From positions 163,370,001-163,434,000 of the forward strand of contig OZ024741.1 in the NCBI GenBank assembly GCA_964016885.1: a stretch of 64,000 bases of DNA. The letters run 5' to 3'. Both the position numbers and the translations under genes were made by a program. The DNA is from Eledone cirrhosa (lineage: Eukaryota). How positions within the stretch are numbered: the first letter of the stretch is position 1; each line of letters opens with the position of its first letter. The notes under the pieces were generated by a model. It made no database searches and was not told the origin of the DNA. It worked only from the letters and a program-made list of their open reading frames with translations. Below, piece by piece: positions 1 through 64,000 of the stretch.

Positions 1-738
1 AGCACCATCAAAAACTTATTCTATTACTTCCTTTTGCTAAGGTATTGCGATGGCTTTGATATACCTGTTATAAATACAGTTTGAGGCATTTCTCATATAA
101 AACAGAAATCCATAATACTATAGATTCTTAGCTAACTTACAAGAGCACGAGAACCGAAATAACTAGAACGATCTTTAAGATTAATGGGAGATTTATAGGT
201 GTTTGAAATAAGTAAATTAGTGAACAAGGCGCTTTTCCCGGGCCATAGAGCAATTGATAACTAGATTTCTCTACGAGGAGGGGAGATAGTAATAAATTAT
301 AAATGCTTAGCTTTTTAGAAAATCTTAAATAAAAAGCAAATTAAGAAACACAAATACACTACGCCATTCCCTTTCTCTTAAATACGCCGAAATTAAATTT
401 TCTCTCGTTTTTTTATTATTTTTTACAGATTAGAAATATTTGATAAGGTAGAATTCTCTCTTAATAGAGTGTGTGTGCAACTAACTAGCTTAACATCTTC
501 AGGTCAATAGGTTTATTAACCCATTTCCTCTTGCGTGTTATCTCGTCTAGCCCCTAGCCGCCACGAGTGTAATAAAATTTGATAATTCAAGACATTTAAC
601 AGGACTAAGCCAGCCATTTGAACAAAGGTACGCAACCCGATCACCGACCACTCCCGGAGAAAAATAAAAAGAACGAAAAAACAAGAGGACTTTTAAGATT
701 TTCTTTTTGCTTAGACTGTCTGTCCATATATGGATTAT

Positions 739-834
739 AGCCCTTGAGGAGTTCAGCTAAATTTACGCCGCTCGAACACTGACGCTTTTTTTCGGATCTA
801 GCTGTCGAAACGGCCGGAGCTCCGCCGTTGGGGT
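739..834 (+). ncRNA. Decayed type I hammerhead ribozyme, family C
   Basis: AGCCC-TTGAGGA (CUGANGA with C3>U)-stem II CAGCTAAATT/GATCTAGCTG-GAAA-CGGC(CGGAGCTCC)GCCG-TT-GGGGT; the 3' half matches copies at 13031-13065 and 33481-33513. Confidence 0.55.
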
Positions 835-927
835 CCTGCAAATCATCAGAATACTACAGGGCATTGGCATTTATAGATACATCGGAGAATCAAGTGAATG
901 AAAACAATAACAACAATAATAAAAGAT

Positions 928-1062
928 AATTGTTTCTACTTTAGGCACAAGGCCAGCAATTACCCAGTGCATTACTGGTACTTTATTTTATCGACCCCGT
1001 AAGGATGAAAGGCAAAGTCAACCTCCGCGGGATTTGAACTCAGATCGTAAAGGGACGTAACT
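928..1062 (-). mobile_element. SINE (multi-copy family, core TTTGCCTTTCATCCTTACGGGGTCGATAAAATAAAGTACCAGT, TTA tail)
   Basis: Near-identical copies at 4910, 5903, 27675, 42075, 43370 and 63415. Confidence 0.8.
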
Positions 1063-1648
1063 ATGCTGAAAAGTATAAAGAAGTAGAAATGAAAATGATA
1101 AGGATGTAAAAAATATGTAAAAAATAAGTACAAAATACGGTTACTGATAATAGTAGTAGTGGCGGTGGTAGTTGAAGTTATAATGGTGAGTAAGAGGATG
1201 TGTAAAATAGTGATGACAGTAATGATAACAATAACATGAGAAGAAATACGATATATGATATGTAATGTATTGAGTTCATGGATTGGCGAAATAAAAATGC
1301 AAGAGGTACAATAAAATATCAGAGGATTAATTAAAAAAATAAAAAGTTAGGGAGAAAGAGATAAGGAACAGGAGATAGAAAATAAGAATAAGGATTCTAG
1401 GATGAGACATAAAGTGTAAGACAAAGGACGGAGAAGCAGTAGATAGACAGATAGAGAATAAAAAGTGAAAGGGCATGTGATGATATATGGGTGATTAAGG
1501 TCTGGTAGACTGATTGTTTTATCTTAATGGAGGTGATGCGGCTATAGAGAGAGAGTGAAAGAAAGGTTGGGAGATTCATGATATTGATTTAATGATCAGT
1601 AGGTCAGTTGACAGCTAATAACAGTGGAGTGGTGTGAAGCTAGTACAT

Positions 1649-1830
1649 TTAAATCCGGGTGGTTTTGACTGAATTCCGAGATTCTTGGATCGAATCATGC
1701 CGGTTGCGGTTTGAAGTTAGAGAATTTGGTGGCTGTTTTGTGCCTGTCTTGTTAAGCAGAATTTCATCGTATTTTAAAATATGGAGCAGCTCCATATTAC
1801 ATAGTCCGCAGTGGGACATTCCATATTGTA
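1649..1830 (-). pseudogene. C-terminal fragment of PLE GIY-YIG domain
   Basis: HCGLCNMELLHILKYDEILLNK matches the CxLCxxExxxI...LLN motif of the PLE ORF at 48645-50561. Confidence 0.6.
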
Positions 1831-2264
1831 CTCCAAGAAGGACCTGCATGGGAATTCTCGTAAACTTGCTACCTAACTAAGGAAACCTCTTGTTGAGTCA
1901 AACAACACCGTACGTTAAAACTATCCATAGTACAGAGTACTCACAACCTCAAACTGGATTACCTAAAACGATAACTTGTTATCCCATATATATATAGTTT
2001 TCTTCTTCTCGTCAATGATTTGCTAGAACTTAAGTTCACATGTATCACTGACTTGTTTTCTCATCTTCCTCTCTTTACGTTGCCTAATCATTTTTGTTTG
2101 TTTACATGTCTCTCTTTCTCCACCCAATTCGTTTTATCCCAATAACTTATTTTAGTTACTGTTCGCGCTGGCTTGAGGTATCTGGTCTTTAATGCGAAGA
2201 AATACCGATGATAGCCAGAAGATCACTGATGACGGATAGTCCTGGTTTCTTGCTCTATTTTTTA

Positions 2265-2328
<64 letters not shown>

Positions 2329-2332
<4 letters not shown>

Positions 2333-3301
2333 ATTTGAATGGATACAGTTTAGTTGAAAGGAATTTATTGACACGTGTTTCTATAACAGTTACATAACCT
2401 GAAAACAGCTGCTATCTACAAAGTATTAGTTATGCAGACATTCAATATTTCAATGTTATTATCTACTGTCATTTCATCGGAATAATTTTACTGAGTACCT
2501 GTTTGGTTTTTATAGAGAATATTAGGAGTGAGGGGTGAAGTTGTTAGAAGAATAGTTGAGGAAGTGGTTTTTTGATAGCAGTGAGAATTTTTGGTGGCAG
2601 TGAGTAATTAGATTCCCATCTGTTGTTTTGACATTTTTATAGAATATATTATTGGTTATTTTTCTAAATCTATAGAAGGATTAGAGTGGGATTACGTGGG
2701 ATCAACGGCAACATCGTTTAAATCTCGATTATATAGGCATTCTTACTCAATAAAACACCAGAGCCAAAGAAATGTAACAACTTTAGCAGAAAAAGCTTGG
2801 ACGCTCAGGGATAGCGATCAAAAGTTTACCATAAATGGGAGAAATTAGCTAAAACCCAAAGCTTTTCCAGGAGCCAAAATTTCTGCAAATTGTGTAATCT
2901 TGAGATTTATTACATAATCACACACAAGTAGAAATTGCTGAATAACAGAATTGAACGAACATTATTCTGCCGTCACCGAACTAAAACCCTTTTTTCCCAC
3001 TACAAGCTGAATATTACATAAAAGAGGGACATCCCCCAACTATATAAACCTCAATCTAGTTAGAAAAATATAAAAACAATCTCTTCTCAACATATATATG
3101 TATATTAATAACCTTAAATTACCACACTAATAATGGAAAGATATGCTGATGAGAATAGGTGCAAATATGCGATAATGAATGTGTCTAAAAGCGACCATAA
3201 GTATGTATATATATGTGAAAATGTATATAAATAAGTAAATATATATATATGTTTGATGTGTATAGTTAGATGTAAGTGTATTCATGTATTAAAGTGCTTA
3301 T

Positions 3302-3385
<84 letters not shown>

Positions 3386-3391
3386 TATATG

Positions 3392-3423
<32 letters not shown>

Positions 3424-4215
3424 TAGACTATAGTATGTATGTATATATATGTGTGTGTCTATACGTGTGTATATAAAGATAAGTCGAGTATGAAAATGTA
3501 TACACATGAACGCGTATGTATGTACATGAATACATGTGTGTATATATATATGTATGCATGTGTATATGTATGTAAGTATGAGCATGTAACTATGTGAATG
3601 TGAGTATATGTATTTTGTAGAGGTGTGCAAATATGTCTGTGTGTGAATGCGTGGGCGAAAGGATACGTACACTTGAAAGAAAAATTTGAGTCTGAATGTT
3701 AATTAAGTGCAAACACAAAACCAACCACGCATATCTTTACTATCTCTAATCCTTCTACAGATTTAGAAAAATAACCAATAATATATTCTATAAAAATGTC
3801 AAAACAACAGATGGGAATCTAATTACTCACTGCCACCAAAAATTCTCACTGCTATCAAAAAACCACTCCCTCAACTATTCTTCTAACAACTTCACCCCTC
3901 ACTCCTAATATTCTCTATAAAAACCAAACAGGTCCTCAGTAAAATTATTCCGATGAAATGACAGTAGATAATAACATTGAAATATTGAATGTCTGCATAA
4001 CTAATACTTTGTAGATAGCAGCTGTTTTCAGGTTATGTAACTGTTATAGAAACACGTGTCAATAAATTCCTTTCAACTAAACTGTATCCATTCAAATCTT
4101 TCTATTTTTCTCCGGATTACTTTTGGAACTACAACTGGAACCGTCGAACAAACTCTACGTGAGCTGTCAATCTACTGAGTGTAATATTTATATTACAACA
4201 CAACGGAAAATACTG
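2329..4215 (+). mobile_element. 5'-truncated Penelope-like element with inverted 5' pseudo-LTR, in (TA)n
   Basis: 2329-2686 is the reverse complement of 3744-4101; GIY-YIG remnant lies between; (TA)n on both sides; HHR-like CCGATGA-AATG..CATT-GAAA at 3946-3991. Confidence 0.85.
2690..3010 (+). pseudogene. PLE GIY-YIG endonuclease remnant
   Basis: Manual translation DYVGSTATSFKSRLYRH...TTLAEKAWTLRD / WEKL...FCKLCNLEIYYII*..LLNNR...FCRHR with one frameshift and one stop. Confidence 0.85.
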
Positions 4216-4247
<32 letters not shown>

Positions 4248-4909
4248 AGGGTGCGGCAGTGACTGTATCTTTAATTCATGGTCTTACAAGCTGAATATTT
4301 CTGAGATCCACACTAAGAGCACACGTGTACAGAATACTCGGCCATTTACACATGATTTAAATGATTTAATGAGCTGGCTGTTCCCTAGATCTAGAATCTG
4401 GAGCTCCGATCGTCGAAACCGTAGGAGATTCGTTTACATCGAAACATGCCATCTTCCTATATGTATCTATATTGTTTTTCTTTTATAACTATGAAAAGAT
4501 TATCTTATTCGTGCAGATTAAAATCATTGTTGAAACTTTTATGAAACTTTCATGCAAAATTCATAGGGTAATACACGAGCATAAACGAAGCTGAGTGGCA
4601 AAGACGTTAGAACATCGGATTAATGTGATTTAATGTATTTGTCCCGAATCTTAACACTCAGGTCGCAAATTCCACTAAGGTCGCAAATTCCACTAAGGTC
4701 GCAAATTCCACTAAGCTCAACTTTGCGTTTCATCCTTTCGGGATCGGTAAATAAAGACCGGGTCCTAGAGGGAGGTGAAAATATTAGAGTGTCAAATGAG
4801 ATAAATCGCGGAATATGTTCTTGTTTTCTACTGAGTACAAATACCACATCCTGTCACTTAAAAAGTATTGATGCTTCTATCAGGGGTTACGACAGACGAA
4901 TAGTATCAA

Positions 4910-5050
4910 TAATTGTTTCTACTTTAGGCACAAGGCCAGCAATTACTCAGTAAATTACTGGTACTTTATTTTATCGACCCCGTAAGGATGAAAGGCAAAG
5001 TTAACCTCGGCGGGATTTAAACTCAGACTGTAAAGGGACGTAACAATGCT
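4910..5050 (-). mobile_element. SINE copy
   Basis: Matches 928-1062. Confidence 0.8.
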
Positions 5051-5469
5051 AATGCAAATACCAATAAAAACCTAGATTTCTTTAACCGATATAACAAATC
5101 GCCTTCTTTTGTGTTACTTTCTTCAATTAATCTGTAATTAAAGGACGCAATTTAACATAATGACAGCATCGCAGTTCTTCTTTGTAGTATGTAGAAAGTA
5201 GTTTAGTTGAGTTTAGATATTACGTGCAATTTCTTTTTCAAAATATATTTTGAAAAGTTTCAGAATACGCAAGAGAACATACATTATTGAAGTCTATATA
5301 AAATTGATACATACTGCTGATCTTCCTATGTACGAGATGGGAACGCAGCACGTAGTTCATGTATATAGGCAAATTGGCTGGACGTGCATACTTGTTTTAA
5401 CATGATCGATTGAGTCACTTATGAGTTATTGATGTTTATGTACTGATGTGTTTATAACCTCTGTATGTT

Positions 5470-6615
5470 TGCGATGCAGGAAAATATCTAGGGTACGCGA
5501 TTAAAATGTTGTGTGAAACTCAAGACATTTGACACCGAAACATTTAAATCTTTAACACAATCTTATGGAGAAGTAAGGGCTTTAAGTGGCACAAAACTTC
5601 CAAAGATGATAGAGAAAATTTTGAAAACGAACTTCGATCTTGAAGACCATTCTTGTCAAAAAGTGGGAAAAATGTTCCGAGGGGTGATGGCGAAAGATCG
5701 CCGATTAAGGGTTAAGATGATTGAAGAAGAAACGGGCTTGGACGAAAATGTAGTTCACAGAATTTTACCAAATCATTTGCACTTGTGTAACATTTGTGTA
5801 AACCTAATGCCCAAACACTCATTTGTTGGGCTAGAAACAAACCGGTTCCAAATTTGTCAGTATTTGCTAGAAACTCGAGATTAAGCCAAATTTCTTGGAT
5901 ATAATTATTTCTACTTTTGGCACAAGGCCAGCAATTATCCCAGTGCATTACTGGTGCTTAATTTTATCGACACCGTGAGGAAAAAAAATAAAATGAACCT
6001 CGGCGGGATTTGAACACAAAACGTAAAGGGCCACAACTCTATGCTGAAAGGTATGGTGTCTGACTCTATACCGATATTGCCAGTTCAGATGAATCATGAA
6101 GGAGTGGCACACGAACAATTCTCCTCGTTCGAAGAAAGCACGAATGAGCAGATCCAGGGTGAAAAACGATGATTATCCTTTTTGTTCAACAGTCGTGGTA
6201 TGGTTCAGTCAGTTAATCACATTTTCTACAAAGATGTTTTGGAATGGCCCCGAAAAACGGATCCAGCAAGTCCGAAAGGACATTGCGTGTTATTGAGTGC
6301 TGCACCACGATAGCGCACCGAAAATTTCTGGCAATGATAAACATCCTTCTCGTTCATATATGCCCTGCAGGCCAGTTGAAATCGAAGTTGACGGGTCATC
6401 ATTTTGGAACTATGGAAAACATACAGAAATTGTAACCGACGAGCTAAGGACCCGCACAGGAAATGTCTTTCGGAACTGCTACAATCGACAGAAAAAACGT
6501 TGGAACCACTGTGCGACTTCCCAGAGCTCGTGTTTTGCAGGAGATAACTTCATGTACGTCTAATATACATTTGAATAAAACATCAGTATCTTTACTTTTG
6601 GGACAATCCTCGTGT
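5470..6615 (+). pseudogene. Decayed mariner (Tc1/mariner) transposase, interrupted by a SINE
   Basis: Fragments CVKLKTF..ETFKSLTQSYGE, DRRLRVKMIEEETG, EWHTNNSPRSKKARMSRS, LHHDSAP (HDNA-like), LKSKLTGHHFGT, RWNHCATSQSSCFAGD; TIR-like ACTTTTGGGACAATCCTCGT at about 6594-6613. Confidence 0.85.
5903..6050 (-). mobile_element. SINE nested in mariner
   Basis: Matches 928-1062 and splits the transposase fragments. Confidence 0.8.
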
Positions 6616-7197
6616 ATTTGCACACCTACTAAAATTATATATATAAAATAGTGTATGCAGTATTTTGATATTAACCTTATAGAAGTACTTATTGTAAATG
6701 ATATTTTGTAAAGCACGCATTGGATTTAATCTTACTTAGTAAATATTCATATGACAAAAAAACAAAATGATCTGGTGAACCAAAATAAGACAGCGAGATT
6801 TAAGCAGTAAAATTTTACCTTATGAGCTAACTTAAGCAGCAATACAAGATTAATGAGAAAAAAGAATAATATAATAAATGATTATTGTTAAAGCAGCAAT
6901 ATAGCATAGATATATAATTTTAATGCAGTGCAAAGACTGTATTCACGTAATACACTACACATAATTCTAGCATATTAGAGTGGCAATGTTTTAGTGGAAG
7001 GATTAGTGAAAACAAACTTTTACTTTTAATCGGTTTAAATTTGTTCATATCTATCAGATGGTGCTTATGTTTTTGTTTACAAATTTAACTGAAAATATGA
7101 AATACTTTTCTTTCTAAGAAGAGCTTACTCTTTCGAGTTTTAGTCACTCACATTCTACGCACTCTGCACAGAAGGAATATATACCACCCCTATATAT

Positions 7198-7292
<95 letters not shown>

Positions 7293-7840
7293 TAGCCTTC
7301 GAACTTGCATTCTTCTAAGTAAATGCCCTATTTCGATGCACTCAAACATGCATGATATCTCTCTCACCCTTTTGCTCTTTCTCCACCCTCCTCTCTTTAT
7401 ATATCTATGTGTGTGTAATGTGTGTGTGCGTGTATGTGCAGGTAATGTTTGTATACACCCATCCACTTACATTCATATATATATATATATGCATACATAT
7501 ATCCCTCTATACGAAGATCATATATATATATACGTACAAAACCGTCGCCTTTCCTTCTTTTGTCAGTTAATCTGTAAGATAAAAGAAGGAAAATTCAAAA
7601 TAATGATAGATTTACAGTTCTCCTTTCTAATGTCATGTAGAAAATAGTTTTCCTGAGATGAAACATAATGTGCAACTTCTTACCTGTTCAAAATAACAAA
7701 TAATTTGAAAATATATCTGATTACGCAAGTGTAAGTACATTTGAAAGACGACATAGTATTGATAGAGATATTTTCAAACACACACACACGCGCACACCAC
7801 ACACAAACACACACACACACACACACGCGCACACCACACA

Positions 7841-7972
<132 letters not shown>

Positions 7973-8466
7973 CATACACACATACGTATATGTTATATAG
8001 AAACAGGTTATATCTATTCGTGCGGTCGTTCAGGAGTTACAGATTATTAAACGTGATAGGATGGCTGATACCGTCACCATTTTCTTTATATTTCATTGGC
8101 CATCTGTCGTCAGATAATAGCACTGTAGGGTTGTAGCCCGCTGTAATATGGGTGGGATCTCTAAAGAAGTTATCAAGCTATTTGCCTCTGTTACGGGAAA
8201 AGAAATGTAATGAAATGTCGATATCGCTAGGTAGGAATAGTGAAATAATTAATGCAGCATGAGGGGTTATGTGAAAGAAAACAAATTTGGCAAGAGGCTT
8301 ACCTGTTTTGGTGTGACAGATATTCGTATAATATTCAATGCAAAGGATGGTCTCTGATTCTATGATAATTTCTCTGGACTATAAAGAATGACTACAAGAT
8401 GTGACGTTACCGTGCATAAATTCAATGGCTTTTAAGTTTGAAATTTAGTCGAATTCTATATTGTAG

Positions 8467-8756
8467 TCTAAGTCTAAAGTCTCTCTCAAGCCCAGAGGCT
8501 CATCAGGCTGATGCTTATCCCGGTTTCCATGGCGTTAAGCGACTGAGAGTACAATAATCCCCTTGGACAGGACGCCAGACTATCGCATGGTTAAACTCCC
8601 AGCTATTGCTGGTACTCATTTTCAGTTGAGTATACTGGAACAACATAATATGAAGTGCTTTGCTCAATAACACAATACAACCCAGTCCAGGAATTGAACC
8701 CACAAATTGATGGTCATATGTCCAAAACCCTTACCACGAGGCCACGTGCTTCCATG
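8467..8756 (-). mobile_element. tRNA-derived SINE with 12-bp target site duplication
   Basis: Minus-strand A/B-box-like head (GTGGCCTCGTGGTAAGG...GGTTCAATTCC); TCTATATTGTAG at both 8455-8466 and 8757-8768. Confidence 0.8.
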
Positions 8757-9730
8757 TCTATATTGTAGATATACTGAAAATAAACTTTTTCTAGCACACG
8801 ACTACACAGAGAAAACCTACTGAGAGTTGTCTGCAGTATGAACGGCTGTAACAATGAAACACTTAGAAAAAAACATTGCTAGCTTTTAGATATCAACTAG
8901 TATCGACTACAACTACTACTACCTTTATGTAGGCTAAACCAAGATGCATGTATAACTGCATTTGTCCCACTTCAGTCGTGAATTTTGTAAGATAAACCAA
9001 TAGAATAATACAGAATCCTACGACATGGAGATACTCAATCGCACTACATCTCACTAGAATAGCGTGTTCGAGAAAAGAAAAAGAAAACAAGATTCCAATG
9101 GAAAAAAATAGAATATGTGGAACAAATAGTATCACTTGAAATATACAGCTTGTCTGGTTTATCTTCCCAGTTTGAAATAACAATAGTTTTCCAAATAATA
9201 TCGAAACAAATTCTCTAGCAGTCATGCATACCATAACATCTGTAATGAGAATAATATAAATATTAGCTGCTGCTACTTGCATAACATTGCAACATAAATA
9301 TAGCATTATAAACGAATAGACCTTGGAATACAGGAAACTAATCACCAGAAGACAACACCACCAATATCAGCTTAATGACAGCTTAATAGAAGCGTCTTTC
9401 AAATGATGAAGTTTAAAAGAAAAATAGCTGTTAACAACGAAAAAGAAGTAATATAGACTTACTCTCTCTCTCTCTCTCTCTCTTTCTCTGTTTGTTTCTT
9501 TCTCTCTATATATATGTATTTTATAGAAATGACTTCTACAGGACTAAAACTGTTTCCTTGGAATGTGTATTGGGAGGGGTGATTAAAGAGGGAAATTGAG
9601 TTGATGGTTGGGATGGATGGATAGATAGGGTGAAGGATGTGGTGTAGTAACCGATGTAGTGAAGGTGTAAAAGATGGAGGGGGAATAGAAGAAGAAGAAG
9701 AAGAGATTAATATATGTTTAACTATGGTCA

Positions 9731-9763
<33 letters not shown>

Positions 9764-12700
9764 TGGCTACCAACTCGTTTTCGAGTACGGCCACTATTTT
9801 ATATCCATGTAGGAGAACCCCTACCGATGCGCTGAACGAGTGCGACTCTTTAGTCCAGCCAGCGACTTGAAAACTCTGGTACAAACACTACACTTGTGAC
9901 AATTATTGATAAATAATATTTTGGTCAATATATATATATATATATGTACACATGTACAATCATACATACATCTATGTATATAGTCGTCCTGCATTCTGCA
10001 AAGCATTCTAATTGCTGAGACATTTACAATCATATAGCGTAGAGCCAGTTAAAATTCAGCATATACTTTCTTGCACGAATGCAACCTGATGTAGAGAGTC
10101 CGTCATTAGCTATTGCCTGGGGGTTATTGTGTTCACCTTTCTTTTGAAGACGTCAGTCAGAATCTGGAAATCTCTTAAGCTCTTCTACTTAGACTTTATC
10201 TAAATAAATTCGAGATATGACGTGTCCCGAAACGTCAACGTGAATTGTGGATGGGAACCACATAGAGCCCTATGTCGATTAGGGTCCTCAAATAATGATA
10301 GTATTGTATCCATTTTCAAAAGATCGAAAAGTTTTTATCTAGTTATGAGATTTACTTACACTAGTTGTCAGATTCAGCCTTCTCAGCAATCGAGTGGTGG
10401 GTAAAACTTACCTAGATTTTGTTGACAAATGATTGATGTGATGCCTACAAAAGACGGGATTTTCACGCACACCAGGTCAACGATATAACTGCAGACGTGA
10501 ATGTATCATTTGCATATGTATCGTTTACGTGGCTGAGCGAGAGAGGGGGGTGTATCCTATTACTAGACTGTTACCTTGTATCAATGCACGAGAGAATAAC
10601 GATTACATGTGATATGTTACTTGTACTCTGACAATATGTGATATTTCAAAATATTTATTTGTAGTTCTGTTGGAAATTATTGCTGATACAAAAATAGGGT
10701 CGTTTAAATTTCTTGGAATCATAAAGAAAATATCGAATTTTATCAGAATTATAAAGAAATATTATCAGATATATTTGTTTTTATGCCCATCCTTATATTG
10801 AAAAGAGATGAGATATATATGAATGACACAAGGCTTAGTTTACAATTAAAAATATATTTGTGTCCGAATAATTCCTATTCGTTTCATGTGACTCTGTCTA
10901 ATCTTCAAGTCACGAATAATGTTTTATTTAACATCTGTCTCTGTATGTTCGATCTCCCTCAATTCTGACGATGAATATTTAAATGTTCAAATTGTTCGAA
11001 TAACGGAACAGCCTGTTCCTGAAATTAAAGTGCAAATAGCTCAGTATTCTAGACATGTGCAGCTTTGAAGTAATTACCAGGGTAACTCAGTTTTGTAAGT
11101 GTGTGGCAACGCTGGCTATTTCAATTAGATAAAACCCATTTTTCTCAGCTAAGAAGAGTGGAGAAATGTTACTAAAGTGTCTTTCTCAGGGGTGCAACAT
11201 GACGCCTTTAATCAAATTCACTACCGTTAGAGCACCAGTTGAATACCCCAATAAGCCAAGTACTTTTACATTAACATCTGTACTGTAATACACACTCTGA
11301 TAATACCTTATGTTAGATAAAGTAAGTTCGTGGAGTTTAAGATTTTACGAAACAGTTTTAATGTACATGTAATAGTGGCGATAAAATACGTATTTGGTTT
11401 TACTTGTATTTAGGGATATTTCAAAGGATTCATACTACTAAATTGGTAATTGTATTACAAAAAGTATAACCATCAGCTTTTCTGAAGGTTTTACTAGGAA
11501 AATATATTTTAACATAATGTTTCATTTATTTCGTGGGGGGGGGGGGGGGGCTTTGTTTTTAACTGACACTAACTTGGTTTAGGATATAATATCCGATATT
11601 TAGTTTCATTCTTCGAGCTTCGAGTACAATGTAATTGTGTCTTGTCTTACCTATATAGTTTATCTTCATATACTTTCCTTAAGTTTAGATTCATTATATG
11701 AAAATTCTGTCTCAGTACGTCATACATAAAACAGTCGTGTTTCATTTATAGACATTTAAGTCTGTATATAATTTCATTTAAATACCACTACCAAGGTCAC
11801 CATGCTGATACTGGCTATTATTTTCTTAGAGTTATTAAATCAGTAAGTATACACTTATCTGCATATTCTTGACATGGGTATAAAATTGCAATAAAAGGAG
11901 TCAAAGGTTGTAAATAAAGCAGGAAAAAGTAAAGTGCCAAGTATAATGGATACTCAATTACACATTATTGTTTCGATAAGTGTTCTTCCAACGACATCAG
12001 TAAAATATAAAACAAAAAATATATTCAACGTATTCTGTAATGATCCACAAAAGAAAAAAACCAATAGGCCAGGCCGAGTGAAACAAATCAAGCTATGTTA
12101 TATAAAGAAAGCTAATTTGTGACTAATTTATTATTTCTTTGTGATATGTACAAATACTTGGAAATACGTGCATTATATGATTTAAAAAATATATCGATTA
12201 TATATGTGATACAACAAACGATATGTTCAATCATTTCTAATTATTTCAGCCACGAGTTACAGATATTCTACAATGCCGTATAAAAGCTAGAGAATTGTGA
12301 AAAGATATGTTAACTACATATCTAACCAATGTTCTGTTAAAATATGTAAAAAAAATATTAATTGGTGACACAAAAGGAAAATACAGGATTTTCAGTTTGT
12401 TCGTCGTAGTTAAACAATGTGTAAGACGTCAGGAAATAATTATTAGATTGTCAGCCATTTTTAATAGTATTTTTATGTATGTTCCTTTGGTTAAAACCTA
12501 TATGTCACTATAAAGATCTAAACTTTCAAGCAGTAATTTCTCAAATTCTAGACAATTTCAAGGAATAACTATATGAGAGAGTTAACAGGAAATACGCAGA
12601 AGAAGCTTTTATAGATCTTATTTAATATAACTGAATCGGGTGTAATAATTTGTACTTTATTAATGCTTATAGTAGTAAGTAATTTCAATACAGATTACAT

Positions 12701-13019
12701 TGAGCACTAAGCAGTCGGAGTGCACGAATAATTTATACATGTACATATACTCTAAAGAGTTAATCATAGAAGGTTTCTCATGTGTTTATAAAAAAGGGTT
12801 TCCAGTTCTGTCACGAAAAGCAGCTAGAAATAGTGCATCTTGCTCAAAACAACAACGCACCACAATGTTTCGAAACTGAAGTCACGATCTTCCAATTAGG
12901 ATCCAGTATCTTAATCACACGGAAACAAAACTTTACCATGTCAAAGAACGGTTGACTTACCTATCGTTCGCTTGACCATAATAACATTTTAGTAATTGTG
13001 AGGTGTGTGAGTAAAAATA

Positions 13020-13157
13020 TATACCCAATAGCCGTCGAAACGGCTTGAGCTCTGCCGTCGGGGTCACACATTTTCCTATTGCCCACTCTACTACCCTAAG
13101 TATTGAGTACTCTGGTGCGTTATCGTCCATCTGGTTCCTTACCACAACTCCTTCGTT
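13020..13157 (+). mobile_element. Family C element 3' fragment (HHR 3' half plus tail) ending in (TA)n
   Basis: TAGCCGTC-GAAA-CGGC(TTGAGCTCT)GCCG-TC-GGGGTC; tail homologous to 33339-33420 (rc) and 32310-32380. Confidence 0.7.
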
Positions 13158-13431
13158 ATATATATATATAAATGGAAAAAATGAAACGAAATTTCATTTC
13201 TCACTCTTAATGCGGCTGTTACTTAAATATAAGTATGTATACGTACATACATATATGTATACAGACGTACAGTAGTATGTATATATATACATACATGCAC
13301 ACATATATATATGTACGTATGGATTTACCAAGCATTTATAATGCTCGGTTTGTTTGTAAACAAACATCCCGAATTAAGCCGTACAGTGTTTAGCAACCAT
13401 CGTTGCCCTTTTCTTCAACACTGACAAAGTA

Positions 13432-13474
13432 ACGATGTATTAGTTTCAAGCTTATTAGCTATCGTCAGCACCGT
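13432..13474 (-). ncRNA. Minimal type I hammerhead ribozyme (family B)
   Basis: rc: ACGGTG-CTGACGA-TAGCT AATA AGCTT-GAAA-CTAA-TA-CATCGT. Confidence 0.75.
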
Positions 13475-13837
13475 ATACCTTCCTGCCAGATGATTGAACG
13501 TCTGAAAGTATATACTTTCCTTATGCATATTAACGGATGAGCAGCCTAATTTGCATACCGAGTGAGATAATCGGGCGGGCGCACCGATAACGATAAATGG
13601 AAAAACATGAAACGAAATTTCATTTCTCACTCTTAGTACGGCTGTTACTTAAATATAAGTATGTATACGTACATACATATATATGTATACAGACGTACAG
13701 TTGTAAGTATTCCATTTATCGTTTTCTGTGCGCCCGGCCGATTAATTCACTCGATATACAAATTAGGCTGCTCAGCCGTTAATATGCATAAGGAAAGTAT
13801 ATACTTTCAGACGTTCAATCATCTGGCAGGAAGGTAT

Positions 13838-13880
13838 ACGGTGCTGACGATAGCTAATAAGCTTGAAACAAGTACATCGT
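13838..13880 (+). ncRNA. Minimal type I hammerhead ribozyme (family B)
   Basis: ACGGTG-CTGACGA-TAGCT AATA AGCTT-GAAA-CAAG-TA-CATCGT; stem I ACGGTG/CATCGT. Confidence 0.8.
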
Positions 13881-14098
13881 TCCTTTGTCAGTGTTGAACA
13901 AAAGGGCAACGATGGTTGCTAAACACTGTACGGCTTAATTCGGGATGTTTGTTTACAAACAAACCGAGCATTATAATAAATGCTCGGTAAATTCATATGT
14001 ACATATATATATATGTGCATTTATGTATATATATACATACTACTGTACGTCTGTATACATATATGTATGTACGTAAACATACTTATATATATATATAA

Positions 14099-14180
<82 letters not shown>

Positions 14181-15147
14181 TATGCAAGTATTGCACCAAG
14201 AAAATTATAAACTTCGGCGAGAAAAGAGAGTAAGAATTTATTGGCTTTAACTTATGTTTCTGTGCCTATTATAATAGTCTGCATATGCTGATTACAGTAT
14301 ACATTTTTCAATCATATGCATTACTTAATTATTTTCCACACCTCTTCAGGAAGCGTATCATTGTTTGTGGTAGTGTCTTTCCAGCATGCCGTAGAATTCA
14401 GGAATGAGATGTTCAATATAAAAATGATTTTTACAAGAATTTGTATATAATAGAAATATAAAATTCTTTTTTCCTATGACATATGACTTATCGTTACATT
14501 TTACCTTCACTTTTATTTTTCTATTATGTTGATGTCGTAACAAGCTTACTTATCGAAACAATAATATCTAATTGAATACCTATTATATTTGGCACTTCAG
14601 GTTTGTTTGCTTTATTTACCACCTTTGTCTTTTACTGCACTATTTGATGGTTACCTAGAATAATGACGTAATGACTCTAAAAAGTAATCGCCGTATCAAC
14701 ATGATAACGAAGATGCTTACTTAGACTTCGATGCTTCTACATTTTGTGACGCATGCGTCAGTCGTGTAATCATGTGGTGAAAAGAATACATTACATTTCA
14801 GAAGCATTGCGCCTGAGAATGAAATACTTATATATATATATAAGTGACACATGATTACGTATTGTCTATTCTCTTGTTATGCTACATTAAATATTTAAAG
14901 CGATTTCCGAACACACCCCTCTACGCGATTTTGTTGACAATTTATCATGATTTAAAATTCAGCTAATCTGTCCGATGTAGTTAGTACTTTACAATCTAAC
15001 TTTGCTTTCTATATTATATCTCCAAGAAACGATTATTTAACTAGGTTAGCATTTTAGCCTGATCTTGTCCCCTTTAGCTGTATTTTAATTGATCTGGTAT
15101 TAAATTCTCCACATAGCTCTCGTACACACAAACTCATTTACTTACAC

Positions 15148-15367
15148 CTTCTTCTTCTTCTTCTTCTTCTTCTTCTTCTTCTTCTTCTTCTTCTTCTTCT
15201 TCTTCTTCTTCTTCTTCTTCTTCTTCTTCTTTTCTTCTTCTTCTTCTTCTTCTTCTTCTTCTTCTTTTCTTCTTCTTCTTCTTTTCTTCTTCTTCTTCTT
15301 TTCTTCTTTTTCTTCTTTTCTTCTTCTTCTTTTTCTTCTTATTCTTCTTCTTCTCTTCTTCTTCCTC
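15148..15367. repeat. (CTT)n/(GAA)n microsatellite, tail of the RTE fragment
   Basis: Direct reading; explains the spurious poly-E/K ORFs. Confidence 0.95.
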
Positions 15368-15620
15368 CAACGGGTCCTCTCAGAAGAAACCGTCACCAAC
15401 TGATACGGCTGGATCCCCAAGCGTGACTAGCCGAGCTCATTAGTGTTATCCAACCATCTTGCTCGGAGTCTGCTCCTGGGTCTTTTGCCGGTTGGTTTTG
15501 CCCTAAAAATCCGTCCAGCGATTCTTTCCTGAGACATTCTAACTACATGCCTATAGTATCGGAACTCTAATCTCTCAATTCGGAGAAGTAGCGACTCAAC
15601 CTGGAGTGTTTACTCTTGTA
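15368..15620 (-). pseudogene. RTE-clade LINE 3' fragment
   Basis: rc translates FRYYRHVVRMSQERIAGRIFRAKPTGKRPRSRLRARWLD...RTRWR, the typical RTE C-terminus, followed by a (GAA)n tail. Confidence 0.7.
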
Positions 15621-16203
15621 TCACTAAATTATTCATAACATTTATACGTTCATATTACCTGGGTTCGATTTCAACACATTTCTCTCAACATTATCAATGA
15701 CTAAATATGTTAACACAACAATACTGAGTTTCAAATTTCCTAATTTCTCTAACGTTGAACAGATATCATCCAACCGAATAACGTTATTCCCCTGCAATAG
15801 TAACTTCCATGTTTCTTTGAATCGATAATTCTGCAATTTGCAGATTAATTTCCTTTGTAATAACCCATACTAATAGCTACTTATCTTCCAACGCCATAAT
15901 CTCTACGTATTAATTCAATTTATTTTTATATCAACTCCAAATATATGCAAAGTAATCAATGCCTATCAATCTCTCATTTCTTCACTCACCATTTCTGTGA
16001 GTTGTAGCCTTTATTCCCCTACGACTCTATCCCTACTGTCCATTATTAAATTTGTTAATAATTCTTAGTATTCATCTCTATTCCGTGAAGAATAAAAGAG
16101 TTTACAACCTGTAAGCGTTCATTTATACAATCACGCATACAAGTGAATGCCAAAATATCGTGCGCACATACCCACACATATATATAGGTATGTATGACAG
16201 ACA

Positions 16204-16343
<140 letters not shown>

Positions 16344-16575
16344 GGACGTACCGGAGGGTTCTTGCTGTTCCCAGCTAGCATGCCTTTTGAAGTGTTCCAA
16401 AAAAGCGGGGCTGGACTAATTCTTTAACCATCCTTGGAAACGCTTTGAGATAGTGTCCCAAACCACCAGGTTAGGCCTGTTGTATTCTAATTTCTGGTCC
16501 GTCTGTATACAAAAATCTCATAGCACCTTCACCTGATCGTTTTCTATCACCGACTCTGGCTTATGCTCATACCTC

Positions 16576-16576
<1 letters not shown>
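16344..16576 (-). pseudogene. Deleted fragment of R4/Dong-like family 2 (REL region)
   Basis: YEHKPESVIENDQVKVL is identical to 19526-20506 and 27819-28412; abuts (TAA)n. Confidence 0.8.
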
Positions 16577-16631
<55 letters not shown>

Positions 16632-16633
<2 letters not shown>

Positions 16634-19407
16634 AGCTGCATTTATCTTGCTTTATGTTCATACGAGTTATCACCAAGTCACAACCAGTGACCTCAAGAGA
16701 CAAGAAGGTCCGCCATGTTCAAGAAAGAACATACATACTCACACATGCATCTTTAGGTGTTTAGACTTGTGATGTACTTATATTGACAGAATCTTCCTTA
16801 GTATATGGGCAGTTCCCATTAGTACTATCTTTTGTATTTCTCCTATACGCGGGTTTGCTGGGATTTGCGATAAGTAATCATTAGACTCCTTAGGTATCAT
16901 TCCTAGAGCGCCTACTACCACTGGTATTGTTTTAGTTCTCAGTTTCCACATTTTTCCAATTTCTATCTCCAGGTCCTTATACTTGCTCAATTTTTCAAAT
17001 GTTTTTATAGATACATTCTTGTCTATTGGAACGGACATATCAATTAGCAGGCATACCCTCTTTTGAAAGTCCTTTAGTATTATATCAGGTCTATTTGCAT
17101 CTATTTTTCGGTCTGTTTGGATGCTAAAGTTCTACAAGATTGAGATGTGATCTTTTTCAAGTATGGGAGGTGGTTGATGCTCCCACCAATTCTTTTGATG
17201 GGGCAGGTCAAAATGCTTACACATTATCCAATGTATGTATTGTGCAGCTCTGTCATGCCTGTTTAGGTATTCGGTTGGAGCTATAGGACTGCACATTGAA
17301 ATTACATGATCAATGGTCTCTGGTTGTTTTTTACATACACGGCATAATGGGTTGCATCCATTTTTTATTATGTTGGTTTTGTAATTTTTTGTTGGCAGAC
17401 ACTGATCTTGTGCTGATATAATCAGTCCTTCATTCTCCGATTTCAGTCTAGAGGATGCCAACCACTGATGGGTTAAAGTTTTGTCAACATCAGGATTGTT
17501 AGCTCTTTCTGGGTATTTTCCATACAGAGGCTTTTCTTGCCATTTCTTAGCCAGTTTCTGTAGCAGTTCTTTCTTTGCAGTTACTTTTACCTGCTTTGCT
17601 TCTTCTGTGATTTCCATTTCAGCAGTAAATGGAACTTCTGAAATTTGTAGTCCATTACTGTATCTTTGTGCATCTTTTGTAATGGAGTATGATCTTTTGA
17701 TGCTTTCGTGTTTCAAAACGAGTTTGATCATCCAATCATGTGATTCCTTTAGATATGTAGATAATCCAATTGTTGCAGTTTTCAACGCAATATCTAACTG
17801 GATTAACCCACATCCTCCTTCTTTCCTAGCGAGATATATTATATCTGTATCTGCCTTAGGGTGATGCCTTCTGTGCATGGTTAAGATTTTCTAATTTTTG
17901 TATCGAGCCTACCGATCTCTGTGCTTGACCAGTTGATGACATTGTAACTGTAGGTTACTACTGGTATGGCAAGCGTGTTTATGGCATCGATCCTATTCCT
18001 TGCATTCAATTCCCTTCTTAAGATTGCTCTTACTCTGCGGTAACATTCCTTCCTTATCCTTTCCCTCATTGTCGAGCGCTTGATTCCGTCTCCTTCACAA
18101 ACACCTAGATATTTGTAAGTTTCCTCTTGTTCAAGTTCTCTTATCATATTACCCCGATCAAGATTAATGTCTGAACTTTTCAGCAGCTTTCCTCTGGTGA
18201 ACGTTGCTTTGGCGCATTTATCTCGTCCAAACTCCATTTTAATGTCATCACTGAACTACTCCACAGTGGATAATAGCCGTTGTAATTGTTCATCATTTTT
18301 TGCAAATAGTTTCAGGTCATCCATGTAGAACAAGTGATTAATAGTTTTGTCATAGACTTTATATCCATGTTTTGTTTCATTGAGCATTTTACTTAATGGT
18401 ATAAGTGCGATGCAGAATAAAAGCGGTGATAAAGAGTCACCCTGAAAAATTCCACAATTAATATTAACTTCTCCAGCTTCCAGTGATATTTTTTCACTAT
18501 TCAAAAGGAGTGTCGTTTTCGATGTCTTCATACTGAAAGAGAGGAACCTCCTGACAACGGGAGATATTTTTAAAATCTCTAAACATTTTTCAATCCAACT
18601 GTGTGGCAAACTATCGAATGCATTTTTTATAATCTATCCAAGCAATTGATAGATTTTTGTGTCTATTATGATAATCTTCCAGTATCATTTTGTTAACCAA
18701 AAGCTGATCCTTACAGCCATATGAGCCTCGTTTACACCCTTTCTGCTCATTGGGAAATAGGTCATTTGTTATCAGGTGGTCATATGTATATTCAGTTAGG
18801 ACTGATGTTAAAATGTTATACATTGTGGGCAAGCAAGTTATCGGTCTGTAATTTTTGGGATAGTTTGTCTCATCATTCTTCGGAAGCAGGAATGTAATGC
18901 CGTTAACTAGCCATAATGGTATCTTTTCTGGCTCCTTAACTATTTCATTGTAAAGTTGGGCTAACAGCTCATGAGACTCTGTGAAGGCATTTATCCAAAA
19001 ATGTGATATTTTGTCTTTTCCTGGGGATTTCCATTTGCTGGTTTTTCTAAGAGCCAAACGCAACTGTTCATCTGTTATATTTTCCCATATTTGTTCCTCA
19101 AGGTGGGCTGTATCTTTCAATTGTCTGTCTATCCATGGGGCATGTATATTATGAACTTTTTCTTCGGCCCTGATCTTTTCCCAGAATTCTTGCACTTCCT
19201 CCTTGGGTCGTATTGATTTAGCAGTTATTGTTGACTTGCCAATTTTTCTGTAGAAGTTTCTTTGGTGGTTTTTGAACATATTATTGTCCTTATAGAATCT
19301 AGATCGTTTTTCAAAGCGCCTTATACGAGAAGCTTTGACCGACACTTTTTGCTTGATTATTTTTATCAGCATGTCTATGTCACTTGTTGATTTTATACTG
19401 TAATTTC

Positions 19408-19410
<3 letters not shown>
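16632..19410 (-). mobile_element. R4/Dong-like non-LTR retrotransposon family 1, 3' part (RT + CCHC + REL), frameshifted
   Basis: KSPGKD, NYRPITCLPT, WIDYKK, GIFQGDSLSPLLF, HLFYMDDLKL, CRVC..ETIDHVISMC, RPDI, KYKDL, IPVVVGALG; (TAA)n at 3' end 16577-16631. Confidence 0.92.
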
Positions 19411-19448
<38 letters not shown>

Positions 19449-19449
19449 G

Positions 19450-20501
19450 TTCTTTGAGTCTCAGTCATTGATGTTAGTTAACTGGAAAGTTTGTTGAAAT
19501 GAATATCAAGCCACTACCTGCAGCCTCAGATATTCAGGACGTATCGGAGGGTTATTGCTGGTCCCAGCAAGCATGCCTTTTGAAGCGTTCCAAAAAGCGT
19601 GTCGGGACCAATTTTCTTTAACCATCCCTGGAAACTTTTTGAGATAGTACCTAGTGCGCCTATTACAATCGGGACCACTTTAACTTCATGGCAGTTCCAA
19701 ATACTTTTTACCTCCCACTTTAGGTCCTGGTATCGGTTAATTCTCTCCCTCTCCTTCTCTTGCACTCTCGTGTCGAATGGGCAGGCCATATCCACAATCA
19801 GGCACGATCTTTTTTCCTTGTCCAAAACCACCAGGTCAGGTCTATTGTGTTCCAGTTTCTTGTCCGTCTGTATCATAAAATCCCACAGCACCTTCACCTG
19901 ATCGTTTTCTATCACCGACTCTGGCTTATGCTCATACCACTTCTCAGAATGTGGTAAATTGTTTACTCTGCATAGGTGCCAGTGGATCACCCTGCCCATC
20001 ACATCATGTCTCCAGCCCTTATAGTGAGTCTGGGCTAGGTGTTTACACTCGGATACAATGTGAGCCACAGTCTCCTCTCTCTCTCCACAGATCCTGCACA
20101 GTGGGCTAGCCTCCTCCTTGTAAATATGGTGTTTCAACCACTTCGTTTTGAGGGCCTGCTCTTGCGCAGCCATTAGCATTCCTTCTGTAGCCTTTTTAAG
20201 GTCTCCTCTTTTCAACCAGTTCCATATCTGTGGATCTCTGAATTCAGTTTTCTCAAAGAAGGTATTATGAAGGGATTTTTCATGAAGGCTGCTCTTTCTC
20301 CTTGTTGTTATTTCCTCCTTGGACATCCCCTGGTCTATTGTCCTCTCCTTCAGTACAGTTCTGAGCATTGGCTCCTTACTATCAGTCACGTATTTGTGTA
20401 GGTTGTTTTTCTCCATCTGACCACAGTCCTCTATGCTGATAAGACTTCTTCCACCTCCAGATCTCCTCAAGTAGAGTCTATCGACATCACTCCTCTTGTG
20501 G
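19450..20501 (-). mobile_element. R4/Dong-like family 2, 5'-truncated copy (CCHC + REL domain)
   Basis: ORF 19526-20506 with CRICG..HIVSEC, NRPDLVVLD, DMACP; 3' UTR essentially identical to 27763-27838; (TAA)n at 19411-19449. Confidence 0.92.
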
Positions 20502-21935
20502 GGCATGTATATTATGAACTTTTTCTTCGGCCCAGATCTTTTCCCAGAATTCTTGCACTTCCTCCTTGGGTGGTATTGATTTAGCAGTTATTGTTGACTT
20601 GCCAATTTTTCTGTAGAAGTTTCTTTGGTGGTTTTTGAACATATTATTGTCCTTATAGAATCTAGATCGTTTTTCAAAGCGCCTTATACGAGCAGCTCTG
20701 GCCGACACTTTTTTCTTGATTTTTTCTATCAGTATGTCTATGTCACTTGTTGATTTTATACTGTATTTTCTTTTCAATTTTCTAAGTTTAGTTTGTTTAA
20801 CATGTTCACCTACTTTGTAGTTTGTTAAAATTTCTATGTCAGATCGGAGAAGGTTTATTTGGCGATTGGTGTTCTGTTGCCAAGTAGATTTCTTGTGGGA
20901 ATTCCTTTGTTTTTTCATTTTCACTCCACATAAGTTAGTGGTGATTTTAGCCGATGCATAATAGAGATGCATCAGTAATGTTTAGTTTGTTTGTGATGAT
21001 AATGTTTTTGAGAATTGTGTTAGTCTTGTGTATTATCTTTTGGTTCTGTTTGGAGTTCTGGATCTTAGGGAGGGTGTCTCGTTCCCCCATGTCAGATTCT
21101 TTCATTTTCATCCATTTGATCATAATTTCCTCCTTCAAGTAGGCAAGTTCATTCTTATTCATTTCTTTATCATTTACGATCTCATTGTTTTCATCTTCAG
21201 CATGCACTCCCTCCACTTGTTCGATCCTTTCTTTAATTTGTTCTGCTGTCAGTGATTCCGCCCCAACCCTGGGATTCGCAGTGTTACAATTTACCTCGTT
21301 TTCACTGACACATGTTTCATTTTCCCTTCGCTGACTTTGTGCTAATAGCTTTATCTGATCGATTTCTATATCAGTTAGTAACATTTTTTTAACAATATTT
21401 CTTCGTATATTGGTTAGTCTGTTACTGTCAATATAGCCTCTGTTTTCGGGATGTTTCTTTTTCCAGTTGATATATGTCTGTTCTGTATTCGATCTATTTG
21501 ATGGGTAGTACATGGCAGTGTAGAAATCCTCAAGGACCTCTTTATTGTCTTCCCTTGACCATTTTTCTCTCTTTTTCTTTGGATTTCTTGGTGGTGAGCA
21601 TGGAGGGCCAACAGTAGGAGTATTCCAGTTATGGGAGGTCTCCAGCTCCGAAGTGATGGGAAGGTTTGAACCATTAGCTGATTTTTCGACCCTAATCTGG
21701 TTCCTCTCTGAGGGACGCGGCCCTTTTTAACCCGGGTGACGGCCGATCCGGTATGAGATTTTATCATTTGACATTTACTTTATTTTGTCGCGTTTTATCC
21801 TTAACCGCCAAAGGGTAATCATTTCGTGTTACCACTTCTAGAACGAGTGTCAACCAAGACTAGAGGGGTCGTCCTCACCTAGAGACACGGATTTACCCCG
21901 CCGGCCGCCATCCCGGTATTTCTTGGTCACGGCTT
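20499..21935 (-). mobile_element. R4/Dong-like family 1, 5' part (5' UTR and N-terminal ORF)
   Basis: ORFs 20487-20972 and 20947-21513; 20499-20773 duplicates 19136-19410; ATG at about 21774 preceded by a GC-rich UTR. Confidence 0.85.
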
Positions 21936-22899
21936 TTCTTTTTTGTTGTTTTTTAAATTGTTATTATCATGAGTGGTTCCTTAATGTGAGCATTGTGTGG
22001 CTTAAGAATGAAGTTGCCTGTTATTGTTGTTGGCTATGTCGGTGGTAGTGCTGGGGCTTTTTCTATTGTTGGTGGTGAAGGGGGAGCCAGCAGTGCCATA
22101 GTCGTTGACGTTTGACCGAGACACTAAGTCAGTCTATTTATATATTTTGCTAGCCTCTTCCTTGTCTAGTGATACCGCCACCTTCCCCTTTCTTAAGTTA
22201 ACAGAAGGTAGTGGGGGAATAGTGGTGGTAGCAATGAAGGAGTGGTTTCGGCGGTGATGGGATAGTGGTAGCAATGATGGAGTGGTGGCGGCGCTGACTA
22301 TAGTGATCGCGTTGTCGTTACTGAGTTTTGTTGAATAGACTGTAGTAGTATGCGTTTGTTTGATCTGTGTATCTATGCGGTTTGTCGCGTATGTTTAATA
22401 TATGTGTTGACATATTTTCTTAATATTTGAATTAAACATTTTGAGAAAACTTGAGATACAATAATAGTAATTATTATTATTATTATGCAGGGATAGATGG
22501 TGGTGTTGTTGAAATTGCCGTTATCTGGCTGTTGTATTTAGTGTACACATAGGGGTGATGGGATAGGTGGTGTATCTAGTTTCTGGTGTTGGTGAAATTG
22601 CTGTTATTTGGCTGTTCTATATAGTGTAGACAGAGGGGGTTTTCTTCCATTTATAACCATTTTCTTTTTTGAATATAAAATGTATAATACAAAATTGAAT
22701 ATTTGAGCGATATAACAGGATAATATGGATCCGAATTTTCTGAAAGCTGAGTCTGGTGCTTTGTGTCTCATTTGTACTAAGAATTGTTATATCACAATTG
22801 TTTTAAATATGTTAAAAATCAAAAACTTACGGGAGCCATTTCATAATGTTCTATCCACCACGTGCGTCTTCTTCCCTTCTTCTTCTTATTATTATTACT

Positions 22900-25800
22900 C
22901 TTCGCTACACCAGAGGAAGCCAGAGCACACTCCATTGCACCACTCCGCAGCGACGAAATCACATTGATGCCCACATATTGCGGCCAGAGAATCGTAAAGT
23001 TTCGAGTTGGCCAGGTTCCACCCTCGGTGGAGATGGCGTGGCTGAAGATTCAACAACCATACTCAACGTGATACGAATAAGATAGGAAAATTGGACAGGG
23101 TCGAGGATGGAGCTAATCATCCAAACAAACCACGAAAGCGTTGAGGCCATCCCCGATGTAATAGACCTACCCATCTACCTGTGACTGTCGAAGGTAGGCG
23201 CCCAAGGTGTCATGGATGCGGTGACAAGACGCACCTTAAGGCATTCTGCCCCCAAATTACCAAAACAGGCACGCGCCCACCCATTTCCCCACGCCGTGCC
23301 ACGCAACTGGAGCAGACAAACAAACAAAGAACACAGTGGCAGAAGAGAAATCACCATCCCCAACAACAAAAACACCATATCTTCCACCACCCACAAATCC
23401 AATGGAAAGCATACCCCTTCCTGATATAGCTAAATCGGACAAGGAGTGCGATGAGGTCGAAGAGTGGAGTACTATTCTAACAAAAAAAGGAAGAACTTCC
23501 TACCCTCATCTCCCCCCAAAAGAAAAGAGGAAGAAAGAGCCTTCAACAAAAAGAAAACGAAAACAACCCACCTCCTCTACCACCATCAACAGCCACACCC
23601 CCACAGCCACCTACACCATCACCACCACAAACACAAACACCACCGCCACCGCCACCACCACCGCCGCCACCACCACCACCACCCTTACCATCTACCCCAT
23701 CGTCACCTCCAACAACACGACAGCAAACACAGAAAACACGAACACGCCAACAGCAGACACAATACACAGCCATAGACACAGACAACACAAAGCTTTTAAA
23801 TTACATTCAACACCACAGCAACATCACAGAAACAAACTACGTACAAACCACCAAAATTGCACGCCACACACACATAAAAATAATAGAAATTACACACAAA
23901 AATTACATAACATAAAAAAAATGTTCCCCACATCAATTGGAGACTACTGAGGGAACATCACCAAAAGAATATTCACGGATATTCTCGCGGATAAACCCAC
24001 CAATGGTCGGAGGGATGGATGACCCACCCCGTTCCTAAAGAAGAGCCACAGGTAGTTTTTTGTACCTCTCCCCTCTCACTTGTTTTCCTCCTATCCTAGC
24101 CAACATGGCTACTCTTAGGTAGCATAAATGTACGTGGCCTGGGGTCGTTAAACATAGATGTGGTGGCCATCAGCGAGACCAGAATCTTCGAGGCACGGGC
24201 CTTCGCACCGATCTTCGGCGGCTACGATGTGTACGCATCTCCCAGCCGTCATGGATCGGGGGGAGGAGTTGCTATGCTTTTTCGGAGAGGTTTGGATCTC
24301 GCTAAACGGGCCATCTTCCTGGACCCAGAAGGTAAGTTGGTGGTGCTGGACGTGACCAGCGGAGACGTGCTAGCTTTCAGGCTAGTGGCCGTCTATGCCC
24401 CGACAGGAGCAGGGCGGCCTGATTTCTTCCGGCGTCTGGAGACCTTTCTTGGAACGTCCCGCTCTTTAGTGTTAGTGGGCGACTGGAACGAGATCTTAGA
24501 TGCACGCTGGGACTGTGTGGGATTAGCAAGAGCCTTACCAACCTGCTCAGGCGTTTTGAACTGTCTGACAGGTACCGATTGGATTTCCCGAATGTGCCAA
24601 TGTGGACTTGGACAAACCGCATAGGGTCATCCAGATCATATCCAGATAGAGTATTTTTTAGGGAAATAGATAGGTCTAGCATAGGCTGTCCAGAATTGAA
24701 GATAGTCAGCTTCACGGATCACACATTCCTGATCTGTGTGGTTGACTTAGATAGGCTTCATAGACAAGGACCCGGCTACTGGAAGCTAAACGCGTCTTTA
24801 CCAACGCACAAAGCCTACAGAGACCGGATTAGCGAACTAGTTAAGCGGGCGTTGACGGGGGCCATCGTCAACAACAAGTAGTGATTTGCTTTGAAAAGAG
24901 TGATTAGAATAGAGTCCATTAGGTTTAGTAAGGCTTTAGCTATAGATAAAAATAGAGCAGAGGGAGAACTAGTTAGAAAATTAGACGAGGCGCTTAGCAA
25001 AGGCATCGCGACCGACGTACTTGCGTTGAAATTGGCCTTTGAACAATTCTTCAATGTAAACCACGAAGGCTGCGTTGTCAGAGCTAGGGTACGTGCTCTC
25101 AGACACGAGGGGACGAAAGCCGTTCAATGGGCCCGAGTGGCGGAGGCGCGTCGTGGCAACAAAAGCCACGATCCGGTCTTTGGTGGACCACGACGGGCGC
25201 ATGCTACTCGATCCTGGGCAAATGTGTGAAGCTTTCCAGCGACACTTCGCTCAGCTGTTCGGGGGCAGCGGCGGACCGGATCGGGGGATGGACTTTAGTG
25301 TCTTCCTCGACGGACTGCCGCTGCTCCCGGCCATTGAGGCGGGGTGTTGCGAAAAGGCGATAACAGCCGCTGAAGTACGGGAGGCAATGACTGGCTGCAC
25401 AAGGGGTAAATCGCCTAGTTTGGATGGTCTGTCCTATGAACTTTGCGTACAAATACCAGACTTGTTCGGAGGCCTCTTGGCGGACATATACTGCAACTGG
25501 CAACAGAACGGGAGCATTCCCAGCTCTGTGAGCCGAGGAGCGGTGGCGCTGCTGAGAAAGGGTCCGAACAAGGGGGATAACATAGATAATTTCAGGCCCA
25601 TAACTCTGCTAAACACAGAGTTTAAGATTTTGGCCAAGGTGCTAGCAAAGAGGTTGGCGCTTGTCGTTGGTGGTCTGGTGGGAGAGGCGCAGACATGCGC
25701 CATTCCCGACAGATCCATCCACGACAACCTCCACCTCATGCGATACATCGTAGAGAGGGTAGCTAGGGAACCTGGCACGGGTGGGTCTTTGATCAATTTA

Positions 25801-27647
25801 GATCAGTCGAAAGATTTCGATAGGGTCGACCATCGTTACCTAGCGGCAGTCCTGAGGGCGGCTGGCTTTGTGCCCGTCTTCAGAGGCTGGATTGCTGCAA
25901 TGCACAGCGACATCTGCTCTGTGGTGAGAGTGAACGGTCATCTTTCGAACCGTTCAAGATCATGCGCTAGGTCCGCCAAGGATGTCCCCTCTCGTCCCTC
26001 TTGTACGTATTGACTCTCGAGTCATTACTGCACAAACTGGAGACGTTGAGAGGGGTCCCACGGGAACTAGGATTCGGAAGATCCGTGTCAGCATATGCGG
26101 ACAATGTCGCCGTAGTGGTGTCGAACGCCAAACACATCGAGCCGATCGGCATTACACTAAGAGAATACGAAGCGGTGACAGGAGCAATGATCAACTAGGA
26201 TAAGTCTTTCGTCCTGCAGCTCGGCACCTGGAGAGGCAGGTCCATGCCGTCCAACAGCGGCGTCGGGCGCTGGACGGACGGGCCGGTTAAATTGCTAGGA
26301 GTCTGGTTCGGTTCGGACCTCCAGACGGGCAAAAACTGGGACGAGGTGACGAGCAGGGTGGCTTCTGTCACCCAGAAATGGGCGGAGGGGAAGCTATCTC
26401 TGAAAGGTCGAGCGGGGGTGGCTAACGCGTACATCGCGTCCGTCATCTACTACCGCCTGACCGTCGTAACTTGTCCTAAGCCCGTCTGACTGCGCTGGAT
26501 CGTTTGCTCTTTCGCTTTTTGTGGAAGGGACGCGCTCCGATCGTCAGGCGGTCCATCTGCTGTCAACACCCGCTACGTGCATGGCTGGGCATGCCGTGGC
26601 TGATGATGCACAGACACGCGCTCAGGCTACATCTCCACCACTTCCTCGACGGTGATCAGGTGTGGTCGCCGTTTGCTAGACGCGTCTTTCCCCAGCTCGT
26701 CTCCTTGACGGAGCTGCAGTCCTGGGTTAAGCGAAGACCGAGAGGAAGCGCTTGGAGACTGGAATGTCTTCAGGCGCTCACAGCCCTCAACCAATCGGGA
26801 AATGTGATCGGTGGAAACTCCACCTCGGTGTTCTATAGAAGATTAGTGGAAGGGAAGAGTGACGACGTACTTGGGGAGACTCTAGGCGTCGACGAAAATC
26901 AACTAGCCAATCTCTTCGGAAGAACTTTCGGGCCGGGGCCTATGGACAACTTCTAGGCATGGAGGTGCCGTCAGCCGGGCATGTCCGTGATGCGCGCAGG
27001 GCGACGAAACCGTCCTGCACGCACTCGTCCAGTGTCCGTGCATTGCTGACTTGTGGGTTAATGTCGAACATCTGCTGTCACGTGTAGAACGGATCCGACT
27101 ATCAGCTGAGTCCATCGTGAGGATTGCCCCGCCCTCTTCCTTTAGCCGGGAGAGGCAGGCAGTTTTTAACTCTCTGGTGGCCATGGCGAAAGAGATAGTA
27201 TGGTGGACACGTCTGAAAGGGCTGAAGACGAGCACTTTCCTCTTCGGTGATGCCCTGATTAACTTTTTCAGATTTCATTTGAAAAGGAAATTCAGGGTAG
27301 AGAGGGAAGTGCTCTCTTCCCAGCATTTTGTTGAAAGATGGGTGAGAGAAGCAAGTATGGCCCGAGTGAATGGGCCTACTCTGAGTATATGTCTGTAAAT
27401 TAAAGGTGGAAAACTGGGAGAGGGCACTTGCCCTGGTGGTCAGGGTCACTGTGGCCTTTTAATGGGCTTTCTCCACAAATGTCCCTCGGAAGTCTCCCCC
27501 CTATTGGGGAATTTTTCATTGTTATTTTTTATTACATCTTCTGTTTTTGTTTTTTACACGCAGAAATGCCCATTTGTACCGTCCTGTATTGTCCTGTACT
27601 GTCCTTAATGTCTACTTTATGTAAACCCTTGTGGTTAATAAAGAAAG
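22900..27647 (+). mobile_element. Tx1/L1-like LINE (partial ORF1 with zinc knuckle; ORF2 APE-RT), decayed
   Basis: ORF1 CHGCGDKTHLKAFC (CX2CX4HX4C); ORF2 from 24105 with NVRGL, VAISET, VAVYAP, LVGDWN, GPGYWKLN, KSPSLDG, FRPITLLN, DQSKDFDRVDH, SAYADN; AATAAA and (ATT)n tail at 27648-27673. Confidence 0.92.
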
Positions 27648-27674
27648 CATTATTATTATTATTATTATTATTAT

Positions 27675-27752
27675 CCCTTACGGGGTCGATAAAATAAAGT
27701 AGCAGTAATGCACTGGGTAATTGCTGGCCTTGTGACTAAAGTAGAATCAATT
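27675..27752 (+). mobile_element. SINE 3' fragment between the Tx1 and Dong tails
   Basis: Matches the SINE core and tail at 42180-42258. Confidence 0.75.
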
Positions 27753-27762
27753 ATTATTATTA

Positions 27763-30700
27763 TTCTTTGAGTCTCAGTCATTGATGTTAGTTAACTGGAA
27801 AGTTTGTTGAAATGAATATCAAGCCATTACCTGCAGCCTCATATTCAGGACGTATCGGAGGGTTCTTGCTTTTCCCAGCAAGCATGCCTTTTGAAGCGTT
27901 CCAAAAAGCGTGAAGAGGCCAATTTTCTTTAACCATCCCTGGAAACTTTTTGAGATAGTACCTAGTGCGCCTATGACAATCGGGACCACTTTGACTTCAT
28001 GGCAGTTCCAAATCCTTTTTACCTCCCACTTTAAGTCCTGGTATCGGTTAATTTTCTCCCTCTCCTTCTCTTGCACTCTCGTGTCGAATGGGCAGGCCAC
28101 ATCCACAATCAGGCACGATCTTTTTTCTTTGTCCACAACCACCAGGTCAGGTCTATTGTGTTCCAGTTTCTTGTCCGTCTGTATCCTAAAATCCCACAGC
28201 ACCTTCACCTGATCGTTTTCTATCACCGACTCTGGCTTATGCTCATACCACTTCTTAGAATGTGGTAAATTGTTTACTTTGCATAGGTGCCAGTGGATCA
28301 CCCTGCCCATCACATTACGTCTCCAGCCCTTATAGTGAGTCTGGGCTAGGTGTTTACACTCGGATACAATGTGAGCCACAGTCTCCTCTCTCTCTCTCCA
28401 CAGATCCTGCACAGTGGGCTAGCCTCCTCCTTGTAAATATGGTGTTTCAACCACTTCGTTTTGAGGGCCTGCTCTTGCGCAGCCATTAACATTCCTTCTG
28501 TAGCCTTTTTAAGGTCTCCTCTTTTCAACCAGTTCCATGTCTGTGGATCTCTGAATTCAGTTTTCTCAAAGAAGGTACTATGAAGGGATTTTTCATGAAG
28601 GCTACTCTTTCTCCTTGTTGTTATTTCCTCCTTGGACATCCCCTGGTCTATTGTCCTCTCCTTCAGTACAGTTCTGAGCATTGGCTCCTTACTATCAGTC
28701 ACGTATTTGTGTAGGTTGTTTTTCTCCATCTGAATACAGTCATCTATGCTGATAAGACCTCTTCCACCTTCAGATCTCCTTAAGTAGAGTCTATCGACAT
28801 CACTCCTCTTGTGGAACATGTTGTAGATAGTCAATAGCTTCCTAGTCTTCCTATCCATTTCTTTTTGTTCAGCAACATTCCATCTCAGAATTCCTGCACT
28901 GTACCTAATAATAAACACAACTCGGGAATTTACTGTACTTATGGCATTCCTACTGTTCAGATGTGACTTTAATACGCTCCTTACTCTCCGAATGTATTCA
29001 GTTCTTATCAATTCCTTCATTTTTTTGTTCTTGATGTCATCAGCCTCCAGAACACCCAAATACTTGTATCCTTCTTCAGTGTCAATTTCCTTTATCATCT
29101 CACCTGTTGGTACCTGGATTCCGTTACTTCTACTCAATTTACCCCTCTTCATCACAAGGACTCCACACTTACTAATATAAAATTGCATACATATATCATT
29201 GCTGAAAATACGGACAGTGTCAACAAGCACATCCAACTCCTTCTCACTCTTCCCCAAGAGCATAAGATCGTCCATGAAGAGGAGGTGATTGAAGGTAAGC
29301 TCTGCCTTTCCCAACTTGTATCCTGCTCTCACTTTTCACAGTATAATGGTCAGGAGCATCAGGGCAAGGACAAACAACAGAGGGAGGGGACAGACTATCT
29401 CCCTGGAAGATACCTCTCTTGATCTTCACGCCTCCCAAGGATTCTCCAGCTGATGTTAACTCTGTTTCCCAGGACTTCATACTTTTGCCCAACAACTGTC
29501 TGATGTTATCTGCCACCCTGAAGATCTCTAGGCTTTTGGTGATCCAAGAACGAGGCACCATGTCAAACGCCTTTTTGTAGTCTATCCATCCCATGGCAAG
29601 ACCAGTGTGTCTCCTCTTGCAATTCCTCTATTACCATCTTATCAATAAGTAACTGGTCCTTTGTACCACGGGACTTCTTTCGGCATCCTTTCTGTTCGTC
29701 CGGTAACAAGTTGTTTGTGTGGAGGTGATGGTAGATTTCCTCAGACATAATGCTTGTCAACAGTTTCCACATTACGGACAGACATGTGATAGGTCTATAG
29801 TTGGTAGCATCATTACCCTTGATTCTGTCTTTCATTATCAGAACTGTGGTACCTTTTGTCAACCACTCCGGTACCTCACCTGACATCAAGCAGTCATTGA
29901 ACATGGTTGTCAGTTTCGGGTGGAGGGATGTTATATTTTTAATCCAATACCCCGGCACACCATCTGGGCCTGGTGATCTCCAGTTGGTTAGTTTTTCAAC
30001 TGTGATACTCAAATCAGTTTGTTGGTGTGCCTGTTCACTAATCTCCTTCTGTACTGTCTCAATCCACACTGCCTGGTCATTATGTTTAACATCCTGCTCC
30101 CATATTCCTCTCCAGAATGTTTTAGTTTGTTCCGCCTCGGGGATCAAGTCGTTGCCTCTTTCTTTCCCTTCAAGCTGTCCAAACAACATCTTCTGGTTGT
30201 TGTCAAACATGCGGTTCTGTCTATACTGACTGACTCTGCTCTCGTATCGCTTAATTTTTGCACTCTTTGCTACAATGCTTTGCTTCAGTTCCTCTATGAT
30301 AATATTTAGCTTTCTACCTCCTAGTTTTGTACTTTATTTCCAGTCTATTTTTAGTGTCTATGTTTTTTAGTGTCCCATTCCTTAGGGACTCAAGCTTTCC
30401 AATGTCATTTCTCATTTCCCTGATTTGACCACTCAGTCGTTTCTTCCACCAAGGCTCTGATCTTTCTTGTTTGTTGTTTCCTCTCGCTTTTATACCAAGT
30501 AATTTCCTCACCGTATTTGCTGTTGCTTTGAGGATATTGTTGCACTGGTGGAGGTTCCTCGCCTCAAGGTATGGGATGACTTTGTTTACCTTAGCTGTTG
30601 TTTCTTTTAACTTTTTCCTGTCTACAAATCTTAGGTTCATAGGTTTCCCACTATCATTGTTCAATTCATGTACCACTAAGTTTAGGTATCAACCAAATCT

Positions 30701-31290
30701 TGTCCTAGCCCGTCAGCATTCATCTCCTCAATGACCGTATCTCTGTTCCAGGTATTATTTATTTCAGCATTCAAATCATTGTCTGCTTCGGATGATTCCT
30801 CCGTTCTCTCAACCTCTTCACCTTCATTTCCCACTGGCTCGTTTTCTTGGCATACTCCACTCTCCATTTCCAAGCTAATCTCTCTGCTCAGTTCCTCCAG
30901 TTCCAGCTCGCTTATCCACCCATGTTTTCTTATTACCCGAGCCTGCCCGGTCAATTTTTGTTCATCTAATTTAAATAGACTAATCTCGTTCCAGATGTTA
31001 TGCATCCGTTTCCTATAGCCTTTCTCCTTGGGGTTACTCTTCAGGTAACATTGCATAACAGTTCTATTCAATTCTTTCGTCCAGTTGGTTCTGGTCCCTT
31101 TCCTTCTTCTTCTTCCTCCGACACCAGCAGTATTTAGTTGACAGCCAGGTCCCTGCTGCTGAGCCAGGAAGCACCTGCTGGGTGAGAGTCTGTCACATGA
31201 CATTCTAGTCTCTACTTCACCGTTATTCGAACTGTTTAGATTCGACATTTAAACACTCTTATCGAGGATTGGTGAATGTATGGTTACATA
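27763..31290 (-). mobile_element. R4/Dong-like family 2, near full length, frameshifted
   Basis: ORF start MSNLNSS at 31248; WTKELN..VMQCY, WRSPGPDG, NYRPITCL, WIDYKKAFD, GIFQGDSLSP, HLLFMDDL, CRICG, NRPDLVVVD, DVACP; (TAA)n 3' end. Confidence 0.93.
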
Positions 31291-32199
31291 ACCACCGGTG
31301 ATTTCATCAACTTCGGTGATTTCGTCACTCCCGGTGATTTTTGTGTGGCACTATCACGCTGTAGACGAACATAAATAAACAAACAAACAAACAGGCAAAA
31401 ATAAACCAAAAAAGAATAAGCATAAGTTTCATTGTAATGTAATGTTTGAATGTCTGACTTAGTTTTTCCCTTCTCTTCTCTGTCCGTCTGTTTGTTTTTC
31501 TTTTCATTTCTTTTCTCTACATTTTTCGTTGCTACTGTGCTGCTTTGATTTTGATTTTTGGTTTTTTGATTTTTTGACCGGCTCATCAAATCAGTCTATT
31601 TATATATTGTGATGCCTTCCTCTTTTAGTGGGGACACTACGATGTAGCAGGAGGTAGTGGGAGAGAATAGCGGCGGTAGTGATAATAAGGCAGTGGTGGT
31701 GGTGGTGGTGGTGGTGGTGGTGGTGCTGTGCTAGTAGTACTTAGCAGGGGGTAGTAGGAGAGAATAGCGGCGGTAGCGATAATGAGGCAGTGGTGGTGGT
31801 GATGTGATCGTAGTACTGTAGTGATGGTATTGAAGTTGAAGTAGAAATAGAAGTTGAGGTAACTTGACTATTATTCTTCTTCTTCTTATTATTATTATTA
31901 TTATTACATTCAAAGTAAAGGATATCATGAATGATGCAAAATCAAACATATGTCTTATCTCCAAAAAAAAAAAAAAAAAAATTATATATATAGTTATAGA
32001 AAAACATGAGTTGATATTCAGTAATACATGTAATGGTGATTCTGACAAGTATGTCGATGCATTACGTAACCAAATTTAATCAACAATGGCATAGGTAAGC
32101 TGGATTATTATATAATCAATTACGGCATACTGCCGGGGATTAGTGCATCTTTTCAGAAGAATTAAAATGATTAATGTTTCTGGAGTCTGGAGAAAAGAT

Positions 32200-32245
<46 letters not shown>

Positions 32246-32269
32246 GGGGGGGGGGGGTGAAAGGTACAG

Positions 32270-32385
32270 GACCCCGACTCTGAGCTCCAGTCCTGAATCT
32301 TTTTATATTACCTACTCTACTACCCCAAGTATCGAGTACTCTGGTGGGTTTTGGTCCACCTGGTATTTTACCACACCTTATCTCA
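32270..32385 (+). mobile_element. Family C-related fragment with a short inverted 5' piece
   Basis: GACCCCGACTCTGAGCTCCAG is the rc of the HHR 3' half; the tail matches 13080-13150. Confidence 0.55.
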
Positions 32386-32414
32386 TATATCTATATAAAT
32401 ATATATATATATAT

Positions 32415-32601
32415 AGGATAAAAGAGAAAACACAGGTAAGCATTAAAAAAAGGATTTTATCCAGGTATTTACGACCGTTTCATTGGTAAGTGCAACCTTA
32501 TATTGCTATACTGCAAATAGCAGCCACTCAATAATAATTGTTGTACACGTCCAAATTTTCAAAATAGTGAATAAGTTACTCTTAACACCCCCCTTCTTTA
32601 T

Positions 32602-32681
<80 letters not shown>

Positions 32682-33302
32682 ATCCCTCTATCTCTCCCCC
32701 TCTCTCTTTCTCTTTCTTTCTCTCTCTCTCTCCATCCATCCCACTATAAACAAATTAATTCTCTTTAACTCACTACACTCTAAATCGACGACGTCTTGTC
32801 TACATATATCAAAACTGATCAAAGATTCCTTAAACCTCTACCGCTCCCTCCATCTCAGTTTGTCACCCTACTTCCTAATTCTTCTCCCCCTTTCTCTCTC
32901 TCTATACTACTCCCTTTGTCCCTCCACTTTCTAATTCCTCTTCCTCTCTCTCTATACTAACAAATACAATTCCAAAAAATATTTTTCTATTTATTAAGAA
33001 CTTGTTAAGAGTAACTTATTCACTATTTTGAAAATTTGGACGTGTACAACAATTATTATTGAGTGGCTGCTATTTGCAATATAGCAATATAAGATTGCAC
33101 TTACCAATGAAATGGTCGTAAATACCTGGATAATATCCTTTTTTTAATGCTTACCTGTGTTTTCTATTTTATCCTTTACACTCTAAGATTGAACGTGATT
33201 CTTACAAACTTGTAGAGTTACCCCTAACCGTACGTTGAAACCGTCCATGAAACTGGCTGTCTTAACCACGAACTGGATTACAATAAGCAATTTTCTGCTT
33301 CC

Positions 33303-33308
<6 letters not shown>
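32415..33308 (+). mobile_element. PLE-type 3' remnant with inverted 5' pseudo-LTR, in (TA)n
   Basis: 32415-32587 is the rc of 33003-33175; CT-rich spacer; residual HHR 3' half GAAA-C(GGTC)G-TA-AATA; (TA)n both sides. Confidence 0.7.
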
Positions 33309-33338
<30 letters not shown>

Positions 33339-33340
<2 letters not shown>

Positions 33341-33523
33341 CGAAGGAAATGTGGTAAGGAACCAGGTGGACCATAACGCACCAAAGTACTCAATACCTGA
33401 GGTAGTAGAGTGGGTAATAGGAACCAGTAAGACCCCGACAGCTGAGCTCAAGCCGTTTCGACGGCTAATTGAGAATTAGCCGTCGAAACGGCTTGAGCTC
33501 AGCTGTCGGGGTCTTACTGGTTC
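33339..33523 (-). mobile_element. Family C element ending in a perfect 50-bp fold-back
   Basis: 33421-33470 and 33474-33523 are exact reverse complements around a GAG loop; (TA)n both sides. Confidence 0.85.
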
Positions 33524-33524
33524 T

Positions 33525-33595
<71 letters not shown>

Positions 33596-33943
33596 ATATA
33601 TATACAGGGTGTCCCAAAATATATATACACACTTCAACGCCATTCTAATATATATTTCCAGTACAAGTAAACAAAGCGTTTGGGGATACTCCATATATAT
33701 ATATATATAATTTTTGGGGGGTTGTTTTGGAACCCTGAACAATGCAGATGGGCAAATCTCCGGGTAACAGAATCCGTTGGTGAAGAGAGAGATGTAATGT
33801 AAGGGAGTGTAGAATAAGATGTATAGTGTATAGAGGAACGTAGGAAAGAGCGTAAAAAATAAAGATAATATACACACAAACAGCGGACAACAGAGGCCAT
33901 GTAACGTTCCTCTCCCACAGATAACTTCCTCTCCAACAGATAA

Positions 33944-34511
33944 CTTGCATATCGAGTGAGTTAATCGGCCGGGCGCACCGAAAACGATAAATGGAAAAGA
34001 TGAAACGAAATTTCATTTATCATTCTTAGTACGGCTGTTACTTAAATCCATACGTACATATATATGTGTGCATGTATGTATATATATACATACTACTGTA
34101 CGTCTGTATACATACTTATATTTATGGATATTAACGGCTACTCAACCATTAATATGCACAAGGAAAGTATATACTTTCAGACGTTCAATCATCTGGCAGG
34201 AAGGTATACGGTGCTGACGATAGCTAATAAGCTTGAAACTAGTACATCGTTCCTTTGTCAGTGTTGTACAAAAGGGCAACGATGGTTGCTAAACACTGTA
34301 CGGCTTAATTCGGGATGTTTGTTTACAAACAAACCGAGCATTATAATAAATGGTCAGTAAATCCATACGTACATATATATATCTGTGCATGTATGTATAT
34401 ATATATACATACTACTGTACGTCTGTATACATATATGTATGTACGTATACATACTTATATTTAAGTAACAGCCGTACTAAGAATGAGAAATGAAATTTCG
34501 TTTCATTTTTT

Positions 34512-34515
<4 letters not shown>
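33944..34515 (+). mobile_element. Family B copy with rearranged, inverted 5' patchwork
   Basis: 33944-34046 minus-orientation piece, 34044-34123 duplicated plus piece, 34136-34515 main plus copy ending at (TA)n. Confidence 0.85.
34208..34250 (+). ncRNA. Minimal type I hammerhead ribozyme (family B)
   Basis: ACGGTG-CTGACGA-TAGCT AATA AGCTT-GAAA-CTAG-TA-CATCGT; palindromic stem III ACTAGT. Confidence 0.85.
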
Positions 34516-34553
<38 letters not shown>

Positions 34554-36002
34554 CGAATTATTGTTGAGGACCTGCGGGGTGCTCTGGGTTTTAACAATCA
34601 ACGAATAGTTGTCTAGATATAACCCTAACTAGTCCATATCCTCACCCTCAGCTTATTTCATCTAGCCAAACTCGTGTATCTTCCCCTTTGCTATACAACA
34701 ACACCTCAATCCTCACGCTTGCGGTCCAAACCGTAACCTATAAATAACGATACCAACATATATATCTCGAACGCATAGTGTGAATGAATAAAAATTACCG
34801 CTAATACACCTATATATTCGTCACATGACACTGTAGTAAATTAAAAATAAGGTAATAATCCCACTAATTGTTAAACTTTCCTTTAATATATCCATATACA
34901 ATTCGAACTCATACCCTCCATGTTTACAGTTAGCAACATATCTCCAACAACACCCCACATCATTTTTCTCATCATTGTTGTCATCATATCTATTTCTAGT
35001 ATATAAAATGAGATATTAGAAATAAGTCTTTTGTCTCTAGGATATTGCACTACTTTTCCTGAGTGTATAATGTATGTATTTCAATTGTTCGTCATACCTT
35101 TTGACGAACCGAGACATCGATTTCAGTAATAACGCAAACCTATCTAAAGCCTTTAAAATATCGTTTATTTTTAGTCGTATTTATGTATATAGATATAATA
35201 GGAAACTTTTAGTAGTTGTTTGAGCTTTCGGTGGAAACACGAGTAAAAAGAAAAAAGAAAAGAAAAATTTCGTTGTTCTTGATATCAAGTTTTGAGACAC
35301 ATTAGATAAAGAATTTATTTTATTCACATACAAAATTTTATGAGATATGCTACAGCAAAAATATCACGCGGAGAAATTTAAATGAAGTGCTAGAATAAAA
35401 TAAATAACACAAGTTAAGACAGCGGTAAAGTAAAATAGATAATCTGTTTTTTGGTTGATATAGAAAGAAAAATATGCTAATCGATAGAATCACAGAAGTC
35501 AGTGAATTAAAATGTTAACACAATTGTCTTAATACTGTTATGTGAAACAAACGATTTTTTTTTTGGGGGGGGGGGGGTATTTGTTGAAAATTATAAGTTT
35601 TTCTTAAGGACAAAACACTGACGATGCTAGGAAGTTGTAGTAGATATATCCCATGTAAAATATATCCCATGTAAAATAAATATGCGTTACAAAGTTGAGT
35701 CAACGTTCATTTATGTACAATATTTTTATCTAACTTCTTTCTCAAACATAATCTTTTTAACACTTATACTGAAATAAGCCAATAAATTGCGTGCACACCC
35801 ACCCCATTACATATATTTCAAGCATGGTACTTATTTATGGAATTGATTTGTAGAGGAACTAAGTTATGGGATATATACACAATTGTAAACGCATATGCAC
35901 TTAAGAATCGTTTTCCGAAGGGAGACGAAAGATAAGCACTGTTAAATAATGTATTCAATACATTAGTTGAGAAAGTGTTTATTTATTTCACGTAGAAATG
36001 TT

Positions 36003-36097
36003 TTCTGCAGAAGTAGAACCGTTTCATTACTTTGAAATCAACAGCAATAACATTCCTCATGATTTCAAACGAATGAAATGGTTCTAGTCTTGCAGAA
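36003..36097. repeat. Imperfect ~38-bp-arm inverted repeat (hairpin or tiny MITE)
   Basis: TTCTGCAGAAGTAGAACCGTTTCATTACTTTGAAATCA vs TGATTTCAAACGAATGAAATGGTTCTAGTCTTGCAGAA. Confidence 0.7.
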
Positions 36098-36108
36098 GTC
36101 TTTTCGGT

Positions 36109-36152
<44 letters not shown>

Positions 36153-36367
36153 TAAGTTAAAGTGTACATCTACATATGTATACGGAAGTATTAGTATGCA
36201 TATAAATACACACATGTATACATATGTACATGTACTCAGCTTTTCACTAGACACTTTACAGTGAGTGTCAGCTAGTCTGTATGTAACCACACAGGCGGAC
36301 CGGGTTTTAGAGTCATACGAGTTTTCAAGGAAACACATTTCCTCTATTCTCCAGAGGGCCAGACAGG

Positions 36368-36412
36368 AATATTGGACTAGTTTCGATGTTATTACATCTC
36401 ATCAGCAATATT
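36368..36412 (-). ncRNA. Minimal type I hammerhead ribozyme (family A)
   Basis: rc: AATATTG-CTGATGA-GATGT AATA ACATC-GAAA-CTAG-TC-CAATATT. Confidence 0.92.
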
Positions 36413-36836
36413 TACCCATCTTCCGGCTTCTCTGGAGAATTGTAAAAGCACATATCGTTATATGCTTTTTCTATGAAAATTAGTAGTGGGTAGACTAATT
36501 TGCATAGAACGTGAGTCATTGTACGCACCGGTTCAGCGGAAACGATAAAAACAAATAACGAAACGAAATTAAATTTCGTTTCGCTTCTAACTCACTTTTG
36601 TATGACTGACGCTTAAACAATTAAGTTAAAGTGTACATCTACATATGTATACGGAAGTATTAGTATGCATATAAATACACACATGTATACATATGTACAT
36701 GTACTCAGCTTTTCACTAGACACTTTACAGTGAGTGTCAGCTAGTCTGTATGTAACCACACAGGCGGACCGGGTTTTAGAGTCATACGAGTTTTCAAGGA
36801 AACACATTTCCTCTATTCTCCAGAGGGCCAGACAGG

Positions 36837-36881
36837 AATATTGGACTAGTTTCGATGTTATTACATCTCATCAGCAATATT
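36837..36881 (-). ncRNA. Minimal type I hammerhead ribozyme (family A)
   Basis: Identical to 36368-36412, offset +469. Confidence 0.92.
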
Positions 36882-37305
36882 TACCCATCTTCCGGCTTCT
36901 CTGGAGAATTGTAAAAGCACATATCGTTATATGCTTTTTCTATGAAAATTAGTAGTGGGTAGACTAATTTGCATAGAACGTGAGTCATTGTACGCACCGG
37001 TTCAGCGGAAACGATAAAAACAAATAACGAAACGAAATTAAATTTCGTTTCGCTTCTAACTCACTTTTGTATGACTGACGCTTAAACAATTAAGTTAAAG
37101 TGTACATCTACATATGTATACGGAAGTATTAGTATGCATATAAATATACACATGTATACATATGTACATGTACTCAGCTTTTCACTAGACACTTTACAGT
37201 GAGTGTCAGCTAGTCTGTATGTAACCACACAGGCGGACCGGGTTTTAGAGTCATACGAGTTTTCAAGGAAACACATTTCCTCTATTCTCCAGAGGGCCAG
37301 ACAGG

Positions 37306-37350
37306 AATATTGGACTAGTTTCGATGTTATTACATCTCATCAGCAATATT
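37306..37350 (-). ncRNA. Minimal type I hammerhead ribozyme (family A)
   Basis: Identical to 36368-36412, offset +938. Confidence 0.92.
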
Positions 37351-37652
37351 TACCCATCTTCCGGCTTCTCTGGAGAATACATGTGTGTATTTATATGCAT
37401 ACTAATACTTCCGTATACATATGTAGATGTACACTTTAACTTAATTGTTTAAGCGTCAGTCATACAAAAGTGAGTTAGAAGCGAAACGAAATTTAATTTC
37501 GTTTCGTTATTTGTTTTTATCGTTTCCGCTGAACCGGTGCGTACAATGACTCACGTTCTATGCAAATTAGTCTACCCACTACTAATTTTCATAGAAAAAG
37601 CATATAACGATATGTGCTTTTACAATTCTCCAGAGAAGCCGGAAGATGGGTA

Positions 37653-37697
37653 AATATTGCTGATGAGATGTAATAACATCGAAACTAGTCCAATATT
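37653..37697 (+). ncRNA. Minimal type I hammerhead ribozyme (family A, inverted copy)
   Basis: AATATTG-CTGATGA-GATGT AATA ACATC-GAAA-CTAG-TC-CAATATT; GUC cleavage predicted after 37690. Confidence 0.92.
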
Positions 37698-37982
37698 CCT
37701 GTCTGGCCCTCTGGAGAATAGAGGAAATGTGTTTCCTTGAAAACTCGTATGACTCTAAAACCCGGTCCGCCTGTGTGGTTACATACAGACTAGCTGACAC
37801 TCACTGTAAAGTGTCTAGTGAAAAGCTGAGTACATGTACATATGTATACATGTGTGTATTTATATGCATACTAATACTTCCGTATACATATGTAGATGTA
37901 CACTTTAACTTAATTGTTTAAGCGTCAGTCATACAAAAGTGAGTTAGAAGCGAAACGAAATTTAATTTCGTTTCGTTATTTG

Positions 37983-38056
<74 letters not shown>

Positions 38057-38089
38057 CAAATGGAAACTATATTTATAAAACCATATTTA

Positions 38090-38150
38090 TTTCATTATAC
38101 ATATTTCAAGAACACCAAAGCAAATTATGGTGCGCTTTCATCAGATAAAA
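38090..38150 (-). ncRNA. Type I hammerhead ribozyme in PLE pseudo-LTR
   Basis: rc: TTTTAT-CTGATGA-AAGCGCACCA..TGGTGTTCTT-GAAA-T(ATGT)A-TA-ATGAAA. Confidence 0.85.
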
Positions 38151-38595
38151 TATAATATAGATCAGTTTTATAAACAAATATTGACATACCCTTAAAGAAT
38201 TCAACCATGTCGGTTGGAAGCTCCCAGATAGTGGGATTACTAATTTTATTATTGGTCTATTATGCAAATTAGTGTCGGAAAGGTATAAATCCCATACATT
38301 TAAATTAAGCCGTTGGAATAGGGAAAAAAGAAAAGGAAAAAGAAAAAGAAAGAACGAAAGAAAAACAAAAGACAAAAAAGAGAAAGAGAGAAAACCCTAA
38401 GTGAGAGAGTGTTGTATTAACGTAATTTTATGAGATGATGAAGCGAAAAGATAAATATATATTGGATGAATTACGCGAAGTAAATAAAGCGTGGATAAAT
38501 AAATAAATAAATAGTAATAACCGGAGAATTGTATCTAATGTTTAAATTTGATTAAATTGTTGAGATCTATAAATTAAAAATTAAAAATTAAAAGA

Positions 38596-38676
<81 letters not shown>

Positions 38677-39769
38677 CTATCAAAATATATGTTATTATTA
38701 CATAACCTTACATACATTTATTATTAATCATCAACCAACAATTAACTATTAAATTTTTCAATTAACAATAAAACTCATAAGAAATAGCAAAATATATGTT
38801 TAAAATATAGGAATGTTCAGAGATTTTACCGAAGAAAAATCTCTTAGTAATAGCAATACAGCGTGATGGAAAATTTATTGATTTATTTGTAATTTAGATA
38901 CCTCTAAGGATTATATGCTATAAAAGGTAAGATGATAAAAAAAAGTTAAGATTATAAGAGAACCTTATATTATTTTATAGTAAGTTATAATTTTATATAT
39001 TTTATATATTTTATAAATCCACCTGTTATACAGTTGTGACTGTTAAAATATAAGTTTGTTTACTATAACGTCTTAATGTTTAAAGTTTTTCATAAGAATA
39101 TATCTAAAGCATAAACCGTAAGATACCTTTTATATGAGTTCTTTCATAAAATGTATTCAAATTATACATTTCGATATATATATATATATATACACAGATA
39201 TACATATGCATATATACGCACACATAGACACATACATATATATAAATATACATATATATACACACATACATATACACATATACATATAAATATATATATA
39301 TATTACAATTTTTAAAAAAGATATAATTATATAATTTTAAAAGGAATTATATTTTTAAGCAATGTAATTTTTAAGCAATATAATTCTAAAAATATGTAAT
39401 TTTTAAGCAATATAATTTTAAAAATATATATAAGAATATATAGAAAAAACACAGTATAAAATATGAATTATAATTTTTTATAATTTTTTATATCCATCAG
39501 AGGAATTAACAATAAACCTTTTTTTTAGAAACTTTCAGTATGTTTATCTTAATTTTTTATACCCACTTTTAAAAAAAACTTTCAGTATTTTTTTCTAGAA
39601 GAGTTTTCAAGGAAAAATTTTAAGGAAAAAAATTTTTAAGGAAAAAAATTTTTTTAAGGAAAAGATTTTTAGGAATAATGTTTTATTCATTTAAGAGAGT
39701 TTGTGGCAGTCGTATGAAGGAATCTAATGATTTATCGATAGGTTTAATAAGATGAATTATATATTACAT

Positions 39770-40767
39770 TTAAAATTTATATTTAAACGTTGAATTTAAT
39801 CTATGTTTGCAGTAACTGAAAAGATTGTTCCATAAATTCACAGGATTTTTGCTCTTTAATATAAAGAATATTTCCTCTTTAATATAAATAATATTTCCTC
39901 TATACAAAGAGCACAATTTTCCGAAGAGGCGTTAAATGGAGGAGCTTTGGAAATAATATTCCAAAGTAAATAATAGTTAATGTTCTTTAATGTTAGGTCC
40001 CATAGCTAGATAGAGAAGTTGAAGATTTTTTATTTATATTCGTAAAAGAGAATTTATGGTTATTAAAGCGGGATTTAAAGTCTGTGGAAGTAGAACCTAC
40101 ATAATTAAATGAATTTAAATTAGTTTTTACATTACAATTATATACTATATTTTTAGCTAAACAATTGTTATTTAGCGGACAGTTAGATTTATTTCTACAG
40201 TTACATTTATCAAAATTCAAGTTACTAGGAGCCGTATTATTAAATTGGATATTGCTGGGGTTGTTAATGGTATTCTGGTTAGGTTTTAAGTTTCTATTAT
40301 TAATTCTATTAATATTCTGCGCTAAATTACTGGTGGTTGAATAAGTCAATTTTATAGTATGTCTATTAAATATTGAGTAATATCTAGGGAAGCATTTGTC
40401 AAGAGCTTTAAAGAATAGTTTAGCAATAGGATTTTTAATATTTAATGAGAAAGGAGGAGCGAACCATAATATATTCCGAGTTCTATTTCTTTTTTTTGCT
40501 TTTCGAATTATTGTAAGGTTTTCTATTATAATTGTTAAAATTATGGTTATTTGTTATATTATTATTATCAATATATTTAATTTTATTACTATATCCAGCT
40601 CTACCTAACGCTTCGTTGTAATATTGTGCTTTATCATCAAAAATATTCTTATTAGCTGAAATTCTAGAAATGCGTTGCTGTACAGAATTTACTATTTCTA
40701 CTTTAAGATTAAGGTAATTAAAAAATTGTATAATTTCTTTTCTTTTCCTATTTAATTCACAGTTATT
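39770..40767 (-). pseudogene. PLE RT-thumb, linker and GIY-YIG remnant
   Basis: ILWFAPPFS, TYSTTSNL, CNCRNKSNCPLNNNCL, NIVY, YVGSTSTDFKSRFNNH, SYCKHR; frameshifted. Confidence 0.9.
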
Positions 40768-41005
40768 ATCCTTAGAGGTATCTAAATTACAAATAAATCA
40801 ATAAATTTTCCATCACGCTGTATTGCTATTACTAAGAAGAGATTTTTCTTCGGTAAAATCTCTAAACATTCCTATATTTTAAACATATATTTTGCTATTT
40901 CTTAAAAGTTTTATTGTTAATTGAAAAATTTAATAGTTAATTGTTGGTTGATGATTAATAATGAATTTATGTAAGGTTATGTAATAATAACATATATTTT
41001 GATAG

Positions 41006-41106
<101 letters not shown>

Positions 41107-41710
41107 TCTTTTAATTATATATTCTTTTACTAATATATAGATCTCAATTTTTAATTTTTTATTTTTTATTTTTTATTTTTTATTTTTTATTTTTTATTTT
41201 TTATTTTTTATTTTTTATTTTTTATTTTTTATTTTTTATTTTTTATTTTTTATTTTTTATTTTTTATTTTTTATTTTTTATTTTTTATTTATAGATCTCA
41301 ACAATTTAATCAAATTTAAACATTAGATACAATTCTCCGGTTATTACTATTTATTTATTTATTTATCCACGCTCTATTTACTTCGCGTAATTCATCCAAT
41401 ATATATTTATCTTTTCACTTCATCATCTCATAAAATTACGTTAATACAACACTCTCTCACTTAGGGTTTTCTCTCTTTCTCTTTTTTGTCTTTTGTTTTT
41501 CTTTCGTTCTTTCTTTTTCTTTTTCCTTTTCTTTTTTCCCTATTCCAACGGCTTAATTTAAATGTATGGGATTTAAACCTTTCCGACACTAATTTGCATA
41601 ATAGACCAATAATAAAATTAGTAACACCACTATCCGGGAGCTTCCAACCAACATGATTGCATTCTTTAAGGGTATGTCAATATTTGTTTATAAAACTGAT
41701 CTATATTATA

Positions 41711-41771
41711 TTTTATCTGATGAAAGCGCACCATAATTTGCTTTGGTGTCCTTGAAATATGTATAATGAAA
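41711..41771 (+). ncRNA. Type I hammerhead ribozyme in inverted pseudo-LTR
   Basis: TTTTAT-CTGATGA-AAGCGCACCA TAATTTGCTT TGGTGTCCTT-GAAA-T(ATGT)A-TA-ATGAAA. Confidence 0.85.
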
Positions 41772-41939
41772 TAAATATGGTTTTATAAATATAGTTTCCA
41801 TTTATTAATATATTGTATTTTTACTTCAAAAATTTGTTGAGTGCTTTATATCAGTTATAAAAATATTTGCTTGTTGTATCCCAACAAATTAAATATAACT
41901 TCTACATATAATATATATATATATATACACAGACATACA

Positions 41940-42019
<80 letters not shown>

Positions 42020-42074
42020 CATACGCACACACGCAACCGCGCACGCGAACGCACACGCACACGCGTGTTAGTGA

Positions 42075-42258
42075 CTTGGCAGAATCGTTAGAGGGTCTGA
42101 CGCCATGCTTTGCAGCATAGAGTTACGATCCTTTCCATTCTGAGTTCAAATCCCGTCGAGGTTAACTTTGCCTTTCATCCTTACAGGGTCGATAAAATAA
42201 AGTACCAGTAATGCACTGGCTAATTGCTGGCCTTGTGCCTAAAGTAGAAACAGTTATT
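42075..42258 (+). mobile_element. SINE copy with tRNA-like head
   Basis: TGGCAGAATCGTTAG...GAGTTCAAATCC (A/B boxes) followed by the family core and tail. Confidence 0.8.
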
Positions 42259-42831
42259 AATTAAATGTGTACATTTGTTGTGTGCTTACGGTAATAGATC
42301 TGTATATTCGATGGGCTTCTGTGGTTTCCACCAACCAAATTCCTATTACAAATCATTGGTCAATCCGATTTTATAGATAGCACAAGACAATTTTCCATGA
42401 TGACGTGCCTGGGGATTGACCCTTGAACCACCTATTTCCAAGCGAATTCCATAACCGTATAGTCATGTCTATGCCTGTCCAGAAAATTATTAATTAATTT
42501 TAAGAAAAAAACATTGATATTAATTATATCCTATACAAAAATCATGTATTTGAAACAAACGTCAACGCTCATTTATTTGTTTCTTATTTTCAATAACCAA
42601 GTTTTGGTTTAAAAAAGATAATGATATCAAATTTATTTTAAAAAAATGACTATCTAATATTTCTATAATTAATGTTGTTCTGAAACATTCAGTGTCAATG
42701 TTAATGAGAACGTGAACTAGTAATAAAAATCACTCTTATTATCCTTATAATGCTAATAATCATTATTTGCTGTTGTTGCTATTGTTGTTATTATTAAAAA
42801 CTTTAGGATCTAAATACAAAAGAATAACTAT

Positions 42832-43112
42832 AAACACAGTCGGTTGTTATGGATATTACCTTAGAAAATCGGTTAAAATACTACTATGGACGGAAAAACA
42901 GGCCAGTAGCCGCAATGGAAAATTGAACTCTGTATCCCTCAAATTCCGGCTGAGCTCGTTTACCTAAATGATTCGTGCATTTAGTCGGGTTTACGCTAAC
43001 CATTCAGCTAAATGAGCCAGATTTTGAGGAATACGGAGTTGGCCCTTTTTCCGCCCGCAGGAATACTTAACCCAATCTTCTAGGCTATTATTTATAACGG
43101 CCAACTATGTTT
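42832..43112. mobile_element. Degenerate fold-back (MITE-like) element
   Basis: AAACACAGTCGGTTGTTAT vs ATAACGGCCAACTATGTTT at the ends; inner AACTCTGTATCCCTCAAATT vs ATTTTGAGGAATACGGAGTT. Confidence 0.65.
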
Positions 43113-43369
43113 TTCCTCTTCATTCAGTTCTATTTCCATTTCTTGTCGGGTGTCTTCCCTATACCTAGAACAGAGAAACACACTGCATACATTTGGCAGT
43201 ACCTGTAGAACGCCGAACTACATGCTTGTCTGCATATAGTTATGTCTCCTTACGTTCTTAGTTCAATAAAAGTACCAGTAGCACACTGGCATCAATCTAA
43301 TCGAATTTCCCCGCCACCAAAATTGTTGCTTAAATCAGAAATTATTATTATTATTAATTGTAGTAATTG

Positions 43370-43590
43370 GGGCGGTGGGTTAGCAGTATCGATTCACGCC
43401 AGACAACATGCTTTTCGACATGCAGTTACGTTCCTTTGCGTTCTGAGTTCAAATACCGCTACGGTTAGCTTTGTTTTCATCCTTACGGGGCGATAAAATA
43501 AAGGACCAGTAATGCACTAGGGTCGATTTAATCCACCTTCCCCTCCCCTTCAAATTGCTAGCCTTGTGCCTAAAGTAGAAACAATTATTA
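43370..43590 (+). mobile_element. SINE copy followed by (TAG)n
   Basis: tRNA-like head, GAGTTCAAATACC, family core and CCTTGTGCCTAAAGTAGAAACAATTATT tail. Confidence 0.75.
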
Positions 43591-43653
<63 letters not shown>

Positions 43654-44345
43654 CATCTCCAACTATCATTCCAAAAAATCCATATTTGACGTCATAAGAC
43701 GAAAAGGTGTTCTCATATATTCTCAGCAACATCACCAGGAATAAAACAGATGCAATAACAAAAACCAATTGAACGAAAATTATCGTCCCAAGCCATAATG
43801 TTAGCAAAAGGTTATTTTATTGAAAAGGGAATGTAAAAAATTGAACTGGATCTTAAAATGTCAAAATCAATAAATTTAATGAGTGATGAGAGGAAAATTA
43901 GTTTAATGTATTTTTATCATTTTTTTTTTTTTTGCACATTATTTCTGAATTCAATAAAGAAGGTGTATTAACGGAACAAGTTAAAATTAAAACTACATTT
44001 TTCCCTCATTAGAATCAATAATTTATTTTACAATTCATTGATATTGGTAAATACATCGTCCGTTTTTTTTTGTTTTGTTTTTTAGCTAAAGAAAGCAATG
44101 ACTCTAAAATTCCAATCACAACCTGATATTACAAAATAAGGTACATTTTGGGTTTTGTTTATATTTTTAGTTTTTTTTCTGTTCTTATGTTTGTAATGAT
44201 TTCTTCATTTCCCTCAATTAAAGAAAAAATTGAATTACACTTTGAGAATAAATGTCAAATACATGTTTATGCACCGTCTCCCCGTAGCAACGAAGTTGAT
44301 CTGTTCTGTGGTTAATACGTTGCACACATACACACATACACACAC

Positions 44346-44433
<88 letters not shown>

Positions 44434-44471
44434 CTACACACACACACACAGATATATATATATATATATAT

Positions 44472-44633
<162 letters not shown>

Positions 44634-45122
44634 TCCATAGCTTAATCAATATAAATGTCTCCACAGCATACTGTACATATTGCACTCATGCGACAACCTA
44701 GATTGCCATTACAATTTTACATCTTTGAAATACTTCCCTTTGTTATACTACATTTTAATAGAGAAGTCTTTATCATGCTATATTAGGAAAGATATTTTCA
44801 AACTCGTCCAAGTGCCTGACGACTAGGTCACAAATTTCACCACACTTACAATCTGGGGAGATGGTGAAAAGTGGGCCATGAAACCTTACAGACACACAGA
44901 CTAACACACACACACACACACACACATATGTATATATTTCATTGGTATTAATCCAGCTTAGCTTGCCAAAACATTAGCGTCAATAAAATTGAAGACATTA
45001 TTACATTTCGCGCTGTGATATGTCTTTTCTACTAATTGACAATAACTCTTTAATAATGAATGTCAGCTAAAGGTTTCTTTCCTGCACCCATGTATCGCAG
45101 TTGATTATTAGTTTTTAACGTG

Positions 45123-45184
<62 letters not shown>

Positions 45185-45407
45185 GTATATATATGTATAT
45201 ATATATATATATATTTTTTTTTTTATATATATATGTATATATATATATGTTATATATATATTTTATATATATATGTTTTATATACATATATATATTATAT
45301 ATACATATACATATATATATTTACATATATATTATATATATATATATATATTATATATATATATGATATATATATAGATATATTACATATATATATATAT
45401 GTATATA

Positions 45408-45454
<47 letters not shown>

Positions 45455-45465
45455 GTATATATATA

Positions 45466-45499
<34 letters not shown>

Positions 45500-45523
45500 T
45501 ACATATATATATATATGTATATA

Positions 45524-45564
<41 letters not shown>

Positions 45565-45590
45565 GTATATATATATATATTATATATATG

Positions 45591-45658
<68 letters not shown>

Positions 45659-45707
45659 TTATATATGTATATATACATATATATTATATATATATATATT
45701 ATATATA

Positions 45708-45753
<46 letters not shown>

Positions 45754-46033
45754 GTATATATATATATATATTATATATTTTTATATATATATTATATATA
45801 TATATATACATATATTATATATGTATATATACATATATATTATATATATATATCTATTATATATATATATATTATATATATATATGTATTATATATATAT
45901 ATATAAATATTATATATATATATATTATATATATATATATATATATTATATATATTATATATATATATTATATATATATATATATTATATATATATTATA
46001 TATATATATTATATATATATTATATATATATAG

Positions 46034-46111
<78 letters not shown>
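45123..46111. repeat. ~1 kb interrupted (TA)n tract
   Basis: Direct reading. Confidence 0.97.
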
Positions 46112-46116
<5 letters not shown>

Positions 46117-46679
46117 CTTAGAGTTTAGACTCAATGGGGTCATTTACAATCATTTCAGCTCTAGGAATCGCTTCTGAGCAGTATAAATTAATATTTGATG
46201 AACATTTACATGTTTTAGTTGCAATTGATTAATAAGATCGCTAGAGTGAAACATCTTAATTCAACAACATAAAGTCTGCCTGTACGATCTAAAAAAATAA
46301 TAAATCAATACTCACAGACTCATATGGGCAAAAAGCCTTGGTACCTAGACACGTTTAAAATTCAAAATACAAACTTTTTCCGCAGATCGGTCAGAACTTC
46401 AAACTTCAAACATGTTTCACAAAGGATGGTATAATAGTAAAATAATTAACTAATTAGCAGTGAGTTAATCAACTTTTTCTGTGTTTATCAATAGGTACCC
46501 AGATAAAATAAAATAACTCTACCTCAGAAAAATATCTAAGGTCTGGTTAGCGTAGCGAAAATACATGAGGTTTTGCACACGGCTTATTCACTCTAGCGAT
46601 CTTATTAGTCAATTGCAACTAAAACATGTAAATGTTCATCAAATATTAATTTATATATATATATATATACATATATATT

Positions 46680-46724
46680 ATATATCTGTTTTTAACATGC
46701 CATATATTATATATATATACATAT

Positions 46725-46756
<32 letters not shown>

Positions 46757-46770
46757 CAGTTTTTAACGTG

Positions 46771-46829
<59 letters not shown>

Positions 46830-46843
46830 CAGTTTTTAACGTG

Positions 46844-46888
<45 letters not shown>

Positions 46889-47022
46889 CAGTTTTTAACG
46901 TGCTATATATATATATATTATATATCAGTTTTTAACGTGCTATATATATATATATATATTATATATCAGTTTTTAACGTGCTATATATATTATATATCAG
47001 TTTTTAACGTGCTATATATATA
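46680..47022. repeat. Minisatellite TATCAGTTTTTAACGTGC-(TA)variable, 6-7 copies
   Basis: Copies near 46686 (degenerate), 46753, 46827, 46886, 46923, 46963 and 46995; the motif core also occurs at 45110. Confidence 0.9.
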
Positions 47023-47149
47023 TGTAGGAGGTGAGTTTTATTGTAGTACAATAAAGCAATGCAGATATCGGATAAGAAGCACTCTACAGTTTGTGGGACT
47101 GGAGTATGCATAATATAAGATCAAAAGATGGTTAAAGGAGTTCCATATA

Positions 47150-47216
47150 TTTTATTATGCGCATTTCAAAAACAAACATCATCAAGCAATAATATTTGTG
47201 TTTTCATCAGATAAAA
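47150..47216 (-). ncRNA. Type I hammerhead ribozyme in PLE 3' end
   Basis: Reverse complement of 53366-53432. Confidence 0.9.
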
Positions 47217-48644
47217 CAGGAGAACATGATATGAAGGCTAAAAAAACACTTGTTGATAGTGCAGTTTTAAATCAACATATGAAAAGTGGTTTTAGATTGA
47301 TGTGTGATATTGGGAAAAATATTTTATTTAGAGAGGGGGGGGGGGAGAAGGATGAAAAGGGAAGGAGATGAGAGGGAGAGATGGGTGATAGAGAGAAAGA
47401 GATAGTTTTTATAACTGAGAGGAGATATATTTTTTACATAGAGGGGTTGAAAACCGTTGGAAGATACTGTATAAATTAAAAATTTTGAAAATTAACGAAG
47501 GGAGGATATGTGCGAGGAAAAAATATTTTATTTAGGGAGGGTGGGGTGGAAAGGATGAAAAAAAAGGGGGGAGGAGATGAGAGTGAAGGTGGAGAGGGAG
47601 AGATGGGTGATAGAGAGAAAGAGATAGTTTTTATAACTGAGAAAAAGATATATTGTTTTAATATAGAGAGGTTGGGAACCGTTGGAAGATAATGTATAAA
47701 TTAAAGGAATTTGAAAATTAACGAAGGGAAATTATGTATGAAGATAGAGAGAAAAAAATAATAATTGTGGGTGAATATTCTAACGTCAAAAGAAGAAATG
47801 TATGTATTGTGGCAATTTCAAAATTAGCGAAGAGAAAAATTGTTAAGGTAGAAGGATTTGAGAAGTGTAGAAGGATTTGAGAAAAATAATGTGAAGTTAA
47901 AGTTTGTATATTGAATTGGTATGTATTAATAATGAGTTCGTTGATGGGGAGAAAAAAATAATAATAAATTAAGGATGAAATTGAGATTAAAAAGATTTAT
48001 GATAGAGAGAAAAAATAATAATGATTGCGGATGAATATTCAAAATGTCAAAAACAAATGTTATTATTTTACGAAAAGATAGAATGAGGGTAATGAGTAAA
48101 CAAGTATTATAGAGTGTATAATGCCCTTTAAAGTAAGGTAGATGGGTATATTTTAAAGAGGTGTATGTATATGTGCCTTTGAGAAAAGATTCTAAATTGA
48201 TAAAGAATTGAATATTAACTGTATACTTTGTGAAAAGTTCTATGGAATTTATGCAGGCAGATAGAAAAATTGTTAAGGTAGAAGGATTTGAGAAGTGTAG
48301 AAGGATTTGAGAAAAATAATGTGAAGTTAAAGTTTGTATATTGAATTGGTATGTATTAATAATGAGTTCGTTGATGGGGAGAAAAAAATAATAATAAATT
48401 AAGGATGAAATTGAGATTAAAAAGATTTATGATAGAGAGAAAAAATAATAATGATTGCGGATGAATATTCAAAATGTCAAAAACAAATGTTATTATTTTA
48501 CGAGAAGATAGAATGAGGGTAATGAGTAAACAAGTATTATAGAGTGTATAATGCCCTTTAAAGTAAGGTAGATGGGTATATTTTAAAGAGGTGTATGTAT
48601 ATGTGCCTTTGAGAAAAGATTCTAAATTGATAAAGAATTGAATA

Positions 48645-50561
48645 TTAACTGTATACTTTGTGAAAAGTTCTATGGAATTTATGCAGGCAGATAGAAAACA
48701 AATCTGAGCGTCTATTTATTATAGATTCTAGGTTAGAGATAATGGTAAATTTTTCATTTAGGCAGAGATTACAGATTTTAGATAGAGAGCTGTTCAAGTA
48801 TGAGGATGCAGAAGAAATCTTTTTCCAAAAGATGTTATATTTAATGTTTTTGTCTTTTAAGGACCATATGAGTTCTGAGAGAGCAGTGTTAGTTCTTTTA
48901 AGTTTGTATTTGAAAGATGAATGATGATTATAGAGACGAGCTTTAAAAGAGGTGGAAGTGGAGCCAAAATAGGTGAAGGAATTGGTGCTAGTTATAATTT
49001 TACATTCATAAATTAAGTTTTTATCGAGGCAATGGTTGTTGAGAGGACATTTATTTTTAATGCGGCAGTTGCAATTAGAGAGATTATTAATGAGTGATCT
49101 AGTGTTATCTATAGAAGGAATTGGATTGGAGAAGTTGTTTGCGATAGGAATAATAGGAATAATAGTTTCTTGATTTAGAGTTGGATTATGAACATTTAGC
49201 GAAGTTGTGTTTGACGTTGTATTTGGGTTTACAGAAGTTAGCCTAGGGTTTACAATGACGTCGGGAGTACTATTACTGTTATTATGAAATTCAATATTGG
49301 AAGGAAGAGATTTAGTATTTAATATTTTGTTGTTGTGTTTAGAGATGATGTTGGAAATATTGGAGGATGTAGAATACGAAAATTTGATGGTGTGTTTGTT
49401 AAATATTTTACTATAGATATGTGAGGGAGGGAAGCATTTATTTAAGGCACTAAAAAATAATTTAGGAATATTGTTATTAATAGAGATGGAGAAAGGAGCA
49501 TTATACCAGATTATGTTTTTGTATCTAGGTCTTTTATTAAAATTATTGGAATGGTCAAGATTAATTATTCTACTGTAAGTTTTCCTAGAATTTGTTTCTT
49601 TATTATATTTGATTTTATCTGGATAGCCGGCTTTAGAAAGTGCGTTATTATAGTAATTGGCGTTAGCATCAAAGATGTTTTTATTAGAAGATATGTTAGA
49701 TATTCTATTTCCAATATTATTAACTATAGCATTCTTGATATTGGTAGGATGGTTAGATTTAAAGTTAACATAATTAAGATTCTCATTGTTTTTATGGTAA
49801 GGGTAATATAGGCCAGTGTCAAGATTAAGAGATACATCCAAGAAATTAGCTAGTTTGATACTATTATCAAATTCAATTTTTAGGTTATGTTGGTTAAAGA
49901 GATTACGTATATTGTTCTTAATAATATTAAGTTTAACTATATTGCAATTTAGGATAGTAAAGAGTCCATCGTCACGATAAATTCCACCGCGAAGTTGAGG
50001 AATTTTCCGACTCAAAGAGTTCAAAATGAAGATACCAATTAAATCAGTCAATTGGGATGAATCGGATGCTCCCATTGTGATGTCGAAGTTGTTAGAGGTA
50101 TCGGCTCTGGTCCAATATTCGTTGTTGAACTCTAGGATGGTTTTACGTGCGGTGAGGATGATGTGAAGTTCATCTGTGGTGATGTCAGAATATTTAAGTG
50201 CGAAAGATAGAGCATTATTGAGAAGTGAAGGCGAAATGGAGGAATAGTAGCTGGCAATATCGAATTGAATAAATTTTAGTTTGTTTTTATTATCCAATTT
50301 GTTGAACCAGCCAATCACTTCAGAAGTACCAAACCATAAATTTAGGTTTAAAGAAGAGCAATTAGAACTAACCTGTGGGATAATCCTATCCAAGATGGCT
50401 TTACTAACAACCCCCAGTAAAACCGCACGTAAAACCGCACGTAAAACCATCCTAGAGTTCAACAACGAATATTGGACCAGAGCCGATACCTCTAACAACT
50501 TCGACATCACAATGGAAGCATCCGATTCATCCCAATTGACTGATTTAATTGGTATCTTCAT
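48645..50561 (-). CDS. PLE reverse transcriptase + C-terminal GIY-YIG endonuclease (Hydra-clade-like), 5'-truncated; genuine coding starts at about 50417
   Basis: FDIASYYSSI (motif A), ITMGASDS (B), YRDDG (C), FLDV, KSNHP, WYNAPFS, CNCRIKNKCPLNNHCL linker, LIY..YFGSTSTSFKARLYNH, CNLCLNEK, ICLH; the first ~48 aa are read from the inverted arm. Confidence 0.93.
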   Translation of the reverse strand: MKIPIKSVNWDESDASIVMSKLLEVSALVQYSLLNSRMVLRAVLRAVLLGVVSKAILDRIIPQVSSNCSSLNLNLWFGTSEVIGWFNKLDNKNKLKFIQFDIASYYSSISPSLLNNALSFALKYSDITTDELHIILTARKTILEFNNEYWTRADTSNNFDITMGASDSSQLTDLIGIFILNSLSRKIPQLRGGIYRDDGLFTILNCNIVKLNIIKNNIRNLFNQHNLKIEFDNSIKLANFLDVSLNLDTGLYYPYHKNNENLNYVNFKSNHPTNIKNAIVNNIGNRISNISSNKNIFDANANYYNNALSKAGYPDKIKYNKETNSRKTYSRIINLDHSNNFNKRPRYKNIIWYNAPFSISINNNIPKLFFSALNKCFPPSHIYSKIFNKHTIKFSYSTSSNISNIISKHNNKILNTKSLPSNIEFHNNSNSTPDVIVNPRLTSVNPNTTSNTTSLNVHNPTLNQETIIPIIPIANNFSNPIPSIDNTRSLINNLSNCNCRIKNKCPLNNHCLDKNLIYECKIITSTNSFTYFGSTSTSFKARLYNHHSSFKYKLKRTNTALSELIWSLKDKNIKYNIFWKKISSASSYLNSSLSKICNLCLNEKFTIISNLESIINRRSDLFSICLHKFHRTFHKVYS

Positions 50562-51942
50562 TTTGAACTCTTTGAGTCGGAAAATTCCTCAACTTCGCGG
50601 TGGAATTTATCGTGACGATGGACTCTTTACTATCCTAAATTGCAATATAGTTAAACTTAATATTATTAAGAACAATATACGTAATCTCTTTAACCAACAT
50701 AACCTAAAAATTGAATTTGATAATAGTATCAAACTAGCTAATTTCTTGGATGTATCTCTTAATCTTGACACTGGCCTATATTACCCTTACCATAAAAACA
50801 ATGAGAATCTTAATTATGTTAACTTTAAATCTAACCATCCTACCAATATCAAGAATGCTATAGTTAATAATATTGGAAATAGAATATCTAACATATCTTC
50901 TAATAAAAACATCTTTGATGCTAACGCCAATTACTATAATAACGCACTTTCTAAAGCCGGCTATCCAGATAAAATCAAATATAATAAAGAAACAAATTCT
51001 AGGAAAACTTACAGTAGAATAATTAATCTTGACCATTCCAATAATTTTAATAAAAGACCTAGATACAAAAACATAATCTGGTATAATGCTCCTTTCTCCA
51101 TCTCTATTAATAACAATATTCCTAAATTATTTTTTAGTGCCTTAAATAAATGCTTCCCTCCCTCACATATCTATAGTAAAATATTTAACAAACACACCAT
51201 CAAATTTTCGTATTCTACATCCTCCAATATTTCCAACATCATCTCTAAACACAACAACAAAATATTAAATACTAAATCTCTTCCTTCCAATATTGAATTT
51301 CATAATAACAGTAATAGTACTCCCGACGTCATTGTAAACCCTAGGCTAACTTCTGTAAACCCAAATACAACGTCAAACACAACTTCGCTAAATGTTCATA
51401 ATCCAACTCTAAATCAAGAAACTATTATTCCTATTATTCCTATCGCAAACAACTTCTCCAATCCAATTCCTTCTATAGATAACACTAGATCACTCATTAA
51501 TAATCTCTCTAATTGCAACTGCCGCATTAAAAATAAATGTCCTCTCAACAACCATTGCCTCGATAAAAACTTAATTTATGAATGTAAAATTATAACTAGC
51601 ACCAATTCCTTCACCTATTTTGGCTCCACTTCCACCTCTTTTAAAGCTCGTCTCTATAATCATCATTCATCTTTCAAATACAAACTTAAAAGAACTAACA
51701 CTGCTCTCTCAGAACTCATATGGTCCTTAAAAGACAAAAACATTAAATATAACATCTTTTGGAAAAAGATTTCTTCTGCATCCTCATACTTGAACAGCTC
51801 TCTATCTAAAATCTGTAATCTCTGCCTAAATGAAAAATTTACCATTATCTCTAACCTAGAATCTATAATAAATAGACGCTCAGATTTGTTTTCTATCTGC
51901 CTGCATAAATTCCATAGAACTTTTCACAAAGTATACAGTTAA
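50281..51942 (+). CDS. Inverted duplicate of the PLE RT/GIY-YIG ORF, further 5'-truncated (genuine from 50434)
   Basis: Matches the minus ORF from TARKTILEF onward, with MGASDS>MEASDS; lacks RT motif A. Confidence 0.88.
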   Translation: MFLLSNLLNQPITSEVPNHKFRFKEEQLELTCGIILSKMALLTTPSKTARKTARKTILEFNNEYWTRADTSNNFDITMEASDSSQLTDLIGIFILNSLSRKIPQLRGGIYRDDGLFTILNCNIVKLNIIKNNIRNLFNQHNLKIEFDNSIKLANFLDVSLNLDTGLYYPYHKNNENLNYVNFKSNHPTNIKNAIVNNIGNRISNISSNKNIFDANANYYNNALSKAGYPDKIKYNKETNSRKTYSRIINLDHSNNFNKRPRYKNIIWYNAPFSISINNNIPKLFFSALNKCFPPSHIYSKIFNKHTIKFSYSTSSNISNIISKHNNKILNTKSLPSNIEFHNNSNSTPDVIVNPRLTSVNPNTTSNTTSLNVHNPTLNQETIIPIIPIANNFSNPIPSIDNTRSLINNLSNCNCRIKNKCPLNNHCLDKNLIYECKIITSTNSFTYFGSTSTSFKARLYNHHSSFKYKLKRTNTALSELIWSLKDKNIKYNIFWKKISSASSYLNSSLSKICNLCLNEKFTIISNLESIINRRSDLFSICLHKFHRTFHKVYS

Positions 51943-53365
51943 TATTCAATTCTTTATCAATTTAGAATCTTTTCTCAAAGGCACATATACATACACCTCT
52001 TTAAAATATACCCATCTACCTTACTTTAAAGGGCATTATACACTCTATAATACTTGTTTACTCATTACCCTCATTCTATCTTCTCGTAAAATAATAACAT
52101 TTGTTTTTGACATTTTGAATATTCATCCGCAATCATTATTATTTTTTCTCTCTATCATAAATCTTTTTAATCTCAATTTCATCCTTAATTTATTATTATT
52201 TTTTTCTCCCCATCAACGAACTCATTATTAATACATACCAATTCAATATACAAACTTTAACTTCACATTATTTTTCTCAAATCCTTCTACCCTTCTCAAA
52301 TCCTTCTACCTTAACAATTTTTCTATCTGCCTGCATAAATTCCATAGAATTTTCACAAAGTATACAGTTAATATCCAATTCTTTATCAATTTAGAATCTT
52401 TTCTCAAAGGCACATATACATACACCTCTTTATAATATACCCATCTACCTTACTTTAAAGGGCATTATACACTCTATAATACTTGTTTACTCATTACCCT
52501 CATTCTATCTTCTCGTAAAATAATAACATTTGTTTTTGACATTTTGAATATTCATCCGCAATCATTATTATTTTTTCTCTCTATCATAAATCTTTTTAAT
52601 CTCAATTTCATCCTTAATTTATTATTTTTTTCTCCCCATCAACGAACTCATTATTAATACATACCAATTCAATATACAAACTTTAACTTCACATTATTTT
52701 TCTCAAATCCTTCTACACTTCTCAAATCCTTCTACCTTAACAATTTTTCTCTTCGCTAATTTTGAAATTGCCACAATACATACATTTCTTCTTTTGACGT
52801 TAGAATATTCACCCACAATTATTATTTTTTTCTCTCTATCTTCATACATAATTTCCCTTCGTTAATTTTCAAATTCCTTTAATTTATACATTATCTTCCA
52901 ACGGTTCCCAACCTCTCTATATTAAAACAATATATCTTTTTCTCAGTTATAAAAACTATCTCTTTCTCTCTATCACCCATCTCTCCCTCTCCACCTTCAC
53001 TCTCATCTCCTCCCCCCTTTTTTTTCATCCTTTCCACCCCACCCTCCCTAAATAAAATATTTTTTCCTCGCACATATCCTCCCTTCGTTAATTTTCAAAA
53101 TTTTTAATTTATACAGTATCTTCCAACGGTTTTCAACCCCTCTATGTAAAAAATATATCTCCTCTCAGTTATAAAAACTATCTCTTTCTCTCTATCACCC
53201 ATCTCTCCCTCTCATCTCCTTCCCTTTTCATCCTTCTCCCCCCCCCCTCTCTAAATAAAATATTTTTCCCAATATCACACATCAATCTAAAACCACTTTT
53301 CATATGTTGATTTAAAACTGCACTATCAACAAGTGTTTTTTTAGCCTTCATATCATGTTCTCCTG

Positions 53366-53432
53366 TTTTATCTGATGAAAACACAAATATTATTGCTTGA
53401 TGATGTTTGTTTTTGAAATGCGCATAATAAAA
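53366..53432 (+). ncRNA. Type I hammerhead ribozyme in PLE 3' end
   Basis: TTTTAT-CTGATGA-AAAC ACAAATATTAT TGCTTG ATGATGTTTGT TTTT-GAAA-T(GCGC)A-TA-ATAAAA; 11-bp inner stem II, palindromic stem III, AUA cleavage predicted after 53426. Confidence 0.9.
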
Positions 53433-53471
53433 TATATGGAACTCCTTTAACCATCTTTTGATCTTATATTA

Positions 53472-53555
<84 letters not shown>

Positions 53556-53624
53556 TATGAAGAGAGAAGAAACATTTAGATATAATTAGTAATAAAATGT
53601 ATCATACCTAAACTGTTTCTAAAT

Positions 53625-53712
53625 TCCTCGACTACGTAGTTTCGTGGCATAAACAAAAACAATATATCAAAGATATAGAGTCCTTGCGAGGTCTGCCGAC
53701 TTATCAAGAGGA
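53625..53712 (-). ncRNA. Variant hammerhead ribozyme (U3-A8 core, extended stem II), family D
   Basis: rc: TCCTC-TTGATAA-GTCGGCA...TGCCAC-GAAA-CTACGTAG-TC-GAGGA. Confidence 0.78.
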
Positions 53713-54215
53713 TACCTCATTTTACTAGTCTCAAGAACGCGTCTACACGACGTGAGAAACAATCCCAAAAGGCGGAGGGGGAGATAGTCACGCGATATAA
53801 CGGTCGAGAAACAGAGCTAAGCTTCCTATAACCACGAAGAAAATACCACGGAGGCGGAGGGGGTATTCATATCGAGGCCGTAGAAGAGGTAGTGAAGAAG
53901 GCGAGAAGTATGAGTAATGGAAGCTTTCCAGTTGTCCCCACACCTCAAGGATTGCTCGACCAGAGGGAGTTAATAATATATTTAGAAACACACAGATACA
54001 TGCGGACGCACACATATATACATGAATGCATCCGCACCCAACTGTGAGTTAAGGGTGCCAACTTCACCGATGTTGCTCAATGAATGACCGGGACAGACCA
54101 ATTCAGTTTGAACTAGACTGAACCAGTATCAGAGTTAAAAATACATTATGAAGAGAGAAGAAACATTTAGATATAATTAGTAATAAAATGTATCATACCT
54201 AAACTGTTTCTAAAT

Positions 54216-54303
54216 TCCTCGACTACGTAGTTTCGTGGCATAAACAAAAACAATATATCAAAGATATAGAGTCCTTGCGAGGTCTGCCGACTTATCAAGA
54301 GGA
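54216..54303 (-). ncRNA. Variant hammerhead ribozyme (family D, second unit)
   Basis: Identical to 53625-53712, offset +591. Confidence 0.78.
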
Positions 54304-54775
54304 TACCTCATTTTACTAGTCTCAAGAACGCGTCTACACGACGTGAGAAACAATCCCAAAAGGCGGAGGGGGAGATAGTCACGCGATATAACGGTCGAGA
54401 AACAGAGCTAAGCCTCCTATAACCACGAAGAAAATACCACGGAGGCGGAGGGGGTATTCATATCGAGGCCGTAGAAGAGGTAGTGAAGAAGGCGAGAAGT
54501 ATGAGTAATGGAAGCTTTCCAGTTGTCCCCACACCTCAAGGATTGCTCGACCAGAGGGAGTTATTAATATATTTAGAAACATACAGATACATGCGGACGC
54601 ACACATATATACATGAATGCATCCGCACCCAACTGTGAGTTAAGGGTGCCAACTTCACCGATGTTGCTCAATGAATGACCGGGACAGACCAATTCAGTTT
54701 GAACTAGACTGAACCAGTATCAGAGTTAAAAATACATTATGAAGAGAGAAGAAACATTTAGATATAATTAGTAAT

Positions 54776-54816
<41 letters not shown>

Positions 54817-54817
54817 C

Positions 54818-54888
<71 letters not shown>

Positions 54889-54894
<6 letters not shown>

Positions 54895-55171
54895 ACGTAC
54901 AATCATATATGTGTACAGACGTACAGTAGTATGTATATATATACATATATGCACACATATATATATGTACGTATGTGTTTACCGAACATTTATTATAATG
55001 TGCGGTTTGTTTGTAAATAAACAGCCCGAATTACACCGTACAGTGCTCGGCAACCATCGTCGCCCATTTGTTCAACACTGACACAGGAACGATGTACTAG
55101 TTTCAAGCTTATTAGCTATCGTCTGCATCGTATACCTTTCTGTCATACTTTCAAACGTTCAATCATCTGAC
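54889..55171 (-). mobile_element. Diverged family B copy with mutated HHR core (55089-55131, CAGACGA) and a short inverted 5' piece
   Basis: Homologous to 13235-13490; 55145-55171 matches 13801-13827 in the opposite orientation. Confidence 0.8.
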
Positions 55172-55253
55172 CAAAAGCCTTACACAAGGTATACAAAAGC
55201 CTTACACAAGGTATACAAAAGCCTTACACAAGGTATACAAAAGCCTTACACAA
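55172..55253. repeat. 22-bp tandem repeat CAAAAGCCTTACACAAGGTATA, ~3.7 copies
   Basis: Direct reading. Confidence 0.9.
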
Positions 55254-56079
55254 GTAAAATATGGTTATTATATGGTATGGCTGGGTAAAACAAGTAAAAA
55301 GACAGTCACGGCATAAAAACAAGCTATGCACAAGCAGATATGGGTTAGTGTACAATAGAGTTGAAGCAGTCTTATTATATTAGTTGTTATAATAGTTGTT
55401 ATAAAGTAACCGGCAAAGTTATTATTCATGCATATTAGCAACACAGGCCAGACCAATTGGTTACATATTTCCCATATTTCCACGGGTTAAACAGAAGTAG
55501 TAGGATATTAAGCGTCACATTTACATCCTGACCCATGAAATTACATGCTGGATTAATACAACAAAAAACCACTATGTAAAAAATCACAGGCCGTATATTA
55601 AAAATTGTTCAAGAATCAGTTCCAACCAAGTCTACACACACCATCTGGTCATGAACATGTGAATATAATTTCTGGCTAAAGCGGCGGCGATCAGTATGGC
55701 TAACCAGTCTAAACAAAACAGAAAGGAAATAAACTCTAGTGCCCAAGTCGTTAAATCCGCCAAATACCTTAGCATGCTTGCTACATAGGGTCAAATTCAA
55801 TTATATATTCAGAGATTAAAGAGAATAAATACAAAAGTAAAAATAAAAATACAAATACAGTCTACATACAACTAAAATTAAATTAATTCTGGCACAAAAA
55901 AACATTTTACTTTATTTAGCGCCACTAAGCTCAGTGCACATCATTTGATGACGTTTTGGTTGTCAAAAAATGACGTGGCGTAATTGTGGTAAACGAAAGG
56001 GGGATAACTCTAATTAGTCATCTAATAGATTATTAATTCGGACTATGACCAAATAAAGAGAAAAAATATAAGTTCAGTT

Positions 56080-57712
56080 ACCTCACCCCATCTCACCCCT
56101 AAACCCTACTCAAACTGCACTACACTACACCCCCGCTACAGTAAACTACGGGACACCACCCCCACACCAATCAAGACCACGCAATTTCCACTACATCACA
56201 CCACACCATACTTCATTAGATAACCAAACCGCACGACACCACACCACACCACACCACGCCAAACCACTCCACCATACACCCAACCACTATATACCACGCC
56301 ACACTACCCCACACATCAACGACACCACATAACATCACACCACACCACGCTATACCCTACCACTCCTCAAAGCATCATACCACATTATACCACACCACAC
56401 TTCATTACCCCCCAAAACAGCGCGCCATACCACACACTTCTACATCAGATATCCTACACCACAGTACACCACACAACACCACACCGAATTACAGTACACC
56501 ACACTACAAAACATAAAAACACACCCCACCTCATCACCCGAAACCTCACTATATTACAAACACTACATAATACTACACCACACCACATCTCACCATACTA
56601 CACTTCATTCCCTCTCACCACCCTACACTACACACACCACATCACACTACAATACTCCACACCGCACCACGCTGCACTACATTACTACACACTAAACCAC
56701 ACCACACCACACCACGCCTCATCACCACATACCACACTACACCACAACACACCACAACCACACACATCTCACACCACTCCATACTACTCAATATCTCGCC
56801 ACGGCAGACTACACCATTCCACTCCTCAATCCAGCTGAAACTGCATAGGTGGGAACACACCTCACCAGACTACACCACACCATACCATCCTCACCACACC
56901 AGACAACACCACACCACACTGAATCCCCCCCCCCCGCCCCTCCATACCACGCTACACCAAACCACATCACAACCCACACATCACACCCCACTGTACAACA
57001 ATACCCGACACCCTACTTCAATACATCACATTATACCACATTACATCATACTACGCTACATTACAGTCCACACCACTAAACTACTGGACACCTTTCCATA
57101 CTACTCAACACCAAGCTATACTTCACTACATCACACCATACCGCACCGCATTACATTCAACCACACCACGTCCCCCCCCCCCTCCCCCCACCACCACCAC
57201 AGTATGCCTAAACACTCCACAACATACAAAACCACAGTACACCGCACTACGCCACACCACACTTTCAATTACACCTCACGATACCGCACTACACTACACT
57301 TTACCACTCTGCTATGCACCATACCACAGTGCACCAAACCACACCACACTAAACCACAGCACAGCGCACTACACCACATCACCCCTTACCACGCCCTACC
57401 ACATCAAACTATACTAGACGATAGTACACGACACCGCAGCACACCATACCATAGTACACCACACTACAACGCATTAAAACACATCACAGCTCACCACTCA
57501 ATACCTCACTACACCGCAATATACTACAATATACTACACCACACCACTGCACACCGCACCACTCCACACCATGCTGCACTACAATACTCAACACCACACC
57601 ACACTACACCACACCACATCACCTCACACCACACCACACTACACCCACACCGCATTAGACCACCCCAAACCATTCAATACCACACCACAACCGACTACAC
57701 CATTCTACACTA
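56080..57712. repeat. Degenerate pentanucleotide (CACCA/CACTA)n satellite
   Basis: Direct reading; source of the His/Thr-rich spurious ORFs. Confidence 0.9.
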
Positions 57713-57774
57713 TCAAATTCAATAGGGTCAAGCAGGGGTACTGCACAGGGAGGAGTGATTCATCAGCAGAACTA

Positions 57775-59000
57775 AGTAATAGATTTATAGTGGTAAAAGG
57801 AATTAAGTTTCATGTGAATACAAGAAGAGAAAAACTCCGATTTCCTATTTAGTAATACCTATTTAGAGTAAACTATGGCGTGAAACTCAAGCAGGCAAAG
57901 GTTACAAGTTTTGCTCGGGGGTGGGGGGGGGAGATTTAGTCACCAACCTCAAATTGAGTGTATAATCTATACCATCATATTTTAAATAATGAATAAATGA
58001 ATATATTTAGATAGGGAGGTACCATTTTTAAGCCTATTATATCTAAAAGTATAATTGTGGGAGTTGAATCTAGTTTTAAAAGCTGTAGAAGTAGAGCCCA
58101 CATATGTCTTAGTAGAGGTTGTTGTTACAACATCACACGCATAAACAATATTCTTCGTGAGGCAAATTTAAAGGGCAATTTCCACTCCTTCTACAATTAT
58201 AATTAAGGCTAGTGTCGTTATTCATACCTTGGGATGGCCTATTGTTAAAACCCACTTGACCTGGAATGTGTTCATCCGATGTGTTGTTAGTGAGCTGCGG
58301 TGCCACACTAGCCAATGTGTTAGGTTGCTGTTGGTTATTCACAGATTTAATATCTTCAAAACCTACACTAATTTTCTGATTATTAGTACGTGCCAGGTGG
58401 AAAGCTAGGTTCGGTGTAGTGGAGTACGATAATTTAATTGTGTTTTTATTGAATATACTATGGTATCTGCTGCCCGGCGGGAAGTTCTTTTCTAGGATTA
58501 AGAAGAATGGTTTGGGAATGTTAGTTAAGACCTCAGAGTTGTATGGTGGGTTAAAAAAGGTGTTCATTCTTCTATTTTTTCTATTTTTCCCCACTACAGT
58601 CCGGTTAACACCAGAACTACTACTCTCCCCTTCACCTATATACTTGCCGTGAAACTCTCACATTATATTGGTCAATACACCCACCTGATACTCTACCATG
58701 AGTATAGTTTCCAAATCTCGACACACTTCCATTAGTGTAACCAGTAGGAGTATTTGGAGGATGCATATTAGGGCCATTCAGTCTGGGCCGGCTGAACTAA
58801 TCACTATATGGGTCCTATCTAGAGTTCTATTACTGTTAACATTATAATTATAATTCAAAGACATATTGTGCGTAATAACATTATTATGCCCAGCTGTGGT
58901 GGATTGGGAGTAATATAGTTTATTCTTATAGCCAGACTTAGCTAGTGCCTCGTTATAATAATCCACATTAGAGTTGAAAATATCTTTTCCGCATGATATT
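57775..59000 (-). pseudogene. PLE RT-thumb/GIY-YIG remnant, divergent family
   Basis: YYNEALAKSGYKNKL, FFNPPYNSEVLTNIPK, IFNKNTIKLSYSTTPN, NCRRSGNCPLN, YVGSTSTAFKTRFNSH, TCNLCLLE, LLNRKSEFFSSCIH. Confidence 0.9.
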
Positions 59001-59381
59001 AATTGTTTTTAATTATTTTACTTTATTTTATTTTATTTTATTTTATTTTATCATCTTTATTATTTTTATGTTTGTTATTACTTTATTATAATTTATATTA
59101 TGTTTTAACATTTGCCTGTTTTTTTGTGTATTTTTTAATGTATTTTTAATGTATTTTTTATGTACCTTTTGATGCTTTTACACTTTTTGCTTCTACATTC
59201 TGTATTTTTAAGTGCCATCTACTGTATCTTCATCTTGTTGAATCCACTTGTGCCTTGGCATTTTGCAGTGATGCTTAGTAACCCCAGCATGCACCTCTTT
59301 GTTAGCCATCTCCAATCTCCTTATCTGTATTCTGATTGTTCGTGTGACTAAGTTTTTGTGGAGCTTATACTCAACACTGTA

Positions 59382-59436
59382 TTTATTAGGCTCTGATGAT
59401 TCCAGCCAAAAGGTGAGGACATTGTAAGTGAATAAA
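59382..59436 (+). ncRNA. Decayed hammerhead in the probable inverted pseudo-LTR of the 57775-59000 PLE
   Basis: TTTATTAGGCT-CTGATGA-TTCCAGCCAAAAGGTGAG-GACA (for GAAA)-TTG-TA-AGTGAATAAA, followed by (TA)n at 59476. Confidence 0.45.
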
Positions 59437-62173
59437 GACTGTTTGAGTATGTAAGCGTTCTTTGGTTTCTTTTGCATATATATATATGGCGTGTGGAATA
59501 TTACCAGGCACTCACTGTTTGTACTCTATCAACCAGACCACGGGGACCAGTGGGAATATAGCACTCAGTTACTATAAAGATTGTAGTTGCGGATATGAGT
59601 GATTATAACTTGGAAACTATTCTGTGCGTCATCGAGTGATTCAGATTAGTCTTTTCTGGGAAATATTCAGCACAGCTGAAATATTCATGGACACTTTTAC
59701 CAAATTTCTAGCACTTGCAGTGTTCTGACACATTAGTGAACGAAATAGCATCGCATCCTACGTCGATAGCCATAGTGTTGCTGATTTGTAGATTAATATC
59801 GAATAGCTGTTGTCACACACTGGCTGGATTCAGCAATGAGCTGAGTCTACCATGATACACACACGTTACCTTCTTTTTTACATAGTTATGATAAAGGAAT
59901 TTTGTGATGGATGTGGTTGTAAGCTTTCAGTAGGGAGTGTTTCGTCTTAAGCCGAGCGCTTTTCAACTAGTTTCAGTGGGGGAAGAAAGTGAATGCTGTC
60001 TACAGTAAATAGTATGAACGTAGGGTGAGAGTGTAAAAATTGAGGTCTCCAAATGTGCCAATACTGCCTATGCGGCTGTAGTATTGTGGCAAACTATGAA
60101 AAGGCACTTGCTTTGGTGCGTCAGAGTAATCCAAGAATTTGTTTGTAGTGTCCTGATCCATCTTATACGCTTGCCTTCCTATTTATTGCAATGATTCTAT
60201 TCTTTTAAGGATTCCATCATTTTATATGTTGATCATTTCCAATTTTTGTTTGTTTCTATTTTTCCTATGAATTTCAGCCCTGTACTGATGCCGGAATCGT
60301 GGATCCTTCTATTCAATAAAATAAGATCGTGGTGTTGTTAATACAATCGTTACTATTATCATTCTAATTGCATTTATCATCAACGTCATCCTCATCATCA
60401 ACATCATCATCATCAACACCACTCCTTCCTGCACCACCACCAACACAACCTCACCAACAACACCGCCTCCAACACCATCACCCCCACGAACCCACCCCCA
60501 CCGCTACCGCCACCATAACTTTCTCGGTATTATAAATTCAAATAATCGGATTATGAATACATTTCATACTTGATTAAATTATGTATATCTTATAGCTCTG
60601 GGATTTTTCTGCAAACAAACTATGATGAAAGGTAAGTTCTGTATAGATGCCATTGAAAATAGTTTAGTATCACGAAAGAATTATAAAGATATAGTTTTCC
60701 CTTTTATTATTGATATCAGACATTAATAACATTTTGATTTTCATAGGAGACAACTCACACATTTTATATATTGTCATTAGATTAATAATTGAATTCATGA
60801 TAGTTGATAGCATAAATAATACATTCGTTGTCAAAAGTCACATCATTGTATCGCAACACAGTTACAGTTACATATTTAGTTTTCCGTTTATATACAATAT
60901 ATTATACAAACTTCTGTAAGGTTACTTTGTGATAAGATTCACCTCAGAAGACGAAGAATTCATATAAAATCCTGTCGTAATTTATTATTCGTAAGAGAAC
61001 TAACAAAATACTTAAATATGCTCCAAATAGTACTGGAGTTCACGCAGACTACATAGTTCCTGACTAAATGCTGTATAGTATTCGATTCAGTTCTTCATGA
61101 CCCGAGACTTAAACGATTATCCATTTTAAAACCTCATCGAGTCATTCGGTTGTAATTTAGGGGAGACCATTCAGGGCACCTCACTCTTCAAATATATTTC
61201 CTCCTTTCTTTCATGAGCCTTTGAGAAATCTGAAAAGGATTATGGTCACTAGCTTTCCTCCTACTTATGCTATAAAAATGTTGCTTAAAACAACTCTAAT
61301 TCTTGAATTTCCCTGCAATATCCTTAAGTGCAAACTGTTTTCAATGGACACTTGGGCTTTTTTTATTTGTTATATCCAGAGTACATCGTTCGAATTTAGG
61401 CAGTGAATTGGCACAGTCCTTAAAACATCAGATATAAAGCATTGTGGTATTCGTACCGTCTCTCTGCGCTCTGTGTTCCACTGCCACCGGTGTTAATTTT
61501 GCCTTTCATCTTTAGAGGGTCGATAAAATGTACCATTCCACTTCTGAGATCAATTGTTCCTCTATATTTGCTCTCACCTCTCTTTTCTTTCACACACTCT
61601 TTCCTTCTTAGGAAGAAATGGGCTGTGTTCAGACCTGGAGAGAAATGAGTTACGCCAGGCTTAAAGAAAAAAGCGTCGTATGTCTCTACAGCCCCGTACG
61701 ACTCCGTCAAGTGTTAGAAGTTCATACATACATTGAGTTATATAAAATAAGCCTTGAACATAAAAATAATCGTTACTAGACCAACGAACCTTCGCACGAC
61801 AGTCCACACTTAGAACGACTAAGTTAGCTGTACCCATCAGATTGGTACTGATTCATACTGTAACCAGTGCATACAATATTGTTGGTACGTAAATAATTTA
61901 AGCTAACGTCGCTAGATGAATTAAAAACAACAATAAGTATCAAACAACTTCAGTCTATTTAACACCTAGCATGGTTATAGTGACGATGACGTAATCAAAA
62001 TAGAGGGGAAAAATTTCATGATAATTAAAGGTATTTAGTTAAATATAGCTTCGACAAAATAGATATTTATGGTAAAATATCCGAAATAAATTGCTGAATT
62101 TTGAGGGTGAGAAAAAAAGGAGAAGAATAATTTATAGTGTCTGTAAATAATGCATAAATATCCTCCAACTACC

Positions 62174-62319
<146 letters not shown>

Positions 62320-62512
62320 CATCTGTGTGTGTGTGTGTACCTTTATATGTATATTAATGTATTCGTATTAAGAAATATATATAAATATCATATTGTCTTA
62401 GGAATATATATATATATATATATATATGCGTGTTGTCTGTGTGTATGTAAATCCATATAGATATACACACGCACATATATAAATGCATATCCAAATATAC
62501 TTATATACATAT

Positions 62513-62549
<37 letters not shown>

Positions 62550-62563
62550 CATATATATATATA

Positions 62564-62609
<46 letters not shown>

Positions 62610-63414
62610 TACAACACATTGTTTTATCTCATTGAATCTTTTGTGTGTGATTAAAATTTATTTCAAAGGTTTGGTAGAAAAATAGAAGAAAGCATAATTT
62701 TTATTAAATCCACAGCTGTTTGATTATGCAGAAATCACTTTAAATTATTTTTGCTTATTATTAATGCGTTTTTTTTTCACATAGTTTTTCATTTGTTAAA
62801 CTCTAGCTTATGGAATAATTTCAGCTGTTGATAGGAGTTGAAAACAACACTAAAAAATAACTTATAACACGAAAACAAATTCTCAAAAGTCTTTATAAAC
62901 AATGTTTTCAAAAATATTATTATCATTTTACATTTTTTTTTTTTTTGATAGCAAAACAATTAATATATTCCTCAACGAAAACTTGAAAACAAAGAATTTT
63001 TGAAAGAATAGCCCTAAGTATACTGTCAAATATTAGATAAGAAAATCGATTAAAGATGTTTATCATCTTTTCGATTTCCAGGGAAATGTGTATTTCCTGG
63101 TATATTACATACCTTCTTATTAGATATGAGTATATAGAGATTTTAACTTGGGAACTACATATTAAATGTTATATGAACAGAAGTAATGTAAATTGGCTAA
63201 TGTGAAACCGTGTCAAAGTCTCGGCTAATCAGACACTCACACCACTCATCGTAATTTAAATTACGTAGTTGTTCGTGATTGACTTGAATAACAAAATATT
63301 ATGCTATATATTTGCAGTAATCATACACATTTTCAATCATATCCCACCTCGACTAACATACGATACATGTGGTCTGCACATTCATCAATGAGTGTATGCG
63401 TTTGCGTATCAAAA

Positions 63415-63532
63415 TAATTGTTTCTACTTTTGGCACAAGGCCGGCAATTACCCCAGTGTATTACTGGTACTTTATTTTAGCGACCCCGTAAGGATGAAAG
63501 GCAAAGTTAACCTCGGCGGGAATTGAACTCAA
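63415..63532 (-). mobile_element. SINE copy
   Basis: Matches 928-1062. Confidence 0.8.
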
Positions 63533-64000
63533 AATAATATTTCTTAGACAGACAACAAGCTCTCGCAGGTGGAAAAATTATGAACATGAAAGGATCTAGT
63601 TAAGAAAAGAAACTGTGCATAATTAAGTTGGGAGCTTTTTTATTATGGTGTTAAATCCGCAAGATCAAATGTTCATTTCATTTCTTTGAGGATGGTAGAA
63701 AATGTAATGAATTTACATTAACTTCAGTTTGTATATATATATGTGTGAACCAATAGCGTCCGAGGAAGTGGAAGGACGCTTTAGTCACATAGACGCACGC
63801 TTCTTAGAAATTTGAAACCTAGCGAAGCGCATCCTGAACACAGCCGATCTCTCTGAGAAGGATAGAGGGCAATAAAGAAATACAGAAAAAATATAACTTT
63901 TTATCGATGTCAAGAGGATATAAGGCAGGATATCAACTCAGGGTGAAGATAACCGAAACGAATACCACAAATCATTCTATCTGGCGGTCTAACAACTCTT

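Follow-up and report, generated by a model that had tools for sequence, protein, structure and literature searches.

A 469-nt hammerhead retrozyme family of Eledone cirrhosa with paired fixed ends of the kind left by Penelope-like elements

How a short non-coding sequence comes to lie in tandem on one DNA strand and then, without interruption, on the other, between two runs of TA repeats, is the question raised by a locus of Eledone cirrhosa (assembly GCA_964016885.1, contig OZ024741.1, positions 163,370,001 to 163,434,000 of the forward strand). This whole stretch of 64,000 nucleotides, from an AT-rich host genome of 3.0 Gb with many microsatellites, is called the window below. The array, named Family A, is composed of 2.6 + 1.3 near-identical 469-nt units on opposite strands with (TA)n on either side, a single base difference being found across all of them. 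The left arm measures 1231 nt (99% matches, hammerhead on the minus strand) and the right arm 613 nt, each of them ending outward in an RNA 3' end that abuts a (TA)n run. With phase 1 taken as the first base after the GUC cut of the hammerhead, the layout is as follows:

36109 to 36147, no strand: target (TA)n run on the X side
36148 to 37378, minus strand: left arm, 2.62 units, RNA-sense on the minus strand, running from phase 404 (5' end) to the short site X at phase 227 (3' end)
37377 to 37378, no strand: head-to-head junction, where the arms overlap by a 2-nt AT microhomology
37377 to 37989, plus strand: right arm, 1.31 units; 5' end at phase 156, 3' end at the long site Y (phase 299)
37918 to 37989, plus strand: X-to-Y "tail" of ~70 nt, found at the Y end of the window copy only
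37987 to 38053, no strand: target (TA)n run on the Y side, overlapping the arm by 3 nt

Arm mapping (2.62 + 1.31 units) agrees with an earlier, sequence-only reading of the locus, which had described about 2.6 direct units followed by 1.3 inverted ones, with ends away from the cleavage site (they lie at phases 227 and 299) and without a credible ORF (the longest ATG ORF in the circularised unit, of 36.7% GC, has 64 aa). The same reading took the insertion to be young, and the subfamily of the window is indeed 99-100% identical at dozens of loci. An assembly artefact appears unlikely for the window array, since the same architecture with differing inner junctions recurs at 132 of 196 loci.

The two arms together carry four type I hammerhead cores:

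36359 to 36419, minus strand: hammerhead copy, core start 36405, cut after 36375
36828 to 36888, minus strand: hammerhead copy, core start 36874, cut after 36844
37297 to 37357, minus strand: hammerhead copy, core start 37343, cut after 37313
37646 to 37706, plus strand: type I hammerhead, core CUGAUGA at 37660, stem II at 37667-37680, GAAA-CUAG-UC, predicted cut after 37690

The 61-nt motif (folding z -3.1) had been called a perfect hammerhead, a word that fits the core alone; stem I (7 bp) and stem II (5 bp) are as described, but stem III is minimal, a single A-U pair closing a palindromic CUAG loop. An Rfam search of the window gave no match at the gathering threshold, the Hammerhead_HH9 match (31.8 bits, E 3.6e-6) lying below the gathering value of 52. 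Among 16 natural variants from the E. cirrhosa genome the core is almost invariant, compensatory changes occur at 10 of 16 hammerhead pairs, and 92% of alignment cells are paired versus 34-48% in slid controls, although these variants are related to each other and the shuffle count therefore provides no probability. The stem III palindromic loop is retained as CUAG, CGCG or GUAC among families in the genome, and the one-pair form has been described for amphibian hammerheads that need to act as dimers (PMC7229834). Self-cleavage of the Family A hammerhead is predicted from this covariation.

Family A belongs to the animal non-LTR retrozymes, elements of a kind already known. Its tandem type I hammerhead units are non-coding, have a GC content under 45-50%, are dispersed in multiple copies and form a monomer predicted to be self-paired (circular fold MFE -155 versus -95 +/- 5.5 kcal/mol in 60 shuffles, z -10.9). 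Assignment to the plant LTR retrozymes (type III hammerheads in LTRs, PBS/PPT, 4-bp TSD) was ruled out by the type I topology and the lack of LTR structure, TSDs being unreadable within (TA)n target runs, and identity with an autonomous Penelope-like element (PLE) was likewise rejected, no RT plus GIY-YIG ORF being attached to Family A at the mapped loci.

The genome contains thousands of units, in arrays dispersed over many contigs. Exact matching found a 38-nt tail motif 7,817 times, the young hammerhead core 1,463 times, Y-end/(TA) junctions 1,908 times and one X-end junction form 243 times. The 196 loci that were mapped, window included (38 best hits, 98 found by Y junction, 20 by internal motifs and 40 by X junction), represent a small share of the family, mostly from contigs 1-2, the Y-junction set being the first on contig 1. 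Identity to the window unit is 85-92% at 108 and 99-100% at 12 of the 158 loci beyond the best-hit set, a spread that places the window copy in the youngest subfamily. The monomer form is maintained by at least three subfamilies plus one sister family, whose 468-nt unit is 61% identical to that of Family A and shows the same layout with two ends of its own. One sister-family locus (L246:861-5252) displays 7 + 2.4 units head to head, with short and long ends at phases 253 and 312; from L044:136-196 onward, a further tandem hammerhead family was observed, with 11 motifs at the locus and a CGCG stem III loop.

The outer ends of the arms were then mapped over these loci. Of 337 readable 3' ends, 328 fall at X (phase ~225-230) or Y (~295-299), ~70 nt apart, and so do 92 of 96 in two sample sets chosen independently of ends. 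TA repeats come after 316 of the 328; three of the five samples had been selected by a TA junction, and the best-hit set gives the same picture. The tail between X and Y, with a 13-bp hairpin ~12 nt before Y, shows almost no variation between subfamilies. Head-to-head pairs number 132 XY, with no XX and no YY, the remaining loci being 9 pairs with one odd end, 6 that run off the fetched stretch and 49 with a single arm, at least 6 of which conceal a tiny X arm. When only the sets unconditioned on ends are considered, 34 pairs are XY and none are alike, for which the chance would be 2^-34 if each arm chose freely. The inverted arm is the rule for Family A and no rare event. At one locus (L234:602-1451) a Family A X arm is joined straight to a sister-family Y (long-end) arm, so that, unless this join is a later deletion, the X+Y rule holds between families as well and the two arms need not be copied from a single RNA molecule.

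In contrast with the outer ends, the inner 5' ends are scattered over the unit, and the phases of the two arms are mostly independent. Of the 131 independent pairs (L095 and L096 are duplicates), most are joined by a short overlap (79), the others by an insert (40) or bluntly (12). An identical 5' phase in both arms was found in 11 pairs versus 3.1 expected, mostly at internal palindromes (phases 140-206 and 261), the other 120 being evenly spread. Twin priming of the L1 type was rejected (13 seen versus 8.7 expected).

Considering that (i) an inverted 5'-truncated copy, a one-ended tail and a (TA)n bias are described as PLE hallmarks (PMC8557442; PMC3846280), and (ii) for an anole PLE, predicted to be a dimer, cutting and extension of the two DNA strands are reported, as are two internal RT start sites bounding the genomic tail (PMC11167929), the Family A insertions, with their inverted 5'-truncated arm, one-sided tail, fixed 3' ends and (TA)n bias, display the traits of a PLE-mobilised element. 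They resemble the endonuclease-bearing PLEs (Poseidon PAc, PMC11167929; Hydra and Neptune clades, PMC8557442; Adineta Penelope, PMC3846280) in the inverted 5'-truncated copy, and also in the one-ended tail, the two internal RT start sites, the (TA)n targets and the hammerhead upstream of the ends. Unlike PLEs, Family A has no ORF, and its tail is ~70 nt long versus 30-40 in PLEs. All its canonical pairs have one X and one Y, whereas the PLE papers present the tail as optional and report no strand difference in vitro.

Autonomous PLEs of the E. cirrhosa genome share the two-end geometry of Family A. A Neptune-like family, with a 37-nt tail, maintains open frames of up to 784 aa in many copies, with Pfam GIY-YIG and RVT_1 matches and a CX4CxxC linker; it appears highly abundant (15,414 first-look candidates; example L129:1105-3456). 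In the window itself, a Hydra-like PLE lies head to head at 47025-53472, with a 3044-bp inverted match of 99.7%, hammerhead-like motifs at 47210 (minus) and 53372 (plus), and a left end ~85 nt longer than the right. Its 647-aa frame (48645-50588, minus) gave no Pfam match, but contains CxCX5C, CxxC and CxH, which are described as motifs of the Hydra clade (PMC8557442); a 430-nt internal duplication across the ORF end was also observed. Judging from their sequences, intact autonomous PLEs are present in the genome. Nonetheless, no PLE ORF was attached to any Family A locus in the arm mapping of the 196, no same-sense PLE ORF without an intervening (TA)n run was detected in the 49 single-arm flanks, and neither unit nor tail showed similarity to 55 PLE 3' regions in sampled loci, a small part of the PLEs of the genome, tail alignments being at shuffle level. 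A Neptune-like neighbour joined to Family A at L084 (Y plus short end) is an ambiguous candidate for the partner, being a broken copy ~3% from its nearest relatives that may be an older target, and the joins at L039, L108 and L198 are as ambiguous. Priming of both DNA strands in the manner of PLEs is nevertheless highly probable, whichever the template.

Several other elements were noted in the window. A second head-to-head element (38048-41905) has a hammerhead-like motif similar to that of the Hydra-like PLE, at 38144 (minus) and 41717 (plus), and ends ~92 nt apart; the (TA)n next to the shorter of these ends is the one that holds Family A. A sister retrozyme family with core CUGACGA and cut GUA has copies at 13157-14183 and 33941-34530, related pieces lying near 54789-55142; their hammerheads are:

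13422 to 13482, minus strand: sister retrozyme hammerhead
13830 to 13890, plus strand: sister retrozyme hammerhead
34200 to 34260, plus strand: sister retrozyme hammerhead

LINE-like fragments with RVT_1 matches on both strands span 25060-30333 and accompany a 1074-bp duplication (19437-20508 and 27750-28821). At 2325-4105, 32415-33175 and 53550-54787, (TA)n runs flank further duplications, some inverted or direct in orientation.

Regarding the RNA that was copied, 440 of 449 arm passages run through the hammerhead cut site, which excludes the cleaved linear monomer as the main template, and 53 of 214 arms cross it two or more times. The 5' ends at the cut (9 versus 4.4 expected, p 0.04) show a slight excess and no pile-up of the sort that a cleaved linear monomer would leave. 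The sequence-only reading had proposed an RNA intermediate, which is upheld, and a circular template, which these crossings make plausible. Young long arms are star-like, with 0 variants in ~9.5 units at L046 and five unshared variants in ~10 at L049, and lineage alleles are fixed across the locus in 173 of 221 cases. Among 48 testable loci, no more than 3 private variants reach fixation in at least two units of both arms. Variants present in both arms yet not in all units, as expected from a linear template, number 24, part of them being alignment noise. Variants restricted to consecutive units, or higher-order patterns, occur at L036, L041, L067, L071, L109 and L120, which indicates that long homogeneous arms can form after insertion; local array expansion weakens the evidence for a circle. 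Comparison of within-locus with nearest-locus distances did not separate circle from multimer. As observations apart, a unit in the middle of a 14-unit arm at L109 bears alleles that belong to a different subfamily, through either gene conversion or a template switch, and Family A arms of 25-30 or more units, where local duplication is likely, lie at C1:95621217-95633003 and C1:5738538-5752087.

Changes fixed locus-wide were polarised on a tree of those 125 loci out of 195 in which enough columns are covered twice, after removal of columns that are palindromic or prone to indels. On the hammerhead-sense strand, small branches contain 39 A>G versus 12 T>C (p 1.8e-4), the branches concerned numbering 27 versus 11 (p 0.01), and terminal-branch ratios per sample of 15:2, 7:2 and 5:2 go in one direction throughout; single-unit variants stand at 44:43. 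The excess is weaker outside the discovery set, where a cruder count in the last two samples gives 13:9 (p 0.28), raw fixed counts for these samples being 5:4 and 13:13. An apparent C>T excess was gone under stricter polarity. At L082, L103, L104 and L194, A>G clusters appear in every unit, with three in all 13-14 units at L082 and five to seven at L104. These clusters may reflect ADAR editing of one molecule, an assignment made from the type of change alone, the A>G sites being hardly more paired than other As (0.65 versus 0.60) and their neighbour preference weak. The A>G bias of locus-wide variants is as expected from ADAR editing plus a monomer bottleneck, and points to the hammerhead-sense strand as template, against the antisense self-priming idea (PMC3846280). 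RNA editing has been named as one possible source of retrozyme heterogeneity (PMC7229834), and a search of the open-access literature found no report of A>G changes fixed across retrozyme units. Altogether a circular template is likely, and a circle is moderately preferred to a linear multimer.

Other origins were weighed against these data. The sequence-only reading had the reverse transcriptase start at random on a circle, with circularly permuted ends, and then switch template to yield the inverted part. Arms that cross the cut site would suit it, and equal 5' phases in both arms, seen in 11 of 131 pairs (3.1 expected), could arise via fold-back, but same-phase cases lie mostly at palindromes and the arms end at two fixed positions (328 of 337 3' ends), always paired as X plus Y, with inner phases mostly independent. 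Such 3' ends mark the outer ends as priming ends, unpermuted, and one-X-one-Y pairs are the PLE "tail" signature, so that the flip is likely due to two priming events and not to one template switch; the random-start version is largely refuted and barely credible. That reading had also named, as the finding that would speak against it, fixed ends attached to a PLE ORF, of which the former were found and the latter were not (0 of 49 single-arm loci). The units might instead be detached pseudo-LTRs (3' ends) of an extant autonomous PLE, and hence truncated PLE copies and no independent family, an idea to which the PLE-type ends and the retrozyme-pLTR matches reported for 21 of 57 Xenopus families (10.64898/2026.07.22.740005) lend some weight; it is very improbable given that no ORF is attached in the arm mapping or in the single-arm flanks, that many-unit arms hold the monomer alone, and that the subfamilies and the sister family retain the monomer form.

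A satellite arising at the DNA level, or an assembly artefact, would agree with the local duplications and with an array known from the assembly alone, but is hardly to be entertained at all in view of the spread over many chromosomes, the exact Y-(TA) junctions, the unique inner junctions, the covarying ribozyme and an A>G bias that follows the RNA strand though the arms occupy opposite DNA strands. The alternative of more consequence has the PLE prime at X and Y on an uncleaved linear multimer, the hammerhead being unneeded for mobility and long or homogeneous arms deriving from long source arrays plus local expansion. The anole PLE preferred uncleaved RNA, its main substrate in vitro, with no strand difference in start site (PMC11167929); a hammerhead with a minimal stem III is a weak ribozyme in monomer form (PMC7229834), and no cleavage was reported for 8 of 9 Xenopus dimers (10.64898/2026.07.22.740005). 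Local expansion is evident, and variants of the outermost units of both arms occur at L061, L102, L184 and L244. Against it stand the locus-fixed lineage alleles, the A>G clusters in every unit, the star-like young arms of 5-10 units, and the conservation, with covariation, of hammerhead and whole-unit length between families 60% identical. This alternative is held to be less likely than not.

The account considered reasonably probable is that the retrozyme is copied into (TA)n by a PLE protein that primes both DNA strands, at X and at Y, on a probably circular 469-nt monomer. Tandem Family A loci would be transcribed, neighbouring hammerheads would cut as dimers via the palindromic loop, and the monomers would be ligated into circles by a host ligase and sometimes A-to-I edited. 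One cDNA would then begin at X and the other at Y on a PLE dimer, each rolling round the template, until the two cDNA ends anneal through microhomology; some long arms may have been enlarged after insertion by local duplication. A bolder version, put forward tentatively and with somewhat less than an even chance, has the PLE dimer obliged to start one cDNA per tail end on one circle, so that each insertion would be a two-armed rolling-circle product of a single molecule, and ADAR edits on that molecule would enter every unit of both arms and would drive the sequence evolution of Family A.

Earlier work has described animal non-LTR retrozymes together with their circular RNAs and has suggested that they are mobilised by PLEs (PMC7229834), and a 2026 preprint links retrozymes to pLTRs by phylogeny and calls the mobilisation mechanism open (10.64898/2026.07.22.740005). 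Family A resembles these elements in its tandem non-coding type I units, its GC of 37% and the absence of LTR, PBS and PPT (PMC7229834), as well as in a strongly self-paired predicted fold and the PLEs in the same genome; with the axolotl HHR_Amex1 it shares the one-pair stem III and the palindromic tetraloop. Its 469 nt exceed the 170-400 nt of the 2020 paper (PMC7229834) and fall inside the 51-972 bp of the preprint (10.64898/2026.07.22.740005). Neither of these sources describes arms set head to head, a pair of fixed ends or a preference for (TA)n targets; the words "inverted" and "microsatellite" have 0 occurrences in the 2020 main text (PMC7229834), and a search of the open-access literature found no account of head-to-head retrozyme insertions with two fixed ends or a strict X+Y rule. 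Chlamys elements such as MRC1 (PMC8557442) are similar as non-autonomous PLE dependants with multicopy head-to-tail insertions, but they resemble their autonomous partner at the 3' end, unlike Family A as compared with the 55 PLE 3' regions, and are mostly without hammerheads.

Family A thus bears on two questions, namely which machinery moves animal retrozymes and how the inverted PLE insertions with a one-sided tail originate, as it presents the complete PLE insertion signature without an ORF, in thousands of copies and under a strict one-X-one-Y rule. It also defines a 469-nt substrate with two exact start sites for in vitro tests, and edits fixed across units and arms constitute a per-locus record able to distinguish circular from linear templates. 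If two cDNAs do roll round one circle, Family A would provide genomic proof that animal retrozymes are copied from circular templates and mobilised by PLEs, and would account for the head-to-head insertions of PLEs in general.

Follow-up and report, generated by a model that had tools for sequence, protein, structure and literature searches.

The window analysed here, a 64,000-nucleotide (64-kb) stretch of Eledone cirrhosa DNA, contains at positions 53551 to 54780 a short tandem array of a 591-nt repeat, every complete unit of which carries a type I hammerhead. This repeat is probably a non-LTR retrozyme, an element whose RNA would be cleaved transiently, closed into a circle, locked by its own tail and copied for more than two rounds into (TA)n by a Penelope-type enzyme. 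The anatomy of the repeat is observed directly, and its cleavage, circularisation and mobilisation are what we infer by analogy with the published descriptions accessible to us of retrozymes and Penelope-linked hammerheads (PMC7229834; PMC4209133; bioRxiv 10.64898/2026.07.22.740005). Each trait of the repeat has a precedent. The combination of a U3-A8 core, a long stem II with a predicted pseudoknot, a dimer-type stem III, a tail predicted to be self-locking and a fixed 3′ end in TA makes it a small system in which to ask how the circles of animal retrozymes escape re-cleavage and whether Penelope-type enzymes mobilise retrozymes.

A 591-nt non-coding tandem repeat between two TA tracts

53551..54780, minus strand: the element in full, a non-coding 591-nt unit repeated in tandem 2.08 times, defined by its periodicity and by its ends in (TA)n
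53465..53552, unstranded: (TA)n tract common to the array and the neighbouring Penelope-like arm
54779..54895, unstranded: (TA)n tract on the other flank of the array

The first-pass annotation of this DNA had proposed a 591-nt tandem monomer at 53551..54780, and the periodicity bears this out: at a period of 591 from 53551, 636 of 640 positions match, while the next best periods match 220. The array, which sits between two TA tracts, consists of two 591-nt units plus 48-49 nt. Its copies differ three times in 639 nt (53823/54414, 53973/54564 and 53991/54582), the fourth period-591 mismatch being the end of the array, and because the copies differ at just these three sites the insertion appears to be young. 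In the sense of the ribozyme the 3′ end lies at about 53551 and the 5′ end at about 54780, both merging into (TA)n. The tract at 53465-53552 was confirmed to be common to the array and to the right arm of the large Penelope-like element beside it, as had been claimed, and within it the array and the Penelope-like arm stand 3′ end against 3′ end. A few bases inside the right-hand TA tract, at 54815-54822, are identical to the 3′ terminus of the array and are possibly an aborted priming event.

The unit is non-coding: its longest stop-free frame on the 591-nt circle is 86 codons, and tblastn of two Penelope proteins against it gave no match with either (2/2 tried). The length of 591 nt falls inside the published range of non-LTR retrozymes, for which unit lengths of 51-972 nt were given in a 2026 survey (bioRxiv 10.64898/2026.07.22.740005) and of 150 to over 1000 nt previously, and it is above that of the invertebrate retrozymes tested, whose units are 170-400 nt (PMC7229834). 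The ribozyme strand of the unit has five runs of at least four T, and no A or B box was found on that strand, which together argue against transcription by Pol III. A tRNA-derived SINE was rejected as a candidate, the unit having no tRNA, A/B box or poly(A) signal.

A type I hammerhead with a U3-A8 core

54216..54303, minus strand: type I hammerhead, the RNA's upstream copy, with U3 at 54298 and A8 at 54293; predicted cut after C17 at 54221
53625..53712, minus strand: type I hammerhead, downstream copy, identical to the first; predicted cut after 53630
54222..54231 (54231-54222 on the RNA), minus strand: 10-nt stem III palindrome ACUACGUAGU, from the predicted fold
54235..54291, minus strand: stem II, an extended arm with no branches that measures 57 nt (G10.1 to C11.1), from the predicted fold
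54305..54309 (other copy 53714-53718), minus strand: GAGGU, predicted pseudoknot strand, one nt 5′ of stem I

Both complete units (2/2) carry the hammerhead on the minus strand. In the copy at 54216-54303, a 5-bp stem I (UCCUC/GAGGA) accompanies the core UUGAUAA and the following GAA, with the G10.1-C11.1 pair at 54291/54235. Three stems surround the core, stem I being open and stem II having 6 bp with G10.1-C11.1, and the core follows the type I hammerhead pattern N3 U4 G5 A6 N7 N8 A9, G12 A13 A14, A15.1-U16.1, H17, with a Watson-Crick 3-8 pair that is U3-A8 in place of C3-G8. A relaxed scan agrees with the earlier proposal that the two departures from the usual core lie at U3 and A8 and restore the 3-8 pair, and stem I, the palindromic stem III and the GUC site were found intact in each copy, as had also been stated. 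Using a descriptor drawn up post hoc, when the motif had already been seen (any Watson-Crick 3-8 pair, stem I of at least 5 bp, palindromic stem III), we obtained eight sites in the real window, two of them U3-A8 and six canonical, versus none in 150 block-shuffled windows. Judged from these features, the motif within 53551-54780 is a genuine type I hammerhead in which U3-A8 restores the 3-8 pair, and the sequence data are consistent with selection on catalysis for the U3-A8 core.

The core swap itself is already published. Natural covariation from C3-G8 to U3-A8 has been described in hammerheads, with activity in vitro credited to earlier work (PMC3088659), and in Schistosoma about 1,300 Penelope-linked U3-A8 motif hits were obtained in 2014 with a descriptor of their own (PMC4209133). 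The first-pass annotation had expected standard searches to miss this motif on account of its core. Rfam does miss it, with no hits at gathering level in the whole window and, at E up to 10 over 53300-54900, a region that includes the canonical hammerhead at 53364, 17 weak hits with no ribozyme among them. The miss is not due to U3-A8, because every canonical-core hammerhead in the window was missed as well.

The palindromic stem III would give 3 bp and a 4-nt loop within a monomer and 10 bp, at -12.9 kcal/mol, between two copies. Stem II had been described as carrying an insert of about 50 nt with sub-hairpins; the predicted fold is instead one unbranched arm spanning 57 nt, in which helices of 6 bp (with a C bulged out), 8 bp and 6 bp are separated in turn by a 6x3 internal loop and a 2x2 loop and the last is closed by a triloop. 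GAGGU is a perfect 5-bp complement of ACCUC, the internal-loop strand, which lies at 54283-54279 and, in the second copy, at 53692-53688. Stem I and this pairing each match at 5/5 positions and the two crossed pairings at 4/5 each; the chance of an equal match in either 12-nt flank is about 2%, a post hoc figure. As a bare duplex, GAGGU/ACCUC is worth about -5.4 kcal/mol, and the competing pairing of GAGGU with the 5′ strand of stem I is worth -3.6 kcal/mol. On these pairing models it is predicted that the internal loop of stem II and the strand upstream of stem I form a pseudoknot, an interaction of stem I with stem II of the kind reported in about 40% of representatives of natural hammerheads (PMC3088659).

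A stable predicted circle with a tail predicted to lock it

53630..54220, minus strand: 591-nt monomer predicted from the two cuts
53551..53629, minus strand: 79-nt 3′ tail, predicted to form a long hairpin

Folds and pair probabilities were obtained with ViennaRNA, whose model has pseudoknot and tertiary terms outside it. In its predicted minimum-energy fold 63% of the 591-nt circle is paired, and the fold is branched rather than rod-like. The circle has a z of -6.2 on the ribozyme strand versus -2.2 on the other strand (60 shuffles each), none of the 60 ribozyme-strand shuffles was as stable, and four control stretches had z of -0.6 to 1.4. By these predictions the unit looks like a structurally constrained RNA.

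The tail hairpin, the base of which is the end of the element, is predicted to capture GAGGA, the 3′ strand of stem I. A mir-268 match in Rfam (29.4 bits against a cut-off of 47) reflects this hairpin only. ViennaRNA puts the probability of stem I near 0 for dimer and circle alike, and in nascent fragments it does not exceed 0.21; every equilibrium fold has stem I outcompeted on both its strands. Folds with an active ribozyme are 5.4-11.7 kcal/mol less stable than the predicted minimum: forcing them costs 5.4-8.0 kcal/mol for one monomeric site and 9.2-11.7 kcal/mol for the double hammerhead. The double hammerhead gains 2.6-4.2 kcal/mol over a fold with two monomeric sites formed together. The ribozyme is thus predicted to be locked by the 79-nt tail.

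In this model the locked fold counts against efficient cutting. By analogy it also matches what the published account accessible to us describes for plant retrozymes, for viroids and for some retrozymes of mussels, whose circles are blocked, unlike those of most animal retrozymes (PMC7229834). The fact that stem I loses on both strands in every equilibrium fold would also be expected of a descendant of a retrozyme or pseudo-LTR whose ribozyme, with its U3-A8 core and competing hairpins, is now inactive and which spreads as a satellite by local duplication. Most tested animal dimers were uncut, with eight of nine Xenopus dimers giving no product (bioRxiv 2026.07.22.740005), Penelope-type minimal hammerheads are reported to cut poorly in vitro (PMC4209133), and unequal crossover can yield two near-identical copies. 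Against such a satellite, the folding is biased to the ribozyme strand.

Copies in other sequencing runs

One period of the array, 53900-54490, was compared with contigs of X1, X4 and X5, which come from three studies with three organism codes and are three of 20 runs listed with the unit (16 studies, 17 organism codes; six of the other 17 have shares under 0.2). No RNA run is among those listed, which has no bearing on expression. In all three contig runs the joint goes back exactly 591. X1 holds 1,413 records with many variants and TA-abutting ends, its contig depth being no measure of copy number, and 11 of its contigs end at 54141 in (AT)n, the terminus of the 3′ end seen in the window. 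X4 consists of a single self-closing contig of 621 letters at a depth of 7.8, and X5 of a single low-depth contig of 577 letters with the exact-591 joint. A second TA-abutting end, at 53976 in four contigs, was given no weight because the sequence there resembles a microsatellite and picks up unrelated matches in X5.

These contigs bear on the idea that an autonomous Penelope-like element, not seen in the window, has the unit as its pseudo-LTR, and that what remains here is a short and partial tandem of it rather than a retrozyme family in its own right. Penelope-like elements as a rule show partial tandems, tails of 30-40 nt and TA targeting (PMC8557442), U3-A8 was first seen in a Penelope element (PMC4209133), and Xenopus retrozymes are described as sisters of pseudo-LTRs (bioRxiv 2026.07.22.740005). 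We nevertheless consider such an origin quite unlikely. The 591-nt unit has no ORF remnant, the share of aligned X1 records continuing into unlike sequence is 0 among the matches listed (there are 92 further loose ends), and X4 closes at 591. No RT/GIY-YIG homology or link to the unit was found within the 64-kb window or among the X1 loose ends listed.

At eight sites the three runs share a majority letter that is not the window's. Both copies in the window have the window letter at all eight, which would follow from one template being copied two times or from local duplication. Agreement of three organism codes at eight sites that differ from the window, together with the single clean self-closing contig of X4, might suggest that an infectious viroid-like circular RNA, passing from host to host, has left an endogenised copy here. 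We regard this as extremely improbable: the ribozyme is on one strand only, the predicted fold is branched and not rod-like, trace DNA from a host in which a repeat is very abundant would yield a single low-depth contig like that of X4, and scans of viral and metagenome sequences returned no relative. The simplest reading of one sequence being shared by X1, X4 and X5 is trace DNA of a host in which the repeat is very abundant. An ambisense viroid-like replicon has ribozymes on both strands and a rod-like fold, and this candidate was rejected on the one-strand ribozyme and branched fold of the repeat. One scan of viral sequences gave a single match, which lacks the stems, and another gave none; a metagenome scan for the motif also gave none. 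A looser metagenome pattern gave at least 120 loci in 7 of the 64 collection parts; among 120 pattern matches scored over 121 loci, 0 combined a stem I of at least 4 bp with a palindromic stem III, and none resembled the 591-nt unit by blastn. No C3-G8 relative of the family was found in the viral and metagenome scans.

At 5% or above, X1, X4 and X5 show no variant at any core position, in the 3-8 pair, in stem I or in the palindrome. None of the 13 substitutions listed from the three contig runs falls inside the 88-nt ribozyme, which has a probability of 0.12 by chance and is not significant, and the sole listed change within the ribozyme is a minor 2-nt insertion in the apical loop of stem II. 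The stretch 54216/54220-54313, made up of the ribozyme and the upstream pseudoknot strand, is all that aligns in divergent low-depth contigs of X1, a statement about extent only; the alignments reach 54312-54313, and two of the contigs have 135 and 71 unaligned letters upstream. The intact core, 3-8 pair, stem I and palindrome, and the precise TA-abutting terminus shared by 11 contigs, are at odds with an inactive satellite, which we judge to be an unlikely explanation of the repeat.

Transitions at strongly paired sites keep the pair in seven of eight cases on the ribozyme strand (background 0.59, P 0.09, not significant) and in three of seven on the strand opposite. The strongly paired sites broken by a variant are 53937 (a transversion, 6%) and 54417 (a transition, 99%). 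Between the window and the other runs, seven of nine transitions are A/G on the ribozyme strand and all seven lie in predicted helices; the P of 0.03 for this excess is one-sided and post hoc, and the changes are unpolarised. CpG is possible at two of the seven A/G sites. Cephalopods edit RNA heavily. A two-state hammerhead switch, activated by the pseudoknot in the nascent RNA and locked by the tail in the circle, with A-to-I edits of the circular RNA written back into DNA, would fit the A/G changes, and we hold it to be decidedly improbable; selection to keep pairs explains these data equally well. If true, the write-back would mean that the action of ADAR on a mobile circRNA has been recorded in DNA, and A8 itself might be an editing switch. 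In a literature search that took in few of the subscription journals, no published study of retrozyme editing was found.

The neighbouring Penelope-like element

47105..53477, unstranded: palindromic, 5′-truncated Hydra-clade-like Penelope element, outside the repeat

A Hydra-like ORF and Penelope fragments lie in the same window as the 591-nt repeat. The ORF of the neighbour (48645-50588, minus strand, a 647-codon frame) is 38% identical to an unnamed protein over 386 residues, has the linker CxCX5C as CNCRIKNKC at residue 506, and has RT motifs like those of Hydra-1_Obim when compared by eye. Each end of the neighbour carries one canonical hammerhead (47148-47218, minus; 53364-53434, plus). 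The CxCX5C linker, C-terminal endonuclease, (TA)n insertion and canonical hammerhead are those of the Hydra clade, in which nearly all families insert in (TA)n (PMC8557442). Pfam gave no hits with the four Penelope-like frames of the window. The neighbour is cut at the hinge and is without roughly the first 200 residues of the Hydra-1_Obim frame; with its N-terminal part missing, this copy cannot itself be the mobiliser. The sequence common to the 591-nt unit and the Penelope arms is at most 13 nt. Judged by its motifs, the neighbour shows that a TA-targeting enzyme family is present in the genome, rather than being the repeat's own mobiliser.

The hammerheads of the neighbour have a 36-nt stem II and a cut after AUA, and lie about 40 nt from the TA tract. 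Given this 36-nt stem II in a canonical hammerhead, long stems II recur among the hammerheads of this genome.

A retrozyme model and its precedents

The retrozyme reading can be laid out as a sequence of steps. A read-through transcript, probably of Pol II, would fold its ribozyme only transiently, with stem I (UCCUC/GAGGA) and the pseudoknot (GAGGU/ACCUC) bringing stems I and II into contact, and two copies may pair through the palindromic stem III into a double hammerhead. Cuts after 54221 and 53630 would release the 591-nt monomer, which a host RtcB-type ligase would close into a circle, both steps being modelled on published retrozymes. The 79-nt tail is predicted to pair with the 3′ strand of stem I and so to lock the circle against re-cleavage. 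A Hydra-clade enzyme would then nick (TA)n, with priming at the AU-rich base of the hairpin, 79 nt past the cut site, and reverse transcription for more than two turns round the circle would leave 2.08 units with no recognisable target duplication. The ends of the element do not lie at the predicted cleavage sites, which is what copying of a circle would produce.

The sequence-level traits of the retrozyme family found here are tandem hammerheads, absence of coding capacity, unit length, a self-paired predicted circle and Penelope-like elements alongside, and none of those examined was contradicted. The repeat is like the metazoan non-LTR retrozymes as published (PMC7229834; bioRxiv 10.64898/2026.07.22.740005) in having tandem units that are non-coding and each contain a type I hammerhead, in its self-paired predicted circle, in having Penelope-like elements alongside and in its dimer-type stem III. 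It is unlike them in its U3-A8 core and its 57-nt stem II with a predicted pseudoknot.

Other hammerhead groups share further traits, according to the accessible descriptions. Like the Cercyon hammerheads of Schistosoma mansoni (PMC4209133), the repeat has U3-A8, type I topology, a short stem I (4-5 bp in Cercyon), a long helix II and a link to Penelope-like elements; they are mostly single motifs with no helix III, whereas the repeat is tandem and non-coding, with a palindromic stem III of 10 nt and a stem II that is much longer. With the Hydra-clade and PLE-X hammerheads (PMC8557442) it shares (TA)n targets, a near-palindromic stem III and a ribozyme near the 3′ end, and the long loop 2 (28-34 nt) of two Selaginella PLE-X entries recalls the long stem II seen here. 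The Hydra-clade and PLE-X cores tabulated in that source all start with C3, unlike the U3 of the repeat, and those elements encode RT and endonuclease, whereas the 591-nt unit is non-coding. Among the natural variants of Perreault et al. 2011 (PMC3088659) there are both U3/A8 covariation and stem I-stem II pseudoknots, and the Aedes repeats have a 10-bp palindromic dimer stem III; in the part of that paper accessible to us U3/A8, pseudoknot and dimer stem III are reported separately, not together in one repeat. No published cephalopod retrozyme was found in literature that included few of the subscription journals. No description of the 591-nt family was found either, and the supplements of the 2011, 2014 and 2020 papers and of the preprint may hold similar motifs.

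Other repeats of the window

A second hammerhead repeat lies at 36148-37989, with a 469-nt unit in 2.6 copies plus an inverted copy, TA flanks, a canonical CUGAUGA core and a 6-nt palindromic stem III. Its predicted circle has z of -11.0 on the ribozyme strand and -7.5 on the other, and it is probably a second retrozyme family. At 38048-41813 there is another inverted-arm Hydra-like Penelope copy, with frames at 39993-40797 (minus strand) containing the CxCX5C linker and with canonical hammerheads at 38088-38152 (minus) and 41709-41773 (plus) that have a 30-nt stem II; a further fragment is at 58133-58657.

A TA-associated repeat family with inverted arms, in which a hammerhead scan found none, occurs at 13336-14149, 34136-34405 and 54820-55158, the last copy adjoining the right side of the array. 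Nested and broken frames of non-LTR retrotransposons, of at least two kinds, occupy 16778-31248, and one of these frames has a homologue in Argonauta hians at 56%, one of four hits and the only one with a species name, a weak pointer to an octopod host. At 46654-47021, (TA)n is interleaved with about nine copies of one motif of about 23 nt, which is also present at 45105-45123; the pattern looks like repeated short additions of a template end, as from a stuttering reverse transcriptase.
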